Positions 1 to 64,000 of a stretch of DNA of 64,000 nt are shown piece by piece. Below the pieces are notes generated by a model. That model saw only the letters and a list, made by a program, of their open reading frames with translations, had not been told where the DNA came from and searched no databases. The DNA comes from an uncultured archaeon (GTDB lineage: Archaea > Iainarchaeota > Iainarchaeia > Iainarchaeales > 0-14-0-20-30-16), in NCBI GenBank assembly GCA_964595665.1, contig CAZQQS010000001.1, forward strand, positions 138-64,137. The letters are read 5' to 3'. The number at the start of each line of letters is the position of its first letter. Position 1 is the first letter of the stretch. Position numbers and translations under genes: made by a program.

Positions 1-85
1 GTAGGATCTGGATTTAGAGGTGTAGTTTTGAGAAGTTAATATAAACTTTTATATTAGATATATATTCAGAGGGATGTGATTAATT

Positions 86-3000
86 TTGGTTGAAGATTTA
101 AATTTGAATTTTGGTGAAAAAGTTGTTGAGAATAAACCTTTTCCAAAGAAGATATTAATTATATGTATTGCTGCATTTTTAGTAGTATTAACTGGTATTT
201 TGTTATTTGTTTTTGCATTTCCACATAAAACAAATGTAGATTTTGATTTTTATTTAAATAATAATAAAGTAAATGAAGATTTAACTGTATTATTTAGTTA
301 TGATGATAAAAATTTTGAAGTAAAAACAGTTAAAGATAAGTTAACTGTGAGTTTGCCTAAAAATAAAGACGTTTCTTTAGAAGTTTTAACTATTGGATAT
401 CAATATAAAAAGAGTTTTTTTATAGATGGTAGTAAATATGATATAAAAATTAATAAAGCAACAAGCATTGCTGAATTAGAAGGGGAACAGGAAATAGTTC
501 AATTTTATATTTATAAATATCCAAATACTACTCAAATATATAATAAAGATTTAATTTTTAACTTGACTTGTAATACTTCAAAAAAAACGGATATGGTTAA
601 AGTAAATGGCTCTTATTCATATACTAAACCAGATGATTGTGGAAGTTTATCGGTAAAATTAGTATCTGATGAGTTTAAACCTATAAATCAAACTTGTGGA
701 TCATTATGTAAAATTATCTTGTATGATTTTGTTGATGTGTCTTTAAATACTAAAGTTAATGATTACCGAAATAATATTTTGGTATTTGCGAAACAAAAAG
801 GAAAATCTGCTTTAGAAGATGTAACTGTTTCATTATATAAAGAGAATATTTTTGTAATTGATGGTTTAACGGATAAAGATGGATTAATTTATTTTACAAA
901 TTTATTGGTTGGAGATTATAAAATTGTTGGAAATTATAAAAAAGGATCAAAAAATTATCAAGCTATTCAAAATGTTAAATTAGAAAATTTAGAAAAAGAT
1001 TTAAATGTTAATTTAGAATTTAAAATAAGTTCTGGGTCTGGGAGTTCTGGAAGTTCAGGAAGTTCATCTACTAAAATTTTAGAAGATAATACTCATAAAA
1101 TATTAATTAAAACATATGACGACTATAATATTCCTTTTAGATATCAAATATATGCTGGTAAAGATCTTGTTGCAGAAGATGTTAATATAACTCCTTTTGC
1201 AACCGTAGATTTAGAGGATGGTAATTATTATATAACTATAATTCCTGAAATTAATAAAGATTTTAATAAAAATTACAACCCAGTTTTTTTAGAAGAAATT
1301 AATTTGGATTCTGATAAAACTATATCTTTAAGAAAATTAGATTTAAATTCAAATGTATTTTTATCTTTACCAACATATTTGGATTCTGATAAAAATACCA
1401 AATATAAAACCTTACAATATGGTGTTGATTTAAAAATTTATGACTTTGATAGTAATGTTATAATTTATGATTATGTTAATGTAACTGATGAAATTCACAA
1501 GTTTATTTTGGATAAATCTAAAAAATATATTATAAAAGCTGAGAAAAATAATTATTATAAAAGTGATATTTATGAGTTTAAAAATTGTAAGACTAATGAT
1601 TATGGCGTTTGTATTGATTCTTTAAGTATTTATTTAGAAAATAAATATTTGGAATTGCCAGTAAAGGTTTATTTTAAAAATATCCTAGTAAAGGATTATA
1701 ATTTATATTATTCTACAGACAATGAGCTTTGGTTAGAGTATAAAGATGTAAATCTTAACTATAATGTGCCCTATTATTTTAAAGTTAATGCTTTTACATC
1801 TATTGGTAAACGTATGAAGAAAATACATTATTATTCAGCACCATTAACTTTTAGGAAAAATGATTCGATATTGAATATTTTCTTAGATTATGAAAAAGAT
1901 AATTTTAAATTTTTAAATCCATTAATTAATTTAGGTCAGAGTGTTGAAGGTAATTTCTTTTTAGATGATAAACTTACTAAAAAAATATCTAATAATCTAA
2001 ACATATTTAGAAAATATTATTTGCCAATAAATATGTATGCTAATAATACCCAATCTTATTATGTTGATTTTAATAATGTTGATGTATATTTAGATTCGGA
2101 GTCACTTAATACTTCTTCCATATCTAATTTGGAATCTTTAGTTGCGAATAATGATTTAGGGGATATAAATGCAAAACAAAAAATACCTGGCTCTCAAAAA
2201 TATTATGAAGTTATTTATATAAAACAATATATTTATGAAGTTATTCCTCAAGGATCGGATTCGGGTTTTTTATCTTTGAATAAAAATTTGCGCCCAATAA
2301 TAGATAATAATTATTATGCGAGAGTTGATTTTAATATTTTAGCACCATTGGAAAATATTTTAGATTTGAATTATAATTTAAATAAAGTAGTGAATAAAGA
2401 TTTTTACTTATTTAATAATGAAATATTGCAAGGTGTTGATCTTTACTCTTCAGTTTTAGAATTATATCCAAAATATAGGTCTAAATTTACAAATTATATT
2501 TATTTGGATTCTAATGTAAAAGATCAAGATTTTAATATTGATTTATCTTTGTATATTCCTAAAAAATATTTTAATTGTAAAATCTTATCTGAAAACTATT
2601 TTAAAATAAATTTGTTTAATAATAATTTTAAAATAATTGATGATTATTTGAATTTGAAAGTAGATTTAAATTTAGATTATTTTAAACATATATCAAAACC
2701 TATAGAATACTCAAATAATTTGAGTTTAAATTTAGATTGTGATTATTTTGTTTCAACCCCTATGCCAAAACGAAGTGTTAAAGATAATATGTCTTTACAA
2801 TCAATAGATTTATTTAAAGCAATAAATTTTGTAAATAGTTTTCAAAAATTACCTGCTATAAATTTGTTAAATAGAGGCGTGAATTTGGAGAATTTAAGTT
2901 CTAGTTCAAAAGGATCTGTGAAAAGAAGTACATCGAGTGTTAGTAATCCAGATTTAAATGTGGTAATTCCATTAACATTTTATATTGTAGATGACTCTGC

Positions 3001-3370
3001 ATTTTACAATGAATTATTAGGTTGTTTTAATATATCTTTAAATGGTAATAATTATTTGGAATATATGTTATGCTCTTCGGCATTAGATAATTTAATTTTA
3101 GAAGATGTTAATGTAAGCGTAAGTAATAATTGTAAGGGTTCTAGATTGTATGTGAATGATAGTTATATTGATGAAACTTATATTGAGGATTTAAAAGGCG
3201 CTTGTAATGCATATACCTGTGCTGTAAAAATAAATTACTTAGGGAAAGATTTTGAATGGAAATTTAGAACTTATTCTCAAGATGCTTCTTATATCTCAGT
3301 AGATTATATCCCAGTAGATGATAATTTTTTGCCTAGAGATATAGCACTTCCTAAAGCAAATATAAACTAA
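86..3370 (+). CDS. large cell-surface protein (N-terminal signal-anchor TM helix, Ser/Gly linker, N-rich ectodomain with many N-x-S/T sequons; S-layer/adhesin-like)
   Basis: 1094-aa ORF; hydrophobic helix at aa 21-45; SSGSGSSGSSGSSS linker; no recognisable enzymatic motif. Confidence 0.45.
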   Translation: MVEDLNLNFGEKVVENKPFPKKILIICIAAFLVVLTGILLFVFAFPHKTNVDFDFYLNNNKVNEDLTVLFSYDDKNFEVKTVKDKLTVSLPKNKDVSLEVLTIGYQYKKSFFIDGSKYDIKINKATSIAELEGEQEIVQFYIYKYPNTTQIYNKDLIFNLTCNTSKKTDMVKVNGSYSYTKPDDCGSLSVKLVSDEFKPINQTCGSLCKIILYDFVDVSLNTKVNDYRNNILVFAKQKGKSALEDVTVSLYKENIFVIDGLTDKDGLIYFTNLLVGDYKIVGNYKKGSKNYQAIQNVKLENLEKDLNVNLEFKISSGSGSSGSSGSSSTKILEDNTHKILIKTYDDYNIPFRYQIYAGKDLVAEDVNITPFATVDLEDGNYYITIIPEINKDFNKNYNPVFLEEINLDSDKTISLRKLDLNSNVFLSLPTYLDSDKNTKYKTLQYGVDLKIYDFDSNVIIYDYVNVTDEIHKFILDKSKKYIIKAEKNNYYKSDIYEFKNCKTNDYGVCIDSLSIYLENKYLELPVKVYFKNILVKDYNLYYSTDNELWLEYKDVNLNYNVPYYFKVNAFTSIGKRMKKIHYYSAPLTFRKNDSILNIFLDYEKDNFKFLNPLINLGQSVEGNFFLDDKLTKKISNNLNIFRKYYLPINMYANNTQSYYVDFNNVDVYLDSESLNTSSISNLESLVANNDLGDINAKQKIPGSQKYYEVIYIKQYIYEVIPQGSDSGFLSLNKNLRPIIDNNYYARVDFNILAPLENILDLNYNLNKVVNKDFYLFNNEILQGVDLYSSVLELYPKYRSKFTNYIYLDSNVKDQDFNIDLSLYIPKKYFNCKILSENYFKINLFNNNFKIIDDYLNLKVDLNLDYFKHISKPIEYSNNLSLNLDCDYFVSTPMPKRSVKDNMSLQSIDLFKAINFVNSFQKLPAINLLNRGVNLENLSSSSKGSVKRSTSSVSNPDLNVVIPLTFYIVDDSAFYNELLGCFNISLNGNNYLEYMLCSSALDNLILEDVNVSVSNNCKGSRLYVNDSYIDETYIEDLKGACNAYTCAVKINYLGKDFEWKFRTYSQDASYISVDYIPVDDNFLPRDIALPKANIN
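1915..1949 (+). repeat. 35-bp exact repeat, copy 1 (inside surface-protein gene); copy 2 at 13693-13727
   Basis: AAATCCATTAATTAATTTAGGTCAGAGTGTTGAAG identical at both loci; encodes NPLINLGQSVE in both ORFs. Confidence 0.7.
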
Positions 3371-3425
3371 TATTAATTGATTTAATTGCTTCTGGCAATT
3401 AATCTTTTTTTATTTTAATTACTTC

Positions 3426-4709
3426 TTGGTAAATGAATTTGCCAAGAAGGGGGTTGTTTTGGTAAATGAATTTGCCAAAACGCTTATAAACCCTTTGTTT
3501 GTATATATAATTATGGGTTTTATAGAGAATTTGCTGTCTATTAGTAATGAAGCTAAATTGAAGGCTTCTAAATATATAAAAAAAAGGTTTATTTTTGAGA
3601 ATGTAAAGAAAATTAATAAATCAAACTTATTTGTAGGTATTGCTGGTTTAAGAGGTGTTGGGAAAACTATTTTATTATTACAATTAGCATTAGAAAATAA
3701 AGATAGTATATATATTAGTTTAGATTTATTAAAAGAAAAATTTGATTTGTATGAATTAGTTAAAGAGTTAAATCAGAAATATGGTTTAAAATATTTTTAT
3801 TTGGATGAAATCCATAATTATTTAGCTTGGCAACAAGATTTAAAGAAGATATATGAGTTGTTAAAAGTAAAATTAGTATTTACATCTTCAATTGCAATAG
3901 AAGTTATTGAGAGCAAATATGATTTGAGTAGAAGAGTAAATATTGTTAAAATGTATCCTTTTTCATTTAAAGAGTTTTTGTATTTCAAAATAAATGAAAA
4001 TATTGATTTAGATTTTAAAAAAATATTCGATTATGATTCTAATAAGATTTTGATATATCAAGCTTATTATCAAGAATATATTTCTGGTGGTTCATTGCCT
4101 GCAAGTTTTGAATCGGAGTCAGGAATAATAATCCCAAATATTTTAGATAAAATAATTCATAAAGATTTGGTAGCAATTAAAAAATTAGGTCAAGAAGATA
4201 TTTTTAATCTCAATCAAATGTTAAAATATATTGCTGGTAATCCTATTGAAATAATAGGATATTCAAATATTTCTAAAAACCTAGGTATTAGTAAGTATAA
4301 AGTACAACAATATTTAGAACACTTAGAAAAAGCATTTGTTATAAATATAATTTTTCCTAACACTAGAAATGTTTTAAAAGAGCCAAAGATTTTGTTTTCT
4401 TTACCTTTTAGATATTTTTTAGCAAAAGATTCAAATGAAGATTTTGTTGTTGGCGCTTTAAGAGAAGATTTTTTTGTTTTTCAAAATGTAATAAAATCTA
4501 ATAAAATATATTATTTAAAAGATAAGAAGGGTAAAAAATTACCAGATTATTTGGTGGTTATAAACAATGAAAAATATATTTTTGAAATTGGTGGGAAAAA
4601 TAAAAGTAATAAGCAAATTGTAGAGGTGTCTAATAAAATAAAATCTTATTTAGTTCAGAATCCATTGGGTAGAGATGATGCATTGCCATTAATTGCATTT
4701 GGGTTTTAA
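3426..4709 (+). CDS. AAA+ ATPase of the COG1373 (AAA_14 + DUF4143) family
   Basis: Walker A GIAGLRGVGKT, Walker B-like LDEIHN; TTG start; 20-bp direct repeat at 5' end makes the true start ambiguous. Confidence 0.6.
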   Translation: MVNEFAKKGVVLVNEFAKTLINPLFVYIIMGFIENLLSISNEAKLKASKYIKKRFIFENVKKINKSNLFVGIAGLRGVGKTILLLQLALENKDSIYISLDLLKEKFDLYELVKELNQKYGLKYFYLDEIHNYLAWQQDLKKIYELLKVKLVFTSSIAIEVIESKYDLSRRVNIVKMYPFSFKEFLYFKINENIDLDFKKIFDYDSNKILIYQAYYQEYISGGSLPASFESESGIIIPNILDKIIHKDLVAIKKLGQEDIFNLNQMLKYIAGNPIEIIGYSNISKNLGISKYKVQQYLEHLEKAFVINIIFPNTRNVLKEPKILFSLPFRYFLAKDSNEDFVVGALREDFFVFQNVIKSNKIYYLKDKKGKKLPDYLVVINNEKYIFEIGGKNKSNKQIVEVSNKIKSYLVQNPLGRDDALPLIAFGF

Positions 4710-4747
4710 TTACCGAAATGTATTTATATATATAAGTAATATGTTTT

Positions 4748-5104
4748 ATGATTAGTATGTTTGATATTATGCAATTGTTTTTGGGAGAGTTTTTTTCAGA
4801 TATGGGGTTCATATTGAGAATTTTCTTATTAGTTGCGGTTTTAGGATTCATAAATCAACATATTGAGAATAAAATACTAAAAACAGTAGTTGCAATTTTT
4901 ATGCTTTATATTACGGTATTTATAGACTGGAAAGTTTATGGAATATTGTATTTTGTATATGCAATATTGGGAATGGGAGTTTCAAGTATTGTAGTTGATT
5001 ATTTCTTTATGAGTAATATGAGTGGTGGACACGAAGCTCCACAAGCCCCAGATCCAATGACTCAAGCTATGGGTGCTATGGGAAAAAGACCTGGAAAGTT
5101 TTAG
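4748..5104 (+). CDS. small 3-TM membrane protein, paralogous array member 1 (Gly/Ala/Met/Pro-rich C-tail)
   Basis: hydrophobicity pattern; tightly packed same-strand array; no family recognised. Confidence 0.4.
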   Translation: MISMFDIMQLFLGEFFSDMGFILRIFLLVAVLGFINQHIENKILKTVVAIFMLYITVFIDWKVYGILYFVYAILGMGVSSIVVDYFFMSNMSGGHEAPQAPDPMTQAMGAMGKRPGKF

Positions 5105-5112
5105 GTGATTAA

Positions 5113-5457
5113 ATGAATGATAAAGGGGTAGTATTATATATTTTAGGAGTTGCTTTCCTAATAGTTTTTGTTATGCCTTTTTTATTAATGCATTTCTACT
5201 CTATGAGTAAGATTTTATTTCAGGTTATTTTGGTATTCTCAATTATAGGATATGTAAGACAAATGGGCTTAGATGGCGCTTTAATGTGGATTGTCTCAGG
5301 AGTATTAATATATTTTATTGTGTTTAAATATATAACATTATTTACAAGTTTGTATGTATTAATGTTATTAATGGGCTTTGGTTTTACATCTGCAATTATG
5401 TGGGGAAGTAATACTTTGAAAACAAAAATAATGAGTATGAAAGCAAAACATGCTTAA
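5113..5457 (+). CDS. small 3-TM membrane protein, array member 2
   Basis: SD GGTGA 6 nt upstream; TM pattern similar to neighbours. Confidence 0.4.
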   Translation: MNDKGVVLYILGVAFLIVFVMPFLLMHFYSMSKILFQVILVFSIIGYVRQMGLDGALMWIVSGVLIYFIVFKYITLFTSLYVLMLLMGFGFTSAIMWGSNTLKTKIMSMKAKHA

Positions 5458-5468
5458 GGGGTAATTAA

Positions 5469-5711
5469 ATGAATACAATGCTATTAGAGGTAGTTTTAGG
5501 AACAATTTCCGGGGATATTTGGTTTGGATTATTTTTATTTTTGGCTGTAATGGTTTATGCCTGGTCTAAAAAAGAGTTGGGAGATCCTAAAATAGCTATT
5601 ATTTTTGTATTAATTTTAGCAGTAATTGTATTGAATCATACAGAGTTTGTGTGGGTTATTATAGGTGCATATCTGTTTATAACTTATGGAAAGCAGATAT
5701 TTAAGGTGTAA
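5469..5711 (+). CDS. small 2-3-TM membrane protein, array member 3
   Basis: hydrophobic, same spacing pattern (TM-W-TM...G). Confidence 0.4.
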   Translation: MNTMLLEVVLGTISGDIWFGLFLFLAVMVYAWSKKELGDPKIAIIFVLILAVIVLNHTEFVWVIIGAYLFITYGKQIFKV

Positions 5712-5713
5712 AT

Positions 5714-6049
5714 ATGGATTTGTTTACCTTTGCGATATCTTTATTAATCATGTTAGTTAGTTTTGAGTATAATTATACTTGGTTAGCAGTATTAATAGGA
5801 ATAGTTTTAATATTTATGGGTAAGCAAAAGAGTATATTTATAATTGTTTTGATCTTATTAATAATATTATTCTTTATAAAAGGAACCCCATATGAGAGTT
5901 ATAATGTATGGGTAGTAGTATTAGCTATAGGGATATATTTATTGTTAAATAGAAAGGAACAAGGTTCTTCCGATACATATAATCCAGAAGATCAGTATGG
6001 TGATCTTTTAAAAGGATTAGGTGGAGGAGCTGGATTAGGTGGAATGTAA
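5714..6049 (+). CDS. small 3-TM membrane protein, array member 4 (Gly-rich C-tail LKGLGGGAGLGGM)
   Basis: hydrophobic; 2-nt spacer to previous gene. Confidence 0.4.
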   Translation: MDLFTFAISLLIMLVSFEYNYTWLAVLIGIVLIFMGKQKSIFIIVLILLIILFFIKGTPYESYNVWVVVLAIGIYLLLNRKEQGSSDTYNPEDQYGDLLKGLGGGAGLGGM

Positions 6050-6394
6050 GTGAAATTTGTATTTTTTATAATTGGATTAGTAGTAATGTTAGGAGCTATG
6101 TCAAATCCTAGTTTATTATATGTTGGTTTAGTTATAATGGCTTTATCTTTCTTATTTTCAACTAGTAATGAAAAATCTATTACTAAAATTGAAGATAGAG
6201 TATCAATTATAGATAAATTAGATAAAGTAAACTTTAATGTTTCTGATAACGCTATATCTAATTTGGTTGAAGATGCTATGGCAGTTACTGCAAAAATAAC
6301 TAAAGGCGCTAAACCAGATATCAGTGCTAAAAATGTTGCTGTAGGAACAATAAAAATGGTAGATAATGTAGGTTCTGTTTTTAAAAGTAAATAG
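6050..6394 (+). CDS. small secreted/membrane-anchored protein with N-terminal signal peptide-like helix, array member 5
   Basis: N-terminal hydrophobic segment followed by a soluble K/D-rich domain. Confidence 0.35.
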   Translation: MKFVFFIIGLVVMLGAMSNPSLLYVGLVIMALSFLFSTSNEKSITKIEDRVSIIDKLDKVNFNVSDNAISNLVEDAMAVTAKITKGAKPDISAKNVAVGTIKMVDNVGSVFKSK

Positions 6395-6412
6395 TTTTTA
6401 GATTTTAAGTTT

Positions 6413-7093
6413 TTATTTTGGTTTTTTTATTTTTGGCATAATCCTTCTAACTGGCTTAGGTCTTATAGTTTGTTTTAAAGATTTTCTTATATGAACATAT
6501 CTTTCAAATAAATCATTTATTACTCTTTGAGGTAAATCTCTTTGTTTAGCTAATTCTAATTGTTTATTTAATTCTGAAAGTTCATATAATAATACAAGTT
6601 CTCTTGCTTTTCTAGGATTTATGTTTTTTTGCCTAATAAGTTCTTTTAACAGTTTATCAGTAGCTATTTCTGTATGGCTTCCAGTAGAAGTTAACTCTTC
6701 CAATGCTTTGATTTGCTCAGAAGTTAATTGTCTTCCAACATTATTATTTATTGAATTATTTATAGTTTCAAAAAATGTTTGAAAATCAGATATTGGTTTT
6801 CTAAGAAAAGTCAATCCAGGAATATCAATTTTAGGATTATCTTGCCCAGATACAACTAATATTGGAGTTTTTCTTGCCAAAGATCATTCTAAAAAGTGTT
6901 TAATTAATTTAGGATTATATCCTTTAAAATTAGCATCACTTAAAACTAAATCAAAACTTTATCTTTCAAATATCTCTAATGCATCTTTTGGATTATCACA
7001 TAAAACGATTTCATGATGGGTATAATTAGCAAACAAATCTTCATAAAATTGTAATAATGATTTATTATCATCAACTATTAATATTTTTGCCAT
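6413..7093 (-). pseudogene. CheY-like response regulator (receiver + ~110-aa C-terminal domain) interrupted by two in-frame stops (TAA at 6959-6961, TGA at 6884-6886)
   Basis: Translating the minus strand from ATG 7093 gives MAKILIVDDNKSLLQFYEDLF...DALEIFER*SFDLVLSDANFKGYNPKLIKHFLE*SLARKTPILVVSGQ with no frameshift. The standard code is used elsewhere, since r-protein genes end in TAA/TGA/TAG. Confidence 0.5.
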
Positions 7094-7095
7094 TT

Positions 7096-8331
7096 TTACA
7101 CCAATTTAATTATTTCTTTTGCTAATTTATTAGAATCGTGTCTAACTATATTTTTATTGTTAATAACATTTTTTTTTATAAATTTATAATTATTTTCTTT
7201 TATAGGTTCAATAAATTCTTTATTTTCTTTTAAATAATTTTTAATTATTCTTGCAGAAGGTTTTTTATTATTAAATAAAACATAATCTAATTTAATATAT
7301 TTTTCTATCCAGTTAACATAATCTTCAGCTTTAAAATTATAACTTTCAGGATATTTTGTAAAAGTATTACAAACATATATTCTCTTAGCTTTACTTTTAT
7401 TTATTAATTCAGACAAATTATCTACTAATAAATTTGGAATTATAGAACTAAATAAATCTCCTGGGCCTATTACTATAATATCTGCATTTTTAATTTGTTT
7501 TGGTATATCTAAATTTAATTTAACTTTTTTAGATAAATATATTTTTTTTATTCCTAAAGCCTTTTTATCAATATTAGTTTCACCATATATTTTAGAATTA
7601 TCATTTAATATAGCTATTAATTCACATTTATCATAAGTTACAGGAAAAACATTTCCTCTGATTCTTAATAAATCTGAGAATTGAGATATTGCTTCTTTTA
7701 ATCCTAAATCTTCAGTTAATTTTGTTAATACTAAGTTTCCTATAGGGTGATTTTTAAAATTACTTTTATGAAATCTTAATTTGAAAATATTAGTTTGTTT
7801 TTCATTTAAAGTAGATAATGCTAAAATAGAATTTCTTAAATCTCCTGGAGGCAATATTCCAAATTCTGTTTTTAATATTTGGCTTGAACCTCCAGAATCC
7901 ATTGTAGTAACTATTGCAGATATATTAGAAGTATAATTTTTTAATCCATATAATGATGTATATTGGCCTGTACCTCCGCCAATAGTAATAATTTTAGGAC
8001 CTTTTGCTAATTTAGCTTCTAAAAATGTTTTTTCAAATAATTTTTCATTATACTTAGAAAAATATTTGTAGATTTTATAAATTGAATAAATTATTATGCC
8101 CAAAGCTAAAATAAAAATTATAAAGGCAATAAATGCTTTGGTAGAAGTATTAAAGTTTAATATTGCTAAAAACTTAATACTTAAAAAAGAAATGAGTTTT
8201 GCCAAATAGGTATAAAAACCTATAATTATGGAGATAAATAGAATTATTAACCCAAACAAGATTGTAAAAATCCAAAATCTTAAATTATGGGCTAAAAATA
8301 AAGCTTTTTTAATTTGTTCTATTTTTGCCAT
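7096..8331 (-). CDS. CofD/YvcK-family protein (UPF0052, 2-phospho-L-lactate transferase-like) with ~110-aa N-terminal membrane domain
   Basis: ITIGGGTG and DSGGSS motifs; two N-terminal TM helices. Confidence 0.55.
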   Translation of the reverse strand: MAKIEQIKKALFLAHNLRFWIFTILFGLIILFISIIIGFYTYLAKLISFLSIKFLAILNFNTSTKAFIAFIIFILALGIIIYSIYKIYKYFSKYNEKLFEKTFLEAKLAKGPKIITIGGGTGQYTSLYGLKNYTSNISAIVTTMDSGGSSQILKTEFGILPPGDLRNSILALSTLNEKQTNIFKLRFHKSNFKNHPIGNLVLTKLTEDLGLKEAISQFSDLLRIRGNVFPVTYDKCELIAILNDNSKIYGETNIDKKALGIKKIYLSKKVKLNLDIPKQIKNADIIVIGPGDLFSSIIPNLLVDNLSELINKSKAKRIYVCNTFTKYPESYNFKAEDYVNWIEKYIKLDYVLFNNKKPSARIIKNYLKENKEFIEPIKENNYKFIKKNVINNKNIVRHDSNKLAKEIIKLV

Positions 8332-8397
8332 GTTAAATTTAAGTTTAAAGGTATATAAATATTATTGTTATTATTATATACAACATTGTGATAGATT

Positions 8398-9507
8398 ATG
8401 GTTACTAATTTTGATTATGAGTATGCTAAAGCATTAAAACAATATGAGGACGCTAAAACCTTACAGGATAAGGTTAAAGCATTGGAATTAATGCAAAGCA
8501 CAGCACCAAGCCATAAAGGTGCTGAGAACTTAAGAGCCGATATTGCTTCTAAGTTATCTAAAATGCGAGTGAAAGCAGATTCTCAAAGACAATTAAAAGG
8601 AGCTGGAAAATCATTAAAATTCTCTAAAGATGGAGCGGCAACTATAATTGTTATTGGTTTGCCAAATGCTGGAAAAAGCACTTTATTAACTAAATTAACT
8701 AATGCTACACCTAAAATAAGTGAATATGAATTTACAACTCAAAATCCAGAATTAGGAGTAATGGACTATTTAGGGGCTAAAATTCAAATGGTAGAATTAC
8801 CAGCAATTGTAAAAAATAGTTATAAAGGCAAAGCAAGAGGAAAAGAAGTTTTAAGTTTAATTAGAAATGGAGATTTGGTTGCGATTGTTTTTTTTGGAGA
8901 TTTAGCTGTAGCACAATACTCATTAAACATAATTTTAGAAGAATTAGATAAATCAGGAATTATAATAAATAAAAAAAGACCTGAAATAAATGTTAAAAAA
9001 ACTGGACAAGAAGGTATAGAAATAGTAAATGAGAAAAATGTTATTGAAGGAAAAGAAAATTTATTAGAATTATTGCAAAAAGAAGGGGTATCTCACGTAA
9101 CTATTAGAGTTGAAGAAAAAGCACATGCTTCAGATATTGTAGAAGCTATGGATATTACAAAATCTTATAAAACAGTTGTTGGAATATGGTTAGATGGTGT
9201 TAAAGATTTTAAGTATAAAGGTGTAAATGTATATGCTTTTAATAATAAATTAAAAGAAAAATTGTATAAGGATTTAGATTTGATTATTATTTATACAAGA
9301 AAACCTGGTGAAAAGAATTTAGATAATGTTCCTGTTGCTTTAAAACGAAATGCAAACATTAAAGATTTGTGCAATATTTTGCATAATGATTTTATTAGTA
9401 AATTTAAATTTGCTAAAGTTTGGGGTTCAACAAAATATGCTGGGCAACAAGTGTCTCAAGATTATATTTTAAAAGATAAAGATATAGTTGAAATATATGT
9501 GAAGTGA
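8398..9507 (+). CDS. DRG/Obg-family ribosome-associated GTPase with C-terminal TGS domain
   Basis: G1 GLPNAGKSTLL, G3 ELPAIV, N-terminal coiled region typical of DRG. Confidence 0.7.
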   Translation: MVTNFDYEYAKALKQYEDAKTLQDKVKALELMQSTAPSHKGAENLRADIASKLSKMRVKADSQRQLKGAGKSLKFSKDGAATIIVIGLPNAGKSTLLTKLTNATPKISEYEFTTQNPELGVMDYLGAKIQMVELPAIVKNSYKGKARGKEVLSLIRNGDLVAIVFFGDLAVAQYSLNIILEELDKSGIIINKKRPEINVKKTGQEGIEIVNEKNVIEGKENLLELLQKEGVSHVTIRVEEKAHASDIVEAMDITKSYKTVVGIWLDGVKDFKYKGVNVYAFNNKLKEKLYKDLDLIIIYTRKPGEKNLDNVPVALKRNANIKDLCNILHNDFISKFKFAKVWGSTKYAGQQVSQDYILKDKDIVEIYVK

Positions 9508-9511
9508 TTTT

Positions 9512-9922
9512 ATGGATAAATTGAAAAAAGCATTAAATATTGTAATAATATTTTTTATAGTTTTAGAAATAGCATTATCTTTATATTTAATTTTAAATTC
9601 TTCTAAACCTGTTGATGTTTGTATTATAGGAAAATCTTGTGATGCTGTTCAAAGTAGTATTTATGGAAGTATATTAGGAATAAAAGTAGCCTATATTGCA
9701 ATATTAGCATTTATTTTATTATTATCTTTTAAATTCATTCATAAAAAGATTTTTTTATTTGCAACTTGTATAGGGGCATTAATTGCATTGTATTTTATTT
9801 CAATACAGTTATTTGTCTTAAAACAAATTTGTAGTACTTGTTTAATAATTGATTCAATAATGGTAGGAATTTTATTATTAGTGTTATTAGAATTGTTTAT
9901 TGCAAAGCGAATTAAGCTCTAA
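9512..9922 (+). CDS. VKOR-like (vitamin K epoxide reductase family) disulfide-bond formation membrane protein
   Basis: 4 TM helices; loop Cys pair C-x6-C; CSTC (CxxC) at start of the last TM helix. Confidence 0.5.
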   Translation: MDKLKKALNIVIIFFIVLEIALSLYLILNSSKPVDVCIIGKSCDAVQSSIYGSILGIKVAYIAILAFILLLSFKFIHKKIFLFATCIGALIALYFISIQLFVLKQICSTCLIIDSIMVGILLLVLLELFIAKRIKL

Positions 9923-10580
9923 TTTTATTTAATTCTTGTTTAATTTCTTTTTTAGTAACAGTAAATAATTTATCAGCATCAAAAAATAATCCTGTTTCTA
10001 ATACTCCTGGTAATTGTTTTAATTTAAAATCGAAATCTTCAAAATCAAAATATTTTATATTTAATTGTAAATCTAATAAATAATTACTTTCTAAAGTTTT
10101 TACTTTGTTACCTAACGGGCTTTTTCTTATATTTGTTTGCCCAAAATTAAATAATTCTGTTTCAATTAAAGGTAATCCAAATTTAGATACTTCTAAAGGT
10201 ATTGCAGGTAAATTTTTATTGTAATTTTCTTTATCTACAAATACAAAACAATTTTTAGTATATTTGGCAATTAATTTATCTCTTATTAAACTTTGGGTAT
10301 TTGTTTTAACATAATTAAAATATTTATCTGCATAATCTGCAAATTCAATAGTTAAATCGATTCTTTTTTTTAATGGCACAATTTTCATTTCAAATTCTCT
10401 AGCTAATTCAGCAATATCTATACTTGTTGGTATAATGCTTACATCTAATTCTTGAATTATATTTGTAATTGCTAATTCTTTTAATACTTTGTAAGAAGTT
10501 TTGCTTGTGCCTAAAGCAATAGTATATTTTGGTTTGATATTATGAATAATAAAATTTCTAATGTATTTTGTATCTAACAT
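9912..10580 (-). CDS. ribose-5-phosphate isomerase A-like protein (divergent, catalytic motifs degenerate)
   Basis: ALGTSKTS ~ GLGTGSTA, IPTS, PGVLETGLF conserved; DGADE and GGGG motifs not conserved. Confidence 0.4.
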   Translation of the reverse strand: MLDTKYIRNFIIHNIKPKYTIALGTSKTSYKVLKELAITNIIQELDVSIIPTSIDIAELAREFEMKIVPLKKRIDLTIEFADYADKYFNYVKTNTQSLIRDKLIAKYTKNCFVFVDKENYNKNLPAIPLEVSKFGLPLIETELFNFGQTNIRKSPLGNKVKTLESNYLLDLQLNIKYFDFEDFDFKLKQLPGVLETGLFFDADKLFTVTKKEIKQELNKIRA

Positions 10581-10588
10581 AATTTCAC

Positions 10589-11872
10589 CTAAAACTCAAT
10601 ATTGATTTCTTTTTCATCTTTTTTCTCTGTTTTGATTTTATGCTTTTTAATATAATCGATAACAAATATAACTATTAATATTAATACTAACCCAATTGCA
10701 ATTATCCAAAGTATATTTAATTTATTATCCTCTTCAGTTGTATTTTGGATATATTGATAATTATTTGTATTTACATCTAAATATCCTTGTTTTATTAAAT
10801 TTAATCCAAAATCAATTAATGTTGGAATTTGTCTTGCAGAGCTTTTATAATTTTTATTTTCATAATCTGTAATCATTTCATTGTATTTGGTAATAAATAT
10901 ATTTGTTTCTTCTTGATTTTTCCATTGTGCTTTTTGATTTATTATATAATCAAATAATTCTTTAGCATTATTTATTTTTTGTGCTTTTACAATTTTCTCG
11001 TTTTTTTCAAAATATGGTTTTAAAAAGATTATCTTTTCAACTCTTGCGTTCCAATTTTCTAATAATTTATCTATAGTGTTTACTTCTTCAGAATATTCTT
11101 TCATACTTTTTAATTTTAAATAAATTGTTTTTAATTTTGCATTATATTTTGGAATTTCTTCTAATTCTTTTGGTAAGAGTAAAATATTGTTGCCAATATT
11201 ACTTTTTGCTTCTGCAGAAATATTTGCATCTAATAAATTCATTTTTAATTCAAAAATAGATTGATCTAATAAACTTAATATTTCTAATGTTTTATTTACA
11301 TTAGTTTCTAAGTTTGTAGCGGTATTACTTAAATTATTAATATTTGAATATTCTTTTTTAGTATATGAATCCAAATCATTTAATTCTTTAGATATGTCTA
11401 AACTAACTTCACCTAAATCTTTTGTTCTTGTTTGAATATTTGTTAAACCAGTAATAATATCTTTTTCATTAGGCCAATTTTGGGTTAATTGTATTTTTGT
11501 TAAATCTAATTGATAATTAAAACTATCTGTTGTTTTTGGGATTGTTTGATAAAAATAAATTAAATTATAAGTATCAAAAGTTTCTAAATTTAAAAAATAT
11601 AAATATGTTTTCACAACTGTTTTGTAGGTATCTTGAGAAACAAGATTTTCTGAATTGGTATCTTGTATAATTAATAATTGGTTATTTGAGGTTTCTAAAA
11701 CCCAGTAATTTTTAGAATATTTTATTTCTGTAGATTTTAAAATAGTTTCATTATCTAAAGGATTTAATAAATAAGATTCAGATGCAAATTTATTAACTTC
11801 ATTTACATTTAATGCAGAAATATTAAATAAGAAAAATAAAATTAAAATTATTGGAAAAATTCTTCTAAACAT
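10589..11872 (-). CDS. secreted coiled-coil protein with N-terminal signal peptide and C-terminal TM anchor
   Basis: N-terminal hydrophobic segment; C-terminal LNILWIIAIGLVLILIVIFVI TM helix; Asn/Lys-rich. Confidence 0.35.
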   Translation of the reverse strand: MFRRIFPIILILFFLFNISALNVNEVNKFASESYLLNPLDNETILKSTEIKYSKNYWVLETSNNQLLIIQDTNSENLVSQDTYKTVVKTYLYFLNLETFDTYNLIYFYQTIPKTTDSFNYQLDLTKIQLTQNWPNEKDIITGLTNIQTRTKDLGEVSLDISKELNDLDSYTKKEYSNINNLSNTATNLETNVNKTLEILSLLDQSIFELKMNLLDANISAEAKSNIGNNILLLPKELEEIPKYNAKLKTIYLKLKSMKEYSEEVNTIDKLLENWNARVEKIIFLKPYFEKNEKIVKAQKINNAKELFDYIINQKAQWKNQEETNIFITKYNEMITDYENKNYKSSARQIPTLIDFGLNLIKQGYLDVNTNNYQYIQNTTEEDNKLNILWIIAIGLVLILIVIFVIDYIKKHKIKTEKKDEKEINIEF

Positions 11873-11873
11873 A

Positions 11874-12287
11874 TTAATCCTTTTTTAATAATTCTTTAAT
11901 TTGTTTATAAGTAACATATTCTAAAGGATTTATTGCATCAACTAAGTATTTTATTTCTTGAAATTCTTTTCTTGTAATATAATCTGATTTAGAATTATCT
12001 ATTTTATTTACAACTTCATCAATTTCCTGCCTTATTCCAGAAATTTTATTATATAATTCAGAAATTTGTGCTTTTATTGTATCCAATTCTTCAAAACTTT
12101 GTGTGCTTTTATTTATTTCAGAAGCATTATTTAATTTATCTTCTAATTTTTTAATTTTTTCATTTAATACTAAAATGTTTTGACTAAGAATTTTTTCATT
12201 TCTAACTAAATATCCAATTTTTTGAGATAAAAGCATAATTGTTGCATTAATTGCTTTTACATTTGTGTTTGCTACATCTTCAGGCAT
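11874..12287 (-). CDS. small coiled-coil protein
   Basis: heptad-rich 137-aa ORF, 1-nt spacer to downstream gene. Confidence 0.3.
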   Translation of the reverse strand: MPEDVANTNVKAINATIMLLSQKIGYLVRNEKILSQNILVLNEKIKKLEDKLNNASEINKSTQSFEELDTIKAQISELYNKISGIRQEIDEVVNKIDNSKSDYITRKEFQEIKYLVDAINPLEYVTYKQIKELLKKD

Positions 12288-12373
12288 AATATCACTTCAA
12301 AATAAATAACATATATAAATTAATAAAGTATATATATTTTTCTAGTTTAAATATAAATCTTAAATGATCACTT

Positions 12374-13381
12374 ATGTTAAATATCTCTGATAAATTAAAA
12401 CAAGATTTGCAAAATAAGCATTATGGTGTTTATAATCATTCGGCAGTTCAGATATGTGAGTGGACTAAGAAATCTTTGAGAAATGAGGGTGAATGTTATA
12501 AAAATCAATTTTATGGGGTAGAAACTTATTCTTGCGCGCAAATATCTCCTAATGTTATGTGGTGTGATCAAAATTGTATTTTTTGTTGGAGACCCGCAGA
12601 AAACATGTTAAAAAAAGAAATTAAAGAAGAGGTTGACTCACCAAAAGATATAATTGAAAATTTATTAAAAGAAAAATACAAATTATTAACTGGATTTAAA
12701 GGTTTAGAAAAAGTAAATAAAGATAAATTAAAAATTGCATTAAATGAATTTCCAAGCCATTGGGCTATTTCGCTTTCAGGCGAACCTACATTATATCCTA
12801 AATTATCTGAATTGATAAAAGAATTAAGAAAACATAAGGCGAAATCAATATTTGTAGTAAGTAATGGTCAAAACCCTAAAGTAATTAAAGATTTGACGAA
12901 AAAAACTTTGCCCACTCAATTATATATTTCATTAGATGCTTGGGATGAAAAATCTTATAGAGAGATAAATAAAGGAATAAGAAAGGATGGTTGGGAAAGA
13001 TTGTTAAAAACTTTAAATATGTTAGGAAAACTAAAAACTCGAACAGTAATTAGATTAACAGTAATTAAAGGATTAAATGATTCAAAAAAAGCAATAAAAG
13101 AATTTGCTCGAATAATTGATAAATCCAATCCTGATTTTTTAGAAGTAAAAAGTTATATGCATTTAGGTTATAGTAGAGAGCGATTGGCAAGAGAGAATAT
13201 GCCTTCAAATGAAGATTTAAATGAATTTTGTAAAGAATTAGAGAAAAGCTTAAAGAATTTGAAATTTGAAGATAAATGTTTACCTTCAAAAATTATATTG
13301 TATATGAATACTGGTAAGAATAGGGAAAAGAAAAAACCTAATAGGTGGATTATTCCAAAAAGTAAATGGCGAGTAAAGTAA
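12374..13381 (+). CDS. taw1: tRNA 4-demethylwyosine synthase Taw1 (TYW1, radical SAM)
   Basis: CDQNCIFC (CX3CX2C) radical-SAM motif preceded by additional Cys; archaeal Taw1 size. Confidence 0.65.
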   Translation: MLNISDKLKQDLQNKHYGVYNHSAVQICEWTKKSLRNEGECYKNQFYGVETYSCAQISPNVMWCDQNCIFCWRPAENMLKKEIKEEVDSPKDIIENLLKEKYKLLTGFKGLEKVNKDKLKIALNEFPSHWAISLSGEPTLYPKLSELIKELRKHKAKSIFVVSNGQNPKVIKDLTKKTLPTQLYISLDAWDEKSYREINKGIRKDGWERLLKTLNMLGKLKTRTVIRLTVIKGLNDSKKAIKEFARIIDKSNPDFLEVKSYMHLGYSRERLARENMPSNEDLNEFCKELEKSLKNLKFEDKCLPSKIILYMNTGKNREKKKPNRWIIPKSKWRVK

Positions 13382-13441
13382 TCTAAAAAGCAATATTTAA
13401 AAGCACATCGTTATATAAGTGTATATAACTAAGTGATTTTT

Positions 13442-13732
13442 ATGGTTGTTAAAAAAGATATTAAATTAGTAAAAAAAGAAATATTGCATTATCCTCAATT
13501 GGATTCTGTTTTAATGGTTGAAGATTTTTTACAAGGTATGAAAGATAATTATACTAAAAAACAAGTGTGGCAAAGATTACCTAAGAAAATGATGTATCAA
13601 ACCTTTTGTGTTATTTTAGATTATTTGGAGAAATCAAATAAAATTGCTTATGATTCTAAAGGTAATGTTGTTTGGATATTTTTTGATAAAAAAAATCCAT
13701 TAATTAATTTAGGTCAGAGTGTTGAAGTATGA
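13442..13732 (+). CDS. hypothetical protein, putative antitoxin partner of the downstream RelE-like gene (4-nt overlap)
   Basis: Operonic ATGA overlap. ORF-track start 13433 is GTG inside the SD; ATG 13442 is more likely. The 3' end carries a 35-bp repeat shared with ORF 86..3370. Confidence 0.35.
   Translation: MVVKKDIKLVKKEILHYPQLDSVLMVEDFLQGMKDNYTKKQVWQRLPKKMMYQTFCVILDYLEKSNKIAYDSKGNVVWIFFDKKNPLINLGQSVEV
13693..13727 (+). repeat. 35-bp exact repeat, copy 2 (3' end of putative antitoxin gene)
   Basis: see copy 1. Confidence 0.7.
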
Positions 13733-14076
13733 ATTGTAGAGTAAAACTATCTCCCGAGTTATATAAATATTATGAGAAAATCGAATTGGAAGTTAAGCAA
13801 GGCAAAATGGTTAATGAAAGAGAATATAAATTGATTTGTAAAGGTATTGAATTATTAAAAGAAGATTTCCGAAAAGGAATGCACATAAGTAAAAAGAATG
13901 TAAGTGCTTATGAATATTTTATTAAAAAATATAATGTAAAGAATTTATGGAAATTAGATGTTAGTAAGGATTGGAGATTAATTTACACAGTTGAAGGTAA
14001 TGAAATAGAAGTAATTTCGTTTATTTTAGAATCATTAAGCCATAAAGAGTATGAAAGAAAACTGGGTTATCATTAA
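13729..14076 (+). CDS. RelE/ParE-superfamily toxin
   Basis: C-terminal WRLIYTVEGNEIEVISFILESLSHKEY matches the RelE/ParE core (R..IY.V......I....H..Y). Confidence 0.55.
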   Translation: MNCRVKLSPELYKYYEKIELEVKQGKMVNEREYKLICKGIELLKEDFRKGMHISKKNVSAYEYFIKKYNVKNLWKLDVSKDWRLIYTVEGNEIEVISFILESLSHKEYERKLGYH

Positions 14077-14292
14077 TTCGTTATGTTAATTTTACTTTCT
14101 TAACTCTACATTTATAAACCTTTCTGTATGTAAATATATTATTAATATTTGAGTTGGGACTCAGATATGTTTGTCGATTTCTTGATTTCAAGTAATTTTG
14201 GATTAAAATTATAATGTTAAAATAACTGTGCTAATTAATTTAGCAAATACAAAAAAGTAATTAAAATGTATAAATGATGAAAAGGTGTAATA

Positions 14293-15288
14293 ATGGGTAA
14301 AACAAGTAAGCCAAAGGCAGGATCTGTTGCATATTATCCTAGGGTTAGAGCAAAAACAATGATTCCTAAGTTTAATAGTATGACTATGCCTAAAGAAGAT
14401 GGTGTTAAAGTATTAAATTATTATGGTTATAAAGTTGGTATGTTGCATGTTATGGCAATAAACAAACATAAAGGATCTCCGTTTAATAATCAAAAAGTAG
14501 CTATTTCTTCAACTTTAGTAGAATTTCCTCCAATAACTATATTAGGAGTAAGATTTTATGGTGGTAGAATAAAAAGAGCTATGAAAGATTTCGTATTCTC
14601 TTCAAAAGCAGGTAAATTTTTGAATAAAAGATTAACTGGAATAAACAAAGCTAAAGAAAAGGGAGACTTATTAAAAACAGCAATAGAATATTTGGATGCA
14701 AATAAAGCAAAAATTAAGAATTTAGCTTTAATAGCTCAAACTCATCCAGAAAAAACTACGATTGGAAAGAAATCTCCAGAAGTAGTAGAATTACATTTAT
14801 CAGGAAAACCAGAAGAACAATTCGAATTTTTTAAAGAAAGATTAGGTAAAGATTTAGAATTTGATGATTTTGGAAAAGAAAATATGTTTTTAGACATTAA
14901 AGGAGTAACTGTTGGAAAAGGTTTCCAAGGTGTTATTAAAAGATTTGGTGTTAAAAGATTAAGCCATAAATCTGAAAAAGGTGTTAGAGGAGTAGGTTCA
15001 ATTGGACCATGGAATCCACCTTTAGTAATGAGTACAGTTCCAAGACCAGGACAATTAGGTTGTCAAAATAGAGTTCAAGCTAATCAAAAAGTATTGAAAA
15101 TAGTAGATGCTAAAGATGTAGCTAAGAAAGCTGGTTGGGAAGATTATGGAGCAGTTAGAAATAAATCAGTAATTATTACAGGTACTTTACCAGGACATGT
15201 AAAAAGATTATTGGCTTTTAGATATGCAAGTAGAAAATATAAGGATGTAAAGACAGATATTTCTGAAATTACAAATATTGTTTTTTAA
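14293..15288 (+). CDS. rpl3: ribosomal protein uL3
   Basis: sequence similarity; first gene of the archaeal r-protein cluster. Confidence 0.9.
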   Translation: MGKTSKPKAGSVAYYPRVRAKTMIPKFNSMTMPKEDGVKVLNYYGYKVGMLHVMAINKHKGSPFNNQKVAISSTLVEFPPITILGVRFYGGRIKRAMKDFVFSSKAGKFLNKRLTGINKAKEKGDLLKTAIEYLDANKAKIKNLALIAQTHPEKTTIGKKSPEVVELHLSGKPEEQFEFFKERLGKDLEFDDFGKENMFLDIKGVTVGKGFQGVIKRFGVKRLSHKSEKGVRGVGSIGPWNPPLVMSTVPRPGQLGCQNRVQANQKVLKIVDAKDVAKKAGWEDYGAVRNKSVIITGTLPGHVKRLLAFRYASRKYKDVKTDISEITNIVF

Positions 15289-15297
15289 GGGATTATT

Positions 15298-16104
15298 ATG
15301 GAAGTAAATATTTACAAGTTAGATGGTTCAGTTCAGGAAAAAGTTAAATTACCAGAAGTATTTAACACACCTTACAGACCAAGAATAATTAATAGAGCTG
15401 TTTTAGCTGCAGATAGTGCAAAAATACAACCAAAGGGTGCAAGCTTTATGGCTGGTCGTCACACTACAGCTGTATATATTGGTAGAAGAGCAGATCCTGA
15501 AGCATTAATTAATAAGGGTGTTGCAAGAAAACCAAGAGCTAAGAATAGAAAGAGATTATTAGAAGGTAATGTTAGAGGTATTCCAGGAACTGTTGCAGGT
15601 CCAAGAGCACATCCATTAAAACCTGAAGAAATTCAAAAAGAAGAAATTAATAAAAAAGAAAGAATATTAGCTTTAAAAAGTGCTTTAGGTGTTTTAAAAG
15701 ATTTGGAAAAAGTTCAAAAAAGAGGACACAAATTTGATCCTAAATTAAGTTTACCTGTTGTTGTTGTTAATGATTTAGAAAACTTATCTAAAACTAAAGA
15801 TGTTTTAAGTTTTATGAAAACTATTGGTATAGATGCTGATGTTGAAAGAGCTAAAGATAGAAAAACAATAAGAGCTGGAAAAGGTAAAGCAAGAGGAAGA
15901 AGATATAAAAGAGCAAAATCAGTTTTGTTTGTTGTATCTAAAGAAAAAACTGCTTTACAAAAATCTGCTAGAAACTTAGAAGGTGTAAATATAGTTGCAT
16001 TAAAGAATTTAAGTGCAAGAGATATTGCTCCCGGAGGATTAGCAGGTAGATTAACTGTATTTAGTAAAGATGCTTTAGAAAAAATTGTTGAAAGAGTAAG
16101 GTAG
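15298..16104 (+). CDS. rpl4: ribosomal protein uL4
   Basis: similarity, synteny. Confidence 0.9.
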   Translation: MEVNIYKLDGSVQEKVKLPEVFNTPYRPRIINRAVLAADSAKIQPKGASFMAGRHTTAVYIGRRADPEALINKGVARKPRAKNRKRLLEGNVRGIPGTVAGPRAHPLKPEEIQKEEINKKERILALKSALGVLKDLEKVQKRGHKFDPKLSLPVVVVNDLENLSKTKDVLSFMKTIGIDADVERAKDRKTIRAGKGKARGRRYKRAKSVLFVVSKEKTALQKSARNLEGVNIVALKNLSARDIAPGGLAGRLTVFSKDALEKIVERVR

Positions 16105-16109
16105 ATAAT

Positions 16110-16370
16110 ATGGAAAATTACGATGTTTTGTTATATCCTTTAATATCTGAAAAAGCAGTAAATGCTGTTGAAGCAGAAAATAAAATTACTTTTGTAGTAA
16201 AAAAAACTGCAACTAAACAAGATATTAAAAGAGCTTTAGAAGAAGCTTACAAGGTAAAAGTAGATAGTATTAATATTTTAAATGCTACTGATGGAAGAAA
16301 AAAGGCAATAATTAAATTGAATAAACAATTTAAAGCAAGTGAATTGTCTAATAAGTTAGGTATGGTATAA
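16110..16370 (+). CDS. rpl23: ribosomal protein uL23
   Basis: similarity, synteny. Confidence 0.9.
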   Translation: MENYDVLLYPLISEKAVNAVEAENKITFVVKKTATKQDIKRALEEAYKVKVDSINILNATDGRKKAIIKLNKQFKASELSNKLGMV

Positions 16371-16380
16371 GGGTGAGAAT

Positions 16381-17100
16381 GTGAAGAGAATGAAGACACA
16401 AAGACGAGGAAAGGGTTCTCCAAGATATACTGCTAATAATGAGTCAGTAGGAAAGATATGTTATTCTTTTAATTATACTCAAAATGCAATTTCAGGGGAA
16501 ATAACAGATATACTACATAACGTAGGAAAATCTGCTCCATTAGCAAAAATTGTTTTAGAAAATAATACTTCATTTTTTATTCCCGCTGGAGAAGGTTTCT
16601 TCGTAGGTTTAAAAATAAGTGCTGGATCTGGCGCTAACTTAAATTTAGGTAGTATTTTACCTATTGGTCAAGTAAAACCCGGAACTCCCGTATATAATAT
16701 TGAAAGTATTCCTGGTGATGGGGGCTCATTTTTTAGAGCTGGAGGTTCATTTGGTGAAGTAATAACTTCAGATGACTCTGGTGTTTATATTAAAATGAAA
16801 TCAGGAGTAAAAAGAAAAATTGATCCTAAAAGTTTATGTACTGTAGGTATAGTTTCTAATGGTGGAAGAACTATTAAACCATTTTATAAAGCTGGAAATA
16901 AGCATCACGCTATGAAAGCTAAAGGTGGAAGAATTTATCCTAGAGTAAGAGGTTATGCAATGAACGCAGTAGATCATCCTCACGGAGGCTCGGGACACAA
17001 TTCTCCGGGTAGACAAAAACCTGTTTCTAAGAAATTTGGTGCTCCTGGTCAAAAAGCTGGATTTATTGGTGCAAAGCAAACTGGAAGAAAGAAGAAGTGA
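16381..17100 (+). CDS. rpl2: ribosomal protein uL2
   Basis: HPHGGSGHNSPGRQ motif. Confidence 0.95.
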   Translation: MKRMKTQRRGKGSPRYTANNESVGKICYSFNYTQNAISGEITDILHNVGKSAPLAKIVLENNTSFFIPAGEGFFVGLKISAGSGANLNLGSILPIGQVKPGTPVYNIESIPGDGGSFFRAGGSFGEVITSDDSGVYIKMKSGVKRKIDPKSLCTVGIVSNGGRTIKPFYKAGNKHHAMKAKGGRIYPRVRGYAMNAVDHPHGGSGHNSPGRQKPVSKKFGAPGQKAGFIGAKQTGRKKK

Positions 17101-17106
17101 TACTAT

Positions 17107-17178
17107 ATGGCTCAGTCAATAATTTTTGAAAACAGTAAAATTAATGACAGTTCCATAAAATTTAAAAGGTGAATATTT
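17107..17178 (+). promoter_or_regulatory. copy A (diverged) of the ~75-bp intergenic element upstream of rps19
   Basis: tggctcagtcaataatttttgaaaacagtaaaattaatgacagttccataaaatttaaaaggtga; AT-rich TATA-like core; 22-codon uORF. Confidence 0.45.
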
Positions 17179-17574
17179 ATGGCTAAGGAATTTACTTATA
17201 GAGGTTTAAGTTGGGAAGAAGTTTTAAAATTAAAACCAACTGAATTAGAAAATGTTTTGGATGCAAGAGCAAGAAGAACTTTAAAAAGAGCTAAAGGCTT
17301 AGATAAAAGAGTTGTAAAAGCTATTGCTGAAAATACAGATGGTAAAGAAAGTTTTAAACCAGTTAAAACTCATAAAAGAGAAATATTAATAACTCCAGAT
17401 ATGGTTGGATTAAGATTTGCAGTTTATACTGGTAAAGAATTTATTACTTTAGGTATAACTAAAGAAATGATTGGTTTTTACTTAGGTGAATTTGTAGAAA
17501 CAAGAAAAAGACCTAAACATAGTAAAGCTGGAATTGGTGCAACTAAATCATCAAAGCATGTAGGTAAGAAGTAG
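17179..17574 (+). CDS. rps19: ribosomal protein uS19
   Basis: similarity, synteny. Confidence 0.9.
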   Translation: MAKEFTYRGLSWEEVLKLKPTELENVLDARARRTLKRAKGLDKRVVKAIAENTDGKESFKPVKTHKREILITPDMVGLRFAVYTGKEFITLGITKEMIGFYLGEFVETRKRPKHSKAGIGATKSSKHVGKK

Positions 17575-17582
17575 GTGTGATT

Positions 17583-18329
17583 ATGGAATATTACAAAATT
17601 AAAGATAAAGACGCTGTAGCAAAATCTTTTAATTGCCCTATCTCTTTTAAATTTTCTGTTGAAATGGCAAGAGAAGTTAAAAGTATGACTTACGAAAAAG
17701 CAATTAAGTTTTTAGAAGATGTAATTGCATTAAAAAGACCTTTACAATTAAAAAGATATAATAGAGATGTAGCTCATAGAAAAGGAAAAATTGGAGAAGT
17801 TAAATCTGGTAGATTCCCTGTAAAAGTTGCACAATATTTTAAAAAGGTTTTAGAAATTGCAAAAGCTAATGCAGATTATAAAGGATTAGATTCAAGTAAA
17901 AAAGATTTGATAGTTAAAGGTGCAGTTGTATCTCAAGGTGTAAAAAGATATAGTTATCAAACACAAGGAAAAAGAAGATTAAGAAGAGATCAAACTACTA
18001 ATATTGAAATAGTATTAACACAACAAGGTAAATTTGTTAAAAAAGCTGAAAAGAAAATAGCCAGTGCTTCTTTAGAATCAAAAGATTCAAAAAAATCACA
18101 GGTTGTTGAAAGCTCATCTAAAGATGCCGTTTCAACACAAGAAAAAAAAATTGTTGATGTAACACAAGATAAAAAATCTGTTGAAGTTAAAGAAGTAAAA
18201 GAAGTTAAAAAAGAAACAAAAAAAGCCAGTTCAACTTTAGAATCTAAAGATTCAAAAGCTAAACAGGTTGTTGAAAGTTCTTCTAAAAAAGAAGCCGTTT
18301 CAACACAAGAGAAGAAAGGTAAAAAGTGA
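17583..18329 (+). CDS. rpl22: ribosomal protein uL22 with ~95-aa C-terminal extension carrying two copies of a repeated Ser/Lys/Glu-rich module
   Basis: uL22 core to ~aa 150; tail ASASLESKDSKKSQVVESSSKDAVSTQEKK repeated twice. ORF-track start 17577 is GTG; ATG 17583 is likely. Confidence 0.85.
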   Translation: MEYYKIKDKDAVAKSFNCPISFKFSVEMAREVKSMTYEKAIKFLEDVIALKRPLQLKRYNRDVAHRKGKIGEVKSGRFPVKVAQYFKKVLEIAKANADYKGLDSSKKDLIVKGAVVSQGVKRYSYQTQGKRRLRRDQTTNIEIVLTQQGKFVKKAEKKIASASLESKDSKKSQVVESSSKDAVSTQEKKIVDVTQDKKSVEVKEVKEVKKETKKASSTLESKDSKAKQVVESSSKKEAVSTQEKKGKK

Positions 18330-18334
18330 TTTTA

Positions 18335-19330
18335 ATGATTGAGAAATTTTTCGTGAAACAAAGATTTAAGAAATTAGATTTAGAAAAATTCTTTGCAAAA
18401 AGATTTTCAAAAGCTGGATTTAATAGTTTAGAAATTGTTAAAACTCCATTATCTACAAGATTAGTAGTTTCTGTTGCAAAACCAGGAATAGCTATTGGAT
18501 ATAGTGGAAAATCAATAAAAACTATTGGAAGTATTTTAGAAGATAAATTTGGAATAAAAAATCCACATATAGAAGTTAAAAGTGTTGAAGATCCAGATTA
18601 TAATGTAAAATATATTGTTCAAAATATAGTTAGAGATTTAGAAAAAGGAATTAATTGGAAACAAGTTGCTTTTAGAGTAGTTAGAAGTTTATCTGATTTG
18701 CCAATTATGGGTTTTGAATTAATCTTTAAAGGAAAAATGATGTCTAAAGGTGGAAGAAAACAAAAATATAGATTTATTTCTGGATATTTAAAAACTATTG
18801 GAGATCAAACAAAATTAGTTAAATTTGCAATGGCTTCTGCATCAACAAAATCAGGAAGTATTGGAGTAAGATTAAAATTAGTTCCTCCTAATGTAATGTT
18901 CCCAGATAAAGTTGGAGAAAAAGAAATTAAAGAAGCTTTAGAAAGAATGAAAACAAAAGTTGTTATAGAAAAAATAGAAGATGGTAAAATAATAAAAGTT
19001 GAAGAAAAAGATATTAAAGAAATTAAAGCTGAAGTTAAAGTAGAAAAAAAAGCTGTTGAAGTTAAAGCAGTTAAAGAAGTAAAAGAAAAAAAGGTTACTG
19101 AAAAGAAAGCCAGTTCAACTTTAGAATCTAAAGATTCAAAAGCTAAACAGGTTGTTGAAAGCTCATCTAAAGATGCCGTTTCAACACAAGAAAAAGAAGT
19201 AAAAGAAAAAAAACCAAAAGTAAAAAAAGTAACTGAAAAAAAAGCCAATTTAGATTCAAAATCTAAACAGGTTGTTGAAAGCTCATCTAAAGATGCCGTT
19301 TCAACACAAGAAAAAGAGAGTGATAATTAA
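18335..19330 (+). CDS. rps3: ribosomal protein uS3 (KH domain) with ~130-aa Lys/Glu-rich C-terminal extension carrying two copies of the same module
   Basis: uS3 core; tail ASSTLESKDSKAKQVVESSSKDAVSTQEK repeated twice; ATG 18335 preferred over GTG 18326. Confidence 0.85.
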   Translation: MIEKFFVKQRFKKLDLEKFFAKRFSKAGFNSLEIVKTPLSTRLVVSVAKPGIAIGYSGKSIKTIGSILEDKFGIKNPHIEVKSVEDPDYNVKYIVQNIVRDLEKGINWKQVAFRVVRSLSDLPIMGFELIFKGKMMSKGGRKQKYRFISGYLKTIGDQTKLVKFAMASASTKSGSIGVRLKLVPPNVMFPDKVGEKEIKEALERMKTKVVIEKIEDGKIIKVEEKDIKEIKAEVKVEKKAVEVKAVKEVKEKKVTEKKASSTLESKDSKAKQVVESSSKDAVSTQEKEVKEKKPKVKKVTEKKANLDSKSKQVVESSSKDAVSTQEKESDN

Positions 19331-19602
19331 TGACTAAAACAGCAAAAAAATATAGAGAATTAAGTATTACTGAATTAAAAGATAAAGTTAAAGAATTAAA
19401 AGAAAATTATTCTAAAGAAATTGTTAAAACAAAAACTGGTGCAAATAAAGAAAAAGCTTTTAATTTAAGAAAAGCAAAAAAAGAAATTGCTACAGTATTA
19501 ACAATTGCAAGAGAAAAAGAAATTAAACATGAAGAAGATAAATTAAAACCAAAAGTTAAGGTTGTAAAAGAAGTAAAAGAAAAGAAAGTTAAAAAAAAAT
19601 AA
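19330..19602 (+). CDS. rpl29: ribosomal protein uL29 with Lys-rich C-terminal extension
   Basis: similarity, synteny. Confidence 0.85.
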   Translation: MTKTAKKYRELSITELKDKVKELKENYSKEIVKTKTGANKEKAFNLRKAKKEIATVLTIAREKEIKHEEDKLKPKVKVVKEVKEKKVKKK

Positions 19603-19614
19603 GGGGTTTATGAA

Positions 19615-19911
19615 ATGGTAGATATTTGTAATATCTGTGGTTTGCCGAAAGACATCTGCGTATGTCAGAAAATGAATACAGAGCAAATTAAAATTTATGT
19701 TGTGGAAAAACACGTCAAAGGACCAATGTTTGTAACAATTGTAAATGGTTTAGATGATCTAAACGAAATAGAGAACATGAATAAAGAGTTAAAGAAAAAG
19801 TTAGCTTGTGGTGGAACTTTAAAAAACAAAGATATTGTTTTGCAAGGAAAACATAAGAAAAAAGTAATTCTTTATTTAAAGGGGAAAGGATATGATACAT
19901 TTCATCTCTAA
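19615..19911 (+). CDS. translation initiation factor SUI1 (aIF1)
   Basis: VTIVNGLDD...KKLACGGTLKN SUI1 core; conserved position. Confidence 0.8.
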   Translation: MVDICNICGLPKDICVCQKMNTEQIKIYVVEKHVKGPMFVTIVNGLDDLNEIENMNKELKKKLACGGTLKNKDIVLQGKHKKKVILYLKGKGYDTFHL

Positions 19912-20149
19912 AGATGTTTTAACTAAAGTTTTTTTAGGAAAAAAAATAAATGTTTTTTTTGCTAGCGATAAAACAAAACAAGTTAAAGGCATTGTACAAA
20001 AAGAGACAAAAAATATGTTTTATATTAAAACAGATAAAGGATTAAAAAAAATTCCTAAAAAGGAAATTTTCTTTTATTTGGATGATGAAAAAGTTGATGG
20101 AAAAACAATATGTTATAGATTAGCAGATAGAATAAAAAAATATGCTTAG
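19892..20149 (+). CDS. RNase P protein component Rpp29 (Pop4)
   Basis: conserved position between SUI1 and uS17; Rpp29-like fold signature. Confidence 0.65.
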   Translation: MIHFISKDVLTKVFLGKKINVFFASDKTKQVKGIVQKETKNMFYIKTDKGLKKIPKKEIFFYLDDEKVDGKTICYRLADRIKKYA

Positions 20150-20159
20150 GTGATTAAAT

Positions 20160-20417
20160 ATGGTTGAATACCCAATAAGAGGAATTGTATTTGAAGGTGA
20201 AGTTGTAAGACAAAAAACTCCAAAAACAATTGTTGTAAAAAGAAATATTGTTACATATATTAAAAAGTATGAAAGAAATTTATTAAAAACTAAAAAGTAT
20301 GCTGTGCATTTGCCAGAAAACATGACTGTAAAAGTTGGAGATAAAGTTTTAGTTGGAGAAACTAGAAAAATAAGTAAGACTAAGAATTTAGTTGTTATTG
20401 ATGCTAATAAAAGGTGA
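20160..20417 (+). CDS. rps17: ribosomal protein uS17
   Basis: similarity, synteny. Confidence 0.9.
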   Translation: MVEYPIRGIVFEGEVVRQKTPKTIVVKRNIVTYIKKYERNLLKTKKYAVHLPENMTVKVGDKVLVGETRKISKTKNLVVIDANKR

Positions 20418-20422
20418 ATAAA

Positions 20423-20821
20423 ATGAGAGCGATGAGTTCAAAATCTATTAAAGGATTAATATTAAATTCCACTATGGAATGTACTGACAATACTGGTGCA
20501 AAAGAAGTATATATTATTAGTGTATTTGGACATAAAACAAGAAAAAAGCAAAATCCAAGTTCTGGTATAGGTGATTTAGTAAATATAGTTGTATCAAAAG
20601 GTAAACCAGAAATGAAAAAGAAATTATTTAGAGCAGTTATTGTAAGAAGTAAAAGTGGATTAAAAAGAGCTAACGGTGTTAAATTAAAATTTGATACTAA
20701 TGCTTGTGTTTTAGTAGATAATGAAGGCGTTCCAAAATCAACTGAAGTAAAAGGTGCAGTTCCAAGAGAAGTTGGTGAAAGATTTCCAAAAATAGTTGGT
20801 AGAGCTGCATACGTAGTATAG
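20423..20821 (+). CDS. rpl14: ribosomal protein uL14
   Basis: similarity; ORF-track start 20414 is GTG in the SD; ATG 20423 is likely. Confidence 0.9.
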   Translation: MRAMSSKSIKGLILNSTMECTDNTGAKEVYIISVFGHKTRKKQNPSSGIGDLVNIVVSKGKPEMKKKLFRAVIVRSKSGLKRANGVKLKFDTNACVLVDNEGVPKSTEVKGAVPREVGERFPKIVGRAAYVV

Positions 20822-20831
20822 AGGGATATTT

Positions 20832-20904
20832 ATGGTTCAGTTAAAAGTTTTTAAAAACAGTAAAACTTATAACAGTCCCACAAACATATAAAAGGTGAAT
20901 ATTT
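20832..20904 (+). promoter_or_regulatory. copy B of the ~75-bp intergenic element upstream of rpl24
   Basis: atggttcagttaaaagtttttaaaaacagtaaaacttataacagtcccacaaacatataaaaggtgaatattt; near-identical to copies C and D. Confidence 0.5.
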
Positions 20905-21255
20905 ATGGTTACAAAAAACGCATCTAAAAATAGAGTTAGACAATTGAATGCACCAAAACATACTTTAAGAAAAAGTATTGCATCACATGTATCTAAAGAA
21001 TTAAGAGCAAAATATAATATAAGAGCAATATCTATTAGAAAAGGGGATGTTGTTACAATTATGACTGGTAAATTTGCAAAAAAATCTGGAAAAGTTACTA
21101 CTGTAGATTCTACAGGATTTATATTTATAGAAAATATTCAATTGAATAAAAAAGATGGAAAAGTTGTTCCAATAAAAATAAATCCATCAAATGTAATTAT
21201 TACTGAATTATATAAAGATGATGAAAAAAGATTTAAACATATTAAAGGTGAATAA
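20905..21255 (+). CDS. rpl24: ribosomal protein uL24 (KOW)
   Basis: KOW motif GDVVTIMTGKFAKKSGKV. Confidence 0.9.
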   Translation: MVTKNASKNRVRQLNAPKHTLRKSIASHVSKELRAKYNIRAISIRKGDVVTIMTGKFAKKSGKVTTVDSTGFIFIENIQLNKKDGKVVPIKINPSNVIITELYKDDEKRFKHIKGE

Positions 21256-21257
21256 AT

Positions 21258-21959
21258 ATGGCAAATAAAGGTAATAGTAATCGCCAAAAAAGAGTGAGTT
21301 ACGCTGGTAAAGCAAGAATAAGTAGAAAAGAACATCATTGGACATTTAATGCAAAACCTGGAGCACACCCAAAAAATGAGAGTGCTTGTTTTGGTTTGAT
21401 AATTAGAGATGTATTAAATTTAGCTAATAATACTAAAGAAGTAAAATATATTTTAAATAACAAAAATTGTTTTGTTAATGGTGTTAGAGTAAAAGAACAT
21501 AGATTGCCTGTAGGTTTATTTGATATTTTATCATTTAAAGATATTAAAAAATATAGAGTATTATTAACACATAAAGATAAAATTATTTTAAAAGAAGTTA
21601 ATGAAAAGGAAAATTTAATTCCTTGTAGTGTAAAAACTAAAAAACCACATGCAAAAGACAAATTTGTTTTGGGTTTTTCAAATGGATTTACATCTATTGT
21701 AAAAGATACTAAAATTAATGTTGGAGATTCTGTATTGTATAATATAGATAAAAAAACATTTGAAGATGTAGTTGTTAAACAACCAGGTGCAAGAGTATAT
21801 ATTATTGGTGGACCGCACGTAAGTTCTTTTGGTATATTGAAAAATATTATTAAAGGAGATTTAAAAAAATCAAGTGAAGTTACAGTTGATTGTAGTGGTA
21901 AAGAATTGAAAACAATGGAAAAATATATTTTTGTAATTCCTGAAAAATTGAATTTATAA
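21258..21959 (+). CDS. rps4e: ribosomal protein eS4
   Basis: similarity, synteny. Confidence 0.9.
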   Translation: MANKGNSNRQKRVSYAGKARISRKEHHWTFNAKPGAHPKNESACFGLIIRDVLNLANNTKEVKYILNNKNCFVNGVRVKEHRLPVGLFDILSFKDIKKYRVLLTHKDKIILKEVNEKENLIPCSVKTKKPHAKDKFVLGFSNGFTSIVKDTKINVGDSVLYNIDKKTFEDVVVKQPGARVYIIGGPHVSSFGILKNIIKGDLKKSSEVTVDCSGKELKTMEKYIFVIPEKLNL

Positions 21960-21960
21960 A

Positions 21961-22488
21961 GTGATACTTATGGCTGAAAAACAAAATCCAATGAAAGAAA
22001 TTTCTTTAGAAAAAGTTGTGTTGCATATTTGTACTGGAGAAACTGGTGTAAAATTAGATAACGCTAAAAAAATATTAAATTTGTTAACTAATAAAAAACC
22101 TGTTGAAACAAAATCAAAAACTAAATTGCCAAAATGGGGTTTACGTCCTGGATTAGCAATTGGTGCAAAAGTAACTTTAAGAAATAAACAAGCTTATGAA
22201 TTTTTAAAAAGAGCTTTGGAAGCAAAATCATTTACATTAAATAAAAGATGTATTGATAAAACAGGAAATTTTGCATTTGGTATTCCAGAATATATTGATA
22301 TTAAAGGAATGAAATATGATCCTAAAATGGGAGTTTTTGGATTTGATGTTATTTCATCTTTAAAGAGAAATGGTTTTAGAATTAAATATAGAGCTGAAAA
22401 AAGAATGAAATTAACACCTGCTTTAAAAATTAATAAAGAAGAAGCAGAAGAATTCTTGAAGAAAGAATTTAATATAAAATTTAATTGA
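21961..22488 (+). CDS. rpl5: ribosomal protein uL5
   Basis: similarity, synteny. Confidence 0.9.
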   Translation: MILMAEKQNPMKEISLEKVVLHICTGETGVKLDNAKKILNLLTNKKPVETKSKTKLPKWGLRPGLAIGAKVTLRNKQAYEFLKRALEAKSFTLNKRCIDKTGNFAFGIPEYIDIKGMKYDPKMGVFGFDVISSLKRNGFRIKYRAEKRMKLTPALKINKEEAEEFLKKEFNIKFN

Positions 22489-22505
22489 TGGTGATATGCT
22501 TGAAA

Positions 22506-22637
22506 ATGAAAGATGATAAGAAGCTAACTTGTAAGATTTGCGGATGTGGAAAGGCAATCGTTAGAAAATATGACTTAAATGTTTGTCGTAGATGCTTTAA
22601 AGACCATGCCGAAGAGTTAGGCTTTCATAAATATTAG
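22506..22637 (+). CDS. rps14: ribosomal protein uS14 (zinc-binding type Z), 43 aa, absent from ORF track
   Basis: hand translation MKDDKKLTCKICGCGKAIVRKYDLNVCRRCFKDHAEELGFHKY; CxxC...CxxC; canonical position between uL5 and uS8. Confidence 0.85.
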   Translation: MKDDKKLTCKICGCGKAIVRKYDLNVCRRCFKDHAEELGFHKY

Positions 22638-22645
22638 GTGATTAT

Positions 22646-23035
22646 ATGAGTAGAGATCCTTATACTGATGCATTAACTCACATAAAAAATAGTGATTTTG
22701 TTGCAAAACAAAGTTGTTCTATTAATATATCGAGTACTTTGCTTTTGAAAACTTTAGAGATATTAAAAGCTGAAAAATATATTGATAATTTTGAGTTAAA
22801 AACAAAAAGTAATAAACAAGAATTGACTGTAAAGTTAAATGGTTCATTAACAAATTTAAAATCTGTTAAACCAAGATATCCAATCGGTTATAACGATATG
22901 GAAAAATATGAAAAAAGATATTTACCATCAAGAAATGTTGGACTATTAATTTTATCTACACCACAAGGTTTGCGAACACATGTTGAAGCAAAAAAAGAAA
23001 AGATTGGTGGAAGATTAATAGCATTTGTATATTAG
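22646..23035 (+). CDS. rps8: ribosomal protein uS8
   Basis: similarity, synteny. Confidence 0.9.
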   Translation: MSRDPYTDALTHIKNSDFVAKQSCSINISSTLLLKTLEILKAEKYIDNFELKTKSNKQELTVKLNGSLTNLKSVKPRYPIGYNDMEKYEKRYLPSRNVGLLILSTPQGLRTHVEAKKEKIGGRLIAFVY

Positions 23036-23044
23036 GTGACATTT

Positions 23045-23575
23045 ATGAAATTAGAAATCAATATACCAAAAGGAACTAATGTTACAAAAGATAATAATTA
23101 TATTGTTGTTAAAGGTAAATTAGGAGAATTAAGAAAAGAGTTCAAAACTAAATTAATTAATATTAATATAGATTCTGATAAATTGGTTTTGGAAAGTGTT
23201 AATGATAGAACAAAAACAGTTGCAATTTTGAATACTGTAAATTCTATAATAAGTAACATGATTTCTGGAACTGAGAAAAAATATGTTTATACTTTAAGAG
23301 GAGTATATTCACACTTCCCATTAACATTAGCTGTTAAAGGAAAAACATTTGTAATAAATAATTATTTGGGTGAAAAAAAATCAAGAGTTATTGATATTCC
23401 AGATAATGTTGAGATAACTGTTAAAGGAAAAGATGTTATTGTAAAATCAATTGATAAAAATTTAGCAGGAACTGTTGCTGGATTAATTGAAAATAGTGTA
23501 AAGCCAAAAAATAGAGATAGAAGAATATTTCAAGATGGCGTATATATAATTACAAAAGGTGTGCAAGATGAGTAA
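23045..23575 (+). CDS. rpl6: ribosomal protein uL6
   Basis: similarity; ATG 23045 preferred to GTG 23036. Confidence 0.9.
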   Translation: MKLEINIPKGTNVTKDNNYIVVKGKLGELRKEFKTKLININIDSDKLVLESVNDRTKTVAILNTVNSIISNMISGTEKKYVYTLRGVYSHFPLTLAVKGKTFVINNYLGEKKSRVIDIPDNVEITVKGKDVIVKSIDKNLAGTVAGLIENSVKPKNRDRRIFQDGVYIITKGVQDE

Positions 23576-23927
23576 TGAAAAAAAAGTACCTACATTTAGA
23601 GGAAGATTTGGAACACGAAGTAAAAGAAAGAAATCTATTGCTAAATGGGATAAATGGAGATTTCCTAGAGGAATTGATATTACTTTCAAGAAAGGAGATA
23701 ATGAAAATCCAAAAATTGGTTATGGTACTAAGAAAGAAGATAGAGATTTACATCCTTCTGGAAGAACTGAAGTATATATTAGAAATTTAGATATTTTAAA
23801 AAATCACGTTAAAGAAAATAAAGATGCAAATAAATATATTTATAGATTAGCAGGAAATTTAGGTGCTAAAAAAAGATTAGATATAAAAGAATTTGCAAAA
23901 ACTGTAAAAATAAGAATAATAAATTAA
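23559..23927 (+). CDS. rpl32e: ribosomal protein eL32
   Basis: similarity, synteny. Confidence 0.85.
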   Translation: MCKMSNEKKVPTFRGRFGTRSKRKKSIAKWDKWRFPRGIDITFKKGDNENPKIGYGTKKEDRDLHPSGRTEVYIRNLDILKNHVKENKDANKYIYRLAGNLGAKKRLDIKEFAKTVKIRIIN

Positions 23928-23937
23928 AGGTGTTGGT

Positions 23938-24369
23938 ATGAACATTAAATCTGCAAAGAGAATAGTTGCGAAAAAATTAAATGTTGGAAAATCTAAAATT
24001 AAAATAAATAATGATTCGCAAAAGAAAATTAAAGAAGCAATTACAAGTGCTGATTTAGAAACTTTGGTACAAGATGGATCTTTTAAAAAGAAAGGTCAAA
24101 GTCAAAGTAGAGGTAGAGCTCGAGTATTATTGGAAAAGAAAAAGAAAGGTAGAAGAACTGGCCAAGGTACAAGAAGAGGAAAAGCAAATGCAAGAGCAAG
24201 TACTCATGATGCTTGGATAAAAAAAGTAAGAGCTCAAAGAAAATATATTTTAGAATTATTAACTAATACAAAAGTTGATAAAAAACAATATAGAGATTTG
24301 TACAACAAAGTTAAAGGTGGATTCTTTAGAAGTAAAAGCCACATAGATTCATATCTGAGTAAAAAATAG
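23938..24369 (+). CDS. rpl19e: ribosomal protein eL19
   Basis: similarity, synteny. Confidence 0.85.
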   Translation: MNIKSAKRIVAKKLNVGKSKIKINNDSQKKIKEAITSADLETLVQDGSFKKKGQSQSRGRARVLLEKKKKGRRTGQGTRRGKANARASTHDAWIKKVRAQRKYILELLTNTKVDKKQYRDLYNKVKGGFFRSKSHIDSYLSKK

Positions 24370-24378
24370 GGGATTTTT

Positions 24379-24858
24379 ATGGCAATATTTAGAAGACGAA
24401 AAGAACTAAAAACAAACTATGATAAAAGATTTTCATTGTTAAAATCTAGGACTAACAGATTGGTTTTGAGAATAACAAATCAATATGTTTGGGCACAATA
24501 TGTTGTACACGATACAAAAGGGGATATAAACAAATTAAGTTTAGTTTCAAAATCTTTGAAAGATTTTGGTTGGACTTTAGGATTTAAATCTTTGCCAGCA
24601 AGTTATCTTTCAGGATATTTGTTTGGTAAAAAAGCTTTAGAAGCAAAATTATCTAAAGATATGATTTTAGATTTAGGTTTACAAAAATCTTTTAAACAAG
24701 GTAGGATTTATTCATTTGTAAAAGGTGCAATAGATTCTGGATTAAATATCCCTGTTGAAAAAGAAGTTTTGCCAACTCAAGAAAGACTTGAAGGAAAACA
24801 TATTAAATCTGAAGCTTTGTTTAAGAAAGTAAAAGATGCAATTGATGCTAAAAAGTGA
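24379..24858 (+). CDS. rpl18: ribosomal protein uL18
   Basis: similarity, synteny. Confidence 0.85.
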   Translation: MAIFRRRKELKTNYDKRFSLLKSRTNRLVLRITNQYVWAQYVVHDTKGDINKLSLVSKSLKDFGWTLGFKSLPASYLSGYLFGKKALEAKLSKDMILDLGLQKSFKQGRIYSFVKGAIDSGLNIPVEKEVLPTQERLEGKHIKSEALFKKVKDAIDAKK

Positions 24859-24863
24859 TATAT

Positions 24864-25619
24864 ATGGTTGATAAATTTAAATTAGCTAAAAAGAAATCAG
24901 TAAAGAGAGCTGAATATGGTAGAGTATCTGAAGAAAAAACTACTAAAATGGAAACAAAAGAAGCAATTCAAGATGCTGTTCATAAAAAAAGAGCAAAAAG
25001 ATCTTTATTTAATGTTGATATTTCAACATGGGAACCTAAGACTTTATTGGGTAAAAAAGTAAAAGAAGGCGAAATAACTAGCTTGGATGAAATTTTTGAT
25101 AAAAATTTAAAAATTTTAGAACCAGAAATAATAGACTTTTTTATACCTGATATAAGAGAAAAATTAATGGATACTACAAAAACATCATACGTTAGAATGT
25201 CTGGTAGAAAATATAACTACAGATGTGTTGTATTATTAGGTGATGGAGTAAAATTCATTGGTATGGGAATAGGTAAAGATAAAGATAAATGGGTTTCAGC
25301 AACAAAAGCTGCAAGAATAGCTAGATTAAATTTATTAAGAATAAAAAAAGGTTGTGGAAGTTGGGAATGTTTATGTGGTACAGAACACACAGTACCTTTT
25401 GAAGTTCAAGGAAAAACTGGTGCTGCAAGAATTACATTAATTCCAGCTCCTTTAGGAACAGGATTAGTAATAAGTGATTCTTTAAAACCAATATTGGAAT
25501 TTGTAGGAATAAAAGATGTTTGGAGTAGAACTGAAGGTGAAACAGGTACTATGATAAATAGTATACAAGCCACAATAGATGCTTTAAGCGAAACTAATAA
25601 AAAATTAAAAGTTAGGTGA
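24864..25619 (+). CDS. rps5: ribosomal protein uS5
   Basis: similarity; ATG 24864 preferred to GTG 24855. Confidence 0.9.
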   Translation: MVDKFKLAKKKSVKRAEYGRVSEEKTTKMETKEAIQDAVHKKRAKRSLFNVDISTWEPKTLLGKKVKEGEITSLDEIFDKNLKILEPEIIDFFIPDIREKLMDTTKTSYVRMSGRKYNYRCVVLLGDGVKFIGMGIGKDKDKWVSATKAARIARLNLLRIKKGCGSWECLCGTEHTVPFEVQGKTGAARITLIPAPLGTGLVISDSLKPILEFVGIKDVWSRTEGETGTMINSIQATIDALSETNKKLKVR

Positions 25620-25625
25620 TATTAA

Positions 25626-26093
25626 ATGTCTGAATTAATTGCAATCGTAAAAATAAGAGGTAGTGTTGGAATAAAAACTACTTTAAAAGATACTTTATTA
25701 AAGTTAAGATTGAGTGAAAATAATCATTGTACTATTTTTGAGAATTCAAAAGTTTTACAAGGAATGTTATTTAAAGTTAAGGATTATATTTCTTATGGTA
25801 CAATAGATAAAGAAACATTAAAAGCTTTGATTGCAAAAAGAGGAAGATTAGTTGGCGATAAAAGAATTAATGCTGAATTTTTAAAAGAAAAAAATTTAAC
25901 TATGGATAAATTTGTTGAAATGTTTATTGAAGATCCTAAGAAAGCATATACTTTAGGTTTGAAAAGAGTTTTTAGATTAAGTCCGCCATCAAAAGGTTTT
26001 GAAAGAAAAGGAATAAAAACTCCATTTGCACTAGGTGGTGCTTTAGGAGATAGAAAAGAAAAAATAAATGTTCTTTTGAAGAAAATGATGTGA
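25626..26093 (+). CDS. rpl30: ribosomal protein uL30
   Basis: similarity, synteny. Confidence 0.9.
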   Translation: MSELIAIVKIRGSVGIKTTLKDTLLKLRLSENNHCTIFENSKVLQGMLFKVKDYISYGTIDKETLKALIAKRGRLVGDKRINAEFLKEKNLTMDKFVEMFIEDPKKAYTLGLKRVFRLSPPSKGFERKGIKTPFALGGALGDRKEKINVLLKKMM

Positions 26094-26098
26094 TATTT

Positions 26099-26169
26099 AT
26101 GGTTCAGTTAAAAGTTTTTAAAAACAGTAAAACTTATAACAGTCCCATAAAAAATAAATGGTGATATTT
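26099..26169 (+). promoter_or_regulatory. copy C of the ~75-bp intergenic element upstream of rpl15
   Basis: same element; flanked on both sides by GTGATATTTATGG. Confidence 0.5.
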
Positions 26170-26580
26170 ATGGTTGTTAGAAAAGAAAAAAGATGTAAAA
26201 AAAGATTAGGTACTAGAACAAGAGGTGCTGGTAATACTGAAAACAGAAGAGGTGCTGGAAGTAAAGGTGGAAAAGGTAATACTGGAAAATTCGGTCATAA
26301 AAAACATGAATTTTTTGATGTTATAGGTCACAAAGTAAAAAATAAAGCATTTGTTGAAACTGTTGGAATTAATTTCAATCATATTAATAATTATATTGAG
26401 AATTTAATCTTACAAGGTAAAAAAGAACCTTTTGAATTAGATTTCAAACATAAAGATTTGAAAAAATATAATAAAGTTTTATCAAAAGGAAAATTGAAAT
26501 ATAATGTAATATTAAAAAATGTAATATTGACTGAAAGAGCTAAAAAACAAGTTGAATCTAAAGGGGGTTCATTTGAATGA
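26170..26580 (+). CDS. rpl15: ribosomal protein uL15
   Basis: Gly/Arg-rich N-terminus. ATG 26170 with SD GGTGA at 26160 is preferred to ATG 26158, which lies inside the repeat element. Confidence 0.85.
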   Translation: MVVRKEKRCKKRLGTRTRGAGNTENRRGAGSKGGKGNTGKFGHKKHEFFDVIGHKVKNKAFVETVGINFNHINNYIENLILQGKKEPFELDFKHKDLKKYNKVLSKGKLKYNVILKNVILTERAKKQVESKGGSFE

Positions 26581-27980
26581 GTTTTGCAAATATAATTGCA
26601 GGAATATCTCAATTTATTCCAAGTATTCAAGCTCCTAAGGAAAAACCTATTTTGTCTCAAAGATTAAAATACAGTTTTTTAGTATTGTTAATATTCTTTG
26701 TTTTAGGTACAATTCCTTTATTTGGATTGGCTGGAAGTGCTGGTGACAGTTTAGCAATGTATCAATTGTTATTAGCAAGTAATATTGGAACATTATTAAC
26801 TGTTGGAATTGGTCCTATAGTTGTAGCATCAATTATATTACAATTATTAGTTGGTACTGGAATATGGGGTTTAGATTTTGGAAATCCAAATGATAGAGCT
26901 TTATTTTCAAGTACTCAAAAAATATTGGCAATTATATTGTCTTTTTTAGAAGCATTTATTTATGTAAGTGTTGGATTCTTAAAAACAGAAACTGCATTAT
27001 TTACTTTCTTAGTAGTTTTGCAAGTTGCATTAGGTTCAATTACTTTATTATACTTAGATGAAGTTATACAAAAATATGGTATTGGTTCAGGAATAAGTTT
27101 ATTTATTGCTGGAGGAGTAGCTTCTGGAATATTCTGGGTAATATTTAATCCAGTAAGTTCAATACAACAAGGTTTACAAATATTAAGTTCTGGTGCAACA
27201 TTTAGTTTAGCTACTGGTGCTGGTTTATTGTGGACTTTTTTTGCAAATGTAGGTCAAAATTTATATACTGCAGTAGTACAAAATATCTTCCCAATATTGT
27301 TTGCAATAATAGTATTTTTCATAGTAATTTATTTCTCAGGAATACATGTAAATATTCCATTAACTATGGGTAAGAGTTCGCAGTTAGGAAGATATCCTGT
27401 AAAGTTTTTTTATGTTAGTAACTTGCCAGTAATTTTGGCAGCAGCATTATTTGCAAATATAACTTTATTATATCATGTAGTGGAAGCAAAATCAATTCCA
27501 GTATTAACTACAATTTTATTTTATATTAGTAAATATACTACATCTCCAAATAATTTAGTAGAAAATGTTTTTTTACAAGGTTTTTCTGGAATGTGGGGAC
27601 AAATATTACAAGCAATAATTTATTTGATAATATTTGCATTTGTTTGTGTATTCTTTGGAATCATGTGGGTTAAAATGGCTGGACAAGATTCAGAAAGTGT
27701 TGCAAAACAATTACAAAAAAGTGGAATGTTTTTACCAGGATTTAGAAGAGATCCTAGAGTTATAAAAACAGTTTTAGATAGATATATTCCTACTATAACA
27801 ATATTAGGTGCAATATCAGTAGCTCTATTAGCGGGATTAGCAAGTATTACTGGTGCTGTAGGAACAGGAATGGGAATATTGTTAACTGTTGATATTGTAT
27901 ATAGATTATATGAAGAAATTGCTAAAGAACAAGTAAGTACAGATTCATCATTATTGGCAAAATTAGTTGCAAAAAGGTGA
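26577..27980 (+). CDS. secY: preprotein translocase subunit SecY
   Basis: 10-TM SecY architecture, conserved position after uL15. Confidence 0.9.
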   Translation: MSFANIIAGISQFIPSIQAPKEKPILSQRLKYSFLVLLIFFVLGTIPLFGLAGSAGDSLAMYQLLLASNIGTLLTVGIGPIVVASIILQLLVGTGIWGLDFGNPNDRALFSSTQKILAIILSFLEAFIYVSVGFLKTETALFTFLVVLQVALGSITLLYLDEVIQKYGIGSGISLFIAGGVASGIFWVIFNPVSSIQQGLQILSSGATFSLATGAGLLWTFFANVGQNLYTAVVQNIFPILFAIIVFFIVIYFSGIHVNIPLTMGKSSQLGRYPVKFFYVSNLPVILAAALFANITLLYHVVEAKSIPVLTTILFYISKYTTSPNNLVENVFLQGFSGMWGQILQAIIYLIIFAFVCVFFGIMWVKMAGQDSESVAKQLQKSGMFLPGFRRDPRVIKTVLDRYIPTITILGAISVALLAGLASITGAVGTGMGILLTVDIVYRLYEEIAKEQVSTDSSLLAKLVAKR

Positions 27981-27984
27981 ATGT

Positions 27985-28434
27985 ATGGAATGGCTAAATG
28001 CATTTATAGTTGGAACTATTGCAATTGTTTATTCTGCATTTTTATTTTTATATCAAAGATATCAAGATAAAAAAAATAATACTAAAGAAAAAAATTTAAA
28101 ATCAAAAGAATTACAAAAACAAATCTCAGATTTGTATAAAAACAAAGATGTTAAAGATCCAGAAGTTATGAAAGAAATTCAAGCTTTACAAAAAGAAATG
28201 ATGAGCATTAGTATAGATATGATGAAATCACAATTTAAAGGTATGATTTGGATTATGCTTTTAGGATTAATTGTATTATCTGTAATAGGATTATTCCAAG
28301 ATGCGAAATTTCCTGTTGGAAGTTTTTGGATATTTTCACAAGTGTTATCTTGGTTTATATTAATATCTTTAGTTGCAAATTTGTTATACAAAGGAATATT
28401 TAAATTATTAGAAAAACAAAAATTAATTAAATGA
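27985..28434 (+). CDS. DUF106-family membrane protein (archaeal YidC/Oxa1/EMC3-like insertase)
   Basis: TM1, coiled-coil, TM2/3 layout. Conserved post-secY position, but no adenylate kinase gene lies between. ATG 27985 preferred to TTG 27967. Confidence 0.6.
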   Translation: MEWLNAFIVGTIAIVYSAFLFLYQRYQDKKNNTKEKNLKSKELQKQISDLYKNKDVKDPEVMKEIQALQKEMMSISIDMMKSQFKGMIWIMLLGLIVLSVIGLFQDAKFPVGSFWIFSQVLSWFILISLVANLLYKGIFKLLEKQKLIK

Positions 28435-28452
28435 TGTTTAAAAGGTGAAATT

Positions 28453-28525
28453 ATGGTTCAGTTAAAAGTTTTTAAAAACAGTAAAACTTATAACAGTCCC
28501 ACAAATATGTAAAAGGTGAATATTT
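28453..28525 (+). promoter_or_regulatory. copy D of the ~75-bp intergenic element upstream of rpl34e
   Basis: same element; flanked by GGTGAA(A/T)ATT(T)ATGGTT on both sides. Confidence 0.5.
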
Positions 28526-28849
28526 ATGGTTACTCCAGCACAGAGAAATATGAAAAAGAAATTTGTAAAAGTTACAAAAGGTACTAAAGAAGTTAGATTT
28601 AGAGATAAATCAAAAGGTGCACATTGTGCTACATGTAAAACTGCATTACAAGGTGTTCCAAGAAATGTTGCAAAATTAGCAAAAACTGAAAAGAGACCAA
28701 GTGTTTTATTTGGTGGATTATTATGTTCTAAATGTAGAGATGAAGTTTTTGATTATGCAATTATGGTTAAATTAAATTTAGTTCCTGAAAGCGAAATTTC
28801 ATTTAAAATAAAAAAATATGTTGATCAAGCAATTTTGAAAATTGCATAG
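28526..28849 (+). CDS. rpl34e: ribosomal protein eL34
   Basis: C4 zinc ribbon CATC...CSKC; conserved position. Confidence 0.8.
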   Translation: MVTPAQRNMKKKFVKVTKGTKEVRFRDKSKGAHCATCKTALQGVPRNVAKLAKTEKRPSVLFGGLLCSKCRDEVFDYAIMVKLNLVPESEISFKIKKYVDQAILKIA

Positions 28850-28857
28850 GTGATTAT

Positions 28858-29310
28858 TTGATTGTTGTTATTGCAGGAGATGTTTCTTATAACGTAGAAC
28901 CCTTTGCTAAAAAATTAGCAATTAGTTTAGGTGCAATATATAAACAATTAGATGATGATTATTTATTAAAAAATACTGGGTTCTTTGAAGAACAAAAACA
29001 AGGTAAGATTGTATATGTTGGGCATGTAATTGCAACAAAATTACAAGTACCATGTTTTAAAATATTTTTAAAAGAATTAAAAGAAAATATTTTAAGTAGA
29101 TTAGTAAAAGAAAATAAATTATCTATTGAAGATGCAAATGAAAAATATAATTCAATAGTTAAAGAACAAAAAGAAAAAATGAATCGATTTTATGGAATCG
29201 ATATAAATAATTTAGAAGTTTATGATTTAATAATGAGAATTGATAATTTAGATCAAAAATCAATAATTAGTATTATTGAAAAGTTTATTGCAAAGCAATT
29301 TAGTGAATGA
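28858..29310 (+). CDS. cytidylate kinase-like protein with degenerate P-loop (likely non-catalytic)
   Basis: Occupies the cmk position between eL34 and eL14. N-terminus MIVVIAGDVSYNVEPFAKKLAISLG replaces the usual GxxGSGK[ST] P-loop. TTG start with SD AGGTGA. Confidence 0.5.
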   Translation: MIVVIAGDVSYNVEPFAKKLAISLGAIYKQLDDDYLLKNTGFFEEQKQGKIVYVGHVIATKLQVPCFKIFLKELKENILSRLVKENKLSIEDANEKYNSIVKEQKEKMNRFYGIDINNLEVYDLIMRIDNLDQKSIISIIEKFIAKQFSE

Positions 29311-29528
29311 GGGATATTATGATTTTAGAAAAAGGTAGAGTTTGTATTGTTAGACGAGGAAGAGATTTTGGTAAATTATGTTGTGTTACTGAAACTCCAA
29401 AAAAAACTGACGCATATATAAAAGTTGAAGGTTTAAAATTAAAACCAAGCTTAAAGAACTTAAATCATTTATGGTTTGTAGATAAAGTAATAAGCAATGT
29501 TAAAGATCTTGAAAAGGTGAAGTTATGA
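29307..29528 (+). CDS. rpl14e: ribosomal protein eL14
   Basis: KOW-like GRVCIVRRGRDFGKLCCV. Confidence 0.8.
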   Translation: MRDIMILEKGRVCIVRRGRDFGKLCCVTETPKKTDAYIKVEGLKLKPSLKNLNHLWFVDKVISNVKDLEKVKL

Positions 29529-30124
29529 GTGCTGCTAAAAAAACTCCGAGTAAAAAAGGTGGAAAACCTCAAAAAGGTGGTTCTAAGAAACCAGAAGTAA
29601 AAAAAGAAGATTTTGCAAAGAAAGCTGTAAAAGAAATAAAACATCAAAAAGAAGTAAAAACTTCAACTAGAAAAGGAACTGTTGCAAGAGAATTAGTAAG
29701 AATTGCAGGTATTGATATTGATGGATATTTATCTTTAGATAGAGCATTAAGAGCTATTAAAGGTATAGGTATGAGAACTTCAAAAACATTCGCATATGAA
29801 TTTGAAAAGAAAACAAAAATACCTTATAATACTTTAATTGGAAATATTCCTCCAGAACAAGATGAATTATTAACAAGTATAGTTATGAATCCTAGTATTC
29901 CTGATTGGATGGTTAATAGAAAAAGAGATTTGTATGATGGAAAAACAAAACACATTACAGGTTCAGATTTGATTTTTACAATTAGAGAAGATAAACAAAG
30001 ATTAAGTAGAATAAAATCTCGAAGAGGTATGAGATTACAAGCTGCTTTGCCAGTAAGAGGACAAAAAACAAAATCTAACTTTAGAAGAAAGCAAGGTGTT
30101 GTTGGAGTTGTTAAAAAGAAGTAA
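29525..30124 (+). CDS. rps13: ribosomal protein uS13 with Lys-rich N-terminal extension
   Basis: similarity, synteny. Confidence 0.9.
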   Translation: MSAAKKTPSKKGGKPQKGGSKKPEVKKEDFAKKAVKEIKHQKEVKTSTRKGTVARELVRIAGIDIDGYLSLDRALRAIKGIGMRTSKTFAYEFEKKTKIPYNTLIGNIPPEQDELLTSIVMNPSIPDWMVNRKRDLYDGKTKHITGSDLIFTIREDKQRLSRIKSRRGMRLQAALPVRGQKTKSNFRRKQGVVGVVKKK

Positions 30125-30136
30125 TAGGTGATATTT

Positions 30137-30763
30137 ATGGGTGATCCAAAAAAAATTAGAAAGAAGTATGATAAACCAAAAAGACCTTGGGATAAGTCTA
30201 GAATTGTTTTAGAAAAAGATTTATTATTAAAATATGGTTTAGTTTCTAAAAAAGAATTAAGAATTATGGAAGGAATTATTGGTAAAAAAAGAGCAACAGT
30301 TAAAAATTTATTAACTGCTCCTCAAGAAGTTGCTGAAAAAGGAAGACAAGAATTAGTATCTTCATTAAATAAAATAGGATTGGTTTCAAAAGATGCAACA
30401 TTCACAGATATTTTAGGATTAACTGTTCAAGATATATTAGAAAGAAGATTACAAACTATAGTATATAGAATGGGTTTAGCAACTACTGTAAAACAAGCAA
30501 GACAATTTATTACACATGGTTTAATTGTAATAAATGGTAGAAGAATAACTATTCCAAGTTATATAGTTACATCTGATGAAGAAAAAGCAATAGGTTATTT
30601 TGGAAATAAAAAACCAAAGATTTTAGAATTGGAAATGAAAAAACCAGAATTGCATAAAACTGCTAAAACAGAGTCAAAAGTTGTAGATGAAAAAACTGAA
30701 GAATTAGTTGATGAAGTTTTAGAAGATAACGAAGTAGAAGTTATTGAAGAAGAGAGTGATTAA
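30137..30763 (+). CDS. rps4: ribosomal protein uS4 with acidic C-terminal tail
   Basis: similarity; ATG 30137 preferred to GTG 30128. Confidence 0.9.
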   Translation: MGDPKKIRKKYDKPKRPWDKSRIVLEKDLLLKYGLVSKKELRIMEGIIGKKRATVKNLLTAPQEVAEKGRQELVSSLNKIGLVSKDATFTDILGLTVQDILERRLQTIVYRMGLATTVKQARQFITHGLIVINGRRITIPSYIVTSDEEKAIGYFGNKKPKILELEMKKPELHKTAKTESKVVDEKTEELVDEVLEDNEVEVIEEESD

Positions 30764-31148
30764 AATGAAAGTTGCAATTGTACATATTTTTTCAACTTAT
30801 AATAATACAAAAATGTTAGCTACTGATGTAACAGGTGCAGAAACTTTAGCAAAAAGTTCTGGTGGTATAGTAACTAAAAGTCAACACAAACAAGGTTCAC
30901 CATATGTTGCTATGAAAATGGCTGAACAAATATCATCAACATTAAAAACAAAAGGTTATGATAATATTGTAGTTAAAGTAAGAGCTACTGGTGGAATTAA
31001 AGCAAAGAATCCTGGACAAGGTGCAGATGCTGCTATAACTTCATTAACTAGAAGTGGAATGAATATTGTTGAAATTGAAAATGTTACTCCATTACCACAT
31101 GATGGATGTAGACCAAAGAAAAAATACTTATCTAAGAAAAAACAGTAA
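30744..31148 (+). CDS. rps11: ribosomal protein uS11
   Basis: similarity, synteny. Confidence 0.9.
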   Translation: MKKRVIKMKVAIVHIFSTYNNTKMLATDVTGAETLAKSSGGIVTKSQHKQGSPYVAMKMAEQISSTLKTKGYDNIVVKVRATGGIKAKNPGQGADAAITSLTRSGMNIVEIENVTPLPHDGCRPKKKYLSKKKQ

Positions 31149-31166
31149 ATAGGATATGGGGATTTT

Positions 31167-32006
31167 ATGCAAGTTAAATTTTTAAAGAAAAATGGTTTTG
31201 AATATAAATTTTTATTAGAAGATACTAGAAATGATATTTTAAATGCTATTAGAAGAACTATATTATTACATGTTCCAACTTTTGCTGTAACAAAAGTTTC
31301 AATATATAAAAATGAAGGTGTAATGTTAGATGAAATGTTAGCTAGTAGATTAGGATTAGTTCCTATTTATGCTTCTGAAGTTGATGATAGTGAACACCAT
31401 TTGTATTTAAAGAAAAATAATGGTATGGTTTATTCTGGGGATATTACTACAACTGGAATATTAGAAATACCTTTAAAAAATATACCTATAACTTTATTAA
31501 AAGAGAATAAAAATTTGGAATTAGAATTAACTGTTAAAAAAGGATATGGTAAAGATCATGTTAAATTTAGTCCAGCAAATGTATATTTTAATAATTTGCC
31601 AGAATTAAAACAGAAAGGCGATGTAGATATTAAAATATGTCCAAAAAATATTTTTGAAAAAAAAGCAAATAAAATATTTTTAAAAGATCCTTATAGTTGT
31701 GATTTGTGTAGATATTGTGAAGATAAATCAAATGGAAATATACAAATATTATTAAATGATGAAAAATTTGTATTAAATATAATTCCATTTGGAAGTTTAG
31801 ATTTAAAAACTATAATTATAGAAACATATAATCATTTAAATAATGAATTAAATGAATTAAAAGCCAGTTTAAATTTAGAACCCAAAAGTTCAAAATCTAA
31901 ACAGGTTGTTGAAAGCTCTTCTGAAAAAGAAGCCATTTCAACACAACTAAAAGTTAAAGAAGTAAAAGAAAAGAAAACAACAACTAAAAAACCAAAAAAA
32001 GAATAA
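31167..32006 (+). CDS. rpoD: DNA-directed RNA polymerase subunit D (Rpo3) with Cys-cluster domain and a C-terminal copy of the SK-KQVVESSS-STQ tail module
   Basis: Rpo3 core; CDLCRYCED motif; tail PKSSKSKQVVESSSEKEAISTQLK. Confidence 0.85.
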   Translation: MQVKFLKKNGFEYKFLLEDTRNDILNAIRRTILLHVPTFAVTKVSIYKNEGVMLDEMLASRLGLVPIYASEVDDSEHHLYLKKNNGMVYSGDITTTGILEIPLKNIPITLLKENKNLELELTVKKGYGKDHVKFSPANVYFNNLPELKQKGDVDIKICPKNIFEKKANKIFLKDPYSCDLCRYCEDKSNGNIQILLNDEKFVLNIIPFGSLDLKTIIIETYNHLNNELNELKASLNLEPKSSKSKQVVESSSEKEAISTQLKVKEVKEKKTTTKKPKKE

Positions 32007-32047
32007 ATCTTTCTGAGAAAGATTTTGTGCAGGGGTTCCAGAGTGGT

Positions 32048-32130
32048 CAAATGGGCAGGGCTTAAGACCCTGTGGCGCAGGCCTTCGAGAGTTCGAACCT
32101 CTCCCCCTGCATCTACATTCTTCTGCGAAG
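32048..32130 (+). tRNA. tRNA-Leu (anticodon UAA), type II with long variable arm
   Basis: Hand-folded cloverleaf: acceptor GCAGGGG/CCCCTGC, anticodon stem CAGGG/CCCTG with loop CTTAAGA, variable arm TGGCGCAGGCCTTC, T-arm GAGAG-TTCGAAC-CTCTC, discriminator A. Confidence 0.8.
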
Positions 32131-32232
32131 TATGTAGTGTAACCCCCTAGAATGCGGGTTGTTGCTGTACTTACAGCAAAGCTTCTAAAAGAAGCATAGA
32201 AATATGATATTTATATTAGAGGATGAGATATT

Positions 32233-32598
32233 ATGAAACACAATCTATTAGAAGATGTAAAGAAAAATATGATTTTAGATTTAAAAAAGAAAGGAAGAGA
32301 AACAAAGCAAGATTTTTATTTGGCTTTGTCTAAAGCATTAGATACTAGTGCAAGAAGAGATATATCTGTAAACATATATGCATTAGATAAATTTGCAAAG
32401 AAACATCCCGAAAAAACATTTTTAATTGCTGGAACTTTGTTGGGATTTGGAGAATTGAATTCTAAAGTAAATGTTTATTCTTTTAAAATTTCAAAAAATG
32501 CTATGGATAAAATTAAAGGTAAAAAAGGAACTGCAAAAGATTTTAATGAATTATTAAAAGCTAAATTAGAATCTAAAGATATAATGATATTAAAATAA
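32233..32598 (+). CDS. rpl18e: ribosomal protein eL18
   Basis: similarity, synteny. Confidence 0.8.
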   Translation: MKHNLLEDVKKNMILDLKKKGRETKQDFYLALSKALDTSARRDISVNIYALDKFAKKHPEKTFLIAGTLLGFGELNSKVNVYSFKISKNAMDKIKGKKGTAKDFNELLKAKLESKDIMILK

Positions 32599-32607
32599 GG
32601 TGAGCTT

Positions 32608-33102
32608 ATGGAAACTAAAGTTAAAAAAACTGAGAAGAAAGTTGTTGTAAAACCAGTAAAAAAGAAAATAGTTAAAAGAGAATTAAAATTAGCAAATTAT
32701 GATGCTACAAATATGGTTTTAGGTAGATTATCTTCTGCAATTGCAAAAAAATTAATGATGGGTTATAAAATTAATGTTTATAATGTTGAAAAATGTGTTG
32801 TTACAGGCGATGCAAAAGTATTAGTTGAAGAATATACTGTAAAATTAAATTTTAGAGGAAAAGGAAACCCAGAAAAAGGTCCAAAATATCCTAGATCTCC
32901 TGAAAGAATGTTTAAAAAAGCAGTATTAAGAATGTTGCCTCATAAAAAAGCAACTGGTAGAGAAGCAATTAAAAATTTTAAAGCTTACTTATTTAATGAA
33001 GATAATGTTAAATTAGATGTAATAAAAGATGCACAATTAAAACAAGGTGTAAAATATATTGAATTAGGTGCTTTAAGTACAAAATTAGGATTTAAATGGT
33101 GA
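32608..33102 (+). CDS. rpl13: ribosomal protein uL13
   Basis: similarity, synteny. Confidence 0.9.
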   Translation: METKVKKTEKKVVVKPVKKKIVKRELKLANYDATNMVLGRLSSAIAKKLMMGYKINVYNVEKCVVTGDAKVLVEEYTVKLNFRGKGNPEKGPKYPRSPERMFKKAVLRMLPHKKATGREAIKNFKAYLFNEDNVKLDVIKDAQLKQGVKYIELGALSTKLGFKW

Positions 33103-33107
33103 TTTTA

Positions 33108-33671
33108 ATGGCTGATTATGCTCCAAGAGGAAGAGGATTTAGAAGACCTCAAACAGAATATGTTGAAGATACTAAAAAAGAACCTACAAAACAACCAAGA
33201 AAAAAATTAACTGCTTTACCAAAATCTTTAGAAAACCCAGTTTTTATAAAAGCTAAAAAAGGTAAAGTTTTACACGTTTCAAGTAAAAGAAAAAGTGCTA
33301 TTGGAAGAGCAAGTGTAAAATCTGGAAAAGGTAGAATTGTAATTAATAAAGTGCCATATACTTTGATTACTAACAAATATATTTTAGATATGGTTAGAGA
33401 ACCTTTAATGATTGTTGAAGAATATAAAAAAGATTTATTAAATAAAGTTGATATTGAAATAGTAGTTAATGGTGGAGGCCAAATGGGTCAATCAACTGTT
33501 GCTAGAAATTGTATTGCAAGAGCATTTGTACAATTTTTTGATGATGTAGATTTAGCTGAAAAAATAATGGTATATAACAGAAGTTTTTTAGTTGATGATG
33601 TAAGAAGAGTTGAATCTAAAAAGCCGTTAGGACCAAAAGCTAGAGCTAAAAAACAACACTCTAAGAGATAG
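33108..33671 (+). CDS. rps9: ribosomal protein uS9 with N-terminal extension
   Basis: C-terminal KARAKKQHSKR; ATG 33108 preferred to ATG 33096, which overlaps the uL13 stop. Confidence 0.9.
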   Translation: MADYAPRGRGFRRPQTEYVEDTKKEPTKQPRKKLTALPKSLENPVFIKAKKGKVLHVSSKRKSAIGRASVKSGKGRIVINKVPYTLITNKYILDMVREPLMIVEEYKKDLLNKVDIEIVVNGGGQMGQSTVARNCIARAFVQFFDDVDLAEKIMVYNRSFLVDDVRRVESKKPLGPKARAKKQHSKR

Positions 33672-33685
33672 ATCGAGGGATAAAA

Positions 33686-33880
33686 ATGTTAATGCCTGTT
33701 AGATGTTTTAGTTGTGGTTTTCCAGTTGCTGAGTATTATGATAAATATCATGATTTAGTAAAAAAAGGGAAATCTCAAAAAGAAGCATTAGATGAATTAA
33801 AAATTGAAAAGTATTGTTGTAGAAGAATGCTTTTATCTAATGTAGATTATATACATGAACTTTTAAAATATCAAAAGTGA
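33686..33880 (+). CDS. rpoN: RNA polymerase subunit N (Rpo10)
   Basis: VRCFSCG...CCRRML zinc motif. Confidence 0.85.
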   Translation: MLMPVRCFSCGFPVAEYYDKYHDLVKKGKSQKEALDELKIEKYCCRRMLLSNVDYIHELLKYQK

Positions 33881-33884
33881 TGCT

Positions 33885-35078
33885 ATGAAAGTAAATATTC
33901 AGAAAATTTTTGATAGTAGAGGAATGCCAACAATTATGGCATATTTTTATTATAAAAATGAAAGAATATTTGCAATTAGTCCTGCTGGAAAAAGTACAGG
34001 TGTACATGAAGTTCAAGTTTATCCTTTGGATAAAAAAGGAAAAGTAAATATAGATTTAAGTTTTAAATTTTTTGAAGAAAATAGAAAAGCAATAGAAGAA
34101 GCATTTGAATTTGATGACCAAGAAGAATTTGATTCTTTATTAGAAGAGTTAGATGAAACAAATAATTTTTCTGATATGGGTGGAAATTTATCTACTGTAT
34201 TGTCAATGTTATTTGCAAAATTGCAAGCTAAAAAAAAGAATTTAGAATTATATGAATATTTAAATCCAAAAGCCAAAATAAAAGATTTGCCTAAGCCATT
34301 AGGAAATGTTGTTGGTGGAGGATTACATTCAAATAATAAAATTTCTATTCAAGAATTTTTAGTTTTGAATGAAGAAAAAAAAGCATTAAAAAATATTCAA
34401 ATGAATATTGATGTTTATCATGAAATAGAAAATATATTAAAAAGTAAAAGAAAGTTTTTTGGTAAAAACGATGAAGGTGCAATATCATTTCAAGCAAATT
34501 CATTTGAAGTTTTAGATGTAATTGAACAAGCAATAAAGAATTTAGGTTATAAATCTAAAATTGGATTAGATATTGCTGCAAGTTCATTTTACAAAAACAA
34601 AAAATATGAATTTGAAGGAAAAAAATATTCTGAAAGCGAATATTTACAAGTATTATTAGATATGCTTAAAAATTATAAGGGCATATATTATATTGAAGAT
34701 CCTTTTGATGAAGAATCTTTTGGTGCATTTGCATCTTTGCAAAAGAAAACTAAATCTTTAATTTGTGGTGATGATTTATTTACTACAAATAAAGAAAGAT
34801 TAATGCAAGGAATAAAAAATAAATCTGCAAAAGCAATATTGATAAAACCAAATCAAATTGGTACAATAAGTAAAACAATAGAAACTGTGAATTATGCAAA
34901 AAAGCATGATATTATACCAGTTATATCTCATAGATCTGGTGAAAGTATAGATAATACTATAGCACATTTAGCTGTTGGATTATCTATTCCATATATAAAA
35001 ACCGGAACAGTTTCTGGTGAACGTTTAGCTAAGTTAAACGAATTAATATTTATAGAAAATAGAATTGAGGATAAATAA
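33885..35078 (+). CDS. eno: enolase (divergent, catalytic residues retained)
   Basis: FDSRGMPT, DIAASSFY, YIEDPFDEES, CGDDLFTTN, LIKPNQIG, SHRSGES, KTG motifs. Confidence 0.8.
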   Translation: MKVNIQKIFDSRGMPTIMAYFYYKNERIFAISPAGKSTGVHEVQVYPLDKKGKVNIDLSFKFFEENRKAIEEAFEFDDQEEFDSLLEELDETNNFSDMGGNLSTVLSMLFAKLQAKKKNLELYEYLNPKAKIKDLPKPLGNVVGGGLHSNNKISIQEFLVLNEEKKALKNIQMNIDVYHEIENILKSKRKFFGKNDEGAISFQANSFEVLDVIEQAIKNLGYKSKIGLDIAASSFYKNKKYEFEGKKYSESEYLQVLLDMLKNYKGIYYIEDPFDEESFGAFASLQKKTKSLICGDDLFTTNKERLMQGIKNKSAKAILIKPNQIGTISKTIETVNYAKKHDIIPVISHRSGESIDNTIAHLAVGLSIPYIKTGTVSGERLAKLNELIFIENRIEDK

Positions 35079-35095
35079 TTATATTAGGTGAGGAC

Positions 35096-35764
35096 ATGAG
35101 TAAAGATTTATTAATTTCTCCTGAAGAATATTTAAAATCAGGAATCCATATAGGTACACGATATAAAGCAAAAACTATGAATAAATACATCTATAAATTA
35201 AGAAAAGATGGTTTAAAAGTTTTTTCAATTGAAGATATTGATGAAAAAATAAGATATTTAGCAAAGTTTTTAGCAAATTATGATATTGAAAAAGTTGCAA
35301 TGGTTGGTCGAAGGATATTTGCAAAAACAGCTATTGAACAATTTTGTAAAATAACTGGTGCAAAAGCATATACTGGAAGATTTATTCCTGGATTATTTAC
35401 TAATGCACAAAATAGAAACTTTTTTGAGCCAGATTTAATATTTATTGCTGAATCAAATTTAGATAAACAAGCAATTATGGAAGCAAAATCTTTGAATGTT
35501 CCTGTAGTTGCATTAAGTAGTGCAAATAATTCTGCTAAAAATATAGATTTTATAGTTCCAAGTAATAATAAAGGTAAGAAAAGTATTGCTTTATTATTTT
35601 GGTTATTAACAAGAGAATACCAAATGATTAAAGGAATTATAAAATCAAGAGATGATTTTAAATATGTTGTAGATGATTTTGAATATAAAGGAAAAGTTAA
35701 AGTTTATAAGCAAGAGTCAAATACTTCAAGAAGACCTATGAGAGGTAAAGCTCCAAGATATTAA
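35096..35764 (+). CDS. rps2: ribosomal protein uS2
   Basis: similarity, synteny. Confidence 0.9.
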   Translation: MSKDLLISPEEYLKSGIHIGTRYKAKTMNKYIYKLRKDGLKVFSIEDIDEKIRYLAKFLANYDIEKVAMVGRRIFAKTAIEQFCKITGAKAYTGRFIPGLFTNAQNRNFFEPDLIFIAESNLDKQAIMEAKSLNVPVVALSSANNSAKNIDFIVPSNNKGKKSIALLFWLLTREYQMIKGIIKSRDDFKYVVDDFEYKGKVKVYKQESNTSRRPMRGKAPRY

Positions 35765-35781
35765 AATCTTAGTGATAGAAA

Positions 35782-38634
35782 ATGTCTGAAATCCAAACTG
35801 TAGAACAAAAAGAAAAAAGAGTTTTGGATTTCTGGCAAACTAATTTTATTTTTGAAAAGAGTTTAGAAAAAACTAAAGACTCTAAGCCATATATTTTTTA
35901 TGATGGTCCTCCATTTGCTACAGGAACTCCACATTATGGGCATTTATTAGCATCAGTTTTGAAAGATGTATTCCCAAGATATTTTACTATGCAAAATAGA
36001 TATGTAAAAAGAGTTTGGGGTTGGGATTGTCATGGTTTACCTATTGAGAATATTGCTGAAAAAGAATTAGGTATTAATTCGAAAGATGAAATTGAAAAAT
36101 TAGGTGTAAAAAAATTTAATAATTTTTGTAGAAGTAAAGTTTTAACCTATGCTAATGATTGGAAATATTTTGTTGATAGAATTGGAAGATGGGTAGAATT
36201 TGATAATTCTTATAAAACAATGGATAATAATTATATTGAAAGTGTTTGGTGGGCTTTTAAACAATTATATGATAAAGGTTACATTTATGAGGGCGAAAAA
36301 ATTTTAATGTATTGCCCAAGGTGTTCTACTCCATTAGCAAAATCAGAAATTGCTATGGACAATTCGTATAAAATTGTAAAAGATTTAACTGTTGTTTTAA
36401 AATTTAAATTAAAAGAAAAAATAAATGATAATGATGTGTATGCTTTAGCGTGGACAACAACTCCTTGGACTTTACCTTCAAATTTAGCATTAACTGTTAA
36501 TCCAGATTTAATTTATTCTTATATTAAAGATAAAACTGATAATACAATTTATTTATTGGGTAAAGATTTAATATCTAAATTTTTTAAGAGTGAAGAAGAA
36601 TATGAAACAATAAAAGAAATAAAAGGAAAAGAATTAGAAGGTAAAGAATTTGAACCATTGTTTCCTTATTTTGCAAATACTGAAAATGCATTTAAATTTT
36701 TATTAGCTGATTTTGTTACTGCTGAAGATGGTACTGGTATAGTACATACAGCACCAGCATTTGGTGAAGATGATAATGTTGTTTGTAGAAAATATAAAAT
36801 TCCTATGGTTCAACCAGTTGATGAAAAAGGTAATTTTACAAACGATGTAAAAGATTTTGCAGGTAAATACATACATGATGCAAATGAAGAAATAATTAAT
36901 TTTTTAAAATCTCAAAATAAAGTTATATCTGTAAGAAAATTAGAACATGAATATCCTTTTTGTTATAGATGTGAAACTAAATTGATGTATAGAGCTTTAC
37001 CAGCGTGGTTTGTTGATATTCAAAAAATAAAAAATAGATTGCAAGAATTAAATTTAGAAATAAATTGGATTCCAGAATATTTGAAAGAAGGTAGAATGCA
37101 AAATAATATTTCTACTGCGCCAGATTGGAATATTTCAAGAAATAGATATTGGGCTTCAGCTATTCCTATATGGAAAAGTGAAAGTAATAAAATTAAAGTT
37201 ATAGGTTCAATTGAAGAATTAAAAAAATATGCAATTAATTTGCCTGCTGAAGAAATAGATTTACATAAAGATTATTTAGATGAAATTATTTTAAAAGTTA
37301 ATAATGAAGAATATAAAAGAATACCGGAAGTTATGGATTGTTGGTTTGAGTCAGGATCAATGACTTTTGCGCAATTCCATTATCCTTTTGAAAATAAAGA
37401 ATTTTTTGATAAGAATTTTCCAGCACAATTTGTTGTAGAATATATAGGACAAACAAGAGCTTGGTTTTATTATATGATTGTATTATCAGCTATTTTGTTT
37501 GATAAAATACCTTTTGAAAATGTTTTAACTACTGGAACTATTTTAGCAGAAGATGGACAAAAAATGAGTAAGAGTAAAAAGAATTATCCAGATCCAAATA
37601 TAGTTGTAAATAAATATGGTGCAGACGCATTAAGATTTTATTTGTTATCTAGTGCTTTAATGTCTGGAGATAATTTTAATTTTGCTGAAAAAGGTGTTGA
37701 AGAGATTTATAAGAAAGTATCTTTGTTATATTATAACGTAAATAATTTTTATGCTTTGTATAAAGATAATTCTAAAATAGAATTACCAAATTCAAAAAAT
37801 ATTTTGGATTCTTGGATTATTGCTAAAACTCATAATTTAATTAAAGAATGTGAGATTAATTATGAGAAATATGATACTATAAATTTAGCAAAAGAAATTA
37901 GAAGTTTTATTGATGATGATTTATCTACTTGGTATGTTAGAAGATGTAGAGATCGATTTAATGATGGTGATAAAGATGCACAAAAAACATTAGCATATGT
38001 TTTAAGTGAAAGTTCAAAAGTTATTGCTCCATTAATGCCATTTGTTTCAGAATATGTTTATCAAACAGTTTATTCTGAAAAAGAATCTGTACATTTACAA
38101 GATTTTCCAAAATATGATGAAAAATTAATTAATAAAGAGTTAATTGAAAATATGAAGATTGTTAGAAATATTGTTTCATTAGCATTAAAAGAAAGAGAGT
38201 TAGTAAAGATTTCATTAAAACAACCTTTACAAGAATTAATTGTTACTGGTATAACTTTAGAACAAGAATATTTGGATATAATTGCTGATGAATTAAATGT
38301 TAAGAAAATAGTTTTAGGAAATAAAGAAGAGAAAGAAATTTTTGTAAAATTAAATACTGAAATTACTCCAGAATTAGAAGCAGAGGGTTCTGCAAGAGAA
38401 TTATCAAGAGGCATTCAAGCATATAGAAAACAATTAGGTTTGCAACAAAAAGATTTAATAGATTTGGAATTAGTTTTAGATTCTGAATTACAAGTTAAAC
38501 TAACTCCTCAAAAAGAGTTTATTGCGAAAAGAATTAATGCTAAGTCTTTAATCATGGTTTCAGAAGCTAAAGATTATAAAAATAAAACTAATTTTAAGTT
38601 AAAAGATAAAGAGATTATTATTGCTATTTTGTAA
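35782..38634 (+). CDS. ileS: isoleucyl-tRNA synthetase (archaeal/eukaryotic type)
   Basis: PPFATGTPHYGHLLA (HIGH region), KMSKSKKN. Confidence 0.85.
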   Translation: MSEIQTVEQKEKRVLDFWQTNFIFEKSLEKTKDSKPYIFYDGPPFATGTPHYGHLLASVLKDVFPRYFTMQNRYVKRVWGWDCHGLPIENIAEKELGINSKDEIEKLGVKKFNNFCRSKVLTYANDWKYFVDRIGRWVEFDNSYKTMDNNYIESVWWAFKQLYDKGYIYEGEKILMYCPRCSTPLAKSEIAMDNSYKIVKDLTVVLKFKLKEKINDNDVYALAWTTTPWTLPSNLALTVNPDLIYSYIKDKTDNTIYLLGKDLISKFFKSEEEYETIKEIKGKELEGKEFEPLFPYFANTENAFKFLLADFVTAEDGTGIVHTAPAFGEDDNVVCRKYKIPMVQPVDEKGNFTNDVKDFAGKYIHDANEEIINFLKSQNKVISVRKLEHEYPFCYRCETKLMYRALPAWFVDIQKIKNRLQELNLEINWIPEYLKEGRMQNNISTAPDWNISRNRYWASAIPIWKSESNKIKVIGSIEELKKYAINLPAEEIDLHKDYLDEIILKVNNEEYKRIPEVMDCWFESGSMTFAQFHYPFENKEFFDKNFPAQFVVEYIGQTRAWFYYMIVLSAILFDKIPFENVLTTGTILAEDGQKMSKSKKNYPDPNIVVNKYGADALRFYLLSSALMSGDNFNFAEKGVEEIYKKVSLLYYNVNNFYALYKDNSKIELPNSKNILDSWIIAKTHNLIKECEINYEKYDTINLAKEIRSFIDDDLSTWYVRRCRDRFNDGDKDAQKTLAYVLSESSKVIAPLMPFVSEYVYQTVYSEKESVHLQDFPKYDEKLINKELIENMKIVRNIVSLALKERELVKISLKQPLQELIVTGITLEQEYLDIIADELNVKKIVLGNKEEKEIFVKLNTEITPELEAEGSARELSRGIQAYRKQLGLQQKDLIDLELVLDSELQVKLTPQKEFIAKRINAKSLIMVSEAKDYKNKTNFKLKDKEIIIAIL

Positions 38635-38694
38635 TGGTTTATATTTTAGTAAAATTTATATATTCTTATACCGATTATAATTAATGGTGATTTT

Positions 38695-39252
38695 ATGGTA
38701 AATTCAACTGATTTAGATAGATTAATAAGTACTTTTAATAGATTAAGTTTAATTGGGAAAGCAAATTTTTTATATGGTCTGGAGCAAAAAGTATTAAATA
38801 ATTATAAAATTAATCCTGATTTAATTCCTGCTTTTTTTGAAATTTATAAAACAAATAAAAAGCATTTTGGAGGTAGAATATTATATGTTCTTTCAGAAAG
38901 TGTCATAAATGGAGTAAATTTTGAAAATCATGTTGAAGAATTAATTAATTTATTAAAAAAAGAACAAAATTTATCGTTTAAAGAGAAATTTATTGGTTTA
39001 TTAAGAATTGAATTTGCAAGAACTACAGATGTAAATAAATTAAAAACTTATAAAAAATTATTAATTGAAAATAATTTAGCTAAAAGTAGAGTTATGGAAT
39101 TCTTAGATTATCATTTATCAGTTAAATCTGGATTAAAATCTAAACCAATAGATGCTCCTGATGAGGCATTTAAAGTAATAAAAGATAATATTAGAACAAG
39201 AGCTATGAAAGGCCCAAATAGAGTAAAACCATTAACACATATTTTAAAATAA
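38695..39252 (+). CDS. hypothetical protein
   Basis: 185-aa ORF, no recognised motif. Confidence 0.3.
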   Translation: MVNSTDLDRLISTFNRLSLIGKANFLYGLEQKVLNNYKINPDLIPAFFEIYKTNKKHFGGRILYVLSESVINGVNFENHVEELINLLKKEQNLSFKEKFIGLLRIEFARTTDVNKLKTYKKLLIENNLAKSRVMEFLDYHLSVKSGLKSKPIDAPDEAFKVIKDNIRTRAMKGPNRVKPLTHILK

Positions 39253-39326
39253 TTTTAGATTCTTATTTCTAAATAGATTTCAATTTCTTAAGTAAGATTT
39301 ATATATTTATAAGTTATATTAGTATA

Positions 39327-39764
39327 ATGCCACATAGAAGATTTTTTTCATTTTTAGATAAATATAAGCATGAAAATGTTGAAAATAAGATTGAAAAACC
39401 AAAATTGAGTTTGGGACAAAGATCTGCAGATGCAGTAACTGTTTTTGTAGGATCTTGGAAATTTATTATTATTACTTGTATAGTAATATTTTCTTGGATT
39501 TTGGTAAACATTTATTTTGTATTTGTTAGGTGGGATCCATATCCATTTATTTTGTTGAATTTAACATTATCTACTTTGGCAACTTTGCATACTCCTATAA
39601 TTTTAATGAGTCAAAATAGACAAGCAGAAATCGATAGAGTTACTGCTGAATATGATTATAAAGTAAACATAAAAGCAGAAAAGGAAATAAAAGATATGCA
39701 AAAAGATTTAGATCAAATAAAGGTTATGATTCAAGATTTACATTCTAACATAAAGAAAAAGTAA
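39327..39764 (+). CDS. DUF1003-family membrane protein
   Basis: WDPYPFILLNLTLS...ILMSQNRQ signature, 2 TM helices. Confidence 0.6.
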   Translation: MPHRRFFSFLDKYKHENVENKIEKPKLSLGQRSADAVTVFVGSWKFIIITCIVIFSWILVNIYFVFVRWDPYPFILLNLTLSTLATLHTPIILMSQNRQAEIDRVTAEYDYKVNIKAEKEIKDMQKDLDQIKVMIQDLHSNIKKK

Positions 39765-39853
39765 AGTTTCCTTTATAAACCTTTATTATCTATAATATAT
39801 AATAAAATTTCTTATTTTAAGATATTGGCTTAAACAATGACTTTGAAGGAGGA

Positions 39854-40225
39854 GTGAATATGCCACAATTTGTAAAATATAGTGTAACTGAAGATTTGAC
39901 TAATAAATTAGCAGATTTTTTAGGTAAAGCATCAAAAACAGGAAAAATAAAAGCTGGAGTTAATGAAGTAACTAAAATGTTAGAAAGAGGTCAAGCTAAA
40001 TTAATAGTTATGGCTGAAGATGTTAGTCCAGAAGAATTATTATATCACATACCTGTTTTATGTAATGATAAAAAAATACCTTTTTCTTATGCAAAAGATA
40101 AAAAAGAATTGGGAAAAATGTGTAATTTAAAAGTTGGTGCTTCTTGTGTTGCTGTAATTAACGAAGGAGTTGCAAAAAAAGAATTAGATGATATTGCAAA
40201 AATAATAAAAGAATTAGTTAAATAG
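39854..40225 (+). CDS. rpl7ae: ribosomal protein eL8/L7Ae (K-turn binding)
   Basis: similarity. Confidence 0.9.
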   Translation: MNMPQFVKYSVTEDLTNKLADFLGKASKTGKIKAGVNEVTKMLERGQAKLIVMAEDVSPEELLYHIPVLCNDKKIPFSYAKDKKELGKMCNLKVGASCVAVINEGVAKKELDDIAKIIKELVK

Positions 40226-40240
40226 ATGTAGGTGATATTT

Positions 40241-40462
40241 ATGGCTGATAATGAAGAATACGGAACACCTGCAGAAGTTGTTAATGTAATAAAAAGAACT
40301 GGAGTTTCTGGTGAAGTAACTCAAGTTTTATGTAAAATATTAGATGGCAACGAAAAAGGAAGAATAAAGAGAAGAAATGTTAAAGGTAGAGTTAAGAAAG
40401 GAGATATATTAACATTAGTTAATACTCAAAAAGAAGCTAAAGACATTTCTGCGAAAAGGTGA
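40241..40462 (+). CDS. rps28e: ribosomal protein eS28
   Basis: similarity; canonical L7Ae-S28e-L24e trio. Confidence 0.9.
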   Translation: MADNEEYGTPAEVVNVIKRTGVSGEVTQVLCKILDGNEKGRIKRRNVKGRVKKGDILTLVNTQKEAKDISAKR

Positions 40463-40653
40463 AATTTATGAATTGTCATTTTTGTAATAAAGTAATTCCT
40501 GAAGGAACAGGAATATTATTTGTAAAAAAAGATGGAACATCTTACAGTTTTTGTAGCAGTAAATGTGAAAAAAATCAAATAAAATTAAAAAGAAAGTCTG
40601 CTAAAATTGTATGGGCTAAAAAACCAAAAAAATCTAAATCATTAGATAAGTGA
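40459..40653 (+). CDS. rpl24e: ribosomal protein eL24
   Basis: CxxC...CSSKC zinc ribbon. Confidence 0.9.
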   Translation: MKFMNCHFCNKVIPEGTGILFVKKDGTSYSFCSSKCEKNQIKLKRKSAKIVWAKKPKKSKSLDK

Positions 40654-40665
40654 TGGTGATGGTTT

Positions 40666-42402
40666 TTGATTCGTGCACCTATTGTAGTAGTTGGGGGGCA
40701 TGTTGACCACGGAAAAACAACTTTGTTAGATTATTTACGTGGTACAATTATTGCTGAAAAAGAAGCTGGAAGAATAACTCAACACATAGGTGCAACTGAA
40801 ATACCATTATCCCTAATTCAAGAAATTTCTGGAGATCTATTAAAAAAATACGGATTTAATCTGAAGATTCCAGGGTTATTATTTATTGATACTCCAGGAC
40901 ATGAAGCATTTAGTTCTTTAAGAAAAAGAGGATGTAGTATTGCAGATATTGGTGTTTTAATAATAGATATTATGCAAGGAATTCAACCACAAACTTTAGA
41001 AGTTGTAAACTATTTAAAAGAAAATAAAGTTCCTTTTGTAATTGCATTAACAAAAGTAGATAAATTAAAAGGTTTTGATTTTAAAACCACAAAAGAATTA
41101 TTTACTGAATTAGATGAAAATAGATCACAATTTGCTCAAGATTTAAATGAAAAATTATATTCTATAATGGCCAAGCTTTCGGAATTTAATTTAGATTCAG
41201 ATCGATTTGATAATGTTGCTGATTTTACAAAAAAATTGTTATTAATTCCTGTAAGTTCTAAAACAGGATTTGGTATGCCAGAATTATTACTGTTTTTATC
41301 AGGACTAGCACAAAAATTTTTAGAAAAGAATTTAACTTTAGATTTAGATTCTGGAAAAGCAGTTGTTTTAGAAATTAATGAAGTTAAAGGATTTGGTAAA
41401 ACTGCAGATGTAATTTTATATGATGGTAAAATATCAAAAAATGATATTATAAAAATAGATTCCCAAAATAATTTTAATATAACAAAAGTAAAGCAATTAT
41501 TATTGCCCAAGCCTTTATCAGATTTAAGAACTGTAAAATCAGGGTTTTTAGCAAAAGATACTATTGGTGCAGCATCAGGATTAAAAATTGTGTTTAATGA
41601 TCCTGAATTAATAAGTGCTGGTGATGAATTACAAGTTATAACTAAAGAAGATGCAGATAAATTAGAAATAACTAAAAAAGAAATTTGTACAATAAAAGAG
41701 AAAGGTATAGTTGTAAAAGTTGACACCCAAGGATCATTAGATGCAATTATGGAATTGGCATGTAAAGAAAATATAGCAATAGGAAAATTAGCTTGTGGTA
41801 ATTTTTTAAAAGAAGATGTTTTAGAAGCAAAATTATTTGGTAAAGAAGATCCATTATATTCTGCTGTTTTTGTTTTTAATCAAAAGATTTGTCCAGAAGT
41901 AGAACAATATGCTAAAGAACAAGGTGTAAGAATATTTAGTTCAAATGTAGTCTATAAATTATTTGAAGAATATAAAAAATGGGCAAAAGATATTTTGGAA
42001 AAACAAAAAGAAAAAGATATGAAAAATATTCTTTATCCTGCTAAAATTGAAATATTTAAAGATTGTATTTTTAGAAAATCTAAACCTTGTGTTTTAGGAG
42101 TAAAGGTTTTAGATGGTGTATTAAAACCAAATACAAAATTATTTTATAATAATAAAATTATTGGAACTTTAAAACAAATCCAATTAAATGGTAAAGCTAT
42201 TGGAGAAGCAAAAAAAGACGATGAAATCGCAATTTCTTCGGATGATTTGAACTTTGAAAAGGATATAGATTTAAATATAACCAATATATGTTATATATAT
42301 ATACCGATTTCCCAAAGAAGTGCGGTTAAAAAATATCTTTATTCTGAGTTTAAAGAATTAATAGACGAACTATTTGAAAAGTATGTTAATTCTGATATTT
42401 AA
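40666..42402 (+). CDS. infB: translation initiation factor aIF5B (IF-2 homologue)
   Basis: GHVDHGKTTLLD G1 motif, 578 aa; TTG start. Confidence 0.9.
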   Translation: MIRAPIVVVGGHVDHGKTTLLDYLRGTIIAEKEAGRITQHIGATEIPLSLIQEISGDLLKKYGFNLKIPGLLFIDTPGHEAFSSLRKRGCSIADIGVLIIDIMQGIQPQTLEVVNYLKENKVPFVIALTKVDKLKGFDFKTTKELFTELDENRSQFAQDLNEKLYSIMAKLSEFNLDSDRFDNVADFTKKLLLIPVSSKTGFGMPELLLFLSGLAQKFLEKNLTLDLDSGKAVVLEINEVKGFGKTADVILYDGKISKNDIIKIDSQNNFNITKVKQLLLPKPLSDLRTVKSGFLAKDTIGAASGLKIVFNDPELISAGDELQVITKEDADKLEITKKEICTIKEKGIVVKVDTQGSLDAIMELACKENIAIGKLACGNFLKEDVLEAKLFGKEDPLYSAVFVFNQKICPEVEQYAKEQGVRIFSSNVVYKLFEEYKKWAKDILEKQKEKDMKNILYPAKIEIFKDCIFRKSKPCVLGVKVLDGVLKPNTKLFYNNKIIGTLKQIQLNGKAIGEAKKDDEIAISSDDLNFEKDIDLNITNICYIYIPISQRSAVKKYLYSEFKELIDELFEKYVNSDI

Positions 42403-42440
42403 GATGTTTATTTTGTAAAAATGTTTAATGAGGTGTGTAA

Positions 42441-42818
42441 ATGATTATAAATTTAGCAAATTCAAAGACTTCAAAAACTTATAGTGTAAAAACAGAAGCT
42501 CCAGTATATTTGGGGAAAAAATTAGGTGATGAAGTAGATTTAAGTGTTTTAAATTTAAAAGGTAAGGGTAAAATATCTGGTGGATCATCAAAATCAGGAT
42601 TTCCAATGGTACCTTTTATTTCAGGAACTGGAAATAAAACTACATTATTATCTGATGGTTTAGCTTTTAATGCAACACATAAGGGTGAAAAAAAGAGAAG
42701 AACAGTTAATGCAAATACAATAGATGATAGTATAGAGCAAGTAAACATAATTATTTTAGATATAGATAAATCTCACAATTTAGATGAGTTGTTCCCAAAA
42801 CAAGAAAAGAAAGAGTAA
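42441..42818 (+). CDS. rps6e: ribosomal protein eS6
   Basis: similarity. Confidence 0.85.
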   Translation: MIINLANSKTSKTYSVKTEAPVYLGKKLGDEVDLSVLNLKGKGKISGGSSKSGFPMVPFISGTGNKTTLLSDGLAFNATHKGEKKRRTVNANTIDDSIEQVNIIILDIDKSHNLDELFPKQEKKE

Positions 42819-42822
42819 ATAG

Positions 42823-44016
42823 GTGAAATATTTGATTGCACAGTCAGAAGTTAATATAGGTATAATTGGTCACGTAGATCATGGTAAAACTGCTTTAACT
42901 AAAATGCTGACTGGTAAATGGGTAGATACTCACTCAGAAGAATTAAAAAGAGGAATATCAATTAGATTGGGATATGCTGATGTAATTTTTAAAAAATTAC
43001 CTAAAAAAGATGATTTTGAAGCATATACTACTTTAGATGAAATTAATGGTGAAAAAACTGAAGCTGTAAAAAGAATATCTATAGTTGATAGCCCAGGACA
43101 TGAATCTTTAATGGCAACAATGTTAAGTGGTGTTGCAATAATTGATTGTGCAATTTTAGTAATTGCTGCAAATGAGAAATGTCCTATGCCTCGAACTATG
43201 GAACATTTATTAGCTGCAAAATATTCTGGTATAAAAGAATTGATTGTAGTTCAAAATAAAATTGATTTAGTTAATGAGGAACAAGCAAAACAAAATTATA
43301 AAGATATTAAAAAGTTTTTAGAAGATTTAGATTTTAAAGATGTTCCAATAATTCCAATATCTGCGAATCATAGCATAAATAAAGATGTTTTAATTTATGC
43401 AATTTCAAATTATTTTAAAAAGAATCCAAAAAAAGAATCTGAAGAATTTAAAATGTATATTGTAAGATCATTTGATGTTAATAAACCCGGTGCAGATGTT
43501 GAAAATTTAATTGGTGGAATTATTGGTGGTTCAATAGTTTCTGGAAAAGTAAAATTAAATGATGAAATTGAAATTAATGTTGGTGAAAAAAATATTAAAA
43601 CAAAAGTTTTAGCATTAAATACAGAATTAGGATCAATAAAAGAAGCTGGTTCTGGAGGGTTAATTGCTATTGCTACAAATTTAGATCCTAGTATAACTCA
43701 AAACGATAAATTAAAAGGACAAGTAATTTATAAAGCGGGTAAAATGCCTTCTCCAAAAAGCAATATTTTAGTTGATATGCATACAATTGATAGATTATTA
43801 GTAGATGATATGAAAAAGCCTTTAATAGTTAATGAACCATTAATTATTACTATAGGTACTACAACAGCAATAGGTCAAGTTGCATCTATTAAAAATAATT
43901 TAGTAAGATTTACATTAAGAGTTCCAGTAATAATAGAAAAAGAACAACAGATATCTATTAGTAGAAGATCTGTAAATGGTTGGCGATTATATGGTTATGG
44001 GTTTATCAAAGAATAA
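42823..44016 (+). CDS. translation initiation factor aIF2 gamma subunit
   Basis: GHVDHGKTALT, zinc knuckle absent/variant, EF-Tu-like. Confidence 0.9.
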   Translation: MKYLIAQSEVNIGIIGHVDHGKTALTKMLTGKWVDTHSEELKRGISIRLGYADVIFKKLPKKDDFEAYTTLDEINGEKTEAVKRISIVDSPGHESLMATMLSGVAIIDCAILVIAANEKCPMPRTMEHLLAAKYSGIKELIVVQNKIDLVNEEQAKQNYKDIKKFLEDLDFKDVPIIPISANHSINKDVLIYAISNYFKKNPKKESEEFKMYIVRSFDVNKPGADVENLIGGIIGGSIVSGKVKLNDEIEINVGEKNIKTKVLALNTELGSIKEAGSGGLIAIATNLDPSITQNDKLKGQVIYKAGKMPSPKSNILVDMHTIDRLLVDDMKKPLIVNEPLIITIGTTTAIGQVASIKNNLVRFTLRVPVIIEKEQQISISRRSVNGWRLYGYGFIKE

Positions 44017-44374
44017 AGTTATTTTAGACACAAGTGCTTTACTTTTATTAAGTGAAGGATATAATTTTTTTGACAAAGTAGAAAGAGAATTTGGAAATGT
44101 TGAATATATTGTTCCAAAAAGTGTTGTTTCAGAAATGAATAAATTATCTAGAGAAAATTTAAAGCATAAAAAGAGTTTAAATTTGTTTATGCGTTTATTA
44201 GATACATATAATATGAGAATTATTGAAACTGGAAATACTTATGCTGATAAAGATTTGTTGGAAATGGATGGAAGTTTATTTGTTACAACAGATTTTGAAT
44301 TAGCAAAAAAATTAAAAGATCAAGGTAAAAAGATATTTGTATTAAAACATAATAAGTTTTATGATTATTATTGA
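43976..44374 (+). CDS. PIN-domain protein (conserved aIF2gamma-PIN-RpoE neighbourhood)
   Basis: ILDTSAL acidic PIN motif; overlaps aIF2gamma 3' end, start probably internal. Confidence 0.6.
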   Translation: MVGDYMVMGLSKNKVILDTSALLLLSEGYNFFDKVEREFGNVEYIVPKSVVSEMNKLSRENLKHKKSLNLFMRLLDTYNMRIIETGNTYADKDLLEMDGSLFVTTDFELAKKLKDQGKKIFVLKHNKFYDYY

Positions 44375-44383
44375 GGTGGATAA

Positions 44384-44998
44384 ATGTTTCAATTAGTAAA
44401 TATAGAGGATTTTGTAGGAATACCTCCATATATGTTAGATTCTGATTTAAATGAATCTATAAAGAACATTTTAAATGAAGAAAAAATTGGTTTAGTAGAT
44501 AAAGATTTTGGTGTTGTTTTAGGGGTAGTAGATATATTAAAAACAGATCACACAAAAGTTTTACCTGGGGATAGTAATGCTTATGTAAATGTAGAATATT
44601 CTTTATTAACTTTTAAACCAGATTTACAAAATGTTTATGAAGGATATGTTAAAGAAGTTGCTGAATTTGGAGCATTTATGGATTTAGGTCCATTTGATGC
44701 ATTAATCCATGTTTCACAATTGATGAATGACTTTGTTAGTTTTGATCCTAAAAATAAAAACTTTGTTGGAAAAGAAAGTAATCATGTTTTAGGAAAAGGA
44801 GATTTAATTTATGCTAGAGTAGTAAGTGTGAGTTATAAAAACAATGCTGTTCAAACAAAAATTGGATTAACTATGAGACAAAGTGGTTTAGGTAAAATGG
44901 AATGGATTGAAAAAGAAAATTCTAAATCAGAATTATCTGAAACAAAAGTTCCAAAAGAAAAAAAAGAAAAAGCTACTAAAGCTAATAAAGAGAAGTGA
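44384..44998 (+). CDS. rpoE: RNA polymerase subunit E (Rpo7), S1 domain, Lys/Glu-rich tail
   Basis: similarity, synteny. Confidence 0.85.
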   Translation: MFQLVNIEDFVGIPPYMLDSDLNESIKNILNEEKIGLVDKDFGVVLGVVDILKTDHTKVLPGDSNAYVNVEYSLLTFKPDLQNVYEGYVKEVAEFGAFMDLGPFDALIHVSQLMNDFVSFDPKNKNFVGKESNHVLGKGDLIYARVVSVSYKNNAVQTKIGLTMRQSGLGKMEWIEKENSKSELSETKVPKEKKEKATKANKEK

Positions 44999-45003
44999 TT
45001 TTT

Positions 45004-45204
45004 ATGCCAATTAAAACAATTGCTTGTAAAAAATGTGGGTTTGTAATTGACGAGCCAAATGTAGAAGAATGTCCAAATTGTCAAAATAAAAAATTTACTA
45101 CATTTTGGAAAGGTGCAGTTATTGTTAATGATCCTGAAAACTCAATAGTTGCAAAAAAATTAAATATTGAAAATAAAGGAAAATATGCTTTAAGAATAAA
45201 TTAG
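45004..45204 (+). CDS. spt4: Spt4 / RNA polymerase subunit E''
   Basis: CKKCG...CPNC zinc ribbon; ATG 45004 preferred to GTG 44995. Confidence 0.85.
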   Translation: MPIKTIACKKCGFVIDEPNVEECPNCQNKKFTTFWKGAVIVNDPENSIVAKKLNIENKGKYALRIN

Positions 45205-45212
45205 GTGATATA

Positions 45213-45551
45213 ATGAAATTTGAAATATTAGAACAAAAAGATAATAGGTTGTTAAACAGAAAAGACTTTATTGTTAAAATAAATGAAGTTAATATAACTC
45301 CAAAAAGACAAGAAGTATTGAAAAGTTTTGCAGCAAAACAAGGTATGGATGAAAAAAAATTAGTAGTAGATAAAATAAGCTCAGAAAGTGGAATAAAAGA
45401 TGTTGTAGTTTATTTTAAATATTATGACGATGTTAATTCTTTGAAAAAAATAGAATTAAAAGATAATTTAAAACATTATGAAAAATTAAATCCTAAACCT
45501 GAAGAAAAAAAGAAAGAAGCAAAAGAAGAAAAAAAAGAGAGTGATGCTTAA
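45213..45551 (+). CDS. rps24e: ribosomal protein eS24
   Basis: similarity. Confidence 0.85.
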
Positions 45552-45763
45552 TGGCTCCAAAAAAAGATGCTAAGTCAGGTAAGAAACCACATAAAAAAAC
45601 ATTAAGAATTAAGAAAAGTGCATTTTATGAAGTTAAAGAAAATTCTGTAATAAGAAAAAGAAAAACTTGTGTTAAATGTGGTGCAGGAGTATTTATGGCT
45701 GAACATAAAGACAGATACACTTGCGGTAAATGTGGTTACACTGAAATGAAAAAGAAGGAATAA
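45551..45763 (+). CDS. rps27ae: ribosomal protein eS31 (S27ae)
   Basis: CVKCGAG...CGKCG zinc ribbon. Confidence 0.85.
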
Positions 45764-45775
45764 AATTCCTTTTTT
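45756..45775 (+). terminator. hairpin (AGGAAT-AAA-ATTCCT) followed by T5; likely operon terminator
   Basis: stem-loop overlapping the eS31 stop codon followed by an oligo-T tract. Confidence 0.5.
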
Positions 45776-45812
45776 CGTTCCTATTTTTATTTTTATTTAT
45801 TTTATTATATTT

Positions 45813-46196
45813 ATGTCTGATATTAAAATGACTAAAGAGTTAATTGATGAGTTATTATTAGGTTGTAAGAATGCTTATCCTAATGAATTTTTTGCTATGT
45901 TATCTTCTGATAAAAATAATCTAGTAGATAGCTATGTTGTTGTTCCATTATTTTATCAAACGGAAAATTCTGTTTCTTATAGGACTGATTTATTGCCTTT
46001 AGGTTTTAAAGTATTAGGCACAATACATTCACATCCTTCTGGTTCAAATGTTCCTAGCTATGCTGATTTGAATAGTTTTGTTAAATCTGGGCAAGTTCAT
46101 TTTATTGTAAAATACCCTTATAAATTAGAAGATATTGCTTGTTATAATGCAGAAGGTAAAAGAGTAAATTTTGAAATATTAGATACCTTTAAATAG
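45813..46196 (+). CDS. JAMM/MPN+ metalloprotease
   Basis: HSHPSGSNVPSYADL JAMM motif. Confidence 0.7.
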   Translation: MSDIKMTKELIDELLLGCKNAYPNEFFAMLSSDKNNLVDSYVVVPLFYQTENSVSYRTDLLPLGFKVLGTIHSHPSGSNVPSYADLNSFVKSGQVHFIVKYPYKLEDIACYNAEGKRVNFEILDTFK

Positions 46197-46216
46197 TTTT
46201 CAAAAGATATTATATT

Positions 46217-46600
46217 ATGGATTTAAATAGTAAAATTGATAATATTGTTTTAGAACTAAAAAAAGATTCTAATGTTTTGGCTGTTTATTTATTTGGTTCT
46301 TATGCTTTAAATAAACAAAAACCATATTCTGACATAGATTTATGTATTTTTCTAAAAGATTATTCTAATTATTTAGATTATTATGGATTTAGCAGTAAAT
46401 TTGTTGACATTTCTACATTTAATAAATTGCCATTAACTGCAAAATATAAAGTATTTAAAGAAGGTAAACCTATTTATGTGAAAAATAAACAAGAATTAGA
46501 AGAAATTCTAAGAATTACTATGAGAGATTATTTAGATTTTAAATATCATTTTGATTATCAATTAAATTATTTTTTAAATAAACCAAGTGTATCTTTATGA
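46217..46600 (+). CDS. minimal nucleotidyltransferase (MNT/MntA-type antitoxin)
   Basis: LFGSYA...SDIDL nucleotidyltransferase motif. Confidence 0.7.
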   Translation: MDLNSKIDNIVLELKKDSNVLAVYLFGSYALNKQKPYSDIDLCIFLKDYSNYLDYYGFSSKFVDISTFNKLPLTAKYKVFKEGKPIYVKNKQELEEILRITMRDYLDFKYHFDYQLNYFLNKPSVSL

Positions 46601-47007
46601 ATAATACTAGATTAATAAAAATATATTCTGATTTAGATAGGTTTATTTCAGATTTGAAAGTAATAAATATAACTTCTTGCAAAGATTTAGAGGATAATAT
46701 TAAATATCATGCAGTTTCTATGCTTTTATTTTCAATATTAAATAGGGTTATAGATTTGGGTGAAGAACTTATTTTAAATAAAGGTTTTGCTTTGCCGGAG
46801 TCTTATAAAAGTGTTTTTGAGATTTTGAATAAAGAAAAAATAATTTCAAATGATGAATATCAAAAAATAAGAGAAATGATAAATATAAGAAATTTAATTG
46901 CACATCAGTATTATGCTTTTGATGATAAGGATATTTTTAATGCGTATCAAAATTTAGCAGTTATAATTAAGTTTATTAATCGTACTAAATCTATTTTTAA
47001 AAATTAA
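46597..47007 (+). CDS. HEPN-domain protein (HepT-type toxin)
   Basis: R-x4-HxY motif IRNLIAHQY; 4-nt overlap with the MNT gene. Confidence 0.7.
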   Translation: MNNTRLIKIYSDLDRFISDLKVINITSCKDLEDNIKYHAVSMLLFSILNRVIDLGEELILNKGFALPESYKSVFEILNKEKIISNDEYQKIREMINIRNLIAHQYYAFDDKDIFNAYQNLAVIIKFINRTKSIFKN

Positions 47008-47072
47008 AAAGCAACAGTCAACTTTTTAAAGATTCAGTTTATTTATTTATACTAAATATTTGTTGTGAAATT

Positions 47073-48026
47073 ATGATTATTGTAAATTTATTATTATTAT
47101 TAGTATCTTTATTTGTTTTAATTAAATCTGCAGATTTTGCTATAAAGTATTCTTCTATATTAGCAAAAATCTTTAGATGGCCAGAATTTATTGTAAGTTT
47201 TTTTCTAATATCTTTTATATCACTTTTACCTGAAGCAACAGTATCAATAATTTCTGCAATAAAAGGCAATCCAGAATTGGGTTTAGGTACTTTATTAGGT
47301 TCAAATGTTGCTGATTTATCTTTGGTTTTTGGTTTGGCAGCAGTGTTTTCTTTTAGTGGAATAAAGGTTAAAAGTCAAATATTAAGAAATACTTTTATTT
47401 ATTTAATATTATTATTTGTTCCATTAATATTGGGTTTTGATGGAAAATATACGCGAGTTGATGGAATTATTTTAATATTTGTAGGCGCTTTATTTTTTAT
47501 TAGAATGTATATTGAAAGTAATAGATTCCGTAAAAAATATGTTTTTGTTAAGAAAGAGCCTTTTTTAAAATCTTTAGTGTTTTTAATTTTAAGTTTGGGT
47601 TTTTTATTATTAAGTGCTTATTTTACTGTTAGATTTGCTACAAACTTAGCATATGATTTAAATTTACCTGCAATGTTTATTGGGTTAACTATGATAGCTA
47701 TTGGATCTTGTTTGCCTGAATTGATATTTTGTATTAAATCTGTAAGAAGCAACCACGATGATTTAGCTTTGGGGGATTTATTTGGTACAGTTATTGCTGA
47801 TGCAACTTTAGTTTTAGGTTTGGTAGCACTAATTTCTCCATTTACATTTAATCCAGTAAATATATATGTTACGGGCTTGGCAATGTTTTTAGCATGTTTA
47901 TTTGCAATTATTTTTATGAAAACCAATAAAACAATTTCTAAGTTGGAAGGTTTAATATTAATATTATTTTATATTCTTTTTTTGATTGTTGAGTTTTATT
48001 TTGGTGCATATCTTGGCTTTAAATAG
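47073..48026 (+). CDS. Na+/Ca2+ exchanger-family (CaCA) membrane transporter
   Basis: two alpha-repeat motifs GTLLGSNVADL / GDLFGTVIADAT. Confidence 0.75.
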   Translation: MIIVNLLLLLVSLFVLIKSADFAIKYSSILAKIFRWPEFIVSFFLISFISLLPEATVSIISAIKGNPELGLGTLLGSNVADLSLVFGLAAVFSFSGIKVKSQILRNTFIYLILLFVPLILGFDGKYTRVDGIILIFVGALFFIRMYIESNRFRKKYVFVKKEPFLKSLVFLILSLGFLLLSAYFTVRFATNLAYDLNLPAMFIGLTMIAIGSCLPELIFCIKSVRSNHDDLALGDLFGTVIADATLVLGLVALISPFTFNPVNIYVTGLAMFLACLFAIIFMKTNKTISKLEGLILILFYILFLIVEFYFGAYLGFK

Positions 48027-48184
48027 TATAAGAACATTTGTGGAAGTTGTTTTCTTAAAGATAAAGTTTGTAAAGGGATAGGTTTTATATATTAATTTTG
48101 TGAATAATGAAATAACATCTAAAATTAAACAGTATTTATATAATTATTTAGAATTAAAATATAATGATTATCTGAGGAATTTAA

Positions 48185-49039
48185 ATGTATAAAGAAATTG
48201 CAAGAGATTTACAGGAAATATTTCTTAGTGGAAGTTATTCTGATTCTTGGCCTGTAGGTTCAGCATTAGCTGCTGATTTAATTGTAGATAAGTTTGCAGA
48301 TGATTTAATTAATTATTTAAAAACTAATCCCAAATTATATCCTTTAGAAGCATCTGATTTTTTTATAATGTTAAACCCAAGGACAATATCTTTAGAAAAA
48401 AAACAAGCTGTGATGAAATATTTATTTAGATATATAAAGAATTCAAGAAAAGACATTTTATTTAGAACTACTTTGGATATATATAATCCGCCAATAATTA
48501 AAAAAGAAGAATTATTGTATTTTAAGGATTATAACAAAATTGTTTTTTTATTATCAAATTTAAGTGAAATTTTTTGTCCTATATTTAGACGACTAAATCA
48601 CGATATTTATACTTATAATAATTTGTTGTATAGATATTATAGATTAAGTAATGAATATCTTTTGGTTTCTAAATATATCAATCCAACAAAGATGACTTTT
48701 TTTGGGCATATTAATAAAGTAGAAACAATTGAGAAATATAATTGTTATTTTAATAACAAATTAGTTAAGCCAGAATATTTAATTAATCATTTACAAGAAG
48801 AAATTAATAAAAATCTTATTAAATTTTCTACAGAAATTGATAAACTATTATATGTTTTAAATAGTTGTAGAAAACATATTGGCTTAAATGAATTAAAATC
48901 AATTGATTTTAAATATAACATAAATGATTATATTGTTTCTAAAGAGCAAAAAAACAAAATATTTATGAATGTTGAAAAGAATCTAGAATCTGCAGAACAA
49001 AGATATATCTCATTATTAGGGGATTATAATGATTATTAA
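48185..49039 (+). CDS. hypothetical protein
   Basis: 284-aa ORF, overlaps downstream PEP-utilizers gene by 11 nt. Confidence 0.3.
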   Translation: MYKEIARDLQEIFLSGSYSDSWPVGSALAADLIVDKFADDLINYLKTNPKLYPLEASDFFIMLNPRTISLEKKQAVMKYLFRYIKNSRKDILFRTTLDIYNPPIIKKEELLYFKDYNKIVFLLSNLSEIFCPIFRRLNHDIYTYNNLLYRYYRLSNEYLLVSKYINPTKMTFFGHINKVETIEKYNCYFNNKLVKPEYLINHLQEEINKNLIKFSTEIDKLLYVLNSCRKHIGLNELKSIDFKYNINDYIVSKEQKNKIFMNVEKNLESAEQRYISLLGDYNDY

Positions 49040-49328
49040 TGAATTTTTAAACAAAAAAGAATTGCAAGGCGAAATTGTTATTTATAATTCTAATATAGAT
49101 ATAAGCAATAAAATAGTAGTTGTAGAAACTACAAATCCTTTTATGGCTCCTCAATTAGTTAATAGTATAGGTTTAATTGTAGAATCTGGAGGCTTATTAA
49201 GTCATACAGCTATATTTGCTAGAGAATTAAATATTCCTTGTGTTAGAATTGAAAATGCAACAAAACTATTTAAAAATGGTCAAAAAATAGAAATAAATGA
49301 GGCTGGAGAAGTAAATATTTTGAAGTGA
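49029..49328 (+). CDS. stand-alone PEP-utilising enzyme mobile (phosphohistidine) domain protein
   Basis: GGLLSHTAIFARELNIPCV signature with conserved His. Confidence 0.6.
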   Translation: MIINEFLNKKELQGEIVIYNSNIDISNKIVVVETTNPFMAPQLVNSIGLIVESGGLLSHTAIFARELNIPCVRIENATKLFKNGQKIEINEAGEVNILK

Positions 49329-49543
49329 TATATTAATTTTTTAAAAAGTTACAAAACACTATAAAGACCCTAAGAATTTATTGCAAAAGATAATGAATTA
49401 TACCTCAAAACATTGAAAAACTAAAAAATGAGTATTTATAAGATTTTGCAACTTATTATTTATTGGCAAGAATAGGATTCTATAGTGCCACCTATAACTA
49501 TTATATATAAATTAAGATATAATATATAAACAGAGTGATTTTT

Positions 49544-50296
49544 ATGTTAAATAAGAAAGATTTTATTAAACAGACAGAAAAAGCGATTCAAGAATATTCT
49601 GAAAATAATATTGAAGAACAGAGTTTATTGAAAGCTTTATCTAATTATGATTTATATCAAAAACAATTTAATACTTTTTTTGAATATTTAAAAGATTGGT
49701 ACAATTTACATAATAGTAAAAAATATGATGATTTGAAAAAAGATAATTATAAGTTTGTAAAATATTTAGCAGAAGCAGAAATAAAAGAATTAGAAGATGA
49801 AATATATTTGTCTAAAGGTTTAGAAAAAGAGGATTTATTGCAAATCAAGAATTTAGCCGTTACATTAATAGCAATTTATTCAAATTCGTCTAAGATAGAG
49901 AATTTCTTAACAAAGAAAGTAAAATTAATGTATCCTAATTTAGTTAATATTTTAGGTCCAATATTAACTGTAAGATTTTTGAATCAAGCACATTCTTTAG
50001 TTAGATTAGCTTTTTTACCCTCATCAACATTACAATTGTTTGGTGCAGAAACTGCAATGTTTAAGCATTTAAAATTTGGTAAAGATTGTCCGAAATATGG
50101 TTTATTATATTTACATCCATTAATGGCTGGTTTAACTGCTAATCAGAAAGGAAAGTTAGCAAGAGTAATGGCTAATAAGATTGCATTAGCATCAAAATAT
50201 GATTTATTAAAAAAACCTTTACATGAAGAATTATTAGAAGATGTTGAAAAGAAACAAAAAGATTTATTAAAAGAAAAACCATTAAAGAGAAGATGA
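49544..50296 (+). CDS. nop5: Nop5 (Nop56/58) C/D-box sRNP protein, short form
   Basis: Nop domain AETAMFKHLKFGKDCPKYGLLYLHPL; ATG 49544 preferred to GTG 49535. Confidence 0.7.
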   Translation: MLNKKDFIKQTEKAIQEYSENNIEEQSLLKALSNYDLYQKQFNTFFEYLKDWYNLHNSKKYDDLKKDNYKFVKYLAEAEIKELEDEIYLSKGLEKEDLLQIKNLAVTLIAIYSNSSKIENFLTKKVKLMYPNLVNILGPILTVRFLNQAHSLVRLAFLPSSTLQLFGAETAMFKHLKFGKDCPKYGLLYLHPLMAGLTANQKGKLARVMANKIALASKYDLLKKPLHEELLEDVEKKQKDLLKEKPLKRR

Positions 50297-50937
50297 TGTT
50301 TATGAATTCAAATTTAGTTTATATAAAAGATAAATTATTTACAAAGAGTTTAGATAATTTAAAATGGTATGATGAGCAAGTAATAAAGAAAGAAGATTAT
50401 TATTTGAGAGAATGGAGTCCATTTTCTTCAAAGATTTCTGCAGCGATTAAGAAAGGTTTTGTTTTGCCTGATTTACAAAACAAAGAAATATTGTATTTAG
50501 GATCAAGTACAGGAACAACAATATCACATTTATCTGATTTGCAAGCAAAAGCAATTATTGGTGTAGATATTGCTTCAGTAACAATGTTGCCATTTTTAGA
50601 GTTAGCGAAAAAAAGAGAAAATATTTATCCTTTATTATTTGATGCGGGTCATTTAGATGAATGCGATTTATTGAAAGGTCAAAAATTTGATTTTGTTTTT
50701 CAAGATATTGCTCAAAAGAATATGGTTGAAACATTTATTTTTAATATTAAATTATTTGGTAAAAATGGTTTCCATGCAATAGCTTTGAAAGCATCAAGTA
50801 TTGATTCAACAAAAACTTCAAAACAAATTTTGGATTTATCTTTAAAGAAATTTGAAGATGCAAAAATTAAAGTTGAAAAGATAATTGATTTGAGTCCATT
50901 TGAAAAGAATCATTATTTTATAGTAATAAGGTATTAA
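50293..50937 (+). CDS. flpA: fibrillarin (rRNA/tRNA 2'-O-methyltransferase)
   Basis: Fibrillarin-like core. Start ambiguous among ATGs at 50293, 50296 and 50302. Classic nop5-flpA pair. Confidence 0.8.
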   Translation: MMFMNSNLVYIKDKLFTKSLDNLKWYDEQVIKKEDYYLREWSPFSSKISAAIKKGFVLPDLQNKEILYLGSSTGTTISHLSDLQAKAIIGVDIASVTMLPFLELAKKRENIYPLLFDAGHLDECDLLKGQKFDFVFQDIAQKNMVETFIFNIKLFGKNGFHAIALKASSIDSTKTSKQILDLSLKKFEDAKIKVEKIIDLSPFEKNHYFIVIRY

Positions 50938-50938
50938 A

Positions 50939-51493
50939 ATGGATTCAAAAAAAATTAAGACATTAATAATTTTCTTATTCTTATTATTATTCTTAATAAG
51001 TTTTTCTTTATTTTTGTATTTATATGGTTTTGATTGGATTGTTAATACTTTGCATATAAGACATACTTATTTATTAGGGTTTTTTGCGTGTTTATTGGGT
51101 GGCATATCTACTATTTCAGCATCAATTTATTTGCCCATAATGACTTCTTTTGTTATTGCGGGTTCAAATCCTTTATTATTGGGTATAATTGGTGGAATTG
51201 GTTTAGCTATAAGTGATATATTTTTCTTTTATATTAGTTTAAAAGGTAGAGAATTAATCCCAAAGGGTAAATTTGAGGATTTTTTAATAAGATTAGAACA
51301 GAAGTTTATGCATTTGGGTAATTTTTGGGTTGGTTTATTTATAATTCTTTATGTAATGACTCCTTTTCCAAATGATATATTAAATTTAACCTTAGCTTTT
51401 GTTAAATACCCTACACATAAAGTGGTAAAATTTTTATTTGTTGGGGACATAATATATATGACTGCGTTTTGTTTAATTATAAGTTTATTTTGA
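50939..51493 (+). CDS. membrane protein (4-5 TM), unknown function
   Basis: hydrophobic helices. Confidence 0.35.
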   Translation: MDSKKIKTLIIFLFLLLFLISFSLFLYLYGFDWIVNTLHIRHTYLLGFFACLLGGISTISASIYLPIMTSFVIAGSNPLLLGIIGGIGLAISDIFFFYISLKGRELIPKGKFEDFLIRLEQKFMHLGNFWVGLFIILYVMTPFPNDILNLTLAFVKYPTHKVVKFLFVGDIIYMTAFCLIISLF

Positions 51494-51502
51494 GGTGATT
51501 AT

Positions 51503-52024
51503 ATGGGAAATACTAAAGAGAATTTGTTGAGTGCATTTAGTGGCGAAAGTCAAGCAAGAAATAAATATGATTATTTTGCTAAAGTTGCTAGAAAAGAAGG
51601 TTATTTGTATATTGCAAAAATATTTGAAGAAACTGCATTAAATGAAATGCAACATGCAAAAGATGAATATAAATTATTAGAAGGTTTGGGTAATACTATT
51701 GATTGTTTAAAAAAAGCTATTGATGGCGAAAATTATGAAGTAAATGAAATGTACCCTGAATTTGCAAGAATTGCTAAAGAAGAGGGTAATTTAGAGGCAT
51801 ATAATTTATTTAATCAAATTGCAAAAGTAGAAAAAGAACATGAAGCAAGATATAGAAAGTTATTAGAATTGGTTGAACAAGGTAAAGTATATAAAAGAGA
51901 TAATTCAATAAGGTGGAAATGTTCTAAATGTGGGTATATTCATGAAGGTACCGAACCACCTATAAAATGCCCTTCTTGTAAACATGAAAAAGAATATTAT
52001 GAACCAGAATGTATGGATTTTTAA
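51503..52024 (+). CDS. rubrerythrin
   Basis: ferritin-like ExxH pairs and C-terminal rubredoxin CxxC...CxxC. Confidence 0.8.
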   Translation: MGNTKENLLSAFSGESQARNKYDYFAKVARKEGYLYIAKIFEETALNEMQHAKDEYKLLEGLGNTIDCLKKAIDGENYEVNEMYPEFARIAKEEGNLEAYNLFNQIAKVEKEHEARYRKLLELVEQGKVYKRDNSIRWKCSKCGYIHEGTEPPIKCPSCKHEKEYYEPECMDF

Positions 52025-52154
52025 AAAATACATGTTATTTATTTAAAGGAAAACTATATATAGTGGGATAAATCATAATATATTATTAGATTTACGAGGT
52101 GATGATTGATGAGTATAAATAATTCAAATAATAGAAGGGGTCAAGTTCATCACT

Positions 52155-52358
52155 TTGGAGACAATATATAAAGTATCATTGGATAGTAAATCTAGACTAG
52201 TTTTACCTTTAGAAATACGCGATTCTTTGGGCTTAGATAAAAATAATAAGCAATTAATTCTAAAGCTTTTTAAGGATAACGATTCATTATTATTAAAGTT
52301 AGAGAAGTCAGATTTATCTATTGGTAAGTTAGTTTCTAAAAATTGTATGCTATTATAA
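52155..52358 (+). CDS. AbrB/SpoVT/MazE-type swapped-hairpin DNA-binding protein (possible orphan antitoxin/regulator)
   Basis: SKSRLVLPLEIRDSLGL motif. Confidence 0.5.
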   Translation: METIYKVSLDSKSRLVLPLEIRDSLGLDKNNKQLILKLFKDNDSLLLKLEKSDLSIGKLVSKNCMLL

Positions 52359-52446
52359 AATTTGTGTTGGCACACAAACTTTGTCTGAAAGACGTGTTTC
52401 TTTTGGATAAATTTTAGATTTTTCTTTACAAAGAAAAGGATATAGT

Positions 52447-52519
52447 GTCTGAGGTAGTCTAGTGGTTAGGATAGAAGACTGTGGATCTTCTGACCCGGGT
52501 TCGAATCCCGGTCTCGGAC
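52447..52519 (+). tRNA. tRNA-His (anticodon GUG) with genome-encoded G-1
   Basis: Hand-folded: G-1 pairs with C73; acceptor TCTGAGG/TCTCGGA; anticodon stem GAAGA/TCTTC with loop CTGTGGA; T-arm CCGGG-TTCGAAT-CCCGG; followed by CTTTT. Confidence 0.8.
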
Positions 52520-52524
52520 CTTTT

Positions 52525-52543
52525 GTGGAATTGCAAATTCCAC
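52525..52543 (+). terminator. 8-bp hairpin with GCAA tetraloop (GTGGAATT-GCAA-AATTCCAC) immediately after tRNA-His and an oligo-T tract
   Basis: inverted repeat seen directly. Confidence 0.4.
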
Positions 52544-52612
52544 TCAAAGCCACGACTGTGGCTTTGGTAACATCTATTTTGGTAGGGCGGCAACCTTTTT
52601 CTAAAAGGGCTC

Positions 52613-52656
52613 GTTCGAATCCCGGTCTCGGACCTTTTGTGGAATTGCAAATTCCA
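52613..52656 (+). repeat. 44-bp exact direct repeat of the tRNA-His 3' end plus downstream hairpin half (copy of 52499-52542); att-site-like remnant
   Basis: GTTCGAATCCCGGTCTCGGACCTTTTGTGGAATTGCAAATTCCA present twice 70 bp apart; the second copy cannot fold into a T-arm. Confidence 0.6.
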
Positions 52657-52754
52657 AATCTTTTTTGATTCTTATTGTTTCGAGTGGCCATACTTGTTAT
52701 AAGTGTGCACACTTATTTATAAATCTTTTGTGTCTTATATTACTAGGTGATTTT

Positions 52755-52958
52755 ATGACTAATGTAACTTTTTCTTTACCCAATGAAACTTATGCTTTTA
52801 TGAAAAAATATAATGAAGTTAAATGGAGTGTTGTTGTTCAAAAATCAATAAATCAATATATTGCAAAATTAGAGCAAGATGAAGATTTTTTAGAAAAATA
52901 TTCTGTTAAAAAATTGTTTGAAGAAGGTGAAGAAGCGGATGCAATCTTTGATTTATAA
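52755..52958 (+). CDS. putative antitoxin (RHH/CopG-like) of the MazF-like toxin
   Basis: SD AGGTGA before ATG 52755; small acidic C-terminus; overlaps the toxin gene. Confidence 0.45.
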   Translation: MTNVTFSLPNETYAFMKKYNEVKWSVVVQKSINQYIAKLEQDEDFLEKYSVKKLFEEGEEADAIFDL

Positions 52959-53289
52959 TTTTGGAGATATTTTTGTTGCAAAAAATCCATATTCTGATTT
53001 AGTTTCTAGTAAAACAAGACCTGTAATAATTATTAGTCCTAATAAGTATAATAATTTGTATCAAGATGTTGTAGTATTAAGTATAACTACTCAAGATAAA
53101 GATCTTAATATTTCTCAATTAATTTCAAATAATGATTTAGTTGATAAAAAATTAAAACAAATTAGTTTTATAAGAGTAGATAAACCAAATTCAATATCTA
53201 AACAAATATTAGAATATAAAATAACATCTTTAAAACCAGAAATATTAATTAAATTAAAGCAAAAAATAAAAGAATTCTATAATTTATGA
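52918..53289 (+). CDS. MazF/PemK-family toxin (mRNA interferase)
   Basis: GDIFVAKNP...KTRPVIIISPN...VVVLSITTQ matches the PemK/MazF core; start may be internal at 52939. Confidence 0.65.
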   Translation: MKKVKKRMQSLIYNFGDIFVAKNPYSDLVSSKTRPVIIISPNKYNNLYQDVVVLSITTQDKDLNISQLISNNDLVDKKLKQISFIRVDKPNSISKQILEYKITSLKPEILIKLKQKIKEFYNL

Positions 53290-53464
53290 TTCGTATGTTA
53301 AAATATGTTTATCATGGTAGAATTTAAAAATCAAAAACAGAATAAGAATATAGATTCTAAAAACTTATTGATGAAAAACACAATGTTATATATTATTTTT
53401 ATTAGAGAAACCTTTTTATAGTTTATCTATTTATTTAAGTATTATTCTTAGGAGGTATTTTAAA

Positions 53465-53668
53465 ATGGCTAAGAAAGTTAATTGGGTAGCTGCATTGTTA
53501 TTATCTATTTTTTTAGGTAGTTTTGGTGTAGATAGATTTTATATGGGTCAAGTAGGCTTAGGAATATTAAAATTAATCACTTTAGGTGGTTGTGGTATTT
53601 GGTCTTTAGTAGATATTATATTAATAGCTACAAAACATCAATATGAAGGTATTGAATGGGAATTTTAA
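53465..53668 (+). CDS. TM2-domain membrane protein
   Basis: GVDRFYMGQ...G signature with two TM helices. Confidence 0.7.
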   Translation: MAKKVNWVAALLLSIFLGSFGVDRFYMGQVGLGILKLITLGGCGIWSLVDIILIATKHQYEGIEWEF

Positions 53669-53857
53669 GGTGTTAAAATAACATCTTTCTTTTCTTCTTT
53701 TTTTTCTTTTTTTAAGAAAATTTGGGAAACGTTTTTAGATTTTCTAACATTATCAAATAGAAAATATAGGTTAATTGTTTTTTCAATAATAATTTTATTA
53801 TTAGTAATTATTCCAGTATCAACATTAGAAAAGAGTCCAACTATAAGTATAAATTAT

Positions 53858-54094
53858 TTGCTCTTTAAACCATTTGAAGGTAAATGTGTTAACATTTTAC
53901 AACACGATTATTGCGATTACCCTAGTAAAGGAATAACAAGAGGAGTTTCATCTATATTGCATTTAGAATTTGAGCAAGCATATAATTACAATCCAATTTC
54001 GTTTTTGGTTTTATTAATTTTGTTTGGAATTATAATTTGGGATATTTTTTATTTAATATGTTCTTCTAAGAAATATTCAACTGCTTTTGGATAA
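53858..54094 (+). CDS. small membrane protein, hypothetical
   Basis: 78-aa ORF with C-terminal TM helix; convergent with the downstream minus-strand gene. Confidence 0.25.
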   Translation: MLFKPFEGKCVNILQHDYCDYPSKGITRGVSSILHLEFEQAYNYNPISFLVLLILFGIIIWDIFYLICSSKKYSTAFG

Positions 54095-55320
54095 ACTTCC
54101 CAAGACCAAACACCTTTCATTGCAGCAATATTAATTTTCTTTTCATTTTCTTTAAAATATGTTTTGCCAAATTTATTTTCAATAGTGTTTAACATTTCAT
54201 TATATTTTTTTAACCCAAATATATATCCTACTTTAGTCCAGGTTTGTAAAAATCTATTCTTTGAATCGTTTTTGAACCAATCTGCCCAATAATAATTTTT
54301 AGTTATTTTTAATATCTCATTATATCCATTAAATCCTTTTTCTTTTTGTTCTCTATCTTTAGTTAATCCAAAATATAATGACTCTATTCTAAATTGTGTT
54401 TTTAATTCAGTATTTAATTTAGAATATTCTATATCAAAATTATTTAATTCTAATTCTTTATATTTATTTTTTAAAAAATCAAATGCTTCGTTTTCTCTAT
54501 AAGTTGCAATGCCTTCTGTTACAGGCATTTGTGAAAATAATCTAAAATCACTAGTTAATTGTAATGTTTTAGGTAGATCTCTAGAATATATTTGATGTGC
54601 TCCATGCCCTAATAGTTCATGGAAACCTACGCAATATGCATTAATTGGTTTAATTAATATTTTTTTGTTTTGTAAAATATGATAAAAACCATATGATCCT
54701 AAATTCAATATTTTTTTGTCAGCTTGCCAATAACTCATTTCTGTATTTGTTTCTTTAGGGGGTAATAAAAATATGTTATAATCAAAATTTTTAGGCAAAT
54801 ATTTTTTTTTGATTCCATATGTTAAAATATCTTTTTTTATTTTTGGTAAAATATTTTTAGTTAATTCTTTTGCATCATCAGTAAATCTGTTTATCTTAAT
54901 TTTATTAACTTCTCGTTCCATTTCAGAATATTTCCATTTTTTTTCATAGGGTACATTTTTCATATGGTATTCTAAATATTTAAATGAACCTTTACCCATT
55001 GTACTATCTAACATTTTTTTTACAGTATAAGGAGAATCTTTGTTTGTAAAAAAATCAATTATTATATCATTTATTTTTAAGTTAGATAAAATATTTTCTA
55101 AATATAATTCTTCAAAATAATTTTTAGAATTTGAATCATTAACTTTATTTTTTATTTCTTTTAGTTTTTTAGTATATAATTCTTTTACATATAAATTGCT
55201 TTTATTATTTAATAGTGTGGATATTAATATATAAAAATCATATATATCCAAATCTAATTTTTGTAATTCTTTACTTAACATAAAATCATCTCTTAAATGC
55301 ACTTGCTGTTTTACCAGCAT
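54049..55320 (-). CDS. uncharacterised 423-aa protein co-transcribed with the HerA-like ATPase (contains HELLGHGAH, a HExxxH-type motif)
   Basis: 35-nt overlap with the upstream ATPase gene; K/N-rich; no confidently recognised family. Confidence 0.4.
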   Translation of the reverse strand: MLVKQQVHLRDDFMLSKELQKLDLDIYDFYILISTLLNNKSNLYVKELYTKKLKEIKNKVNDSNSKNYFEELYLENILSNLKINDIIIDFFTNKDSPYTVKKMLDSTMGKGSFKYLEYHMKNVPYEKKWKYSEMEREVNKIKINRFTDDAKELTKNILPKIKKDILTYGIKKKYLPKNFDYNIFLLPPKETNTEMSYWQADKKILNLGSYGFYHILQNKKILIKPINAYCVGFHELLGHGAHQIYSRDLPKTLQLTSDFRLFSQMPVTEGIATYRENEAFDFLKNKYKELELNNFDIEYSKLNTELKTQFRIESLYFGLTKDREQKEKGFNGYNEILKITKNYYWADWFKNDSKNRFLQTWTKVGYIFGLKKYNEMLNTIENKFGKTYFKENEKKINIAAMKGVWSWEVYPKAVEYFLEEHIK

Positions 55321-57886
55321 CCCATGTTGTTCTGGGTCTTATCTTAACCATCCAAAGTTTTTCTGAATTATCATCTAGGATTAAAGCATAACCTTTTGCT
55401 CTTGGCAATGTAGCATAATATTTATCCATATCTTCATTTAGGTAGCTAGGACGTAAAGCACCAACAGAATCAATATCCATTTTTGCAGTTAATCGCATAC
55501 TAATAAATAAATCACATTGAGAAATTGCATCTGGATGTAATCTTTCGGGTCTTTGTGTTGCCAATAATAAAGATAAACCGGGTTGTCTTCCTACTCTAAC
55601 CCATTCTAATAAAACATCTAATGCCATAGAATTTCTATCTTTTGGCATGAACATGTGTGCTTCATCAATTAGCATCCAAACCATTGGTAAATCAGCTTGT
55701 TTATCTTCTCCTGCAATCAATAATATTTCTTCTTTTTTTCTTTCTAATTCTCTTTGTTCAAACAATCTTTTTCCTAATATTGCAACTATAATTTCTCTAA
55801 CATTTTCCATTCCCAAAACTTGACCATAAGTTGAAACATCTACAACAGTAATTGCTCCTGGTTTGGCAATATCTGTAATATTTGAACCATCTTTGAAAAA
55901 TATTCCCCAAGAATCAGCAACTTTAAATCTATTTTTTAAATTTGCTCTATCTTTTAAATCATAATTTTCTAATGAATCTATAATACTATAAATTTCAGGT
56001 AAACCATAATAAGTATTAAATGTTGCTCTTGCCTTTTCAATTGTTTCTAATAAAATTGCAGATTCAATTTCTGACCAAGATAAATGGAACATAGATAGCC
56101 ATTCAGTAGAATCAATATCTGCTAATTTTAAACTAAATGCAGCATCTACAGGCAATTTATTTTTTTCATAAAAATCTAGTTTTCCTGCAGGTACTAAAAC
56201 TCTAAAATTATTTAATCCTTGAGGTTCTAAACCCCAATCATATAATGAATCTGATTCTTCTCTATTTGGTAATTTCATTGACCAAAATATCCCAACAGTA
56301 TCAATTACAATAATTGCCATTTTATTTCTTATATCTGGAGGTAATTGATTAAATCCTTCTAAGAATACAGACATAGTATAACTATTATGGACTATTATAT
56401 CATTTGCAATAAAGTTGTGATGTTTAGGAACAACGATGTCGTATACTTTCTCAGTTTTATTTATTAACTCTATTTTTACTATTTCATCCCAAAAGATATC
56501 ACTTTTTGCTAAATTCATTAAATAATCTGATTTTTCTAATTTTGCAATTTTTTCTAATTTAGATCTTCCGATAGAGTATCTTTTTAACTCTCTTGCACTT
56601 TTAGGGATTTTGTAATTTAGTATTTTTCCAATTTTTGTCCAAGATGATTTAAATTCATAATTATTCCAAAGTTCTTTTGGGATTGTATCAATATTAGTAT
56701 TAAATTTTAATTTCTTCGCAATAGTTAATGCTGATTTTGCTTTTTTTTCTTTTTCTCCAAAGAATCCGATTTCTTCAATAAATGTTTTTACAAATTCACC
56801 AGAAATTACTAATTCATAGGCTTTGAATAATTTTCCTTTATAATTAATATTTTTATTCTTAGAAATGGATATAATTCCAAATCTTAAAAGTAAACTTTGA
56901 ACTTGTTTAATTAATTTTTCTGAAGCTGAGCAATAATCTATTCTATAGAATTCGCTATGTTTATAGATTGAACCATCACAACTAAATAATCTATTTAAAA
57001 ATAAAGATAATTCTTCTTTAGGTAATTTGTATATTATTTCAGGAATTTCTTTTTCTTTTGCCAATTTATCAAAAGCACTAATTTCTTTTAGCCATTTTTT
57101 CAAGCTGTTTTGAGGCGTGAATTCAATTCCTTTACTGAATAAATTGCCTGTTCTACAATTAATTAATATTTCTCTTTTATAATTGTTATTAATAGTTCTT
57201 AATGTTACGCCCATTGGTTTTGTGCAAAGATTCTTATCAAATTTACAAACACATTTCTTATAATCTTCAATTATTTTTTCATCTGTATTTGTAAACCACA
57301 CATTATTGTTCATCGTGTGTCCTTCAGCTATCAAATATGCTAAAAGTTTTGTTTTACAATTATCTAATTTGGTTTTCCCAAAGAAAGATATTCTTCTAGG
57401 AGTTGCAATTCTTGAGCCGTTCTTTAATTTTTGAGCTTCTTGCCACCCATTAATAGTATATAAAGGGTGTTCAGGAGTTAATTCAATTTCTTTACCAGTT
57501 CTTAATTTTAGTTTAAGTATTTTATTTACTGTTCTTTCGTAAAACTCAGTTTTATTTGATTTTTCTAAATTTAAATTAGTATTTAAAGCAATTATTTTTC
57601 GCTTATCTTTGGTCAAATCCTTAATTTTACAAACAAGTCCATCTTCTAATTGTATTTCAGTATTTCCGGTTAGGCATTTTCCTCCACCTCTTTTTCCACA
57701 AATCAATACAACGTGTGGTCGAGCTAAGTCAACAATAATTTTTCTACCTAATACTGGGTTTTCACCAGAACTCATTACAACTTTGCCTAAAAAACCAGTT
57801 CCTTTTTTGCCATATTTTTTAATATCGCTTTCTGTTCTTCCTATAATTACTTCTTCTGTGCTTAATTCAAATGACATATTATACAA
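55286..57886 (-). CDS. HerA/FtsK-superfamily (DUF87-like) P-loop ATPase interrupted by a 431-aa LAGLIDADG intein
   Basis: Extein Walker A GKRGGGK|S reconstituted across the intein. Walker B MLIDEAH. HerA-like LLLATQRPERL...SQCDLFISMRLT. Confidence 0.7.
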   Translation of the reverse strand: MYNMSFELSTEEVIIGRTESDIKKYGKKGTGFLGKVVMSSGENPVLGRKIIVDLARPHVVLICGKRGGGKCLTGNTEIQLEDGLVCKIKDLTKDKRKIIALNTNLNLEKSNKTEFYERTVNKILKLKLRTGKEIELTPEHPLYTINGWQEAQKLKNGSRIATPRRISFFGKTKLDNCKTKLLAYLIAEGHTMNNNVWFTNTDEKIIEDYKKCVCKFDKNLCTKPMGVTLRTINNNYKREILINCRTGNLFSKGIEFTPQNSLKKWLKEISAFDKLAKEKEIPEIIYKLPKEELSLFLNRLFSCDGSIYKHSEFYRIDYCSASEKLIKQVQSLLLRFGIISISKNKNINYKGKLFKAYELVISGEFVKTFIEEIGFFGEKEKKAKSALTIAKKLKFNTNIDTIPKELWNNYEFKSSWTKIGKILNYKIPKSARELKRYSIGRSKLEKIAKLEKSDYLMNLAKSDIFWDEIVKIELINKTEKVYDIVVPKHHNFIANDIIVHNSYTMSVFLEGFNQLPPDIRNKMAIIVIDTVGIFWSMKLPNREESDSLYDWGLEPQGLNNFRVLVPAGKLDFYEKNKLPVDAAFSLKLADIDSTEWLSMFHLSWSEIESAILLETIEKARATFNTYYGLPEIYSIIDSLENYDLKDRANLKNRFKVADSWGIFFKDGSNITDIAKPGAITVVDVSTYGQVLGMENVREIIVAILGKRLFEQRELERKKEEILLIAGEDKQADLPMVWMLIDEAHMFMPKDRNSMALDVLLEWVRVGRQPGLSLLLATQRPERLHPDAISQCDLFISMRLTAKMDIDSVGALRPSYLNEDMDKYYATLPRAKGYALILDDNSEKLWMVKIRPRTTWDAGKTASAFKR
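56384..57676 (-). mobile_element. intein (Hint blocks A/B/F/G plus LAGLIDADG homing endonuclease) inserted in the ATPase P-loop
   Basis: Starts CLTGNTEIQLEDG (block A). TPEHPLYT (block B). LLAYLIAEGHT and LFSCDGSIY (two LAGLIDADG motifs). VYDIVVPKHHNFIAN (block F). Ends DIIVHN; +1 residue Ser (block G). Confidence 0.8.
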
Positions 57887-57980
57887 ATGTTAATTAAATA
57901 TATATAGTTTTTGTTATATTTAATTTAATTTAAATAAATAAATTTATAAATAAGTTTATTATTTATAATTTAGTGATATA

Positions 57981-58127
57981 TTATGGGTAATGAAGTAGGT
58001 TTATTTTTAATAGGATTGGGTGTGGGAACATATATTCCTTTATTGCCTCCACCATTAAATGTTATTCAACCATATTTAGGGTTGGTAGTAATATTAATTG
58101 GTGTATTAATAATGGTTAAGAAGTAAT
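57981..58127 (+). CDS. possible 48-aa two-TM micro-protein (MGNEVGLFLIGLGVGTYIPLLPPPLNVIQPYLGLVVILIGVLIMVKK)
   Basis: hand-translated ORF in the 240-bp gap; not in ORF track; weak. Confidence 0.2.
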
Positions 58128-58747
58128 TAAATAGAATAATTAAAAGCTTTTAAAAATTTCAACAATCTTGAAATTTTTGCATGTAATCTACCAGTTAATA
58201 ATCTATGATTTAAGCTATATTTAATTAAAGTATCTAATGAACTAGCTGTTAAAATAAGTGATTTATATCGATTATTATGAGAATTAAGATTATTTTCATA
58301 ATTTTTTTTTATTTCGTTAAATTTAGAATCTCTAACTAAATCTTCAATAATTTTATAGAAAGTGTATTCTATAGTTCCTTTTTTAGGTAAAATTTTACTA
58401 AAATTTGGTTTTAAGTTATCTATAGCATCAGATAATTCTCGTCTTTCATAATCATCTGCAATTCTTAATTGTGATCTCATATTAATTTTTGATTGTTCAA
58501 CATTTTTTATTTCTGCATCAATAGCAGTTAAAATATTTAATGCTTTTTGAAAAGCAATATAAGTTTCTGAAATTTCTTTTGGTCTTAACAAATCTTGTCT
58601 TTTTTTAAGTTTCGCTGCAGTTTCTTCTTCAAATATTTTTCTTTCTTTTAATTTTTTTGCAGCTAAACCTTCAAAATCTGTACGTTTTATTGTAGGGTGG
58701 TTTTTACTAAATAAATTTAATTGTTCAGGTTTTTTAATTTTAGGCAT
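58127..58747 (-). CDS. hypothetical basic alpha-helical protein upstream of the ATPase gene
   Basis: 206-aa ORF, same strand as the ATPase operon. Confidence 0.3.
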   Translation of the reverse strand: MPKIKKPEQLNLFSKNHPTIKRTDFEGLAAKKLKERKIFEEETAAKLKKRQDLLRPKEISETYIAFQKALNILTAIDAEIKNVEQSKINMRSQLRIADDYERRELSDAIDNLKPNFSKILPKKGTIEYTFYKIIEDLVRDSKFNEIKKNYENNLNSHNNRYKSLILTASSLDTLIKYSLNHRLLTGRLHAKISRLLKFLKAFNYSI

Positions 58748-58812
58748 AATATATATAGATACTAATAGTTTATATTTTTAATTGTCTTATTTTATATATT
58801 AGAGGTGAATAT

Positions 58813-59406
58813 ATGAAGTTAATGTATTGGAATATTATTTTAATAAGTTTAATTGTTTTAGCAATTATTGGAACATCTTATGTTTTTTTTAAAGACAATC
58901 CTATCGATTTGAATTTGCCAGAATATGAATATGTTGATTATAATGATAGAGTAACTGTAGATTATGAATTGATTGTAGATAATGAATTAATTGAAACTAC
59001 TTTTAATGATGATACAAACTTAAGTTTTGTAGTTGGTTCGGGAAAAGTAATAAAAGGTTTTGATTTAGGGGTTTTGGGATTAAGTGAAAATGCAGAAACC
59101 ACATTAATTATAGACCCAGAAAATGCATATGGGTTGGCATCTGAATATCCTTTTAAATCTCAAGAAGATTTGAATTTGATTATGGATGCATTAAAAGAAC
59201 AACTTGGTTCGGACGTAAATATTGCAAATATGAGAAATGCTACATTTTACAATCTTTATGGCCAGAAATGTATTTTTGAAGATTATAATTTAGAACAAAA
59301 TGTTCAATATTTTGGTTGTCAACATCAATTAGCGGGTCAAACATTGAATTTTAAAATTCAAGTTTTAAATATAGAAAAAGCTGGAGATTATTTAGAAAGT
59401 GATTAA
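58813..59406 (+). CDS. FKBP-type peptidyl-prolyl isomerase with N-terminal TM anchor and insert domain
   Basis: FVVGSGKVIKGFDLGVLGL...IDPENAYG FKBP signature. Confidence 0.55.
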   Translation: MKLMYWNIILISLIVLAIIGTSYVFFKDNPIDLNLPEYEYVDYNDRVTVDYELIVDNELIETTFNDDTNLSFVVGSGKVIKGFDLGVLGLSENAETTLIIDPENAYGLASEYPFKSQEDLNLIMDALKEQLGSDVNIANMRNATFYNLYGQKCIFEDYNLEQNVQYFGCQHQLAGQTLNFKIQVLNIEKAGDYLESD

Positions 59407-60117
59407 ATGTTTAAAGTAATTTTATTTGATTTGGATAATACTCTAATGGATTTTGCTTTGCGTAAAAATAGAGCTGTGGGTGCAGCGATAAAAGCTATGC
59501 AAGAATCAGGGTTAAATCTAGATTATAAAATTGCAGAAAAAGAAATATATAAATTATATGATAAATTTGGAATAGAAAATCATAGTGTTTTTGAAAAATT
59601 TTTGGAAAAAAGAAAACTATCTAAAGATTATATATTATTAGCAAAGGCAGTAAATGCTTACATTATGGCCAAATATTCTGAAACAAGAACTTATCCAGAA
59701 GTGAAAAGTATATTTTTAAAATTTATAAAAAAAGGAATAAAATTAGGGATAGTTAGTGATGCGCCAAGATTTCAAGCTTATACTCGATTGGTAGAATTAG
59801 GTTTAGAAGATTTTTTTGATATTATATTAACTTTTGATGATATATGTGCATTAAAAGATACTACAAAACCTTTTGAGAAAGCTTTGAGTTTGTTAAAGGT
59901 TCCTGCAAAGAAGGTATTATTTGTGGGAGATAGACCCGATAGAGACGTATTAAATGCACGAAAAGTAGGTATGAAAACCGCTTTTGCAGCTTATGGTTAT
60001 TATGGTGGAATAGTTCCTAGAAAAGTATCAAAAAAAGAATTAAATGCAGTAAATAGAGAATATAAGCCAGATTATATTTTAAATAAATTTAATGATATCT
60101 TAAAGGTGATTAATTGA
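59407..60117 (+). CDS. HAD-superfamily hydrolase
   Basis: motif I FDLDNTL, motif IV VGDRPDRD. Confidence 0.7.
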   Translation: MFKVILFDLDNTLMDFALRKNRAVGAAIKAMQESGLNLDYKIAEKEIYKLYDKFGIENHSVFEKFLEKRKLSKDYILLAKAVNAYIMAKYSETRTYPEVKSIFLKFIKKGIKLGIVSDAPRFQAYTRLVELGLEDFFDIILTFDDICALKDTTKPFEKALSLLKVPAKKVLFVGDRPDRDVLNARKVGMKTAFAAYGYYGGIVPRKVSKKELNAVNREYKPDYILNKFNDILKVIN

Positions 60118-61586
60118 AAAAATATTTTACAACTCCAATATATTATGTTAATGATAAACCGCATATAGGACATGCGTTTACAACTATCTGTGCAGATTAT
60201 TTAGCAAGATTTTATCGATCTTTAGGACAAGAGGTTTATTTTTTAACTGGAACTGATGAACATGGTAAAAAAATTTCTGATGCGGCATTAAAAGCAAATA
60301 TGTCGGAAAAAGAATTTTGTGATTCAATAGTTATACATTTTAAAGATGCTTTAAAAATAGTAAATGCATCAAATGATAATTTTATTAGAACAACTGATAA
60401 AAAACATGAGGAATATGTTAAAGATGTTTTTCAAAAATTATACGATCAAGGAGATTTATACAAAGGAAAATATTCTGGTAAATATTGTGTTGGTTGTGAA
60501 AGATATTATGGGGATGATGAATTAATTGATGGTTGTTGTCCAGATCATAAAACAAAAGCAATTGATATGGAAGAAGAAACGTATTTTTTTAAGTTATCAA
60601 AATATGAAAATCAATTAAAAAAATTATTTGAAAGTGATTTTATTTATCCCAAAAAATTTAAAAATGAAATTTTGACAAGAATTAATTTGGGTTTAAAAGA
60701 TGTTTCTGTTTCTAGAACTAATTTTTCTTGGGGTGTTGAATTACCTTTTGATAAAAAACATGTAATTTATGTTTGGTTTGATGCTTTATTAAATTATTTA
60801 TCAGGCTTAGAAGATAAAAATTATTGGCCTGCAACTCATTTATTAGGAAAAGATATTTTATGGTTTCACGTAGTTTATTGGCCCGCAATATTATTGGCTT
60901 TGGGTAAAAAAATTCCAAAATTTTTTGTTCATGGTTGGTGGACTGTTGATGGTCAGAAAATGTCTAAAAGTTTAGGAAATGTAGTTTCAATTGATACTTT
61001 ATCTAAATATGGTATAGATATTTCTAGATATTATTTAATTAAACAAATGCCTTGTGGAGAGGATGCTGATTTTAATACAAATTATTTTGAAGAAAGATAT
61101 TTAGAATTAGCAAATAATTTAGGAAATTTAATTAATAGAGTTGCAATTATTTCTCAAAAAAATGAATTAGATTTAACTAAAGATTATGAATTAGATAAAG
61201 AAATTTTAGAGAATACTGAATTAACTATAAATAAAGTAATTGTTGATTTAGAGATTTTTAAATTGCAAGATTCTTTAAATGATATTATGGCTTATTCACA
61301 ATTCTTGAATAGATATATTAATGATTATGAACCTTGGAAATTAGTTAAAGAAGATAGAGAAAAAACATCAAAAGTATTATTTAATTTAGTTCAGGGAATT
61401 AATATTTTGACTTTGCTTTTAGAACCATGTATGCCTTCTAAAATGCAAGAAGCAAGAGATATTTTTGGATTCAAGAGTAAAACTTTATTTGAAGCATATA
61501 CAAAGAATAAATCTTTAACTTTGGAAAATCCTTCTAGAATAGAGCCAAAGATTTTATTCCCTAAAATAGAAAAGTTTGAGTTTTGA
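60114..61586 (+). CDS. metG: methionyl-tRNA synthetase (core form without C-terminal domain)
   Basis: HIGH region PHIGHAFT, zinc knuckle CVGCERY...CCPDH, KMSKS. Confidence 0.85.
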   Translation: MKKYFTTPIYYVNDKPHIGHAFTTICADYLARFYRSLGQEVYFLTGTDEHGKKISDAALKANMSEKEFCDSIVIHFKDALKIVNASNDNFIRTTDKKHEEYVKDVFQKLYDQGDLYKGKYSGKYCVGCERYYGDDELIDGCCPDHKTKAIDMEEETYFFKLSKYENQLKKLFESDFIYPKKFKNEILTRINLGLKDVSVSRTNFSWGVELPFDKKHVIYVWFDALLNYLSGLEDKNYWPATHLLGKDILWFHVVYWPAILLALGKKIPKFFVHGWWTVDGQKMSKSLGNVVSIDTLSKYGIDISRYYLIKQMPCGEDADFNTNYFEERYLELANNLGNLINRVAIISQKNELDLTKDYELDKEILENTELTINKVIVDLEIFKLQDSLNDIMAYSQFLNRYINDYEPWKLVKEDREKTSKVLFNLVQGINILTLLLEPCMPSKMQEARDIFGFKSKTLFEAYTKNKSLTLENPSRIEPKILFPKIEKFEF

Positions 61587-62023
61587 TCATTATGCAAATA
61601 AAAATTAAAAGAATTGATAACACATTACCAATGCCTAAATATCATACTGAAGGTTCTGTTGGATTTGATTTGTATTGTAGAGAGAGTATAGAAATACCTC
61701 CAAAAGAATTTAGGTATATTGCTCAAAATTTAATTATTGAGACGCCAAAAGGATATGCTTTATTGTGGATTGCTAGAAGCGGAATGCATAAACGAGGTTT
61801 AATGTTGTTAAATGGGATTGGATTATTCGATCAAGATTTTTCAGGCCCAGAAGATGAAGGTAAAGCAATATTATATAATTTCACAGATCAAGTTGTTAAA
61901 GTTGATAAAGGGGATCGTTTAGTACAATGTGTATTTGTTAATTGTGCAATTGTTGATTTTGAAGAAGTAGATGTAATTTCTGAAAAAACAAGAGGCGGTT
62001 TAGGTTCTACAGGATTAAAATAG
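61583..62023 (+). CDS. dut: dUTP diphosphatase (dUTPase/Dcd family)
   Basis: GSVGFDL, RSG, GLIDxDY-like GLFDQDF, C-terminal TRGGLGSTG. Confidence 0.75.
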   Translation: MIIMQIKIKRIDNTLPMPKYHTEGSVGFDLYCRESIEIPPKEFRYIAQNLIIETPKGYALLWIARSGMHKRGLMLLNGIGLFDQDFSGPEDEGKAILYNFTDQVVKVDKGDRLVQCVFVNCAIVDFEEVDVISEKTRGGLGSTGLK

Positions 62024-62054
62024 CCTTTAAAAACATTTTCTATTTCTTTTATAA

Positions 62055-62684
62055 ATGCAAACAATTACTAATTTACAACAATTAAAAGAAGAATATAATT
62101 CTAATTCTGAAATGTTGTCTAATTTAGGATATATGGATATTGAAACTACTGGATTAAGTCCTGAATATAATGATGTTACTTTAATTGGTTTGCATTCTTT
62201 AGATGCTACTAGTATTTATATTGATAAGCATAATCATAATAAAGCTAAAAATGATATTGATGCTTGCAAGTATTTAGTTACTTTTAATGGCAATAGATTT
62301 GATATTCCTTTTATAGATAAGCATTATGGTTTAAATCAAGAATTTAAGTCAATTGATTTAATGTATTTATTTTGGCAATTAGGTTATAAAGGTGGTTTGA
62401 AGAAAATAGAAACTAATTTAGGACTATCTAGAGCTGAAGAAGTTGTTGGTATGAAAGGTAAAGATGCAGTTACTCTTTGGCACAAATACAAACAAGGTTG
62501 TAAAGATTCTTTAAATAAATTAGTAAAATATAATTTTGAAGATATTGTTAATCTAGAAGTTTTATTTAATTTTGCTTTGCAAAAATCTTTTGGCAATAAT
62601 GTGCCATTAGAAATATTAAGACAAAACCAATTAAACATAACAAAAAGAATTAAAGAAAAAGATTCTCTTTATGTTTGGGATTGA
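62055..62684 (+). CDS. DEDD-type 3'-5' exonuclease-like protein (RNase H-like, COG3359/YprB-like)
   Basis: exo I MDIETTGL, exo II FNGNRFDIPF, exo III YNFEDIVNL. Confidence 0.55.
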   Translation: MQTITNLQQLKEEYNSNSEMLSNLGYMDIETTGLSPEYNDVTLIGLHSLDATSIYIDKHNHNKAKNDIDACKYLVTFNGNRFDIPFIDKHYGLNQEFKSIDLMYLFWQLGYKGGLKKIETNLGLSRAEEVVGMKGKDAVTLWHKYKQGCKDSLNKLVKYNFEDIVNLEVLFNFALQKSFGNNVPLEILRQNQLNITKRIKEKDSLYVWD

Positions 62685-63943
62685 ATGTAATTTTCATCCA
62701 TTAATATGTAAAAATTGTCTTTTATTTTGTATCTATCACAACCATAAATTTCTAAAAATTCTAAAGTGTTTTTATTTTGATCAATTAATGTATTAATTTG
62801 TTCATAGGGGTCTAATTCTAAATTAAATCCATAAATTTCTTTTGTTTTTAACATATAAGAATATTTATTAGGGTATTTTACGATACTTATTGATAAATCA
62901 TTTTGTGTTTGTAGCATCATTTGACAATTATCATATTTTGTTAATTTTGCATTTCTTAATATTGGTTCAAATGAATTATTATATTCTGTTTTGTTTAATA
63001 TTGAAAATATTGTGGGAATTAAATCAACTTCGCTAAATCTTTTTTCAAGAATTTTTCCATTTTTAATATAATTAGAATTGTTTTTTGGTATAAACACCAA
63101 AGAGGTTTTGAAATTATCTTCATAATGACCTACTTCGTTTATTGTATTTGCATTTATGCCAATTGGCCAACTATGATCTCCCAAAATAAATAAATGTGAA
63201 TTGTTAGAATTATTTGTATATTTTTTATAATAGTCATAAAATTCTTTTAAAGCTGAATCTTGATTGTATAATGAATTGGCATATTCTTCATTAAAATCTT
63301 TTGGTTCTGAATAAACCAAATAATTAAAATCATTTTCAGTAAATGGGTAATGATGGGAAGATACTTCAATATATATAAATAATTTATTCTGATCTTTGTA
63401 ATTTTGGTTTAAATATTCAAAAATTCTTTTGTAAAATATTTTGTCATCGTAACCCCAAGGATATTTTAGATCTTTGTCGCTCATAATATCTTCATAATGA
63501 ATTTCTTGAAAACCAATATTATTAAAAAAATCTCCCGTATTAGTAAAATCTAATGTGTCTGATCGGAAAACTATTGTTTTATATCCACTTTCTTTTAATA
63601 ATTGTGGCAAACATTTGTTTTGTATATCTTTAGGATAATATGAATATGCTTGTTTAAAATTTCCATTTATGCCACATAAAATGTTTGCTTGTGCTCTATT
63701 TGTTCTTATACTATTACCATAAAAATTTTTTAATAATATCCCATCTTTAGAAATATCTAACATATTAGGCGTAATGGTTTCATTTACCATTAAAGAATTT
63801 AGAGATTCCAATTGCAACATAATTATATTTTCATTAGAATTTGTGTTAAAATCATTTTTTGGAAAAAAAACAATTTGATTATTTCTATATAATTCATCTT
63901 CAAGATTGTTTTTTAAATTTGAAAATATTAGTTCTCCATTCAA
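62669..63943 (-). CDS. sulfatase/LtaS-like alkaline-phosphatase-superfamily enzyme (catalytic domain)
   Basis: VSSHHYPF and LFILGDHSWP motifs; the N-terminal membrane portion may lie beyond the window end. Confidence 0.6.
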   Translation of the reverse strand: MNGELIFSNLKNNLEDELYRNNQIVFFPKNDFNTNSNENIIMLQLESLNSLMVNETITPNMLDISKDGILLKNFYGNSIRTNRAQANILCGINGNFKQAYSYYPKDIQNKCLPQLLKESGYKTIVFRSDTLDFTNTGDFFNNIGFQEIHYEDIMSDKDLKYPWGYDDKIFYKRIFEYLNQNYKDQNKLFIYIEVSSHHYPFTENDFNYLVYSEPKDFNEEYANSLYNQDSALKEFYDYYKKYTNNSNNSHLFILGDHSWPIGINANTINEVGHYEDNFKTSLVFIPKNNSNYIKNGKILEKRFSEVDLIPTIFSILNKTEYNNSFEPILRNAKLTKYDNCQMMLQTQNDLSISIVKYPNKYSYMLKTKEIYGFNLELDPYEQINTLIDQNKNTLEFLEIYGCDRYKIKDNFYILMDENYIQSQT

Positions 63944-64000
63944 TAAGATAGTTATAATTGTAATTATTACTATTATAAATATAAATATAAGATTTTTAGG

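Follow-up and report, generated by a model that had tools for sequence, protein, structure and literature searches.

Archaea of the DPANN group are tiny and mostly uncultured, and to our knowledge it is largely unclear how they build their envelope and make contact with other cells, most of their conserved genes being unannotated. A question of this kind is raised by the 64,000-nucleotide stretch of archaeal chromosome analysed here (the window; approximately 25% GC), which among named lineages is closest to Candidatus Diapherotrites (Iainarchaeota, DPANN). Positions 4748-6394 of its plus strand carry an array of five small same-strand open reading frames, designated S1 to S5: what do the encoded proteins do, and which of the neighboring genes belong with them? 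A preliminary description, made from the sequence alone, had regarded them as five paralogous members of a lineage-specific membrane module, serving either the surface protein encoded upstream or as a bacteriocin/immunity-like set.

The arrangement of the genes is as that description had it, with five proteins of 80-118 aa encoded at spacings of 0-11 nt (8, 11, 2, and 0 nt in order). Each of S2 to S5 has a ribosome-binding site of the GGTG/GGGG type before its start, and tight spacing or overlaps together with ribosome-binding sites are typical for co-translated subunits of a complex. A TATA-like box (TTTATATATATAA; 4724..4736, plus strand), read directly from the sequence, lies approximately 20-30 nt ahead of the S1 start codons and, judged by the usual position of archaeal promoters, is probably the promoter from which S1-S5 are transcribed with no leader or almost none. 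A promoter and terminator scan with bacterial models, which are not applicable to archaea, gave nothing above shuffled sequences.

Hydropathy analysis confirmed that S1 to S4 are multi-TM proteins, with three to four transmembrane (TM) segments each, and positive-inside counts place every conserved loop and tail of these four proteins on the cytoplasmic side. S1 (4748..5104, 118 aa) has 3 TM segments and a predicted N-out/C-in topology, and its probable start codon is the second ATG (4757, 'MFD...'), giving 115 aa as in its orthologues. It carries a conserved NQHIENK loop, predicted to be cytoplasmic, and a VDYFF motif, and its polar motifs are invariant among homologues (n=10; 53-88% identity). 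Its tail is G/Q/M/P-rich and, by composition and positive-inside counts, disordered and cytoplasmic. S2 (5113..5457, 114 aa; 4 TM, predicted N-in/C-in) is the best conserved protein of the array. Its conserved features are an N-terminal MN-x-[KR]-G, a predicted cytoplasmic R-x-x-L-G-x-G loop, an invariant Lys at a TM boundary (LIYFLV-K-Y), and a W-G close to the end of TM4. The N-terminal motif resembles the class III signal peptide of archaeal type IV pilins, a candidate assignment that was rejected on the three further predicted TM segments, the predicted cytoplasmic C-terminus, and the lack of pilus genes in the cluster. S3 (5469..5711, 80 aa; 3 TM, predicted N-out/C-in) has a conserved W-A-K-x-x-L-G loop and a C-terminal F/Y-G-K motif. 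S4 (5714..6049, 111 aa; 4 TM, predicted N-in/C-in) opens with a conserved MDL-x-x-F and contains an invariant Trp, and its predicted cytoplasmic tail combines an acidic/aromatic motif, running up to LL-G-G, with a Gly/Met-rich run; the tail motif is kept throughout the S4 family, which is present in 65 loci. The Gly/Ala/Met/Pro-rich tails that had been ascribed to two of the proteins are those of S1 and S4. For S5 (6050..6394, 114 aa) the soluble domain that had been proposed stands, as a helical domain of approximately 75 aa that is predicted to be cytoplasmic, but the signal-peptide-like N-terminus does not, its two hydrophobic segments forming a TM hairpin that is not cleavable.

The paralogy that had been suggested holds for part of the array only. 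Pairwise BLASTP among S1-S5 was unconvincing on its own, and family profiles were needed to recognize that S1 is homologous to S2 (hhalign probability 98%, E 1.7e-13) and to S3 (95%, E 3e-8), whereas S4 and S5 remained below 6% probability against S1-S3. By these profile comparisons S1, S2, and S3 are paralogues and S4 is a separate family. S5 is equivalent to c3, the gene next after S4 in distant lineages (hhalign 77%, E 2e-5, 113 columns).

In related uncultured DPANN archaea, approximately 70 of them, the order S1-S2-S3-S4(-S5) was met again at 74 distinct loci, which places the array far beyond chance: all five genes are real, have orthologues in the same order, and are under purifying selection, with pN/pS ratios of 0.29-0.60 at near saturation of the synonymous sites. 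The ratios are 0.29-0.49 for S1, 0.30-0.35 for S2, 0.34-0.42 for S3, 0.29-0.36 for S4, and 0.34-0.60 for the fast-evolving S5. The array is thus present in relatives and its frames are under coding constraint, in agreement with the conserved membrane module that the preliminary description had proposed. Its qualification as lineage-specific applies only at about the level of the phylum and not more narrowly, since the family extends over genomes of 25-53% GC and S2 identities go down to approximately 30%. Inheritance of the array is vertical and apparently single-copy, and its chromosomal setting consists of housekeeping genes (a ribosomal-protein operon, PolB, and MetAP).

The earlier failure to recognize a known family was borne out by database searches. 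S1-S5 had no family match in Pfam, NCBIfam, PHROGs, or PADLOC; 31 S2-like and 39 S4-like relatives gave nothing consistent in Pfam and NCBIfam; profile searches of the PDB with S2 and S4 returned no real match; and no relatives of the array were found in a scan of viral contigs. An AlphaFold2 (AF2) model of S2 from 18 sequences (pLDDT 71, pTM 0.34) was too poor for fold comparison, a Foldseek search of the PDB with it giving only noise (E of at least 4), and the AF2 model of S5 (3 sequences, pLDDT 48) was unusable. Literature searches on DPANN dark matter, on archaeal secretion and membrane neighborhoods, and on cryo-ET of DPANN archaea turned up no account of the cluster.

Upstream, the array is flanked as had been reported. 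A surface-protein gene (86..3370, plus strand) encodes 1,094 aa, Asn-rich, with an N-terminal TM anchor and weak prealbumin/SpaA-like matches, and an AAA_14/DUF4143 ATPase gene (3426-4709) lies between it and S1. The ATPase had been considered a partner of the array, which its distribution contradicts: it occurs only in the window and, as a remnant in decay, in locus L012, and it is absent between the large protein and S1 in L005 and L015. It is a sporadic insertion, and its matches (AAA_14 6e-22, DUF4143 4e-11, and PADLOC PDC-S01 1.1e-28) mark it as a defence candidate.

The surface-protein neighborhood, by contrast, is conserved, albeit as a rule of position. A giant same-strand surface-protein gene lies just upstream of S1 in 26 of the 29 loci with enough upstream sequence, and in most lineages the array comes directly after a giant surface protein anchored at its N-terminus, or after two of them (2,400-3,250 aa). 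Full-length proteins of the adjacent family, c2, measure 2,397-2,487 aa and consist of a conserved short cytoplasmic N-terminal motif, a single TM segment, and a huge ectodomain with Ig/prealbumin-like domains; a second paralogue further upstream measures 2,750-3,250 aa. The 1,094-aa protein of the window is the positional counterpart of the c2 giants, but it had no detectable homology to c2, c18, or giant1 and does not carry the c2 N-terminal motif. Weak CarboxypepD_reg/SdrD_B/SpaA matches are common to it and full-length c2, about equally far from the N-terminal TM segment in both, and the c2 C-terminal motif was weakly matched only in the upstream protein of L010. Gaps of 50-100 nt separate c2 from S1, and given the promoter-like box of S1 itself, co-transcription with c2 is not required. 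In one lineage c2, S1, and S2 alone remain together, so the tightest linkage is that of the surface protein with the array.

Downstream of the array, most lineages encode a coiled-coil protein (c4), a HerA-like protein (c5, two genes downstream of the array), a second coiled-coil protein (c6), and PolB. Of the loci, 21 extend at least 4.2 kb downstream; among these, S5/c3 was found in 16, c5 in 14, c4 in 12, and c6 in 14. The c5 profile matched YjgR (1.2e-4), Sulfolobus HerA (4d2i, 4.4e-4), TdpA, and STIV B204 in the PDB and, weakly, DUF87 in Pfam (E 1e-3 to 9e-3). Similarity to the HerA core is present, but in the alignment neither catalytic motif appears (GxxxxGK[ST] for Walker A, hhhhDE for Walker B): all 14 aligned sequences lack GK[ST] and have Pro replacing the Walker B Asp, reading, for example, GQ-GNALNY and hhhP[EDN]A at these positions. 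Without these residues c5 cannot be a motor. The c4 and c6 coiled-coils have a KILE-x-N-R-K-IL-like helix in common and gave only generic coiled-coil noise against the PDB. Pfam, NCBIfam, PHROGs, and PADLOC searches with c2 to c6 returned nothing consistent beyond DUF87 for c5 and Ig/prealbumin-like domains for the large proteins. A search of the whole 64-kb window found no c2, c4, or c5, and the window keeps only the array, the non-homologous 1,094-aa upstream protein, and a c6 gene (11874..12287, minus strand), encoding a 137-aa coiled-coil protein with the motif LVRNEKIL...INPLE (c6 HMM, 1.7e-54). Of the cytoplasmic components of the extended cluster, c6 alone is retained close to the array in the clade of the window as well.

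From the gene order, the predicted topologies, and the neighborhood we infer that S1-S5 may belong, as integral-membrane subunits, to a single hetero-oligomeric complex, conserved in DPANN archaea of the Iainarchaeota type, that operates with the giant N-anchored surface proteins, a reading that we favor at somewhat less than an even chance. As such they would be the platform, integral to the membrane, of a new envelope complex linked with these giants, a proposal to which we give the same tentative credence. The paralogues S1, S2, and S3 together with S4 would form a membrane-embedded platform with nearly nothing exposed outside the cell; to the cytoplasm it would present the S5 domain, the conserved loops, and the Gly/Met-rich tails that S1 and S4 carry. 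The platform could receive or hold the signal-anchor at the N-terminus of each giant surface protein, which may mean that it anchors these proteins, assembles them, or aids their insertion and export, and it would link them to a cytoplasmic scaffold, comprising c6 everywhere and in most lineages also c4 and the catalytically dead HerA-like ring of c5. Weighing against the platform are the lack of detectable homology between the 1,094-aa protein of the window and c2, the spacing of c2 and S1 with a promoter-like box of its own for S1, and the lack of c4 and c5 from the 64 kb. The small extracellular loops, moreover, offer little surface for holding an ectodomain.

Two known systems bear a partial likeness to such a platform. 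One is the pairing of an S-layer protein gene with a membrane-anchor gene, for example SlaA/SlaB in Sulfolobales, and here too membrane-protein genes come right behind the gene of a very large surface protein, on one strand. The giants, however, carry their own N-terminal TM anchor, and hardly any part of the small proteins lies outside the membrane and the cytoplasm. Insertases of the Oxa1/YidC/DUF106 type have a 3-TM core, cytoplasmic loops, Met-rich elements, and a hydrophilic groove, to which the 3-TM core of S1-S3, with its conserved cytoplasmic loops and a conserved basic residue where a TM segment ends or begins, and the flexible Gly/Met-rich tails that S1 and S4 have in the cytoplasm may be compared. 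The EMC3_TMCO1/YidC models of Pfam were unmatched, and the S2 model was too poor for the folds to be compared.

The same five proteins might instead make up a transporter or channel of small subunits that passes ions, lipids, or a metabolite, their adjacency to surface genes being a conserved accident of gene order. Transport often uses multi-subunit sets of 3-4-TM proteins, and there is a superficial resemblance to Mrp B/C/E/F/G in subunit size and TM count, the likeness to Mrp/Mnh lying in subunits of 80-160 aa with 2-4 TM segments, one of which consists of a TM hairpin and a soluble domain, as in MrpE. Conserved polar loop residues, the invariant TM-boundary Lys of S2, and the persistence of the array without c4 and c5 in the clade of the window would also suit transport. 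However, no transporter family of Pfam or NCBIfam was matched by the five proteins or by their S2-like and S4-like relatives, and MnhB, NuoK/MnhC, MNHE, MrpF, and PhaG/MnhG yielded no score near gathering, the only hit being MNHE in the S3 of L013 (E 0.023). A large antiporter-like or ATPase subunit is not conserved alongside, MrpA/MrpD large subunits being absent among the conserved neighbors of approximately 35 long loci, and according to PMC9258230 the DPANN archaea lack the Mrp families. Acidic residues conserved within the membrane, as ion-coupled transporters use them, were not seen in the array, and its linkage to giant surface proteins holds in very divergent genomes, so that we consider a transporter unlikely. 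Less probable, in our judgment quite unlikely, is that the array is the conduit of a DNA or protein translocation machine (analogous to T4SS/Ced, T7SS, or the PRD1-type packaging vertex, where a HerA/FtsK-type hexamer docks on small membrane proteins), with the c5 ring on the cytoplasmic face and the giants as cargo or outer part. Small 2-4-TM proteins, a HerA-like protein, and large surface proteins do recall T4SS/Ced (VirB4/CedB with VirB2/B3/CedA1/A2) and the PRD1/STIV vertex, and the match of the c5 profile to HerA-family structures and DUF87 (1e-3), as well as the retention of c5 behind the array in most lineages, are in line with this. The GGM tails of GroEL and the Met-rich domain of SRP54 suggest, by analogy, that the Gly/Met-rich tails could contact unfolded or hydrophobic segments. 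Unlike in those systems, the HerA-like protein has neither Walker motif in 14/14 sequences and would provide no motor, no other ATPase is kept in the cluster, and the window has neither c5 nor c4. Matches to the VirB2, VirB3, VirB6, and TrbC families were not obtained, and neither an active VirB4/CedB-type ATPase nor VirB2/VirB3 or VirB6/CedA-like proteins, nor indeed any polytopic protein of at least 6 TM segments, were found in the cluster, which is chromosomal and vertically inherited instead of being borne by a mobile element or virus.

A cell-division or envelope-remodelling scaffold, in which S1-S5 would recruit c4, c6, and the inactive HerA-like ring and the location next to PolB and housekeeping genes would reflect a core cell-cycle role, appears very unlikely to us. 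It would fit the housekeeping context, the apparently single-copy vertical inheritance, and the conserved helix of the c4 and c6 coiled-coils, and the HerA/FtsK superfamily has historical links with division and segregation, according to Iyer et al. (2004) as cited in PMC4158269. Against it, the cluster contains no FtsZ, SepF, or ESCRT/Cdv, the c4 and c6 profiles hit nothing beyond generic coiled-coil noise, and the tight link to giant surface proteins is left unexplained. Finally, a bacteriocin/immunity or holin-like set, mobile-element cargo, or fragments of a decayed larger membrane-protein gene might be supposed from small tandem TM frames that adjoin a defence-type ATPase in the window. 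This we regard as extremely improbable, and the bacteriocin/immunity idea of the preliminary description is contradicted by the gene order in 74 loci, the vertical conservation in a core chromosomal context, the purifying selection, and the lack of PHROGs and PADLOC matches and of viral-contig relatives. As to mobile cargo, the ATPase is not conserved with the array, and as to decayed fragments, the relatives found with the S2 profile are all stand-alone proteins of 68-154 aa, among which no fused forms were seen.

Beyond the membrane platform that we favor, the array is possibly, with still more reserve, the membrane core of an undescribed multi-component envelope apparatus of Iainarchaeota-type DPANN archaea, comprising two tandem N-anchored giants, S1-S5, two coiled-coil proteins, and a catalytically dead HerA-like ring. 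Such an apparatus might underlie a surface or attachment organelle as its base, or be a new export or anchoring system, its families being absent from the libraries searched. A core of five genes, growing to 9-10 genes, is kept across very divergent genomes beside the largest surface proteins that they encode, and every family of the cluster is uncharacterised apart from the degenerate HerA-like c5, which is itself a further example of a HerA/FtsK-type protein stripped of its Walker motifs yet kept in a membrane-associated gene cluster. The cluster provides a defined set of targets for membrane proteomics, co-expression analysis, pull-downs, cryo-ET, and multimer modelling, and if it is true that the complex anchors or exports the giant proteins, it would represent a new type of archaeal envelope machinery.

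The five small membrane-protein genes S1 to S5 were recovered exactly where the preliminary description had placed them on the + strand, namely S1 at 4748-5104 (118 aa), S2 at 5113-5457 (114 aa), S3 at 5469-5711 (80 aa), S4 at 5714-6049 (111 aa), and S5 at 6050-6394 (114 aa), with intergenic gaps of 8, 11, 2, and 0 nt. A TATA-like box (TTTATATATATAA, 4724-4736) precedes S1, whose true start is probably the second ATG (4757, 'MFD...'), since orthologues begin there, and a GGTG/GGGG-type ribosome-binding site is located 5-10 nt upstream of each of S2, S3, S4, and S5. The end of the array is separated by 18 nt from a convergent gene at 6413-6880 (- strand) encoding 155 aa. This gene may be a truncated response-regulator-like gene, because the product of the corresponding slot in the related locus L005 (271 aa) weakly matches Response_reg, and because 215 nt of non-coding DNA lie upstream of the window ORF.

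The window has a GC content of approximately 25%, and its coding strand displays a strong excess of G over C. On the + strand the skew is about +0.3 in regions with + strand genes and has the opposite sign at 54-58 kb, whose genes lie on the - strand. Since its sign follows the gene strand, the skew reflects a compositional bias of the coding strand. Gene content includes an archaeal ribosomal-protein operon, a TYW1-like gene, a DRG-type GTPase, a CofD/YvcK-like gene, VKOR, and RpiA. The organism named for the related loci L010, L012, and L095 is 'Candidatus Diapherotrites archaeon', i.e., Candidatus Iainarchaeota of the kingdom Nanobdellati (DPANN).

The array proved to be real, and conserved far beyond what could be known from the window sequence alone. 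S1 has 10 homologues (53-88% identity) and S2 has 18 (56-100%); no name in either set is informative, two entries being labelled 'hypothetical protein' and all others having no name. In L002, L005, L010, and L012 the five genes occur in identical order, and polar motifs are strongly conserved in each protein. Comparison with these orthologues yielded pS values of 0.40-0.76, placing synonymous sites near saturation, and pN/pS ratios of 0.29-0.60 across all five genes, which are therefore under purifying selection. A metagenome scan, in which array members were assigned by ORF calling and HMMs, returned 80 loci, 74 of them distinct loci carrying the array, always in the order S1-S2-S3-S4 within contig reach. 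Searching 1.84 billion representative proteins with the S2 profile retrieved just 31 relatives; because all are small (68-154 aa), S2 represents a small family of stand-alone subunits rather than pieces of a larger protein.

Pairwise BLASTP among the five proteins was unconvincing, and paralogy, as initially proposed for the array, could be upheld for three members only. Family profiles compared with hhalign connected S1 to S2 (98%, E 1.7e-13, 75 columns) and to S3 (95%, E 3e-8), with a weaker S2-S3 match (49%), whereas S4 and S5, which have the same composition and served as internal negative controls, scored below 6% against S1-S3. Homology was also supported independently: the S2 seed HMM cross-matched S1 proteins of distant lineages, BLASTP single-linkage clustering agreed, and some proteins retrieved by the S2 profile turned out to occupy the S1 position. 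The alignment register pairs TM1-3 of S1 with TM2-4 of S2. The array thus comprises three paralogues and two unrelated small proteins. S5 itself matches c3, the gene following S4 in distant lineages (hhalign 77%, E 2e-5, 113 columns), indicating that c3 corresponds to S5.

By hydropathy, S1-S4 contain three to four TM segments each; S5 has two, with a polar domain of approximately 75 residues after them. Topology predicted from K/R counts across families suggests four segments with both termini inside for S2 and S4, three segments with N-out and C-in orientation for S1 and S3, and a TM hairpin with an inside C-terminal domain for S5. The predicted extracellular loops span just 0-9 residues, and the conserved features would sit at the cytoplasmic face. 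These predicted cytoplasmic elements include the S1 loop NQHIENK and its disordered, G/Q/M/P-rich tail, the N-terminus MN-x-[KR]-G, loop R-x-x-L-G-x-G, and invariant Lys (LIYFLV-K-Y) of S2, the S3 loop W-A-K-x-x-L-G, and, in the S4 tail, the motif [DE]-P-Y-[AG]-G-LL-G-G with a Gly/Met-rich run (32% Gly, 8% Met) behind it. The Gly/Met-rich tails may resemble elements of GroEL and SRP54 that contact unfolded or hydrophobic segments.

Related loci place the array in a larger arrangement. Clustering of all neighbouring ORFs revealed a recurrent gene order, complete in L095, L097, and L099 when 10-kb flanks are included. It runs through a giant protein (2,750-3,250 aa), the paralogous giant protein c2 (2,397-2,487 aa), S1 to S5/c3, the coiled-coil protein c4 (~170-220 aa, opposite strand), the ~500-aa protein c5, the coiled-coil protein c6 (~160-175 aa, opposite strand), and PolB with methionine aminopeptidase. 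The tandem giant genes (L095 1-9618, L097 1-9902, L099 1-9943) share 25-31% identity across ~650-830 C-terminal residues. The c2 N-terminus is short, predicted cytoplasmic, and carries the conserved motif K[DE][FL]YYS-x-E[DE][KR][WY]Y, scored on the second giant of each pair since N-termini of the upstream copies lie outside these loci; after it come a single TM segment and a very large ectodomain that weakly matches CarboxypepD_reg/SpaA/SdrD_B-type domains. Where 4.2 kb or more of downstream sequence was available (21 loci), S5/c3 was found in 16, c5 in 14, c6 in 14, and c4 in 12. Searches of c4 and c6 against PDB gave coiled-coil noise only; a KIL-x-x-N-like helix is common to both, and c6 is conserved across all array-bearing lineages, usually adjoining PolB. 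In one lineage (L060, L064, L082, L083) only c2-S1-S2 are kept together, directly followed by a bacterial-type HU gene and a DUF1846 gene; S3, S4, S5, c4, and c5 genes are absent at the locus.

The suggested link to a surface protein holds as a positional rule, as a c2-family gene precedes S1 in 26 of the 29 loci whose upstream sequence reaches 1.5 kb or more. HMMs of c2, c4, and c5 found no match in six frames of the 64-kb window, and the 1,094-aa protein encoded at 86-3370 lacks the c2 N-terminal motif and detectable sequence homology to c2, the L005 large protein, or the larger upstream giant. It has an N-terminal TM segment and weak prealbumin-like matches, spaced from that segment much as in c2, and is treated as a positional counterpart only. 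In the window c6 lies at 11874-12287 (- strand, 137 aa, HMM 1.7e-54). Its partner in a gene pair conserved within the window's clade is 10589-11872 (- strand, cluster c12), whose 427-aa product is secreted, rich in coiled coils, and anchored by a C-terminal TM segment. The AAA+ ATPase of the AAA_14/DUF4143 type, located between the 1,094-aa protein gene and S1, had been noted as a neighbour of the array, but is not part of the module: it is missing from this slot in L005 and L015, is reduced to a C-terminal remnant in L012, and has a PADLOC match to the candidate defence gene PDC-S01 (1.1e-28). Two copies of a near-palindromic 20-nt box, TTGGTAAATGAATTTGCCAA, lie 12 nt apart (3428-3447 and 3460-3479), upstream of and overlapping the called start of ORF 3426-4709 and just before a TATA-like element and the ATG at position 3514. 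The ATPase probably starts at this ATG, and the boxes look like a pair of operator sites.

The reading we tentatively favour, at somewhat less than even chances, is that S1-S5 assemble into a single membrane-embedded platform that cooperates with the giant surface proteins anchored by their N-termini. This platform may hold, assemble, or help insert the signal-anchor end of the giant proteins, and could tie these to cytoplasmic scaffold proteins. Co-linearity, co-conservation, selection, S1/S2/S3 homology, and neighbourhood are established; complex assembly, topology, and role we infer. That the array is a transporter or channel built of small subunits is unlikely; no conserved intramembrane acidic residue was seen. 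Less probable still is a translocation conduit docked to HerA. The c5 protein is HerA-like (PDB profile matches to YjgR, 1.2e-4, and HerA, 4.4e-4; Pfam DUF87, 1e-3) and is encoded nearby (e.g., L072 8057-9538, L095 12148-13704), but the Walker A lysine motif is missing from each of the 14 aligned members, and Pro replaces the Walker B Asp (e.g., GQ-GNALNY and hhhP[EDN]A). Because of these losses c5 appears to be a catalytically dead pseudo-ATPase kept beside membrane-protein genes, and its absence from the window also argues against such a conduit. A division or remodelling scaffold is given slim odds, and a bacteriocin, holin, or mobile-element set is effectively excluded; the viral-contig scan found no array relatives.

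The initial impression that no known family could be recognised was borne out. S1-S5, the 31 S2-like, and the 39 S4-like relatives had no consistent match in Pfam, NCBIfam, PHROGs, or PADLOC, and S2 and S4 profiles found no relatives among PDB sequences. Monomer AF2 models were poor for S2 (pLDDT 71, pTM 0.34) and S5 (pLDDT 48), and Foldseek with the S2 model returned noise only. A description of this gene cluster was not found in the literature searched; a 2019 survey (PMC6393860) names a few enigmatic families specific to DPANN, among them 'an alpha-helical protein in house-keeping context', for which c6 could be a candidate. No described family or system among those tested accommodates the module, which, with its functional statements all derived from gene context and sequence features, represents a genuinely new target.

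Follow-up and report, generated by a model that had tools for sequence, protein, structure and literature searches.

Palindromic hairpin elements flanked by duplicated translation-initiation regions in the ribosomal-protein operons of a Diapherotrites-like archaeon

The 64,000-nucleotide stretch of DNA analysed here (the window) comes from a Diapherotrites-like (DPANN) archaeon of about 25% GC and contains four co-oriented copies of a short repeat. They are probably members of a lineage-specific family of palindromic insertion elements that are small and non-autonomous, resemble MITEs and REPs, and target and regenerate translation-initiation regions. The conserved feature of the family is an imperfect hairpin of about 50 nt with compensatory pair changes, which is followed by an A-rich tail and is flanked by a site-specific duplicate of the Shine-Dalgarno sequence (SD), spacer, ATG and second codon of the target gene. 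The '20-codon uORF' and the 'TATA-like core' that an earlier note on this DNA had described for each copy are by-products of this anatomy.

The four copies listed in the earlier note are all found on the + strand at the positions given there, and lie between L2 and S19 (copy A), L14 and L24 (copy B), L30 and L15 (copy C), and an EMC3-like gene and L34e (copy D; Table 1). The neighbouring genes are confirmed by Pfam, the gene upstream of L34e being an EMC3/TMCO1-like gene that follows SecY. A 47-nt core (GGTTCAGTT...CAGTCCCA) is the same letter for letter in copies B, C and D, where shuffled sequences lead one to expect 0 matches, and copy A is a diverged copy with 66% identity across 83 nt. 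The common ending attributed to the copies needs one correction: copy C terminates in AAATGGTGATATTTATGG and not in AAAGGTGA.... Searching the window with nhmmer recovers the four copies at E <= 4e-23, the next best match having E = 0.45, and a covariance model run with filters off scores them at 78-84.5 bits, the next + strand match reaching at most 22 bits. Neither search finds a further copy in the 64-kb window, which is the extent covered by the copy count for the source organism.

Table 1. Element copies in the window and the initiation regions on either side of them
Feature	Position	Strand	Description
Copy A, upstream initiation region	17095..17112	+	SD-like GTGA overlapping the L2 stop, spacer, ATG, codon 2 (ATGGCT); short ORF begins here (ATG at 17107)
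Copy A, hairpin	17107..17156	+	AUGG..CAGUC-stem-loop-stem-GACAG..CCAU; dG -10.7 kcal/mol, z -3.1
Copy A, A-rich tail and S19 downstream initiation region	17157..17184	+	AAAAGGTGAATATTTATGGCT; S19 ATG at 17179
Copy B, upstream initiation region	20816..20837	+	GAGGGATATTTATGGTT; directly past the L14 stop codon; short-ORF ATG at 20832
Copy B, hairpin	20832..20881	+	Core identical to those of copies C and D; dG -9.2 kcal/mol, z -2.6
Copy B, tail and L24 initiation region	20882..20910	+	AAAAGGTGAATATTTATGGTTAC; L24 ATG at 20905
Copy C, upstream initiation region	26083..26104	+	AAATGATGTGATATTTATGGTT; takes in the last codons and stop of L30; short-ORF ATG at 26099
Copy C, hairpin	26099..26148	+	Within the 66-nt insertion relative to L001; dG -10.4 kcal/mol, z -3.75
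Copy C, tail and L15 initiation region	26149..26175	+	AAATGGTGATATTTATGGTT; L15 ATG at 26170
Copy D, upstream initiation region	28437..28458	+	AAAAGGTGAAATTATGGTT; 3' of the EMC3/TMCO1-like gene; short-ORF ATG at 28453
Copy D, hairpin	28453..28502	+	Within the ~74-nt insertion relative to L001
Copy D, tail and L34e initiation region	28503..28533	+	Matches copy B through ATGGTTAC; L001 has ATGGTTGC; L34e ATG at 28526

Folding and covariation analysis, which had been suggested as a check on the repeat, reveals a covarying hairpin. Its foot is conserved as (AUGG)-nn-CAGUUR ... YAACAG-nn-CCAU, and so is an unpaired A or A.A mismatch; the inner stem covaries, and the loop is free, its sequence not being conserved across the family. 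In a covariance-model alignment, in which the inner stem is partly mis-registered and counts of G.U versus A.C are unreliable, 84.8% of the cells are paired, versus 34-46% when the partners are slid. Compensatory changes occur in 8 of the 16 pairs, and the covariation score is 0.214 versus 0.06-0.08, a value reached by 0 of 500 shuffles. Folds of single sequences have dG values of -6.5 to -16.5 kcal/mol (z -1.3 to -5.3), and in 20 of the 24 distinct copies the upstream duplicate has its AUG base-paired. From 27 copies aligned with MAFFT alone, RNAalifold predicts no structure, since the register is shifted by bulges, and an alignment made with a covariance model is required. Readings of the hairpin as a C/D box, a K-turn or a bulge-helix-bulge motif were dropped on inspection by eye, as it has neither tandem G.A pairs nor 3-nt bulges. 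The compensatory changes reflect either selection or templated correction acting on the palindrome, and do not distinguish mobility from benefit to the host.

The family also occurs in Diapherotrites-like relatives with 70-77% SecY identity, where our analysis counts 28 units at 14 kinds of junction. Each of the 28 has the same orientation as the genes and immediately precedes a start codon; the operons concerned are those of ribosomal proteins, RNA polymerase or EF-2. Comparison of the same junctions in related genomes, as the earlier note had proposed, shows that the element is patchy. At two of the four window junctions the closest relative (L001, SecY 90% identical) has a clean empty site, with gaps of 10 nt and 19 nt where copies C and D stand in the window; aligned against it, these copies are clean insertions of 66 nt and about 74 nt between flanks that are about 90% identical. 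The L2|S19 junction is filled also in L002, in the CG08 Diapherotrites MAG (L007) and in L032, and the L14|L24 junction in CG08 and L032, while no copy is found in L009, L010, L031 or L033. The number of tandem units at one site varies as well (three in L025 versus one in L007), and L032 carries 11 units within 21 kb. Copies from the same genome are more alike than copies at the same junction of different genomes. The empty sites in L001 and the variation in copy number between strains bear out the suggestion that the repeat is a MITE-like insertion. An unbiased pattern scan of 185,579 genomes finds true matches only in the CG08 MAG, and all four of these lie in ribosomal-protein or S7|EF-2 operons; the exact core of the window type has no match in genome and metagenome contig collections, and no record of the window's L24 protein is found either. 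Matches of a degenerate pattern in viral contigs and bacterial genomes are due to chance (at most 26 bits versus at least 50 for true copies), and a match in an Aenigmatarchaeota genome (L013), which is without the hairpin, was dropped.

The duplication of the SD and ATG of the downstream gene, which had been likened to a target-site duplication, receives statistical support once the relatives are included. The start regions upstream and downstream of the same hairpin are more alike than non-cognate pairs from the same genome (p = 1.5e-4 for positions -16 to +6), and this holds for the SD plus spacer (p = 0.008) and for codon 2 (p = 0.002); in a gapped alignment of positions -30 to -1 alone, the difference is only marginally significant (p = 0.038). 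Rare starts are duplicated as well (ATGAGA/ATGAGA, ATGCA/ATGCA, ATGT/ATGT). In copy C the duplication extends into the last codons of L30, and 15 nt of the upstream segment recur exactly in the tail region as GTGATATTTATGGTT. The duplicated target is about 15-25 nt long and variable, with exact repeats of 15-18 nt at some copies and degenerate ones in older copies.

The short ORF does not behave as a conserved gene. Each of the four window copies has an open frame with an SD and an ATG, as had been described, although the frames are 19-21 codons long rather than uniformly 20, end 5-13 nt before the gene start and have different C-termini (MVQLKVFKNSKTYNSPTNI in copy B, ...PTNM in D, ...SPIKNKW in C and MAQSIIFENSKINDSSIKFKR in A). 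These open frames are what favours a leader peptide or attenuator, in which translation of a conserved peptide of about 20 codons would regulate the downstream ribosomal-protein gene. Across the family, however, the ORF has 4-22 codons and stops after four in 9 of 26 units, its reading frame at the 3' end varies, and the peptide is conserved only as M-[AV]-Q-L. The ATG frame is open through the hairpin in 14 of 26 units, versus 10 and 13 of 26 for the other two frames, and is thus no more open than they are. A regulatory peptide is largely refuted by these data and is highly improbable. The proposal that the constraint acts on the nucleic acid and not on the peptide agrees with our results, as the hairpin pairing covaries and the peptide is not conserved.

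The earlier note had also read AAAGTTTTTAAAAA as the TATA-like core of internal archaeal promoters, such that the BRE/TATA of each copy would start a transcript for the downstream genes and punctuate the operon. The element is indeed very AT-rich, and its tail CCATAAAATTTAAAAGGTGAATATTTATG shares with the region before the first gene of the L3 operon, tgtataaatgatgaaaaggtgtaataATG, a geometry in which an A/T box about 20-25 nt before the ATG is followed by an SD. Elements that bring their own promoter are known among other small repeats, for example Correia elements. AAAGTTTTTAAAAA, however, forms the stem top and loop of the hairpin, where other family members have the unrelated TTTCTTTCAGAAAAATCAA and TTTCGTTTAAGCA and where only the pairing is conserved; the likely real promoters of the window, in the operon-start regions, have canonical boxes of the TTTATATA type; and TATA-like strings are expected by chance at 25% GC. 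Moreover, in relatives that lack the element the operons are fully compact and overlapping at these junctions, and therefore no internal promoter is needed there. We regard internal promoters as distinctly unlikely, although the A-rich tail (CCATAAA...) possibly contains a weak promoter box.

A selected cis-acting RNA within the polycistronic mRNA, with the hairpin serving as a site for protein binding or for processing and stabilisation, or as a translational switch, is an alternative that we hold to be unlikely. Its role would be comparable to that of plastid intercistronic expression elements or of REP hairpins in operons, and the element would have spread because it is useful. As a switch, the CCAUAAA foot would have two possible partners, the upstream UUUAUGG where the short ORF begins and the UUUAUGG of the real start downstream, and this alternative pairing would couple translation of the upstream cistron to that of the next. 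The covariation of the hairpin, the conservation of its unpaired A's and stem mismatches, the pairing of the upstream AUG, and the fact that 28 of 28 units are in sense orientation and stand precisely where genes of co-regulated information-processing operons start all speak for such an RNA, and copies A and C have minimum-free-energy folds in which the tail pairs with the downstream start. Against it, the filled junctions vary from genome to genome, even among close relatives, and several relatives are without the element; therefore none of the genes depends on it. The loop is free in sequence, the complementarity of tail and spacer is not significantly specific to the cognate pair (p = 0.055 and 0.07), and the elements have no match in Rfam at the gathering score or at E <= 5. 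In addition, the sense strand forms no better fold than the antisense, which is the more stable of the two in 18 of 22 copies, and there is therefore no G.U signature of selection at the RNA level. The antisense advantage probably reflects the energies of A.A versus U.U mismatches, and the strand comparison therefore does not identify the functional strand. A different alternative, which we consider unlikely, is a mobile element of an undescribed type that homes into translation-initiation regions. Here the conserved CCATAAA foot, being complementary to the TTTATGG that spacer and start codon form in the target, could guide insertion by base pairing of single-stranded DNA or RNA, and about 20 nt would be duplicated by a mechanism unlike those of known prokaryotic transposases, such as long staggered cuts (as in Cas1-type integration), target-primed synthesis or template switching. 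If so, the element would create new short ORFs and ribosome-binding sites in the best-conserved operons of a reduced archaeal genome.

The insertion-element explanation that we favour would work as follows. The element, a hairpin of about 50 nt with its A-rich tail, would be copied into a translation-initiation region inside a long, highly expressed information-processing operon, and insertion would duplicate about 15-25 nt of the target, comprising the SD, spacer, ATG and first codon. The ribosome-binding site of the downstream gene would thereby stay intact, in A-rich surroundings free of structure, while a short ORF without meaning would begin at the upstream duplicate. The AUG of this ORF is predicted to be paired into the hairpin foot, and the ORF always terminates before the real start. 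Unequal recombination between the two duplicates of the initiation region, or slippage, could expand the element into tandem arrays. The element may spread by copy-paste between similar GGTGA-TATTTATGG start regions, through homology or template switching, or by means of an enzyme that makes long staggered cuts. It is presumably co-transcribed and folds in the mRNA, and we infer that it is selfish or neutral rather than selected for a function in the host. What counts against an insertion element is that classical target-site duplications are shorter and less variable, and that the strict co-orientation, the restriction to gene starts of translation and transcription operons and the conserved stem mismatches are also expected of a selected regulatory RNA. 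A further point against it is that no transposase domain or other mobilising enzyme is seen in a non-exhaustive scan of ten window ORFs, including those beside a duplicated tRNA-His end.

The genomes of DPANN archaea are very small and streamlined, and few parts of any prokaryotic genome are as conserved and compact as the ribosomal-protein supercluster. The presence of a dynamic repeat family at this place shows that these operons tolerate insertions provided that the ribosome-binding site is regenerated, and that an insertion mechanism specific for translation start regions may exist. Short upstream ORFs and duplicated start sites can be by-products of insertion, which calls for caution in the annotation of uORFs and small proteins. 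If the hairpin affects translational coupling or mRNA stability, the family would provide a natural system in which to study the tuning of operon stoichiometry in archaea.

Literature searches returned no description of such an element, although several known systems share part of its anatomy. Ribosomal-protein leaders, reported in archaea for S15, eL15 and L4 (PMC7247131), are likewise structured, covarying RNAs right upstream of ribosomal-protein genes, but a leader occupies one conserved position per operon and mimics the rRNA site of one protein, whereas the present hairpin stands before at least 14 different genes, at junctions that depend on the genome, and is absent from close relatives. 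The plastid intercistronic expression element is also an element of about 50 nt between the cistrons of an operon; it is an experimentally shown, protein-protected processing site (PMC2230500), whereas processing at the present element is hypothetical.

The family resembles the MITEs of bacteria and archaea in being a short, non-coding, multi-copy repeat with inverted-repeat ends and a flanking target duplication, in its presence/absence polymorphism between close relatives and in the near identity of copies within a genome. The terminal inverted repeats are found in the whole core, which is an imperfect palindrome (ATGG-nn-CAGTTR ... YAACAG-nn-CCAT). Unlike in MITEs, where it has a fixed length of 2-10 nt, the duplication is about 15-25 nt long and variable; the site of insertion is a functional signal (SD-spacer-ATG), every copy has the orientation of the genes, and no parent IS with matching ends has been found. 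The element also resembles in part the REP/BIME sequences associated with RAYTs and the ends of IS200/IS605 elements, which are imperfect palindromes of a few tens of nucleotides with a conserved foot motif, conserved mismatches and a covarying stem, and which lie inside operons and are co-transcribed, as the present element presumably is. REPs, however, lie for the most part 3' of genes, occur in either orientation and often form clusters, whereas the present units are all in sense orientation and 5' of the start, and the foot (CAGTT/AACAG, with conserved unpaired A's) differs from the REP motif GTAG. IS200/IS605-derived elements (PATE) insert 3' of a fixed tetra- or pentanucleotide and do not duplicate the target, unlike the present element, for which no Y1 transposase was seen among the ten window ORFs scanned.

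ERIC/IRU in enterobacteria and Correia/CREE in Neisseria are small palindromic repeats that occur, with a target duplication, in transcribed intergenic regions of operons, fold into mRNA hairpins and can affect expression. They are bacterial, occur in both orientations and duplicate TA, whereas a whole ribosome-binding site and start codon are duplicated here. Finally, the Rickettsia palindromic elements (RPE) are selfish palindromes that are tolerated since their insertion is compatible with translation of the host gene; in contrast to the RPE, which lie in frame within coding sequences and are translated, the present element lies just upstream of the gene, whose start is regenerated.

The four element copies (A to D) claimed in the earlier note are present where it placed them in the window, all on the forward strand (see table). 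The 47-nt core GGTTCAGTTAAAAGTTTTTAAAAACAGTAAAACTTATAACAGTCCCA is identical in copies B, C and D, with no such match expected from shuffled sequences, and copy A is 66% identical to copy B across 83 nt. A four-copy profile recovers copies A to D at E <= 4e-23 and nothing else in the window (GC ~25%) below E = 0.45. A covariance model run with filters off scores the four at 78-84.5 bits; the next forward-strand match reaches at most 22 bits, and the remaining matches are only reverse-strand reflections of the same four palindromes. The genes of this cluster otherwise overlap or lie no more than 12 nt apart, so that the four element-containing gaps, of 70-90 nt, are exceptions.

RNAalifold folds the four window copies into a 15-pair hairpin, in which diverged copy A retains three pairs through double changes. 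In a model-based alignment of 24 distinct copies, 84.8% of cells are paired (34-46% with the partners slid 1-3 columns along), and compensatory changes are seen at 8 of 16 pairs (column 22-58 is G-C in 14 copies and A-U in 10; column 21-59 is U-A in 20 and C-G in 4). Covariation scores 0.214, against 0.06-0.08 with slid partners, and none of 500 shuffles attains the observed hairpin value. The inner stem is still partly mis-registered in this alignment, and these pairing figures are therefore conservative; a plain MAFFT alignment with RNAalifold recovered no structure because small bulges shift the register. Individual hairpins fold at -6.5 to -16.5 kcal/mol (z -1.3 to -5.3). Only three parts keep their sequence: the foot (AUGG-nn-CAGUUR / YAACAG-nn-CCAU), CCAUAAA 3' of the stem, and a single A, unpaired or in an A.A mismatch, that stands four pairs up from the foot. 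In L005, a relative, G-C has become A-U at the foot (CAAT/ATAG in place of CAGT/ACAG in the other copies), and the loop varies freely across the family.

Every unit carries a ribosome-binding motif (SD) and an ATG at its 5' foot, and the short ORF so opened stops before the real start in 26 of 26 cases. Its length ranges from 4 to 22 codons across the family, its frame at the 3' end varies among copies, and the hairpin is free of stops in the ATG frame in 14 of 26 copies, versus 10 and 13 in the other frames. The 20-codon upstream ORF of the earlier note does exist in the window, at 19-21 codons, but this length is therefore a local accident of the window's subfamily. Duplication accounts for the short-ORF start, and neither a peptide nor passage of ribosomes through the stem is under selection. 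The ATG frame has no privileged openness and 9 of 26 short ORFs read M-x-x-x-stop, which all but refutes a leader-peptide mechanism.

The SecY proteins nearest to that of the window come from "Candidatus Diapherotrites" MAGs and metagenome contigs, at 90% identity (P0001), then 77-70% and then at most 65%. The exact window core has no match in the genome or metagenome collections, and the window L24 protein no record in the protein collection. Scans of the SecY neighbourhoods of nine relatives with nhmmer and covariance model R1 found elements in L002, L005, the CG08 MAG and L032, and none around SecY in L009, L010, L031, L033 and L001, the closest relative. The L002 unit at EMC3/L34e has a ~95-nt insert within its loop. 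At the sixth CG08 junction, an 875-aa protein with the NADFDGD motif (RNA polymerase subunit A') is followed by one of 378 aa; we read this junction as rpoA1/rpoA2, the direct sequence evidence covering the motif only. The family thus found comprises 28 units at 14 kinds of junction, all 28 on the gene strand and immediately 5' of the start codon. When 185,579 species genomes were scanned with a degenerate pattern, true matches came from the CG08 MAG only (n = 4, all in ribosomal-protein or S7/EF-2 operons); nine other matches are ascribed to chance (~10 expected by our own estimate; <= 26 bits against the model), and matches in viral contigs likewise score <= 26 bits.

Carriers and non-carriers are interleaved in one clade of the SecY neighbour-joining tree, with no carrier among the outgroups. 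In a pairwise alignment with L001 the flanks are ~90% identical and the sole breaks are window insertions of 66 nt and ~74 nt; the L001 gaps measure 10 nt at L30/L15 and 19 nt at EMC3/L34e. Since the L30/L15 junction lacks an element in more distant relatives too, copy C is a gain in the lineage that leads to the window. Copy D looks like a gain after the split from L001, though other lineages occupy the same junction, which holds three head-to-tail units in L025, a CG08-like strain, versus one in the CG08 locus L007. Copies of one genome resemble each other more than they resemble same-junction copies in other genomes.

Genes of the window start with GGTGA, a spacer of 5-7 nt and ATG, with G next after 44% of ATG starts. 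When positions -16 to +6 (22 nt) of the short-ORF start were compared with their counterparts in the gene downstream at 22 junctions, cognate pairs shared 302 identities versus 275.7 expected with partners permuted within genomes (p = 1.5e-4; SD plus spacer, p = 0.008; codon 2, p = 0.002). Rare starts are also duplicated (ATGAGA/ATGAGA at S14/S8, ATGCA/ATGCA at L19e/L18, ATGT/ATGT at the rpoA junction). The downstream repeat of copy C, AAATG-GTGATATTTATGGTT, has its match in upstream AAATGATGTGATATTTATGGTT, which holds the last codons and stop of L30 and so cannot belong to the mobile unit. A gapped alignment limited to -30 to -1 gives a weak duplication signal (p = 0.038), and in older copies the duplication has evidently decayed. 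The window has few TATTTATGG start regions with an SD before them (six element-associated, and two other gene starts, at 30132 and 40236), and the empty L001 sites at L30/L15 and EMC3/L34e already carry (A)TTTATGGTT; the insertion target thus appears to be a start region of the TATTTATGG type. Near-identical copies within a genome, empty sites, tandem growth and a duplicated target together fit best a small non-autonomous repeat copied into new sites.

Such a repeat would be tolerated in the most compact operons, because the gene downstream would be given a start region that is complete and lies in A-rich, unstructured sequence, while the redundant upstream AUG would be sequestered at the foot, followed by stops in all three frames. 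This AUG pairs with CCAU, and the A-U, U-A and G-C pairs are kept in 20-21 of 24 copies. Tandem arrays would be the expected product of unequal recombination between two start-region repeats; the internal repeats of L025 take their SD from the downstream repeat and their ATGGCC from the upstream one. Classical cut-and-paste would need a variable target-site duplication of 15-25 nt, and no transposase was seen in the ten window ORFs scanned for domains. Template switching or gene conversion between similar starts would explain the identity of copies B and D through the downstream start region and, less easily, the duplicated rare codon-2 sequences. Copies B and D differ at two positions only, from ATGG through ATGGTTAC, and L34e begins M-V-T in the window only (M-V-A in L001, CG08 and L032), which hints, from one nucleotide, that D was copied from B via a homology-dependent tract ending in codon 3.

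The strict orientation of the units, their placement at gene starts and the conserved stem mismatches would also suit a selected RNA function: a site for binding, processing or stabilisation, or else a switch whose CCAUAAA alternates between two pairing partners, the UUUAUGG upstream and the one downstream. This is nevertheless unlikely: occupied positions turn over between genomes, close relatives are without the element, and neither a strand test nor tail-spacer covariation gives support. An internal archaeal promoter in each copy is quite improbable. The "TATA-like core" of the earlier note, AAAGTTTTTAAAAA, proved to be the stem top and loop, replaced in other members by TTTCTTTCAGAAAAATCAA, TTTCGTTTAAGCA, CTCAATAAATCA and others, which leaves the hairpin apex unsupported as a promoter; the A-rich tail shares its geometry with the region ahead of the L3 gene that is likely to be a promoter, and weak promoter activity there is conceivable.

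The ATGs of L3 (14293) and L18e (32233) are preceded, at a distance of only ~20-26 nt, by an A/T-rich TATA-type box, and an SD-like motif falls in the interval; this suggests that promoter-proximal genes of this organism may have very short or absent 5' leaders. Strings of the TTTATATA type are present in two other intergenic regions as well. Relatives carry a second, likewise small and structured repeat, ...CAGAAGCTCTTGC-loop-GCAAGCCGATTC..., and the intergenic repeats of these genomes thus belong to more than one family. One copy of this second repeat is nested in the hairpin-element loop at EMC3/L34e of L002, indicating that the loop tolerates insertions. In six relatives the interval from L34e to cytidylate kinase (cmk) holds a conserved non-coding element of ~85 nt, in which a TATA-like ATATATATAATA is accompanied by two stems, one a covarying hairpin (GTTATC-AGTACG-GATAAC) and the other TTTTTGGCT...GGCCAAAC, and by a T-run. 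The element resembles a small RNA gene and matches no Rfam family at gathering score; its motif occurs nowhere in the window, where L34e and cmk are only 8 nt apart. Elsewhere in the window, a 44-nt stretch, in which 22 nt adjoin the 3' part of tRNA-His, recurs unchanged 114 nt downstream, possibly a remnant of an integration site, and a MazF/PemK toxin gene follows. An 866-aa window protein has intein splicing and LAGLIDADG domains, and the 1275-aa EF-2 of CG08 is, as we read its length and sequence, probably intein-interrupted. The L22, S3 and RNA polymerase D genes have long Lys/Glu-rich C-terminal extensions built of degenerate direct repeats (families D1, D3, D5 and D11).

Locations of the hairpin elements, associated repeats and other features
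Feature	Location	Strand	Setting
Copy A	window 17105-17187	+	L2/A/S19 (Pfam)
Copy B	window, core at 20834	+	L14/B/L24 (Pfam)
Copy C	window, core at 26101	+	L30/C/L15 (Pfam)
Copy D	window, core at 28455	+	SecY, EMC3/TMCO1-like/D/L34e, cytidylate kinase (Pfam)
Elements, SecY 77%	L002		L2/S19, L24/S4e, L18e/L13, EMC3/L34e
Element, SecY 76%	L005		L24/S4e
Elements, SecY 75%	CG08 MAG (L007/L008, L018, L029)		L2/S19, L14/L24, EMC3/L34e, L13/S9, S7/EF-2, rpoA-type junction
Elements, SecY 70%	L032		11 units in 21 kb: before S19, S3/L29, L14/L24, S14/S8, L19e/L18 (x2), EMC3/L34e (x2), S13/S4, eno/S2 (x2)
Exact repeat GTGATATTTATGGTT, 15 nt	copy C
Exact repeat TTGATGTGATATTTATG, 17 nt	CG08		L14/L24
Exact repeat AGGAGAAATTTTTATGCA, 18 nt	L032		L19e/L18
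Candidate promoter regions	window 14077-14292, 32114-32232, 39253-39330, 48027-48184
Second structured repeat	L002 11917-12014; L002 2597-2671; L033 8873-8957 (-)		similar motif at L007 19400-19592
L34e-cmk element	L007 12448-12575; L031 6098-6212; L032 12384-12498; L002 12387-12510; L005 12285-12411; L009 12197-12312
L34e and cmk genes	window 28526-28849 and 28858-29310
tRNA-His repeat region	window 52448-52656		repeats at 52499-52542 and 52613-52656
MazF/PemK gene	window 52918-53289
Intein-domain protein	window 55286-57886	-
CG08 EF-2	L018 2503-6330 / L029 1651-5478	-
C-terminal extensions	window 18039-19318, 31842-32006

No Rfam family matches the hairpin element. Archaeal ribosomal leaders are described for S15, eL15 and L4 at fixed positions (PMC7247131), whereas the positions of the hairpin element vary between genomes. 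Literature searches turned up no account of any repeat duplicating ribosome-binding sites. The element is most like the MITE, ERIC or Correia-type palindromic repeats of transcribed intergenic regions, but its duplication is variable and 15-25 nt long rather than a fixed short target-site duplication, and its units lie in one orientation, on the gene strand, rather than in both; nor did a transposase-coding parent element turn up among the ten window ORFs scanned. If its specificity for start regions arises from a base-pairing-guided or otherwise new insertion mechanism, the element would be considerably more interesting.

Follow-up and report, generated by a model that had tools for sequence, protein, structure and literature searches.

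A palindromic two-hairpin repeat as the probable source of shared tails on ribosomal and RNA polymerase proteins in a DPANN archaeon

In the 64-kb stretch of archaeal DNA analysed here (hereafter the window), one peptide recurs in the C-terminal tails of two ribosomal proteins, uL22 and uS3, and of the RNA polymerase subunit Rpo3/D. It is probably encoded by a small repeat element of two hairpins that has been inserted into these genes. The copies form a repeat family with a conserved structure, which is conserved also where it is not translated; insertion sites are polymorphic between relatives, and the hosts include uL22, uS3, uL29, Rpo3, a NUDIX protein and an AlkD-like enzyme. The reading that we favour, and hold to be rather likely, is that of a family similar to the Rickettsia palindromic elements (RPEs) and to REP repeats, residing in an archaeal lineage near "Ca. 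Diapherotrites", the peptide being a by-product.

Copies of the element in the window and in relatives

Five copies are found within the 64 kb: two in uL22, two in uS3 and one in Rpo3/D. Host identities were confirmed by Pfam, and all window copies lie downstream of the last Pfam domain of their host. Hosts and copies are as follows:

17577-18329, + strand: uL22 gene (host 1), 250 residues; L22 (Pfam) reaches to residue 148, and what follows is a K/E-rich tail with two copies
18057-18148, + strand: copy 1 (uL22a), translated as IASASLESKDSKKSQVVESSSKDAVSTQEK; hairpin 2 at 18104-18137; CM 103.4 bits, fold z -4.5, structural descriptor match
18222-18316, + strand: copy 2 (uL22b); hairpin 2 at 18269-18305; CM 113.5 bits, fold z -3.6; 93% identity over 89 nt, with a 3-nt insertion (variant SSSKKEA) and an inner stem CTTC/GAAG
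18326-19330, + strand: uS3 gene (host 2), 334 residues; KH_2 and S3_C reach to residue 184, and a K/E-rich tail with two copies follows
19106-19197, + strand: copy 3 (uS3a), translated as KASSTLESKDSKAKQVVESSSKDAVSTQEKE; hairpin 2 at 19153-19186; CM 110 bits, fold z -3.2, structural descriptor match
19241-19317, + strand: copy 4 (uS3b); hairpin 2 at 19273-19306; CM 71.2 bits, fold z -3.8; hairpin 1 shortened, about 15 nt of the 5' part being deleted
31167-32006, + strand: RNA polymerase subunit Rpo3/D gene (host 3), with Rpb3/RpoA insert and dimerisation domains
31860-31954, + strand: copy 5 (Rpo3), translated as KASLNLEPKSSKSKQVVESSSEKEAISTQLK; hairpin 2 at 31907-31943; 85% identity, CM 104.2 bits, fold z -5.7

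An earlier note on this DNA had reported four copies in the uL22 and uS3 tails; all four are present where it placed them, and in frame, and to these has to be added the Rpo3 copy (31860-31954), which it had missed. Its description of an "identical ~80 bp" module is right as to a shared module and slightly overstated as to full identity, since the identical core is only about 50-66 nt long; the 50-mer that it quoted is exact in uS3a and uS3b and has 2 mismatches in uL22a, with a chance expectation of nil (0 matches in 100 shuffles). The whole unit measures about 90-95 nt and is AT-rich (GC 27-38%); it starts with 5' GCCAGT... and finishes with ...ACRCAAGAAAAA 3', two ends that are not complementary. 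Native gene ends can still be recognised next to the copies: uL22b stops 1 nt upstream of GGTAAAAAGTGA, the native end of uL22, and uS3b adjoins GAGAGTGAT..TAATG, which combines the native end of uS3 with the start of uL29.

Related metagenome contigs carry further copies, among them 4-5 within the 34 kb of the L003/L018 contig, a nested compound copy in the uL29 tail of L003 and a decayed copy in L009. The copy in the AlkD-like DNA repair enzyme P0151 (L020:6225-6319, 98.6 bits) lies inside the globular domain, and removing 90 nt from this gene restores the sequence LQYKKIYDF; an AlphaFold single-sequence model of this host (pLDDT <50 for residues 1-139) was too poor to judge the position of the insert. 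Outside genes, we found one intergenic copy (L003:20590-20686) and one hairpin-2-type unit within a gene-free stretch (L020:1883-1919). Minus-strand CM matches of 21-28 bits between Rpo3 and tRNA-Leu (L014, L007) were not counted as members of the family because they have the two-hairpin layout in common with it but mostly not the sequence. A scan of GTDB representative contigs with a 21-mer core gave only 2 matches, both in unrelated bacteria and at about the chance estimate, so that the lineage is absent from these representatives; an exact look-up gave no contig on record for the window's Rpo3 or its uS3.

Conserved hairpins and the peptide read from them

All five window copies, as well as all the relatives' copies, share a common two-hairpin fold (z-scores -3.2 to -5.7), in which hairpin 1 is long and variable, and hairpin 2 has an outer stem of 7-8 bp whose sequence varies and an inner stem of 4-6 bp with a loop of 3-5 nt; between the two stems lies an asymmetric internal loop that is conserved (5' G-C/T-T facing 3' C-C-R). 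In an alignment of eight copies, 96.6% of cells are paired, as opposed to 30-53% in slid registers, and 8 pairs covary, as opposed to 0-1. With 13 distinct copies from the window and the related contigs, pairing holds for 96% of the predicted pairs, and 16 of the 27 covary (both sides changed, pair kept) versus 1-4 in slid registers, values reached in 0 of 500 shuffles, the pairing counts being somewhat inflated by the fitting of this alignment to the model. In hairpin 2, pairing of the outer stem is complete (100%) over four different stem sequences (TGTTGAAA, CGTTAAAA, CCTAAAAA and TGTCAGAA), and the letters of the internal loop (AAGCTC...GCCR) are kept even where both stems differ in sequence.

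Several known motifs were considered and rejected by inspection: a K-turn, as tandem G.A pairs are absent; a C/D box, as RUGAUGA/CUGA is absent; and an intrinsic terminator, as no T-run follows on the sense strand. A bulge-helix-bulge was also rejected, as the 3-nt unpaired stretches lie face to face and not staggered over 4 bp, and the inner helix has 4-6 bp.

Only two of the six reading frames of the element are free of stops (+1 and -2). With a single open sense frame, a copy that lands in a gene has two possible outcomes, translation into a peptide rich in S, K, E and Q or termination of the ORF, and it is because of this single frame that unrelated proteins share the "same tail". The second outcome is seen in L007, L008 and L018, where a TAA borne by the element (GAT TAA CAGGTC) ends the ORF and hairpin 2 is intact downstream.

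The earlier note had also proposed a selected tail, serving for targeting, tethering or phospho-regulation, and such a peptide module, spread among ribosomal proteins by recombination, has some arguments on its side: the reading frame is always the same, the peptide is rich in Ser, Lys and Glu and sits in exposed tails, and a core QVV-SSS...A..TQ is conserved in the translated copies. The property that is conserved is, however, base pairing with compensatory changes, and these can alter residues in a non-conservative way (E>K paired with S>L); moreover, hairpin 2, the second half of the module, keeps both sequence and structure where it is untranslated, including in the intergenic copy. Constraint on the encoded peptide is weak: for most pairs of copies, dN/dS is roughly 0.3-1.5, and dS is lower in the module (0.35 and 0.18) than in the host core (0.56 and 0.40). 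Amino acids are thus not constrained beyond nucleotides, translation is not constant, and orthologues in the closest relatives do not have the module; copies occur, on the other hand, in the NUDIX protein and inside the domain of an unrelated enzyme. A search with a peptide profile found 2 proteins among 1.84 billion representatives, a further point against a selected peptide; a search for the tail peptide in a collection of 5.8 billion proteins found nothing, a negative that is unreliable because the window's own uS3 (P0001), present in that collection, was missed as well. This explanation is largely refuted, and we regard it as very improbable.

Filled and empty sites, spread and the role of the structure

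The closest relatives have matching flanks with element-free sites at uL22, uS3 and Rpo3. Comparison of the window with L011 reveals empty sites for uL22a, uL22b and uS3b and delimits the 5' junction of uL22a and the 3' junction of uL22b. At Rpo3, L007 (filled) still has, behind the element, the final codons and the stop of the original gene, as can be seen against L021 (empty); P0047 is likewise filled and P0154/P0156 empty, these Rpo3 proteins clustering at at least 90% identity. No equivalent of copy 5 exists in Rpo3 of P0048/L014 or of P0154/P0156. Where Rpo3 does carry the element, the copies can differ, P0045 having the KDAV variant and the window the EKEAI variant. The window and L014 were rejected as a clean filled/empty pair for Rpo3, about 30 nt being replaced between them; the cleaner pairs are L007/L021, window/L011 and P0047/P0154. 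The earlier suggestion of a recent spread is borne out by these data: copies are near-identical within the genome, and the module is missing from the orthologous uL22, uS3 and Rpo3 of the closest relatives, a comparison that the note had itself called for in the case of ribosomal proteins.

One has to ask whether the copies could be produced by mis-joined or duplicated repeats in the assembly, or by local slippage and duplication of low-complexity tails. The copies uL22a, uL22b and uS3a are seen in this one assembly only, and in contig L017 the shared core of 62 nt links Rpo3 straight to uL29, which shows that a switch from one copy to another, by an assembler or by recombination, can happen. 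An artefact is nonetheless dismissed because the copies differ from each other, by substitutions as well as indels, and have distinct flanks, in frame. Sister-strain contigs from other samples (L015 and L016 at 88-89% and L017 at 97.8% nucleotide identity) all contain the Rpo3 copy, and L017 also carries the last uS3 copy (uS3b) in its uL29 context; homologous elements are present in other lineages and other genes. As for slippage, which the earlier note had envisaged as a route of spread, it does not account for copies lying 12.5 kb apart, nor for those in unrelated genes of other genomes. Assembly or slippage as the origin of the family is, to our mind, scarcely credible.

Insertions have occurred in genes and between genes, mostly at oligo-A runs. 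The family has spread inside a low-GC DPANN lineage near "Ca. Diapherotrites", presumably by an insertion of the transposition-like or microhomology-based kind and subsequent gene conversion between copies; oligo-A runs are especially abundant in the disordered, Lys/Glu-rich tails of ribosomal proteins, in which a hydrophilic insert of about 30 residues would also be tolerated. Neither the 64-kb window nor the Pfam tables of about 130 kb of relatives' loci contain a transposase or recombinase, and mobility is therefore deduced solely from the pattern of the copies. Terminal inverted repeats are absent, the palindromy being internal to the two separate hairpins. Most junctions lie in A-runs, where a duplication of 4-6 A is possible and would be indistinguishable from the flank; for this reason, a target-site duplication cannot be demonstrated. 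Selection would presumably act on the DNA or RNA structure, for the propagation of the element and/or for a role in cis in the transcript, and we infer that the peptide is a by-product.

The orientation of the copies bears on what the structure may do. Over 189 kb, a sample that comes from a handful of lineages, there are 13 descriptor matches, which represent about 10 independent loci; relative to the host or upstream gene, all of them, untranslated copies included, run in the sense direction and none is antisense. Most copies stand at a cistron's 3' end, and the next start codon often follows 20-50 nt further on. A purely selfish, orientation-blind element does not predict the sense-only orientation of the 4-5 untranslated copies. 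This distribution, together with an internal loop that stays constant despite changes in both stems, speaks for an mRNA structure that serves the host in a strand-specific manner, with a stabiliser of 3' ends or intercistronic regions, a processing site or a protein-binding site as candidate roles. The window encodes one archaeal RNA-binding protein, L7Ae, at 39854-40225. An ultra-compact genome would then house the element in coding sequence, and its spread and retention would reflect function and not selfish propagation. Several observations weigh against these proposals: the copy in the AlkD-like enzyme is mid-gene, tandem pairs occur inside one tail, the closest relatives do without the element at 5 of 5 window sites with no obvious substitute, and the sense-only pattern within ORFs results in part from a frame filter, as only frames +1 and -2 are open. 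In addition, the opposite strand folds equally well (z-scores -2.8 to -5.3), so that folding does not single out the sense strand or discriminate which strand acts, and no Rfam family matches (at gathering score, tRNAs were the only matches in the window, and permissive scans gave nothing below E=1). We consider it unlikely that the element is primarily such a host-serving mRNA structure.

A somewhat wider proposal, still tentative and rather doubtful, is that of a strand-specific functional RNA or ssDNA structure at cistron ends, or else of a new archaeal insertion mechanism that targets oligo-A with an unknown mobilising enzyme; it is supported because the loci, about 10 of them, are all sense and the internal loop is kept while both stems change. 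The lineage would install the element at the ends of cistrons, and ribosomal proteins, RNA polymerase and enzymes would gain a passenger peptide, the element being written into proteins because intergenic space is almost nil.

Significance and comparison with known repeat systems

Protein-coding palindromes have so far been regarded as a peculiarity of Rickettsia; the title of the 2002 paper by Ogata reportedly calls in-frame palindromes "a unique but recurrent feature in Rickettsia". A DPANN family that is analogous but unrelated would be a second independent lineage of the reduced-genome symbiont type with protein-coding palindromes, and suggests that small palindromic repeats generally come to invade coding sequence where there is little intergenic space. 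Some of the most conserved proteins are remodelled by the element (uL22, uS3, uL29 and RNA polymerase subunit D) between strains at least about 90% identical; phylogenomic marker alignments built from uL22, uS3, uL29 and Rpo3 could be affected, and metagenome assembly can be misled, as in the apparently chimeric L017, where Rpo3 and uL29 are joined via the repeat. It is also relevant to the origin of the disordered extensions of ribosomal proteins and provides a defined, testable RNA/DNA motif in an uncultivated lineage.

With PARCELs, the element has in common a coding sequence with dyad symmetry and dispersal within and between genomes; PARCELs are, however, 25-residue amphipathic units in long tandem arrays of membrane or surface proteins, whereas the archaeal inserts are hydrophilic, about 30 residues long, single or double, located in housekeeping proteins and in some copies untranslated. 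MITEs are known in archaea from Sulfolobus, Halobacterium and others (PMC10969869); like them, the element is small, non-autonomous and multi-copy, with presence/absence polymorphism between strains and nested copies, but it lacks terminal inverted repeats, a demonstrable target-site duplication and, in the sequence examined, a parent IS element, and its copies are in frame and translated.

REP/BIME, ERIC, RUP, BOX and SPRITE are small bacterial repeats that extend the 3' ends of genes (Delihas 2011, PMC3184786). The likeness to the REP/BIME type lies in the imperfect palindromes of 35-40 nt (hairpin 2), in the many copies at gene or operon ends, some of them extending an ORF in frame at its 3' end, and in a plausible stabilisation of mRNA. 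The archaeal element differs in that neither a GTAG/CGTC tag nor a RAYT gene occurs in the sequence examined, and in that its copies are mostly intragenic instead of extragenic and AT-rich instead of GC-rich.

The bacterial precedent for palindromic repeats in frame is provided by the RPEs (Ogata et al. 2000 Science, 2002 Genome Res; PMC10969869, PMC3184786). Homology to the families RPE-1 to RPE-10 is unlikely because both the domain of life and the architecture differ: the host is a DPANN archaeon and not Rickettsia, with a sequence relationship neither known nor expected, and the archaeal element has two hairpins with a conserved internal loop, strongly prefers the 3' ends of genes and the K/E-rich tails of ribosomal proteins and RNA polymerase, includes variants with their own stop codon and has so far been found only in sense orientation. 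The likeness is one of kind: both are short, hairpin-forming palindromic repeats (about 100-150 nt for RPEs) of reduced genomes, patchily present among relatives and with no associated transposase (for the archaeal family, in the sequence examined), and in both, the copies in frame within unrelated genes give a conserved peptide and other copies are non-coding. Like an RPE family, the archaeal one is dispersed and multi-copy, with conserved hairpins, copies in frame in unrelated genes and copies outside coding sequence.

Copies in the window and in its relatives

The earlier note had claimed four copies of a coding module in the C-terminal tails of uL22 and uS3. All four are present and in frame, as copies of an element of roughly 90-95 nt; the self-search of the window that the note called for added a fifth, at 85% identity. 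In each host protein, the copies come after the last Pfam domain.

Element copies in the window
18057-18148, first uL22 copy, in frame
18222-18316, second uL22 copy, in frame
19106-19197, first uS3 copy, in frame
19241-19317, second uS3 copy, in frame
31860-31954, fifth copy, C-terminal tail of the Rpb3/RpoA-like RNA polymerase subunit (Rpo3), from the self-search

The 50-mer quoted in that note, of which chance would be expected to give none, matches the two uS3 copies perfectly and the first uL22 copy with 2 mismatches; the second uL22 copy shows 93% identity over 89 nt with a 3-nt insertion, and the second uS3 copy lacks about 15 nt. A peptide search against proteomes had also been suggested: a profile of the five peptides, run against 1.84 billion representative proteins, gave two matches, the better of which (P0151) is an AlkD-like DNA alkylation repair enzyme, with PF08713 matched end to end. 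Its module is internal (residues ~85-116), the underlying DNA is a full element (relative's contig L020:6225-6319, 98.6 bits), and removing 90 nt from the gene restores LQYKKIYDF. The element is, thus, not confined to protein tails.

Searching with the uS3 core brought back P0001, which is the window's uS3 itself, together with relatives at graded distances. The module is missing from the closest of these, a point the earlier note had wanted checked: homologues at 86-89% identity have plain K/E-rich tails. Homologue P0012 (~74% identity) bears the module, and its sister P0010 only a remnant. Long K/E-rich extensions at the C-terminus are the rule among the uS3 proteins of the clade (P0002-P0021); in P0002-P0018 and P0021 they measure about 60-150 aa, and their sequences diverge strongly even among close relatives.

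On L003, the contig of P0012, hairpin 2 of the uS3 copy is CGTTAAAA...TTTTAACG, and two of its base pairs differ from the window in both partners. One of these double changes is synonymous throughout (GTT>GTC with ACA>ACG); the other makes non-conservative peptide changes (E>K with S>L). The uL29 tail of L003 carries a compound copy (L003:11195-11390), in which a second-type unit is nested in hairpin 2 of a first-type element; the reading frame continues through all of it and gives VFKIPDAPSKNLTQSTRSSCEQQADSGT. The translation is a non-K/E peptide with Cys and Pro, and hairpin 2 of the nested unit is identical at 29 of 30 positions to that of an intergenic copy (hairpin 2 at L003:20641-20670).

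Structural and coding constraint

Folding gave the same two hairpins in every window copy. Compared with dinucleotide shuffles, the sense-strand energies are lower by 3.2-5.7 SD, and the opposite strand gives similar values; an example of hairpin 2 is TGTTGAAA-GCT-CATC-TAAA-GATG-CCG-TTTCAACA. In a MAFFT alignment of 8 copies, with the partner slid by 1-3 columns as control, 96.6% of cells were paired versus 30-53% in the slid registers, and 8 pairs had changed on both sides versus 0-1. With 13 distinct copies, in an alignment fitted to the covariance model, which is a caveat on its pairing figures, 96% of cells were paired (100% in the hairpin-2 outer stem) and 16 of 27 pairs covaried versus 1-4 in slid controls, values reached by 0 of 500 shuffles. 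The model built from the copies (R1) retrieved the intergenic copy at L003:20590-20686, where outer stem (TGTCAGAA/TTCTGACA) and inner stem (CTTGC/GCAAG) are new and the asymmetric internal-loop letters unchanged. An Rfam search gave no match to the element.

Hairpin 2 also persists where it is not translated. A variant-tolerant pattern scan of metagenomes yielded three loci. The Rpo3 homologue of L007 and the NUDIX-domain protein of L008 both terminate, as ...ESKESKD, at a TAA within the element (GAT TAA CAGGTC), and hairpin 2, downstream of the stop and untranslated, is still intact (inner stem CTTTG/CAAAG), its loop holding a second stop in L007. The Rpo3 copy of the L003 lineage (L018:10760-10853) likewise has an intact hairpin 2 past an element-borne TAA, with outer stem CCTAAAAA/TTTTTAGG. 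Two further hairpin-2-like units (1823-1856 and 1883-1919) lie in the gene-free stretch L020:1800-1990 and adjoin, by eye, a putative minus-strand tRNA gene.

The earlier reading of a selected tail peptide is not supported. Pairwise dN/dS among translated copies is ~0.3-1.5 for most pairs. Module dS lies below host-core dS (0.35 vs 0.56 for uS3, window against L003; 0.18 vs 0.40 for Rpo3, window against the sister-strain contig L015) and module dN is equal to or above host-core dN, a comparison that, with its small numbers, is suggestive only. Among the element's six frames, only +1 (the observed hydrophilic peptide) and -2 (hydrophobic, with Cys) are open, so that much of the “same peptide everywhere” is a survivorship filter.

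A sequence-independent descriptor (any 7-8 bp outer stem, G[CT]T, 4-6 bp inner stem, loop, CC[AG]) matched 13 times across 189 kb, each time in the sense orientation of host or neighbouring genes, with 0 on the opposite strand and 0 in 50 shuffles. As untranslated copies are among them, the element may have a strand-specific function, as RNA or as single-stranded DNA. Pfam annotation revealed no transposase among the window ORFs or in the tables for the relatives' loci.

Insertion sites, assembly and host genome

Filled and empty sites, compared between the window and its closest relative L011, show clean junctions. At the uS3 end, L011 has ...GAAGAAAAAAAA followed by GAGAGTGAT, and the window the element, then ...CAAGAAAAA followed by GAGAGTGAT; at the uL22 end, these are ...AAAAAAAA before GGTAAAAAGTGA in L011 and, after the element, ...GAGAAGAAA before GGTAAAAAGTGA in the window. 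On the 5' side of the first uL22 copy, GAAAAGAAAATAG leads into AAAAACC in L011 and CCAGTGC in the window. Relative to L021, the L007 element lies in an A-run five codons upstream of the native stop; 3' of it, the original final codons and that stop can still be recognised. Among Rpo3 proteins clustered at ≥90% identity, P0047 has the module and P0154 and P0156 do not; P0048 (84%) also lacks it. L009, with only the 3' arm left, is a decayed copy. Given that A-runs border most type-A copies, Lys-rich tails would be preferred targets. The K/E-rich uS3 tails are the landing pad for the element. With A-runs as flanks, a target-site duplication is unprovable from the junctions.

The sister-strain contig L017 (JGI 3300035208, 1743 bp) joins window 30872-31953 to 19255-19980, at 97.8% identity each and with a 62-nt shared-core overlap, fusing uS11-Rpo3 directly to uL29-SUI1 via the element core. 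It is probably a chimeric short contig assembled across the repeat, possibly a real recombinant, and it is an independent confirmation, from a sister strain, of the copy in Rpo3 and of the last one in uS3. One has to be careful with word-indexed protein searches: a 75-aa tail query missed the window's own uS3 though it was in the collection, and negatives for low-complexity queries should not be trusted.

The window (GC ~25%) holds an archaeal-type ribosomal-protein cluster in the order uL3, uL4, uL23, uL2, uS19, uL22, uS3, uL29, SUI1, Rpp29, uS17 onward and, further along, uS13, uS4, uS11, Rpo3/D, tRNA-Leu onward. Of the named relatives of its Rpo3, the nearest (63% identity) bears the label “Candidatus Diapherotrites archaeon” and other homologues Pacearchaeota or Nanoarchaeota, which places the source organism among the DPANN archaea. 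Three gene junctions share the motif GAGAGTGAT(..)TAATG, namely 19316-19332 (uS3/uL29), 30752-30770 (uS4/uS11) and 45537-45555 (eS24/next gene), and the C-terminal ...ESD(N/A) of uS3, uS4 and eS24 seems to be coded by the downstream gene's Shine-Dalgarno-like site. Directly after the Rpo3 stop codon lies a short perfect hairpin, AATCTTTC-TGA-GAAAGATT (32006-32024), kept in L014 and L015. Only ~21 nt separate that stop from tRNA-Leu in the window (32006-32028), versus ~110-190 hairpin-rich nt in relatives (L014:1307-1483, L007:1055-1223, L018:10860-10970), whose spacers have TTTTTGACACTTTGTA in common and weak minus-strand matches to the element model (21-28 bits).

Elsewhere in the window, an 866-aa ORF (55286-57886, -) has an intein splicing domain and a LAGLIDADG homing-endonuclease domain, and a 1094-aa ORF (86-3370, +) has no Pfam match at E<=0.001. 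Toxin-antitoxin-like genes occur among housekeeping genes at 46217-47007, 52665-53289, 13433-14076 and 43976-44374 (all +); their kinds are a nucleotidyltransferase/HepT pair, a MazF/PemK toxin with a small upstream ORF, a ParE-like toxin with an upstream ORF, and a PIN_9 protein.

Comparison with known repeat families

The original observation is confirmed and extended. It is best explained, we hold with fair confidence, by RPE/REP-like repeat elements with two hairpins, which form a new family and are translated incidentally. The family may persist either as selfish DNA or because it forms a useful cis-acting RNA structure. Full-text searches found such elements in archaea unreported within the literature searched, which is absence of evidence there only.

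MITEs are defined by terminal inverted repeats, which this family lacks; REPs, with their GTAG/CGTC tag and extragenic location, differ from it on both counts, and PARCELs (PMC2996958) share only dyad symmetry with it. Reviews describe the Rickettsia palindromic elements (RPEs) of ~105-150 nt, of which R. conorii has 44 copies, about half in frame in unrelated genes, with a conserved peptide (PMC10969869, PMC3184786), and other bacterial repeats that lengthen gene 3' ends (PMC3184786). The family described here works as these do. It differs in its archaeal host, in its unrelated architecture, in its concentration in the tails of ribosomal proteins and RNA polymerase and, so far, in being sense-only.
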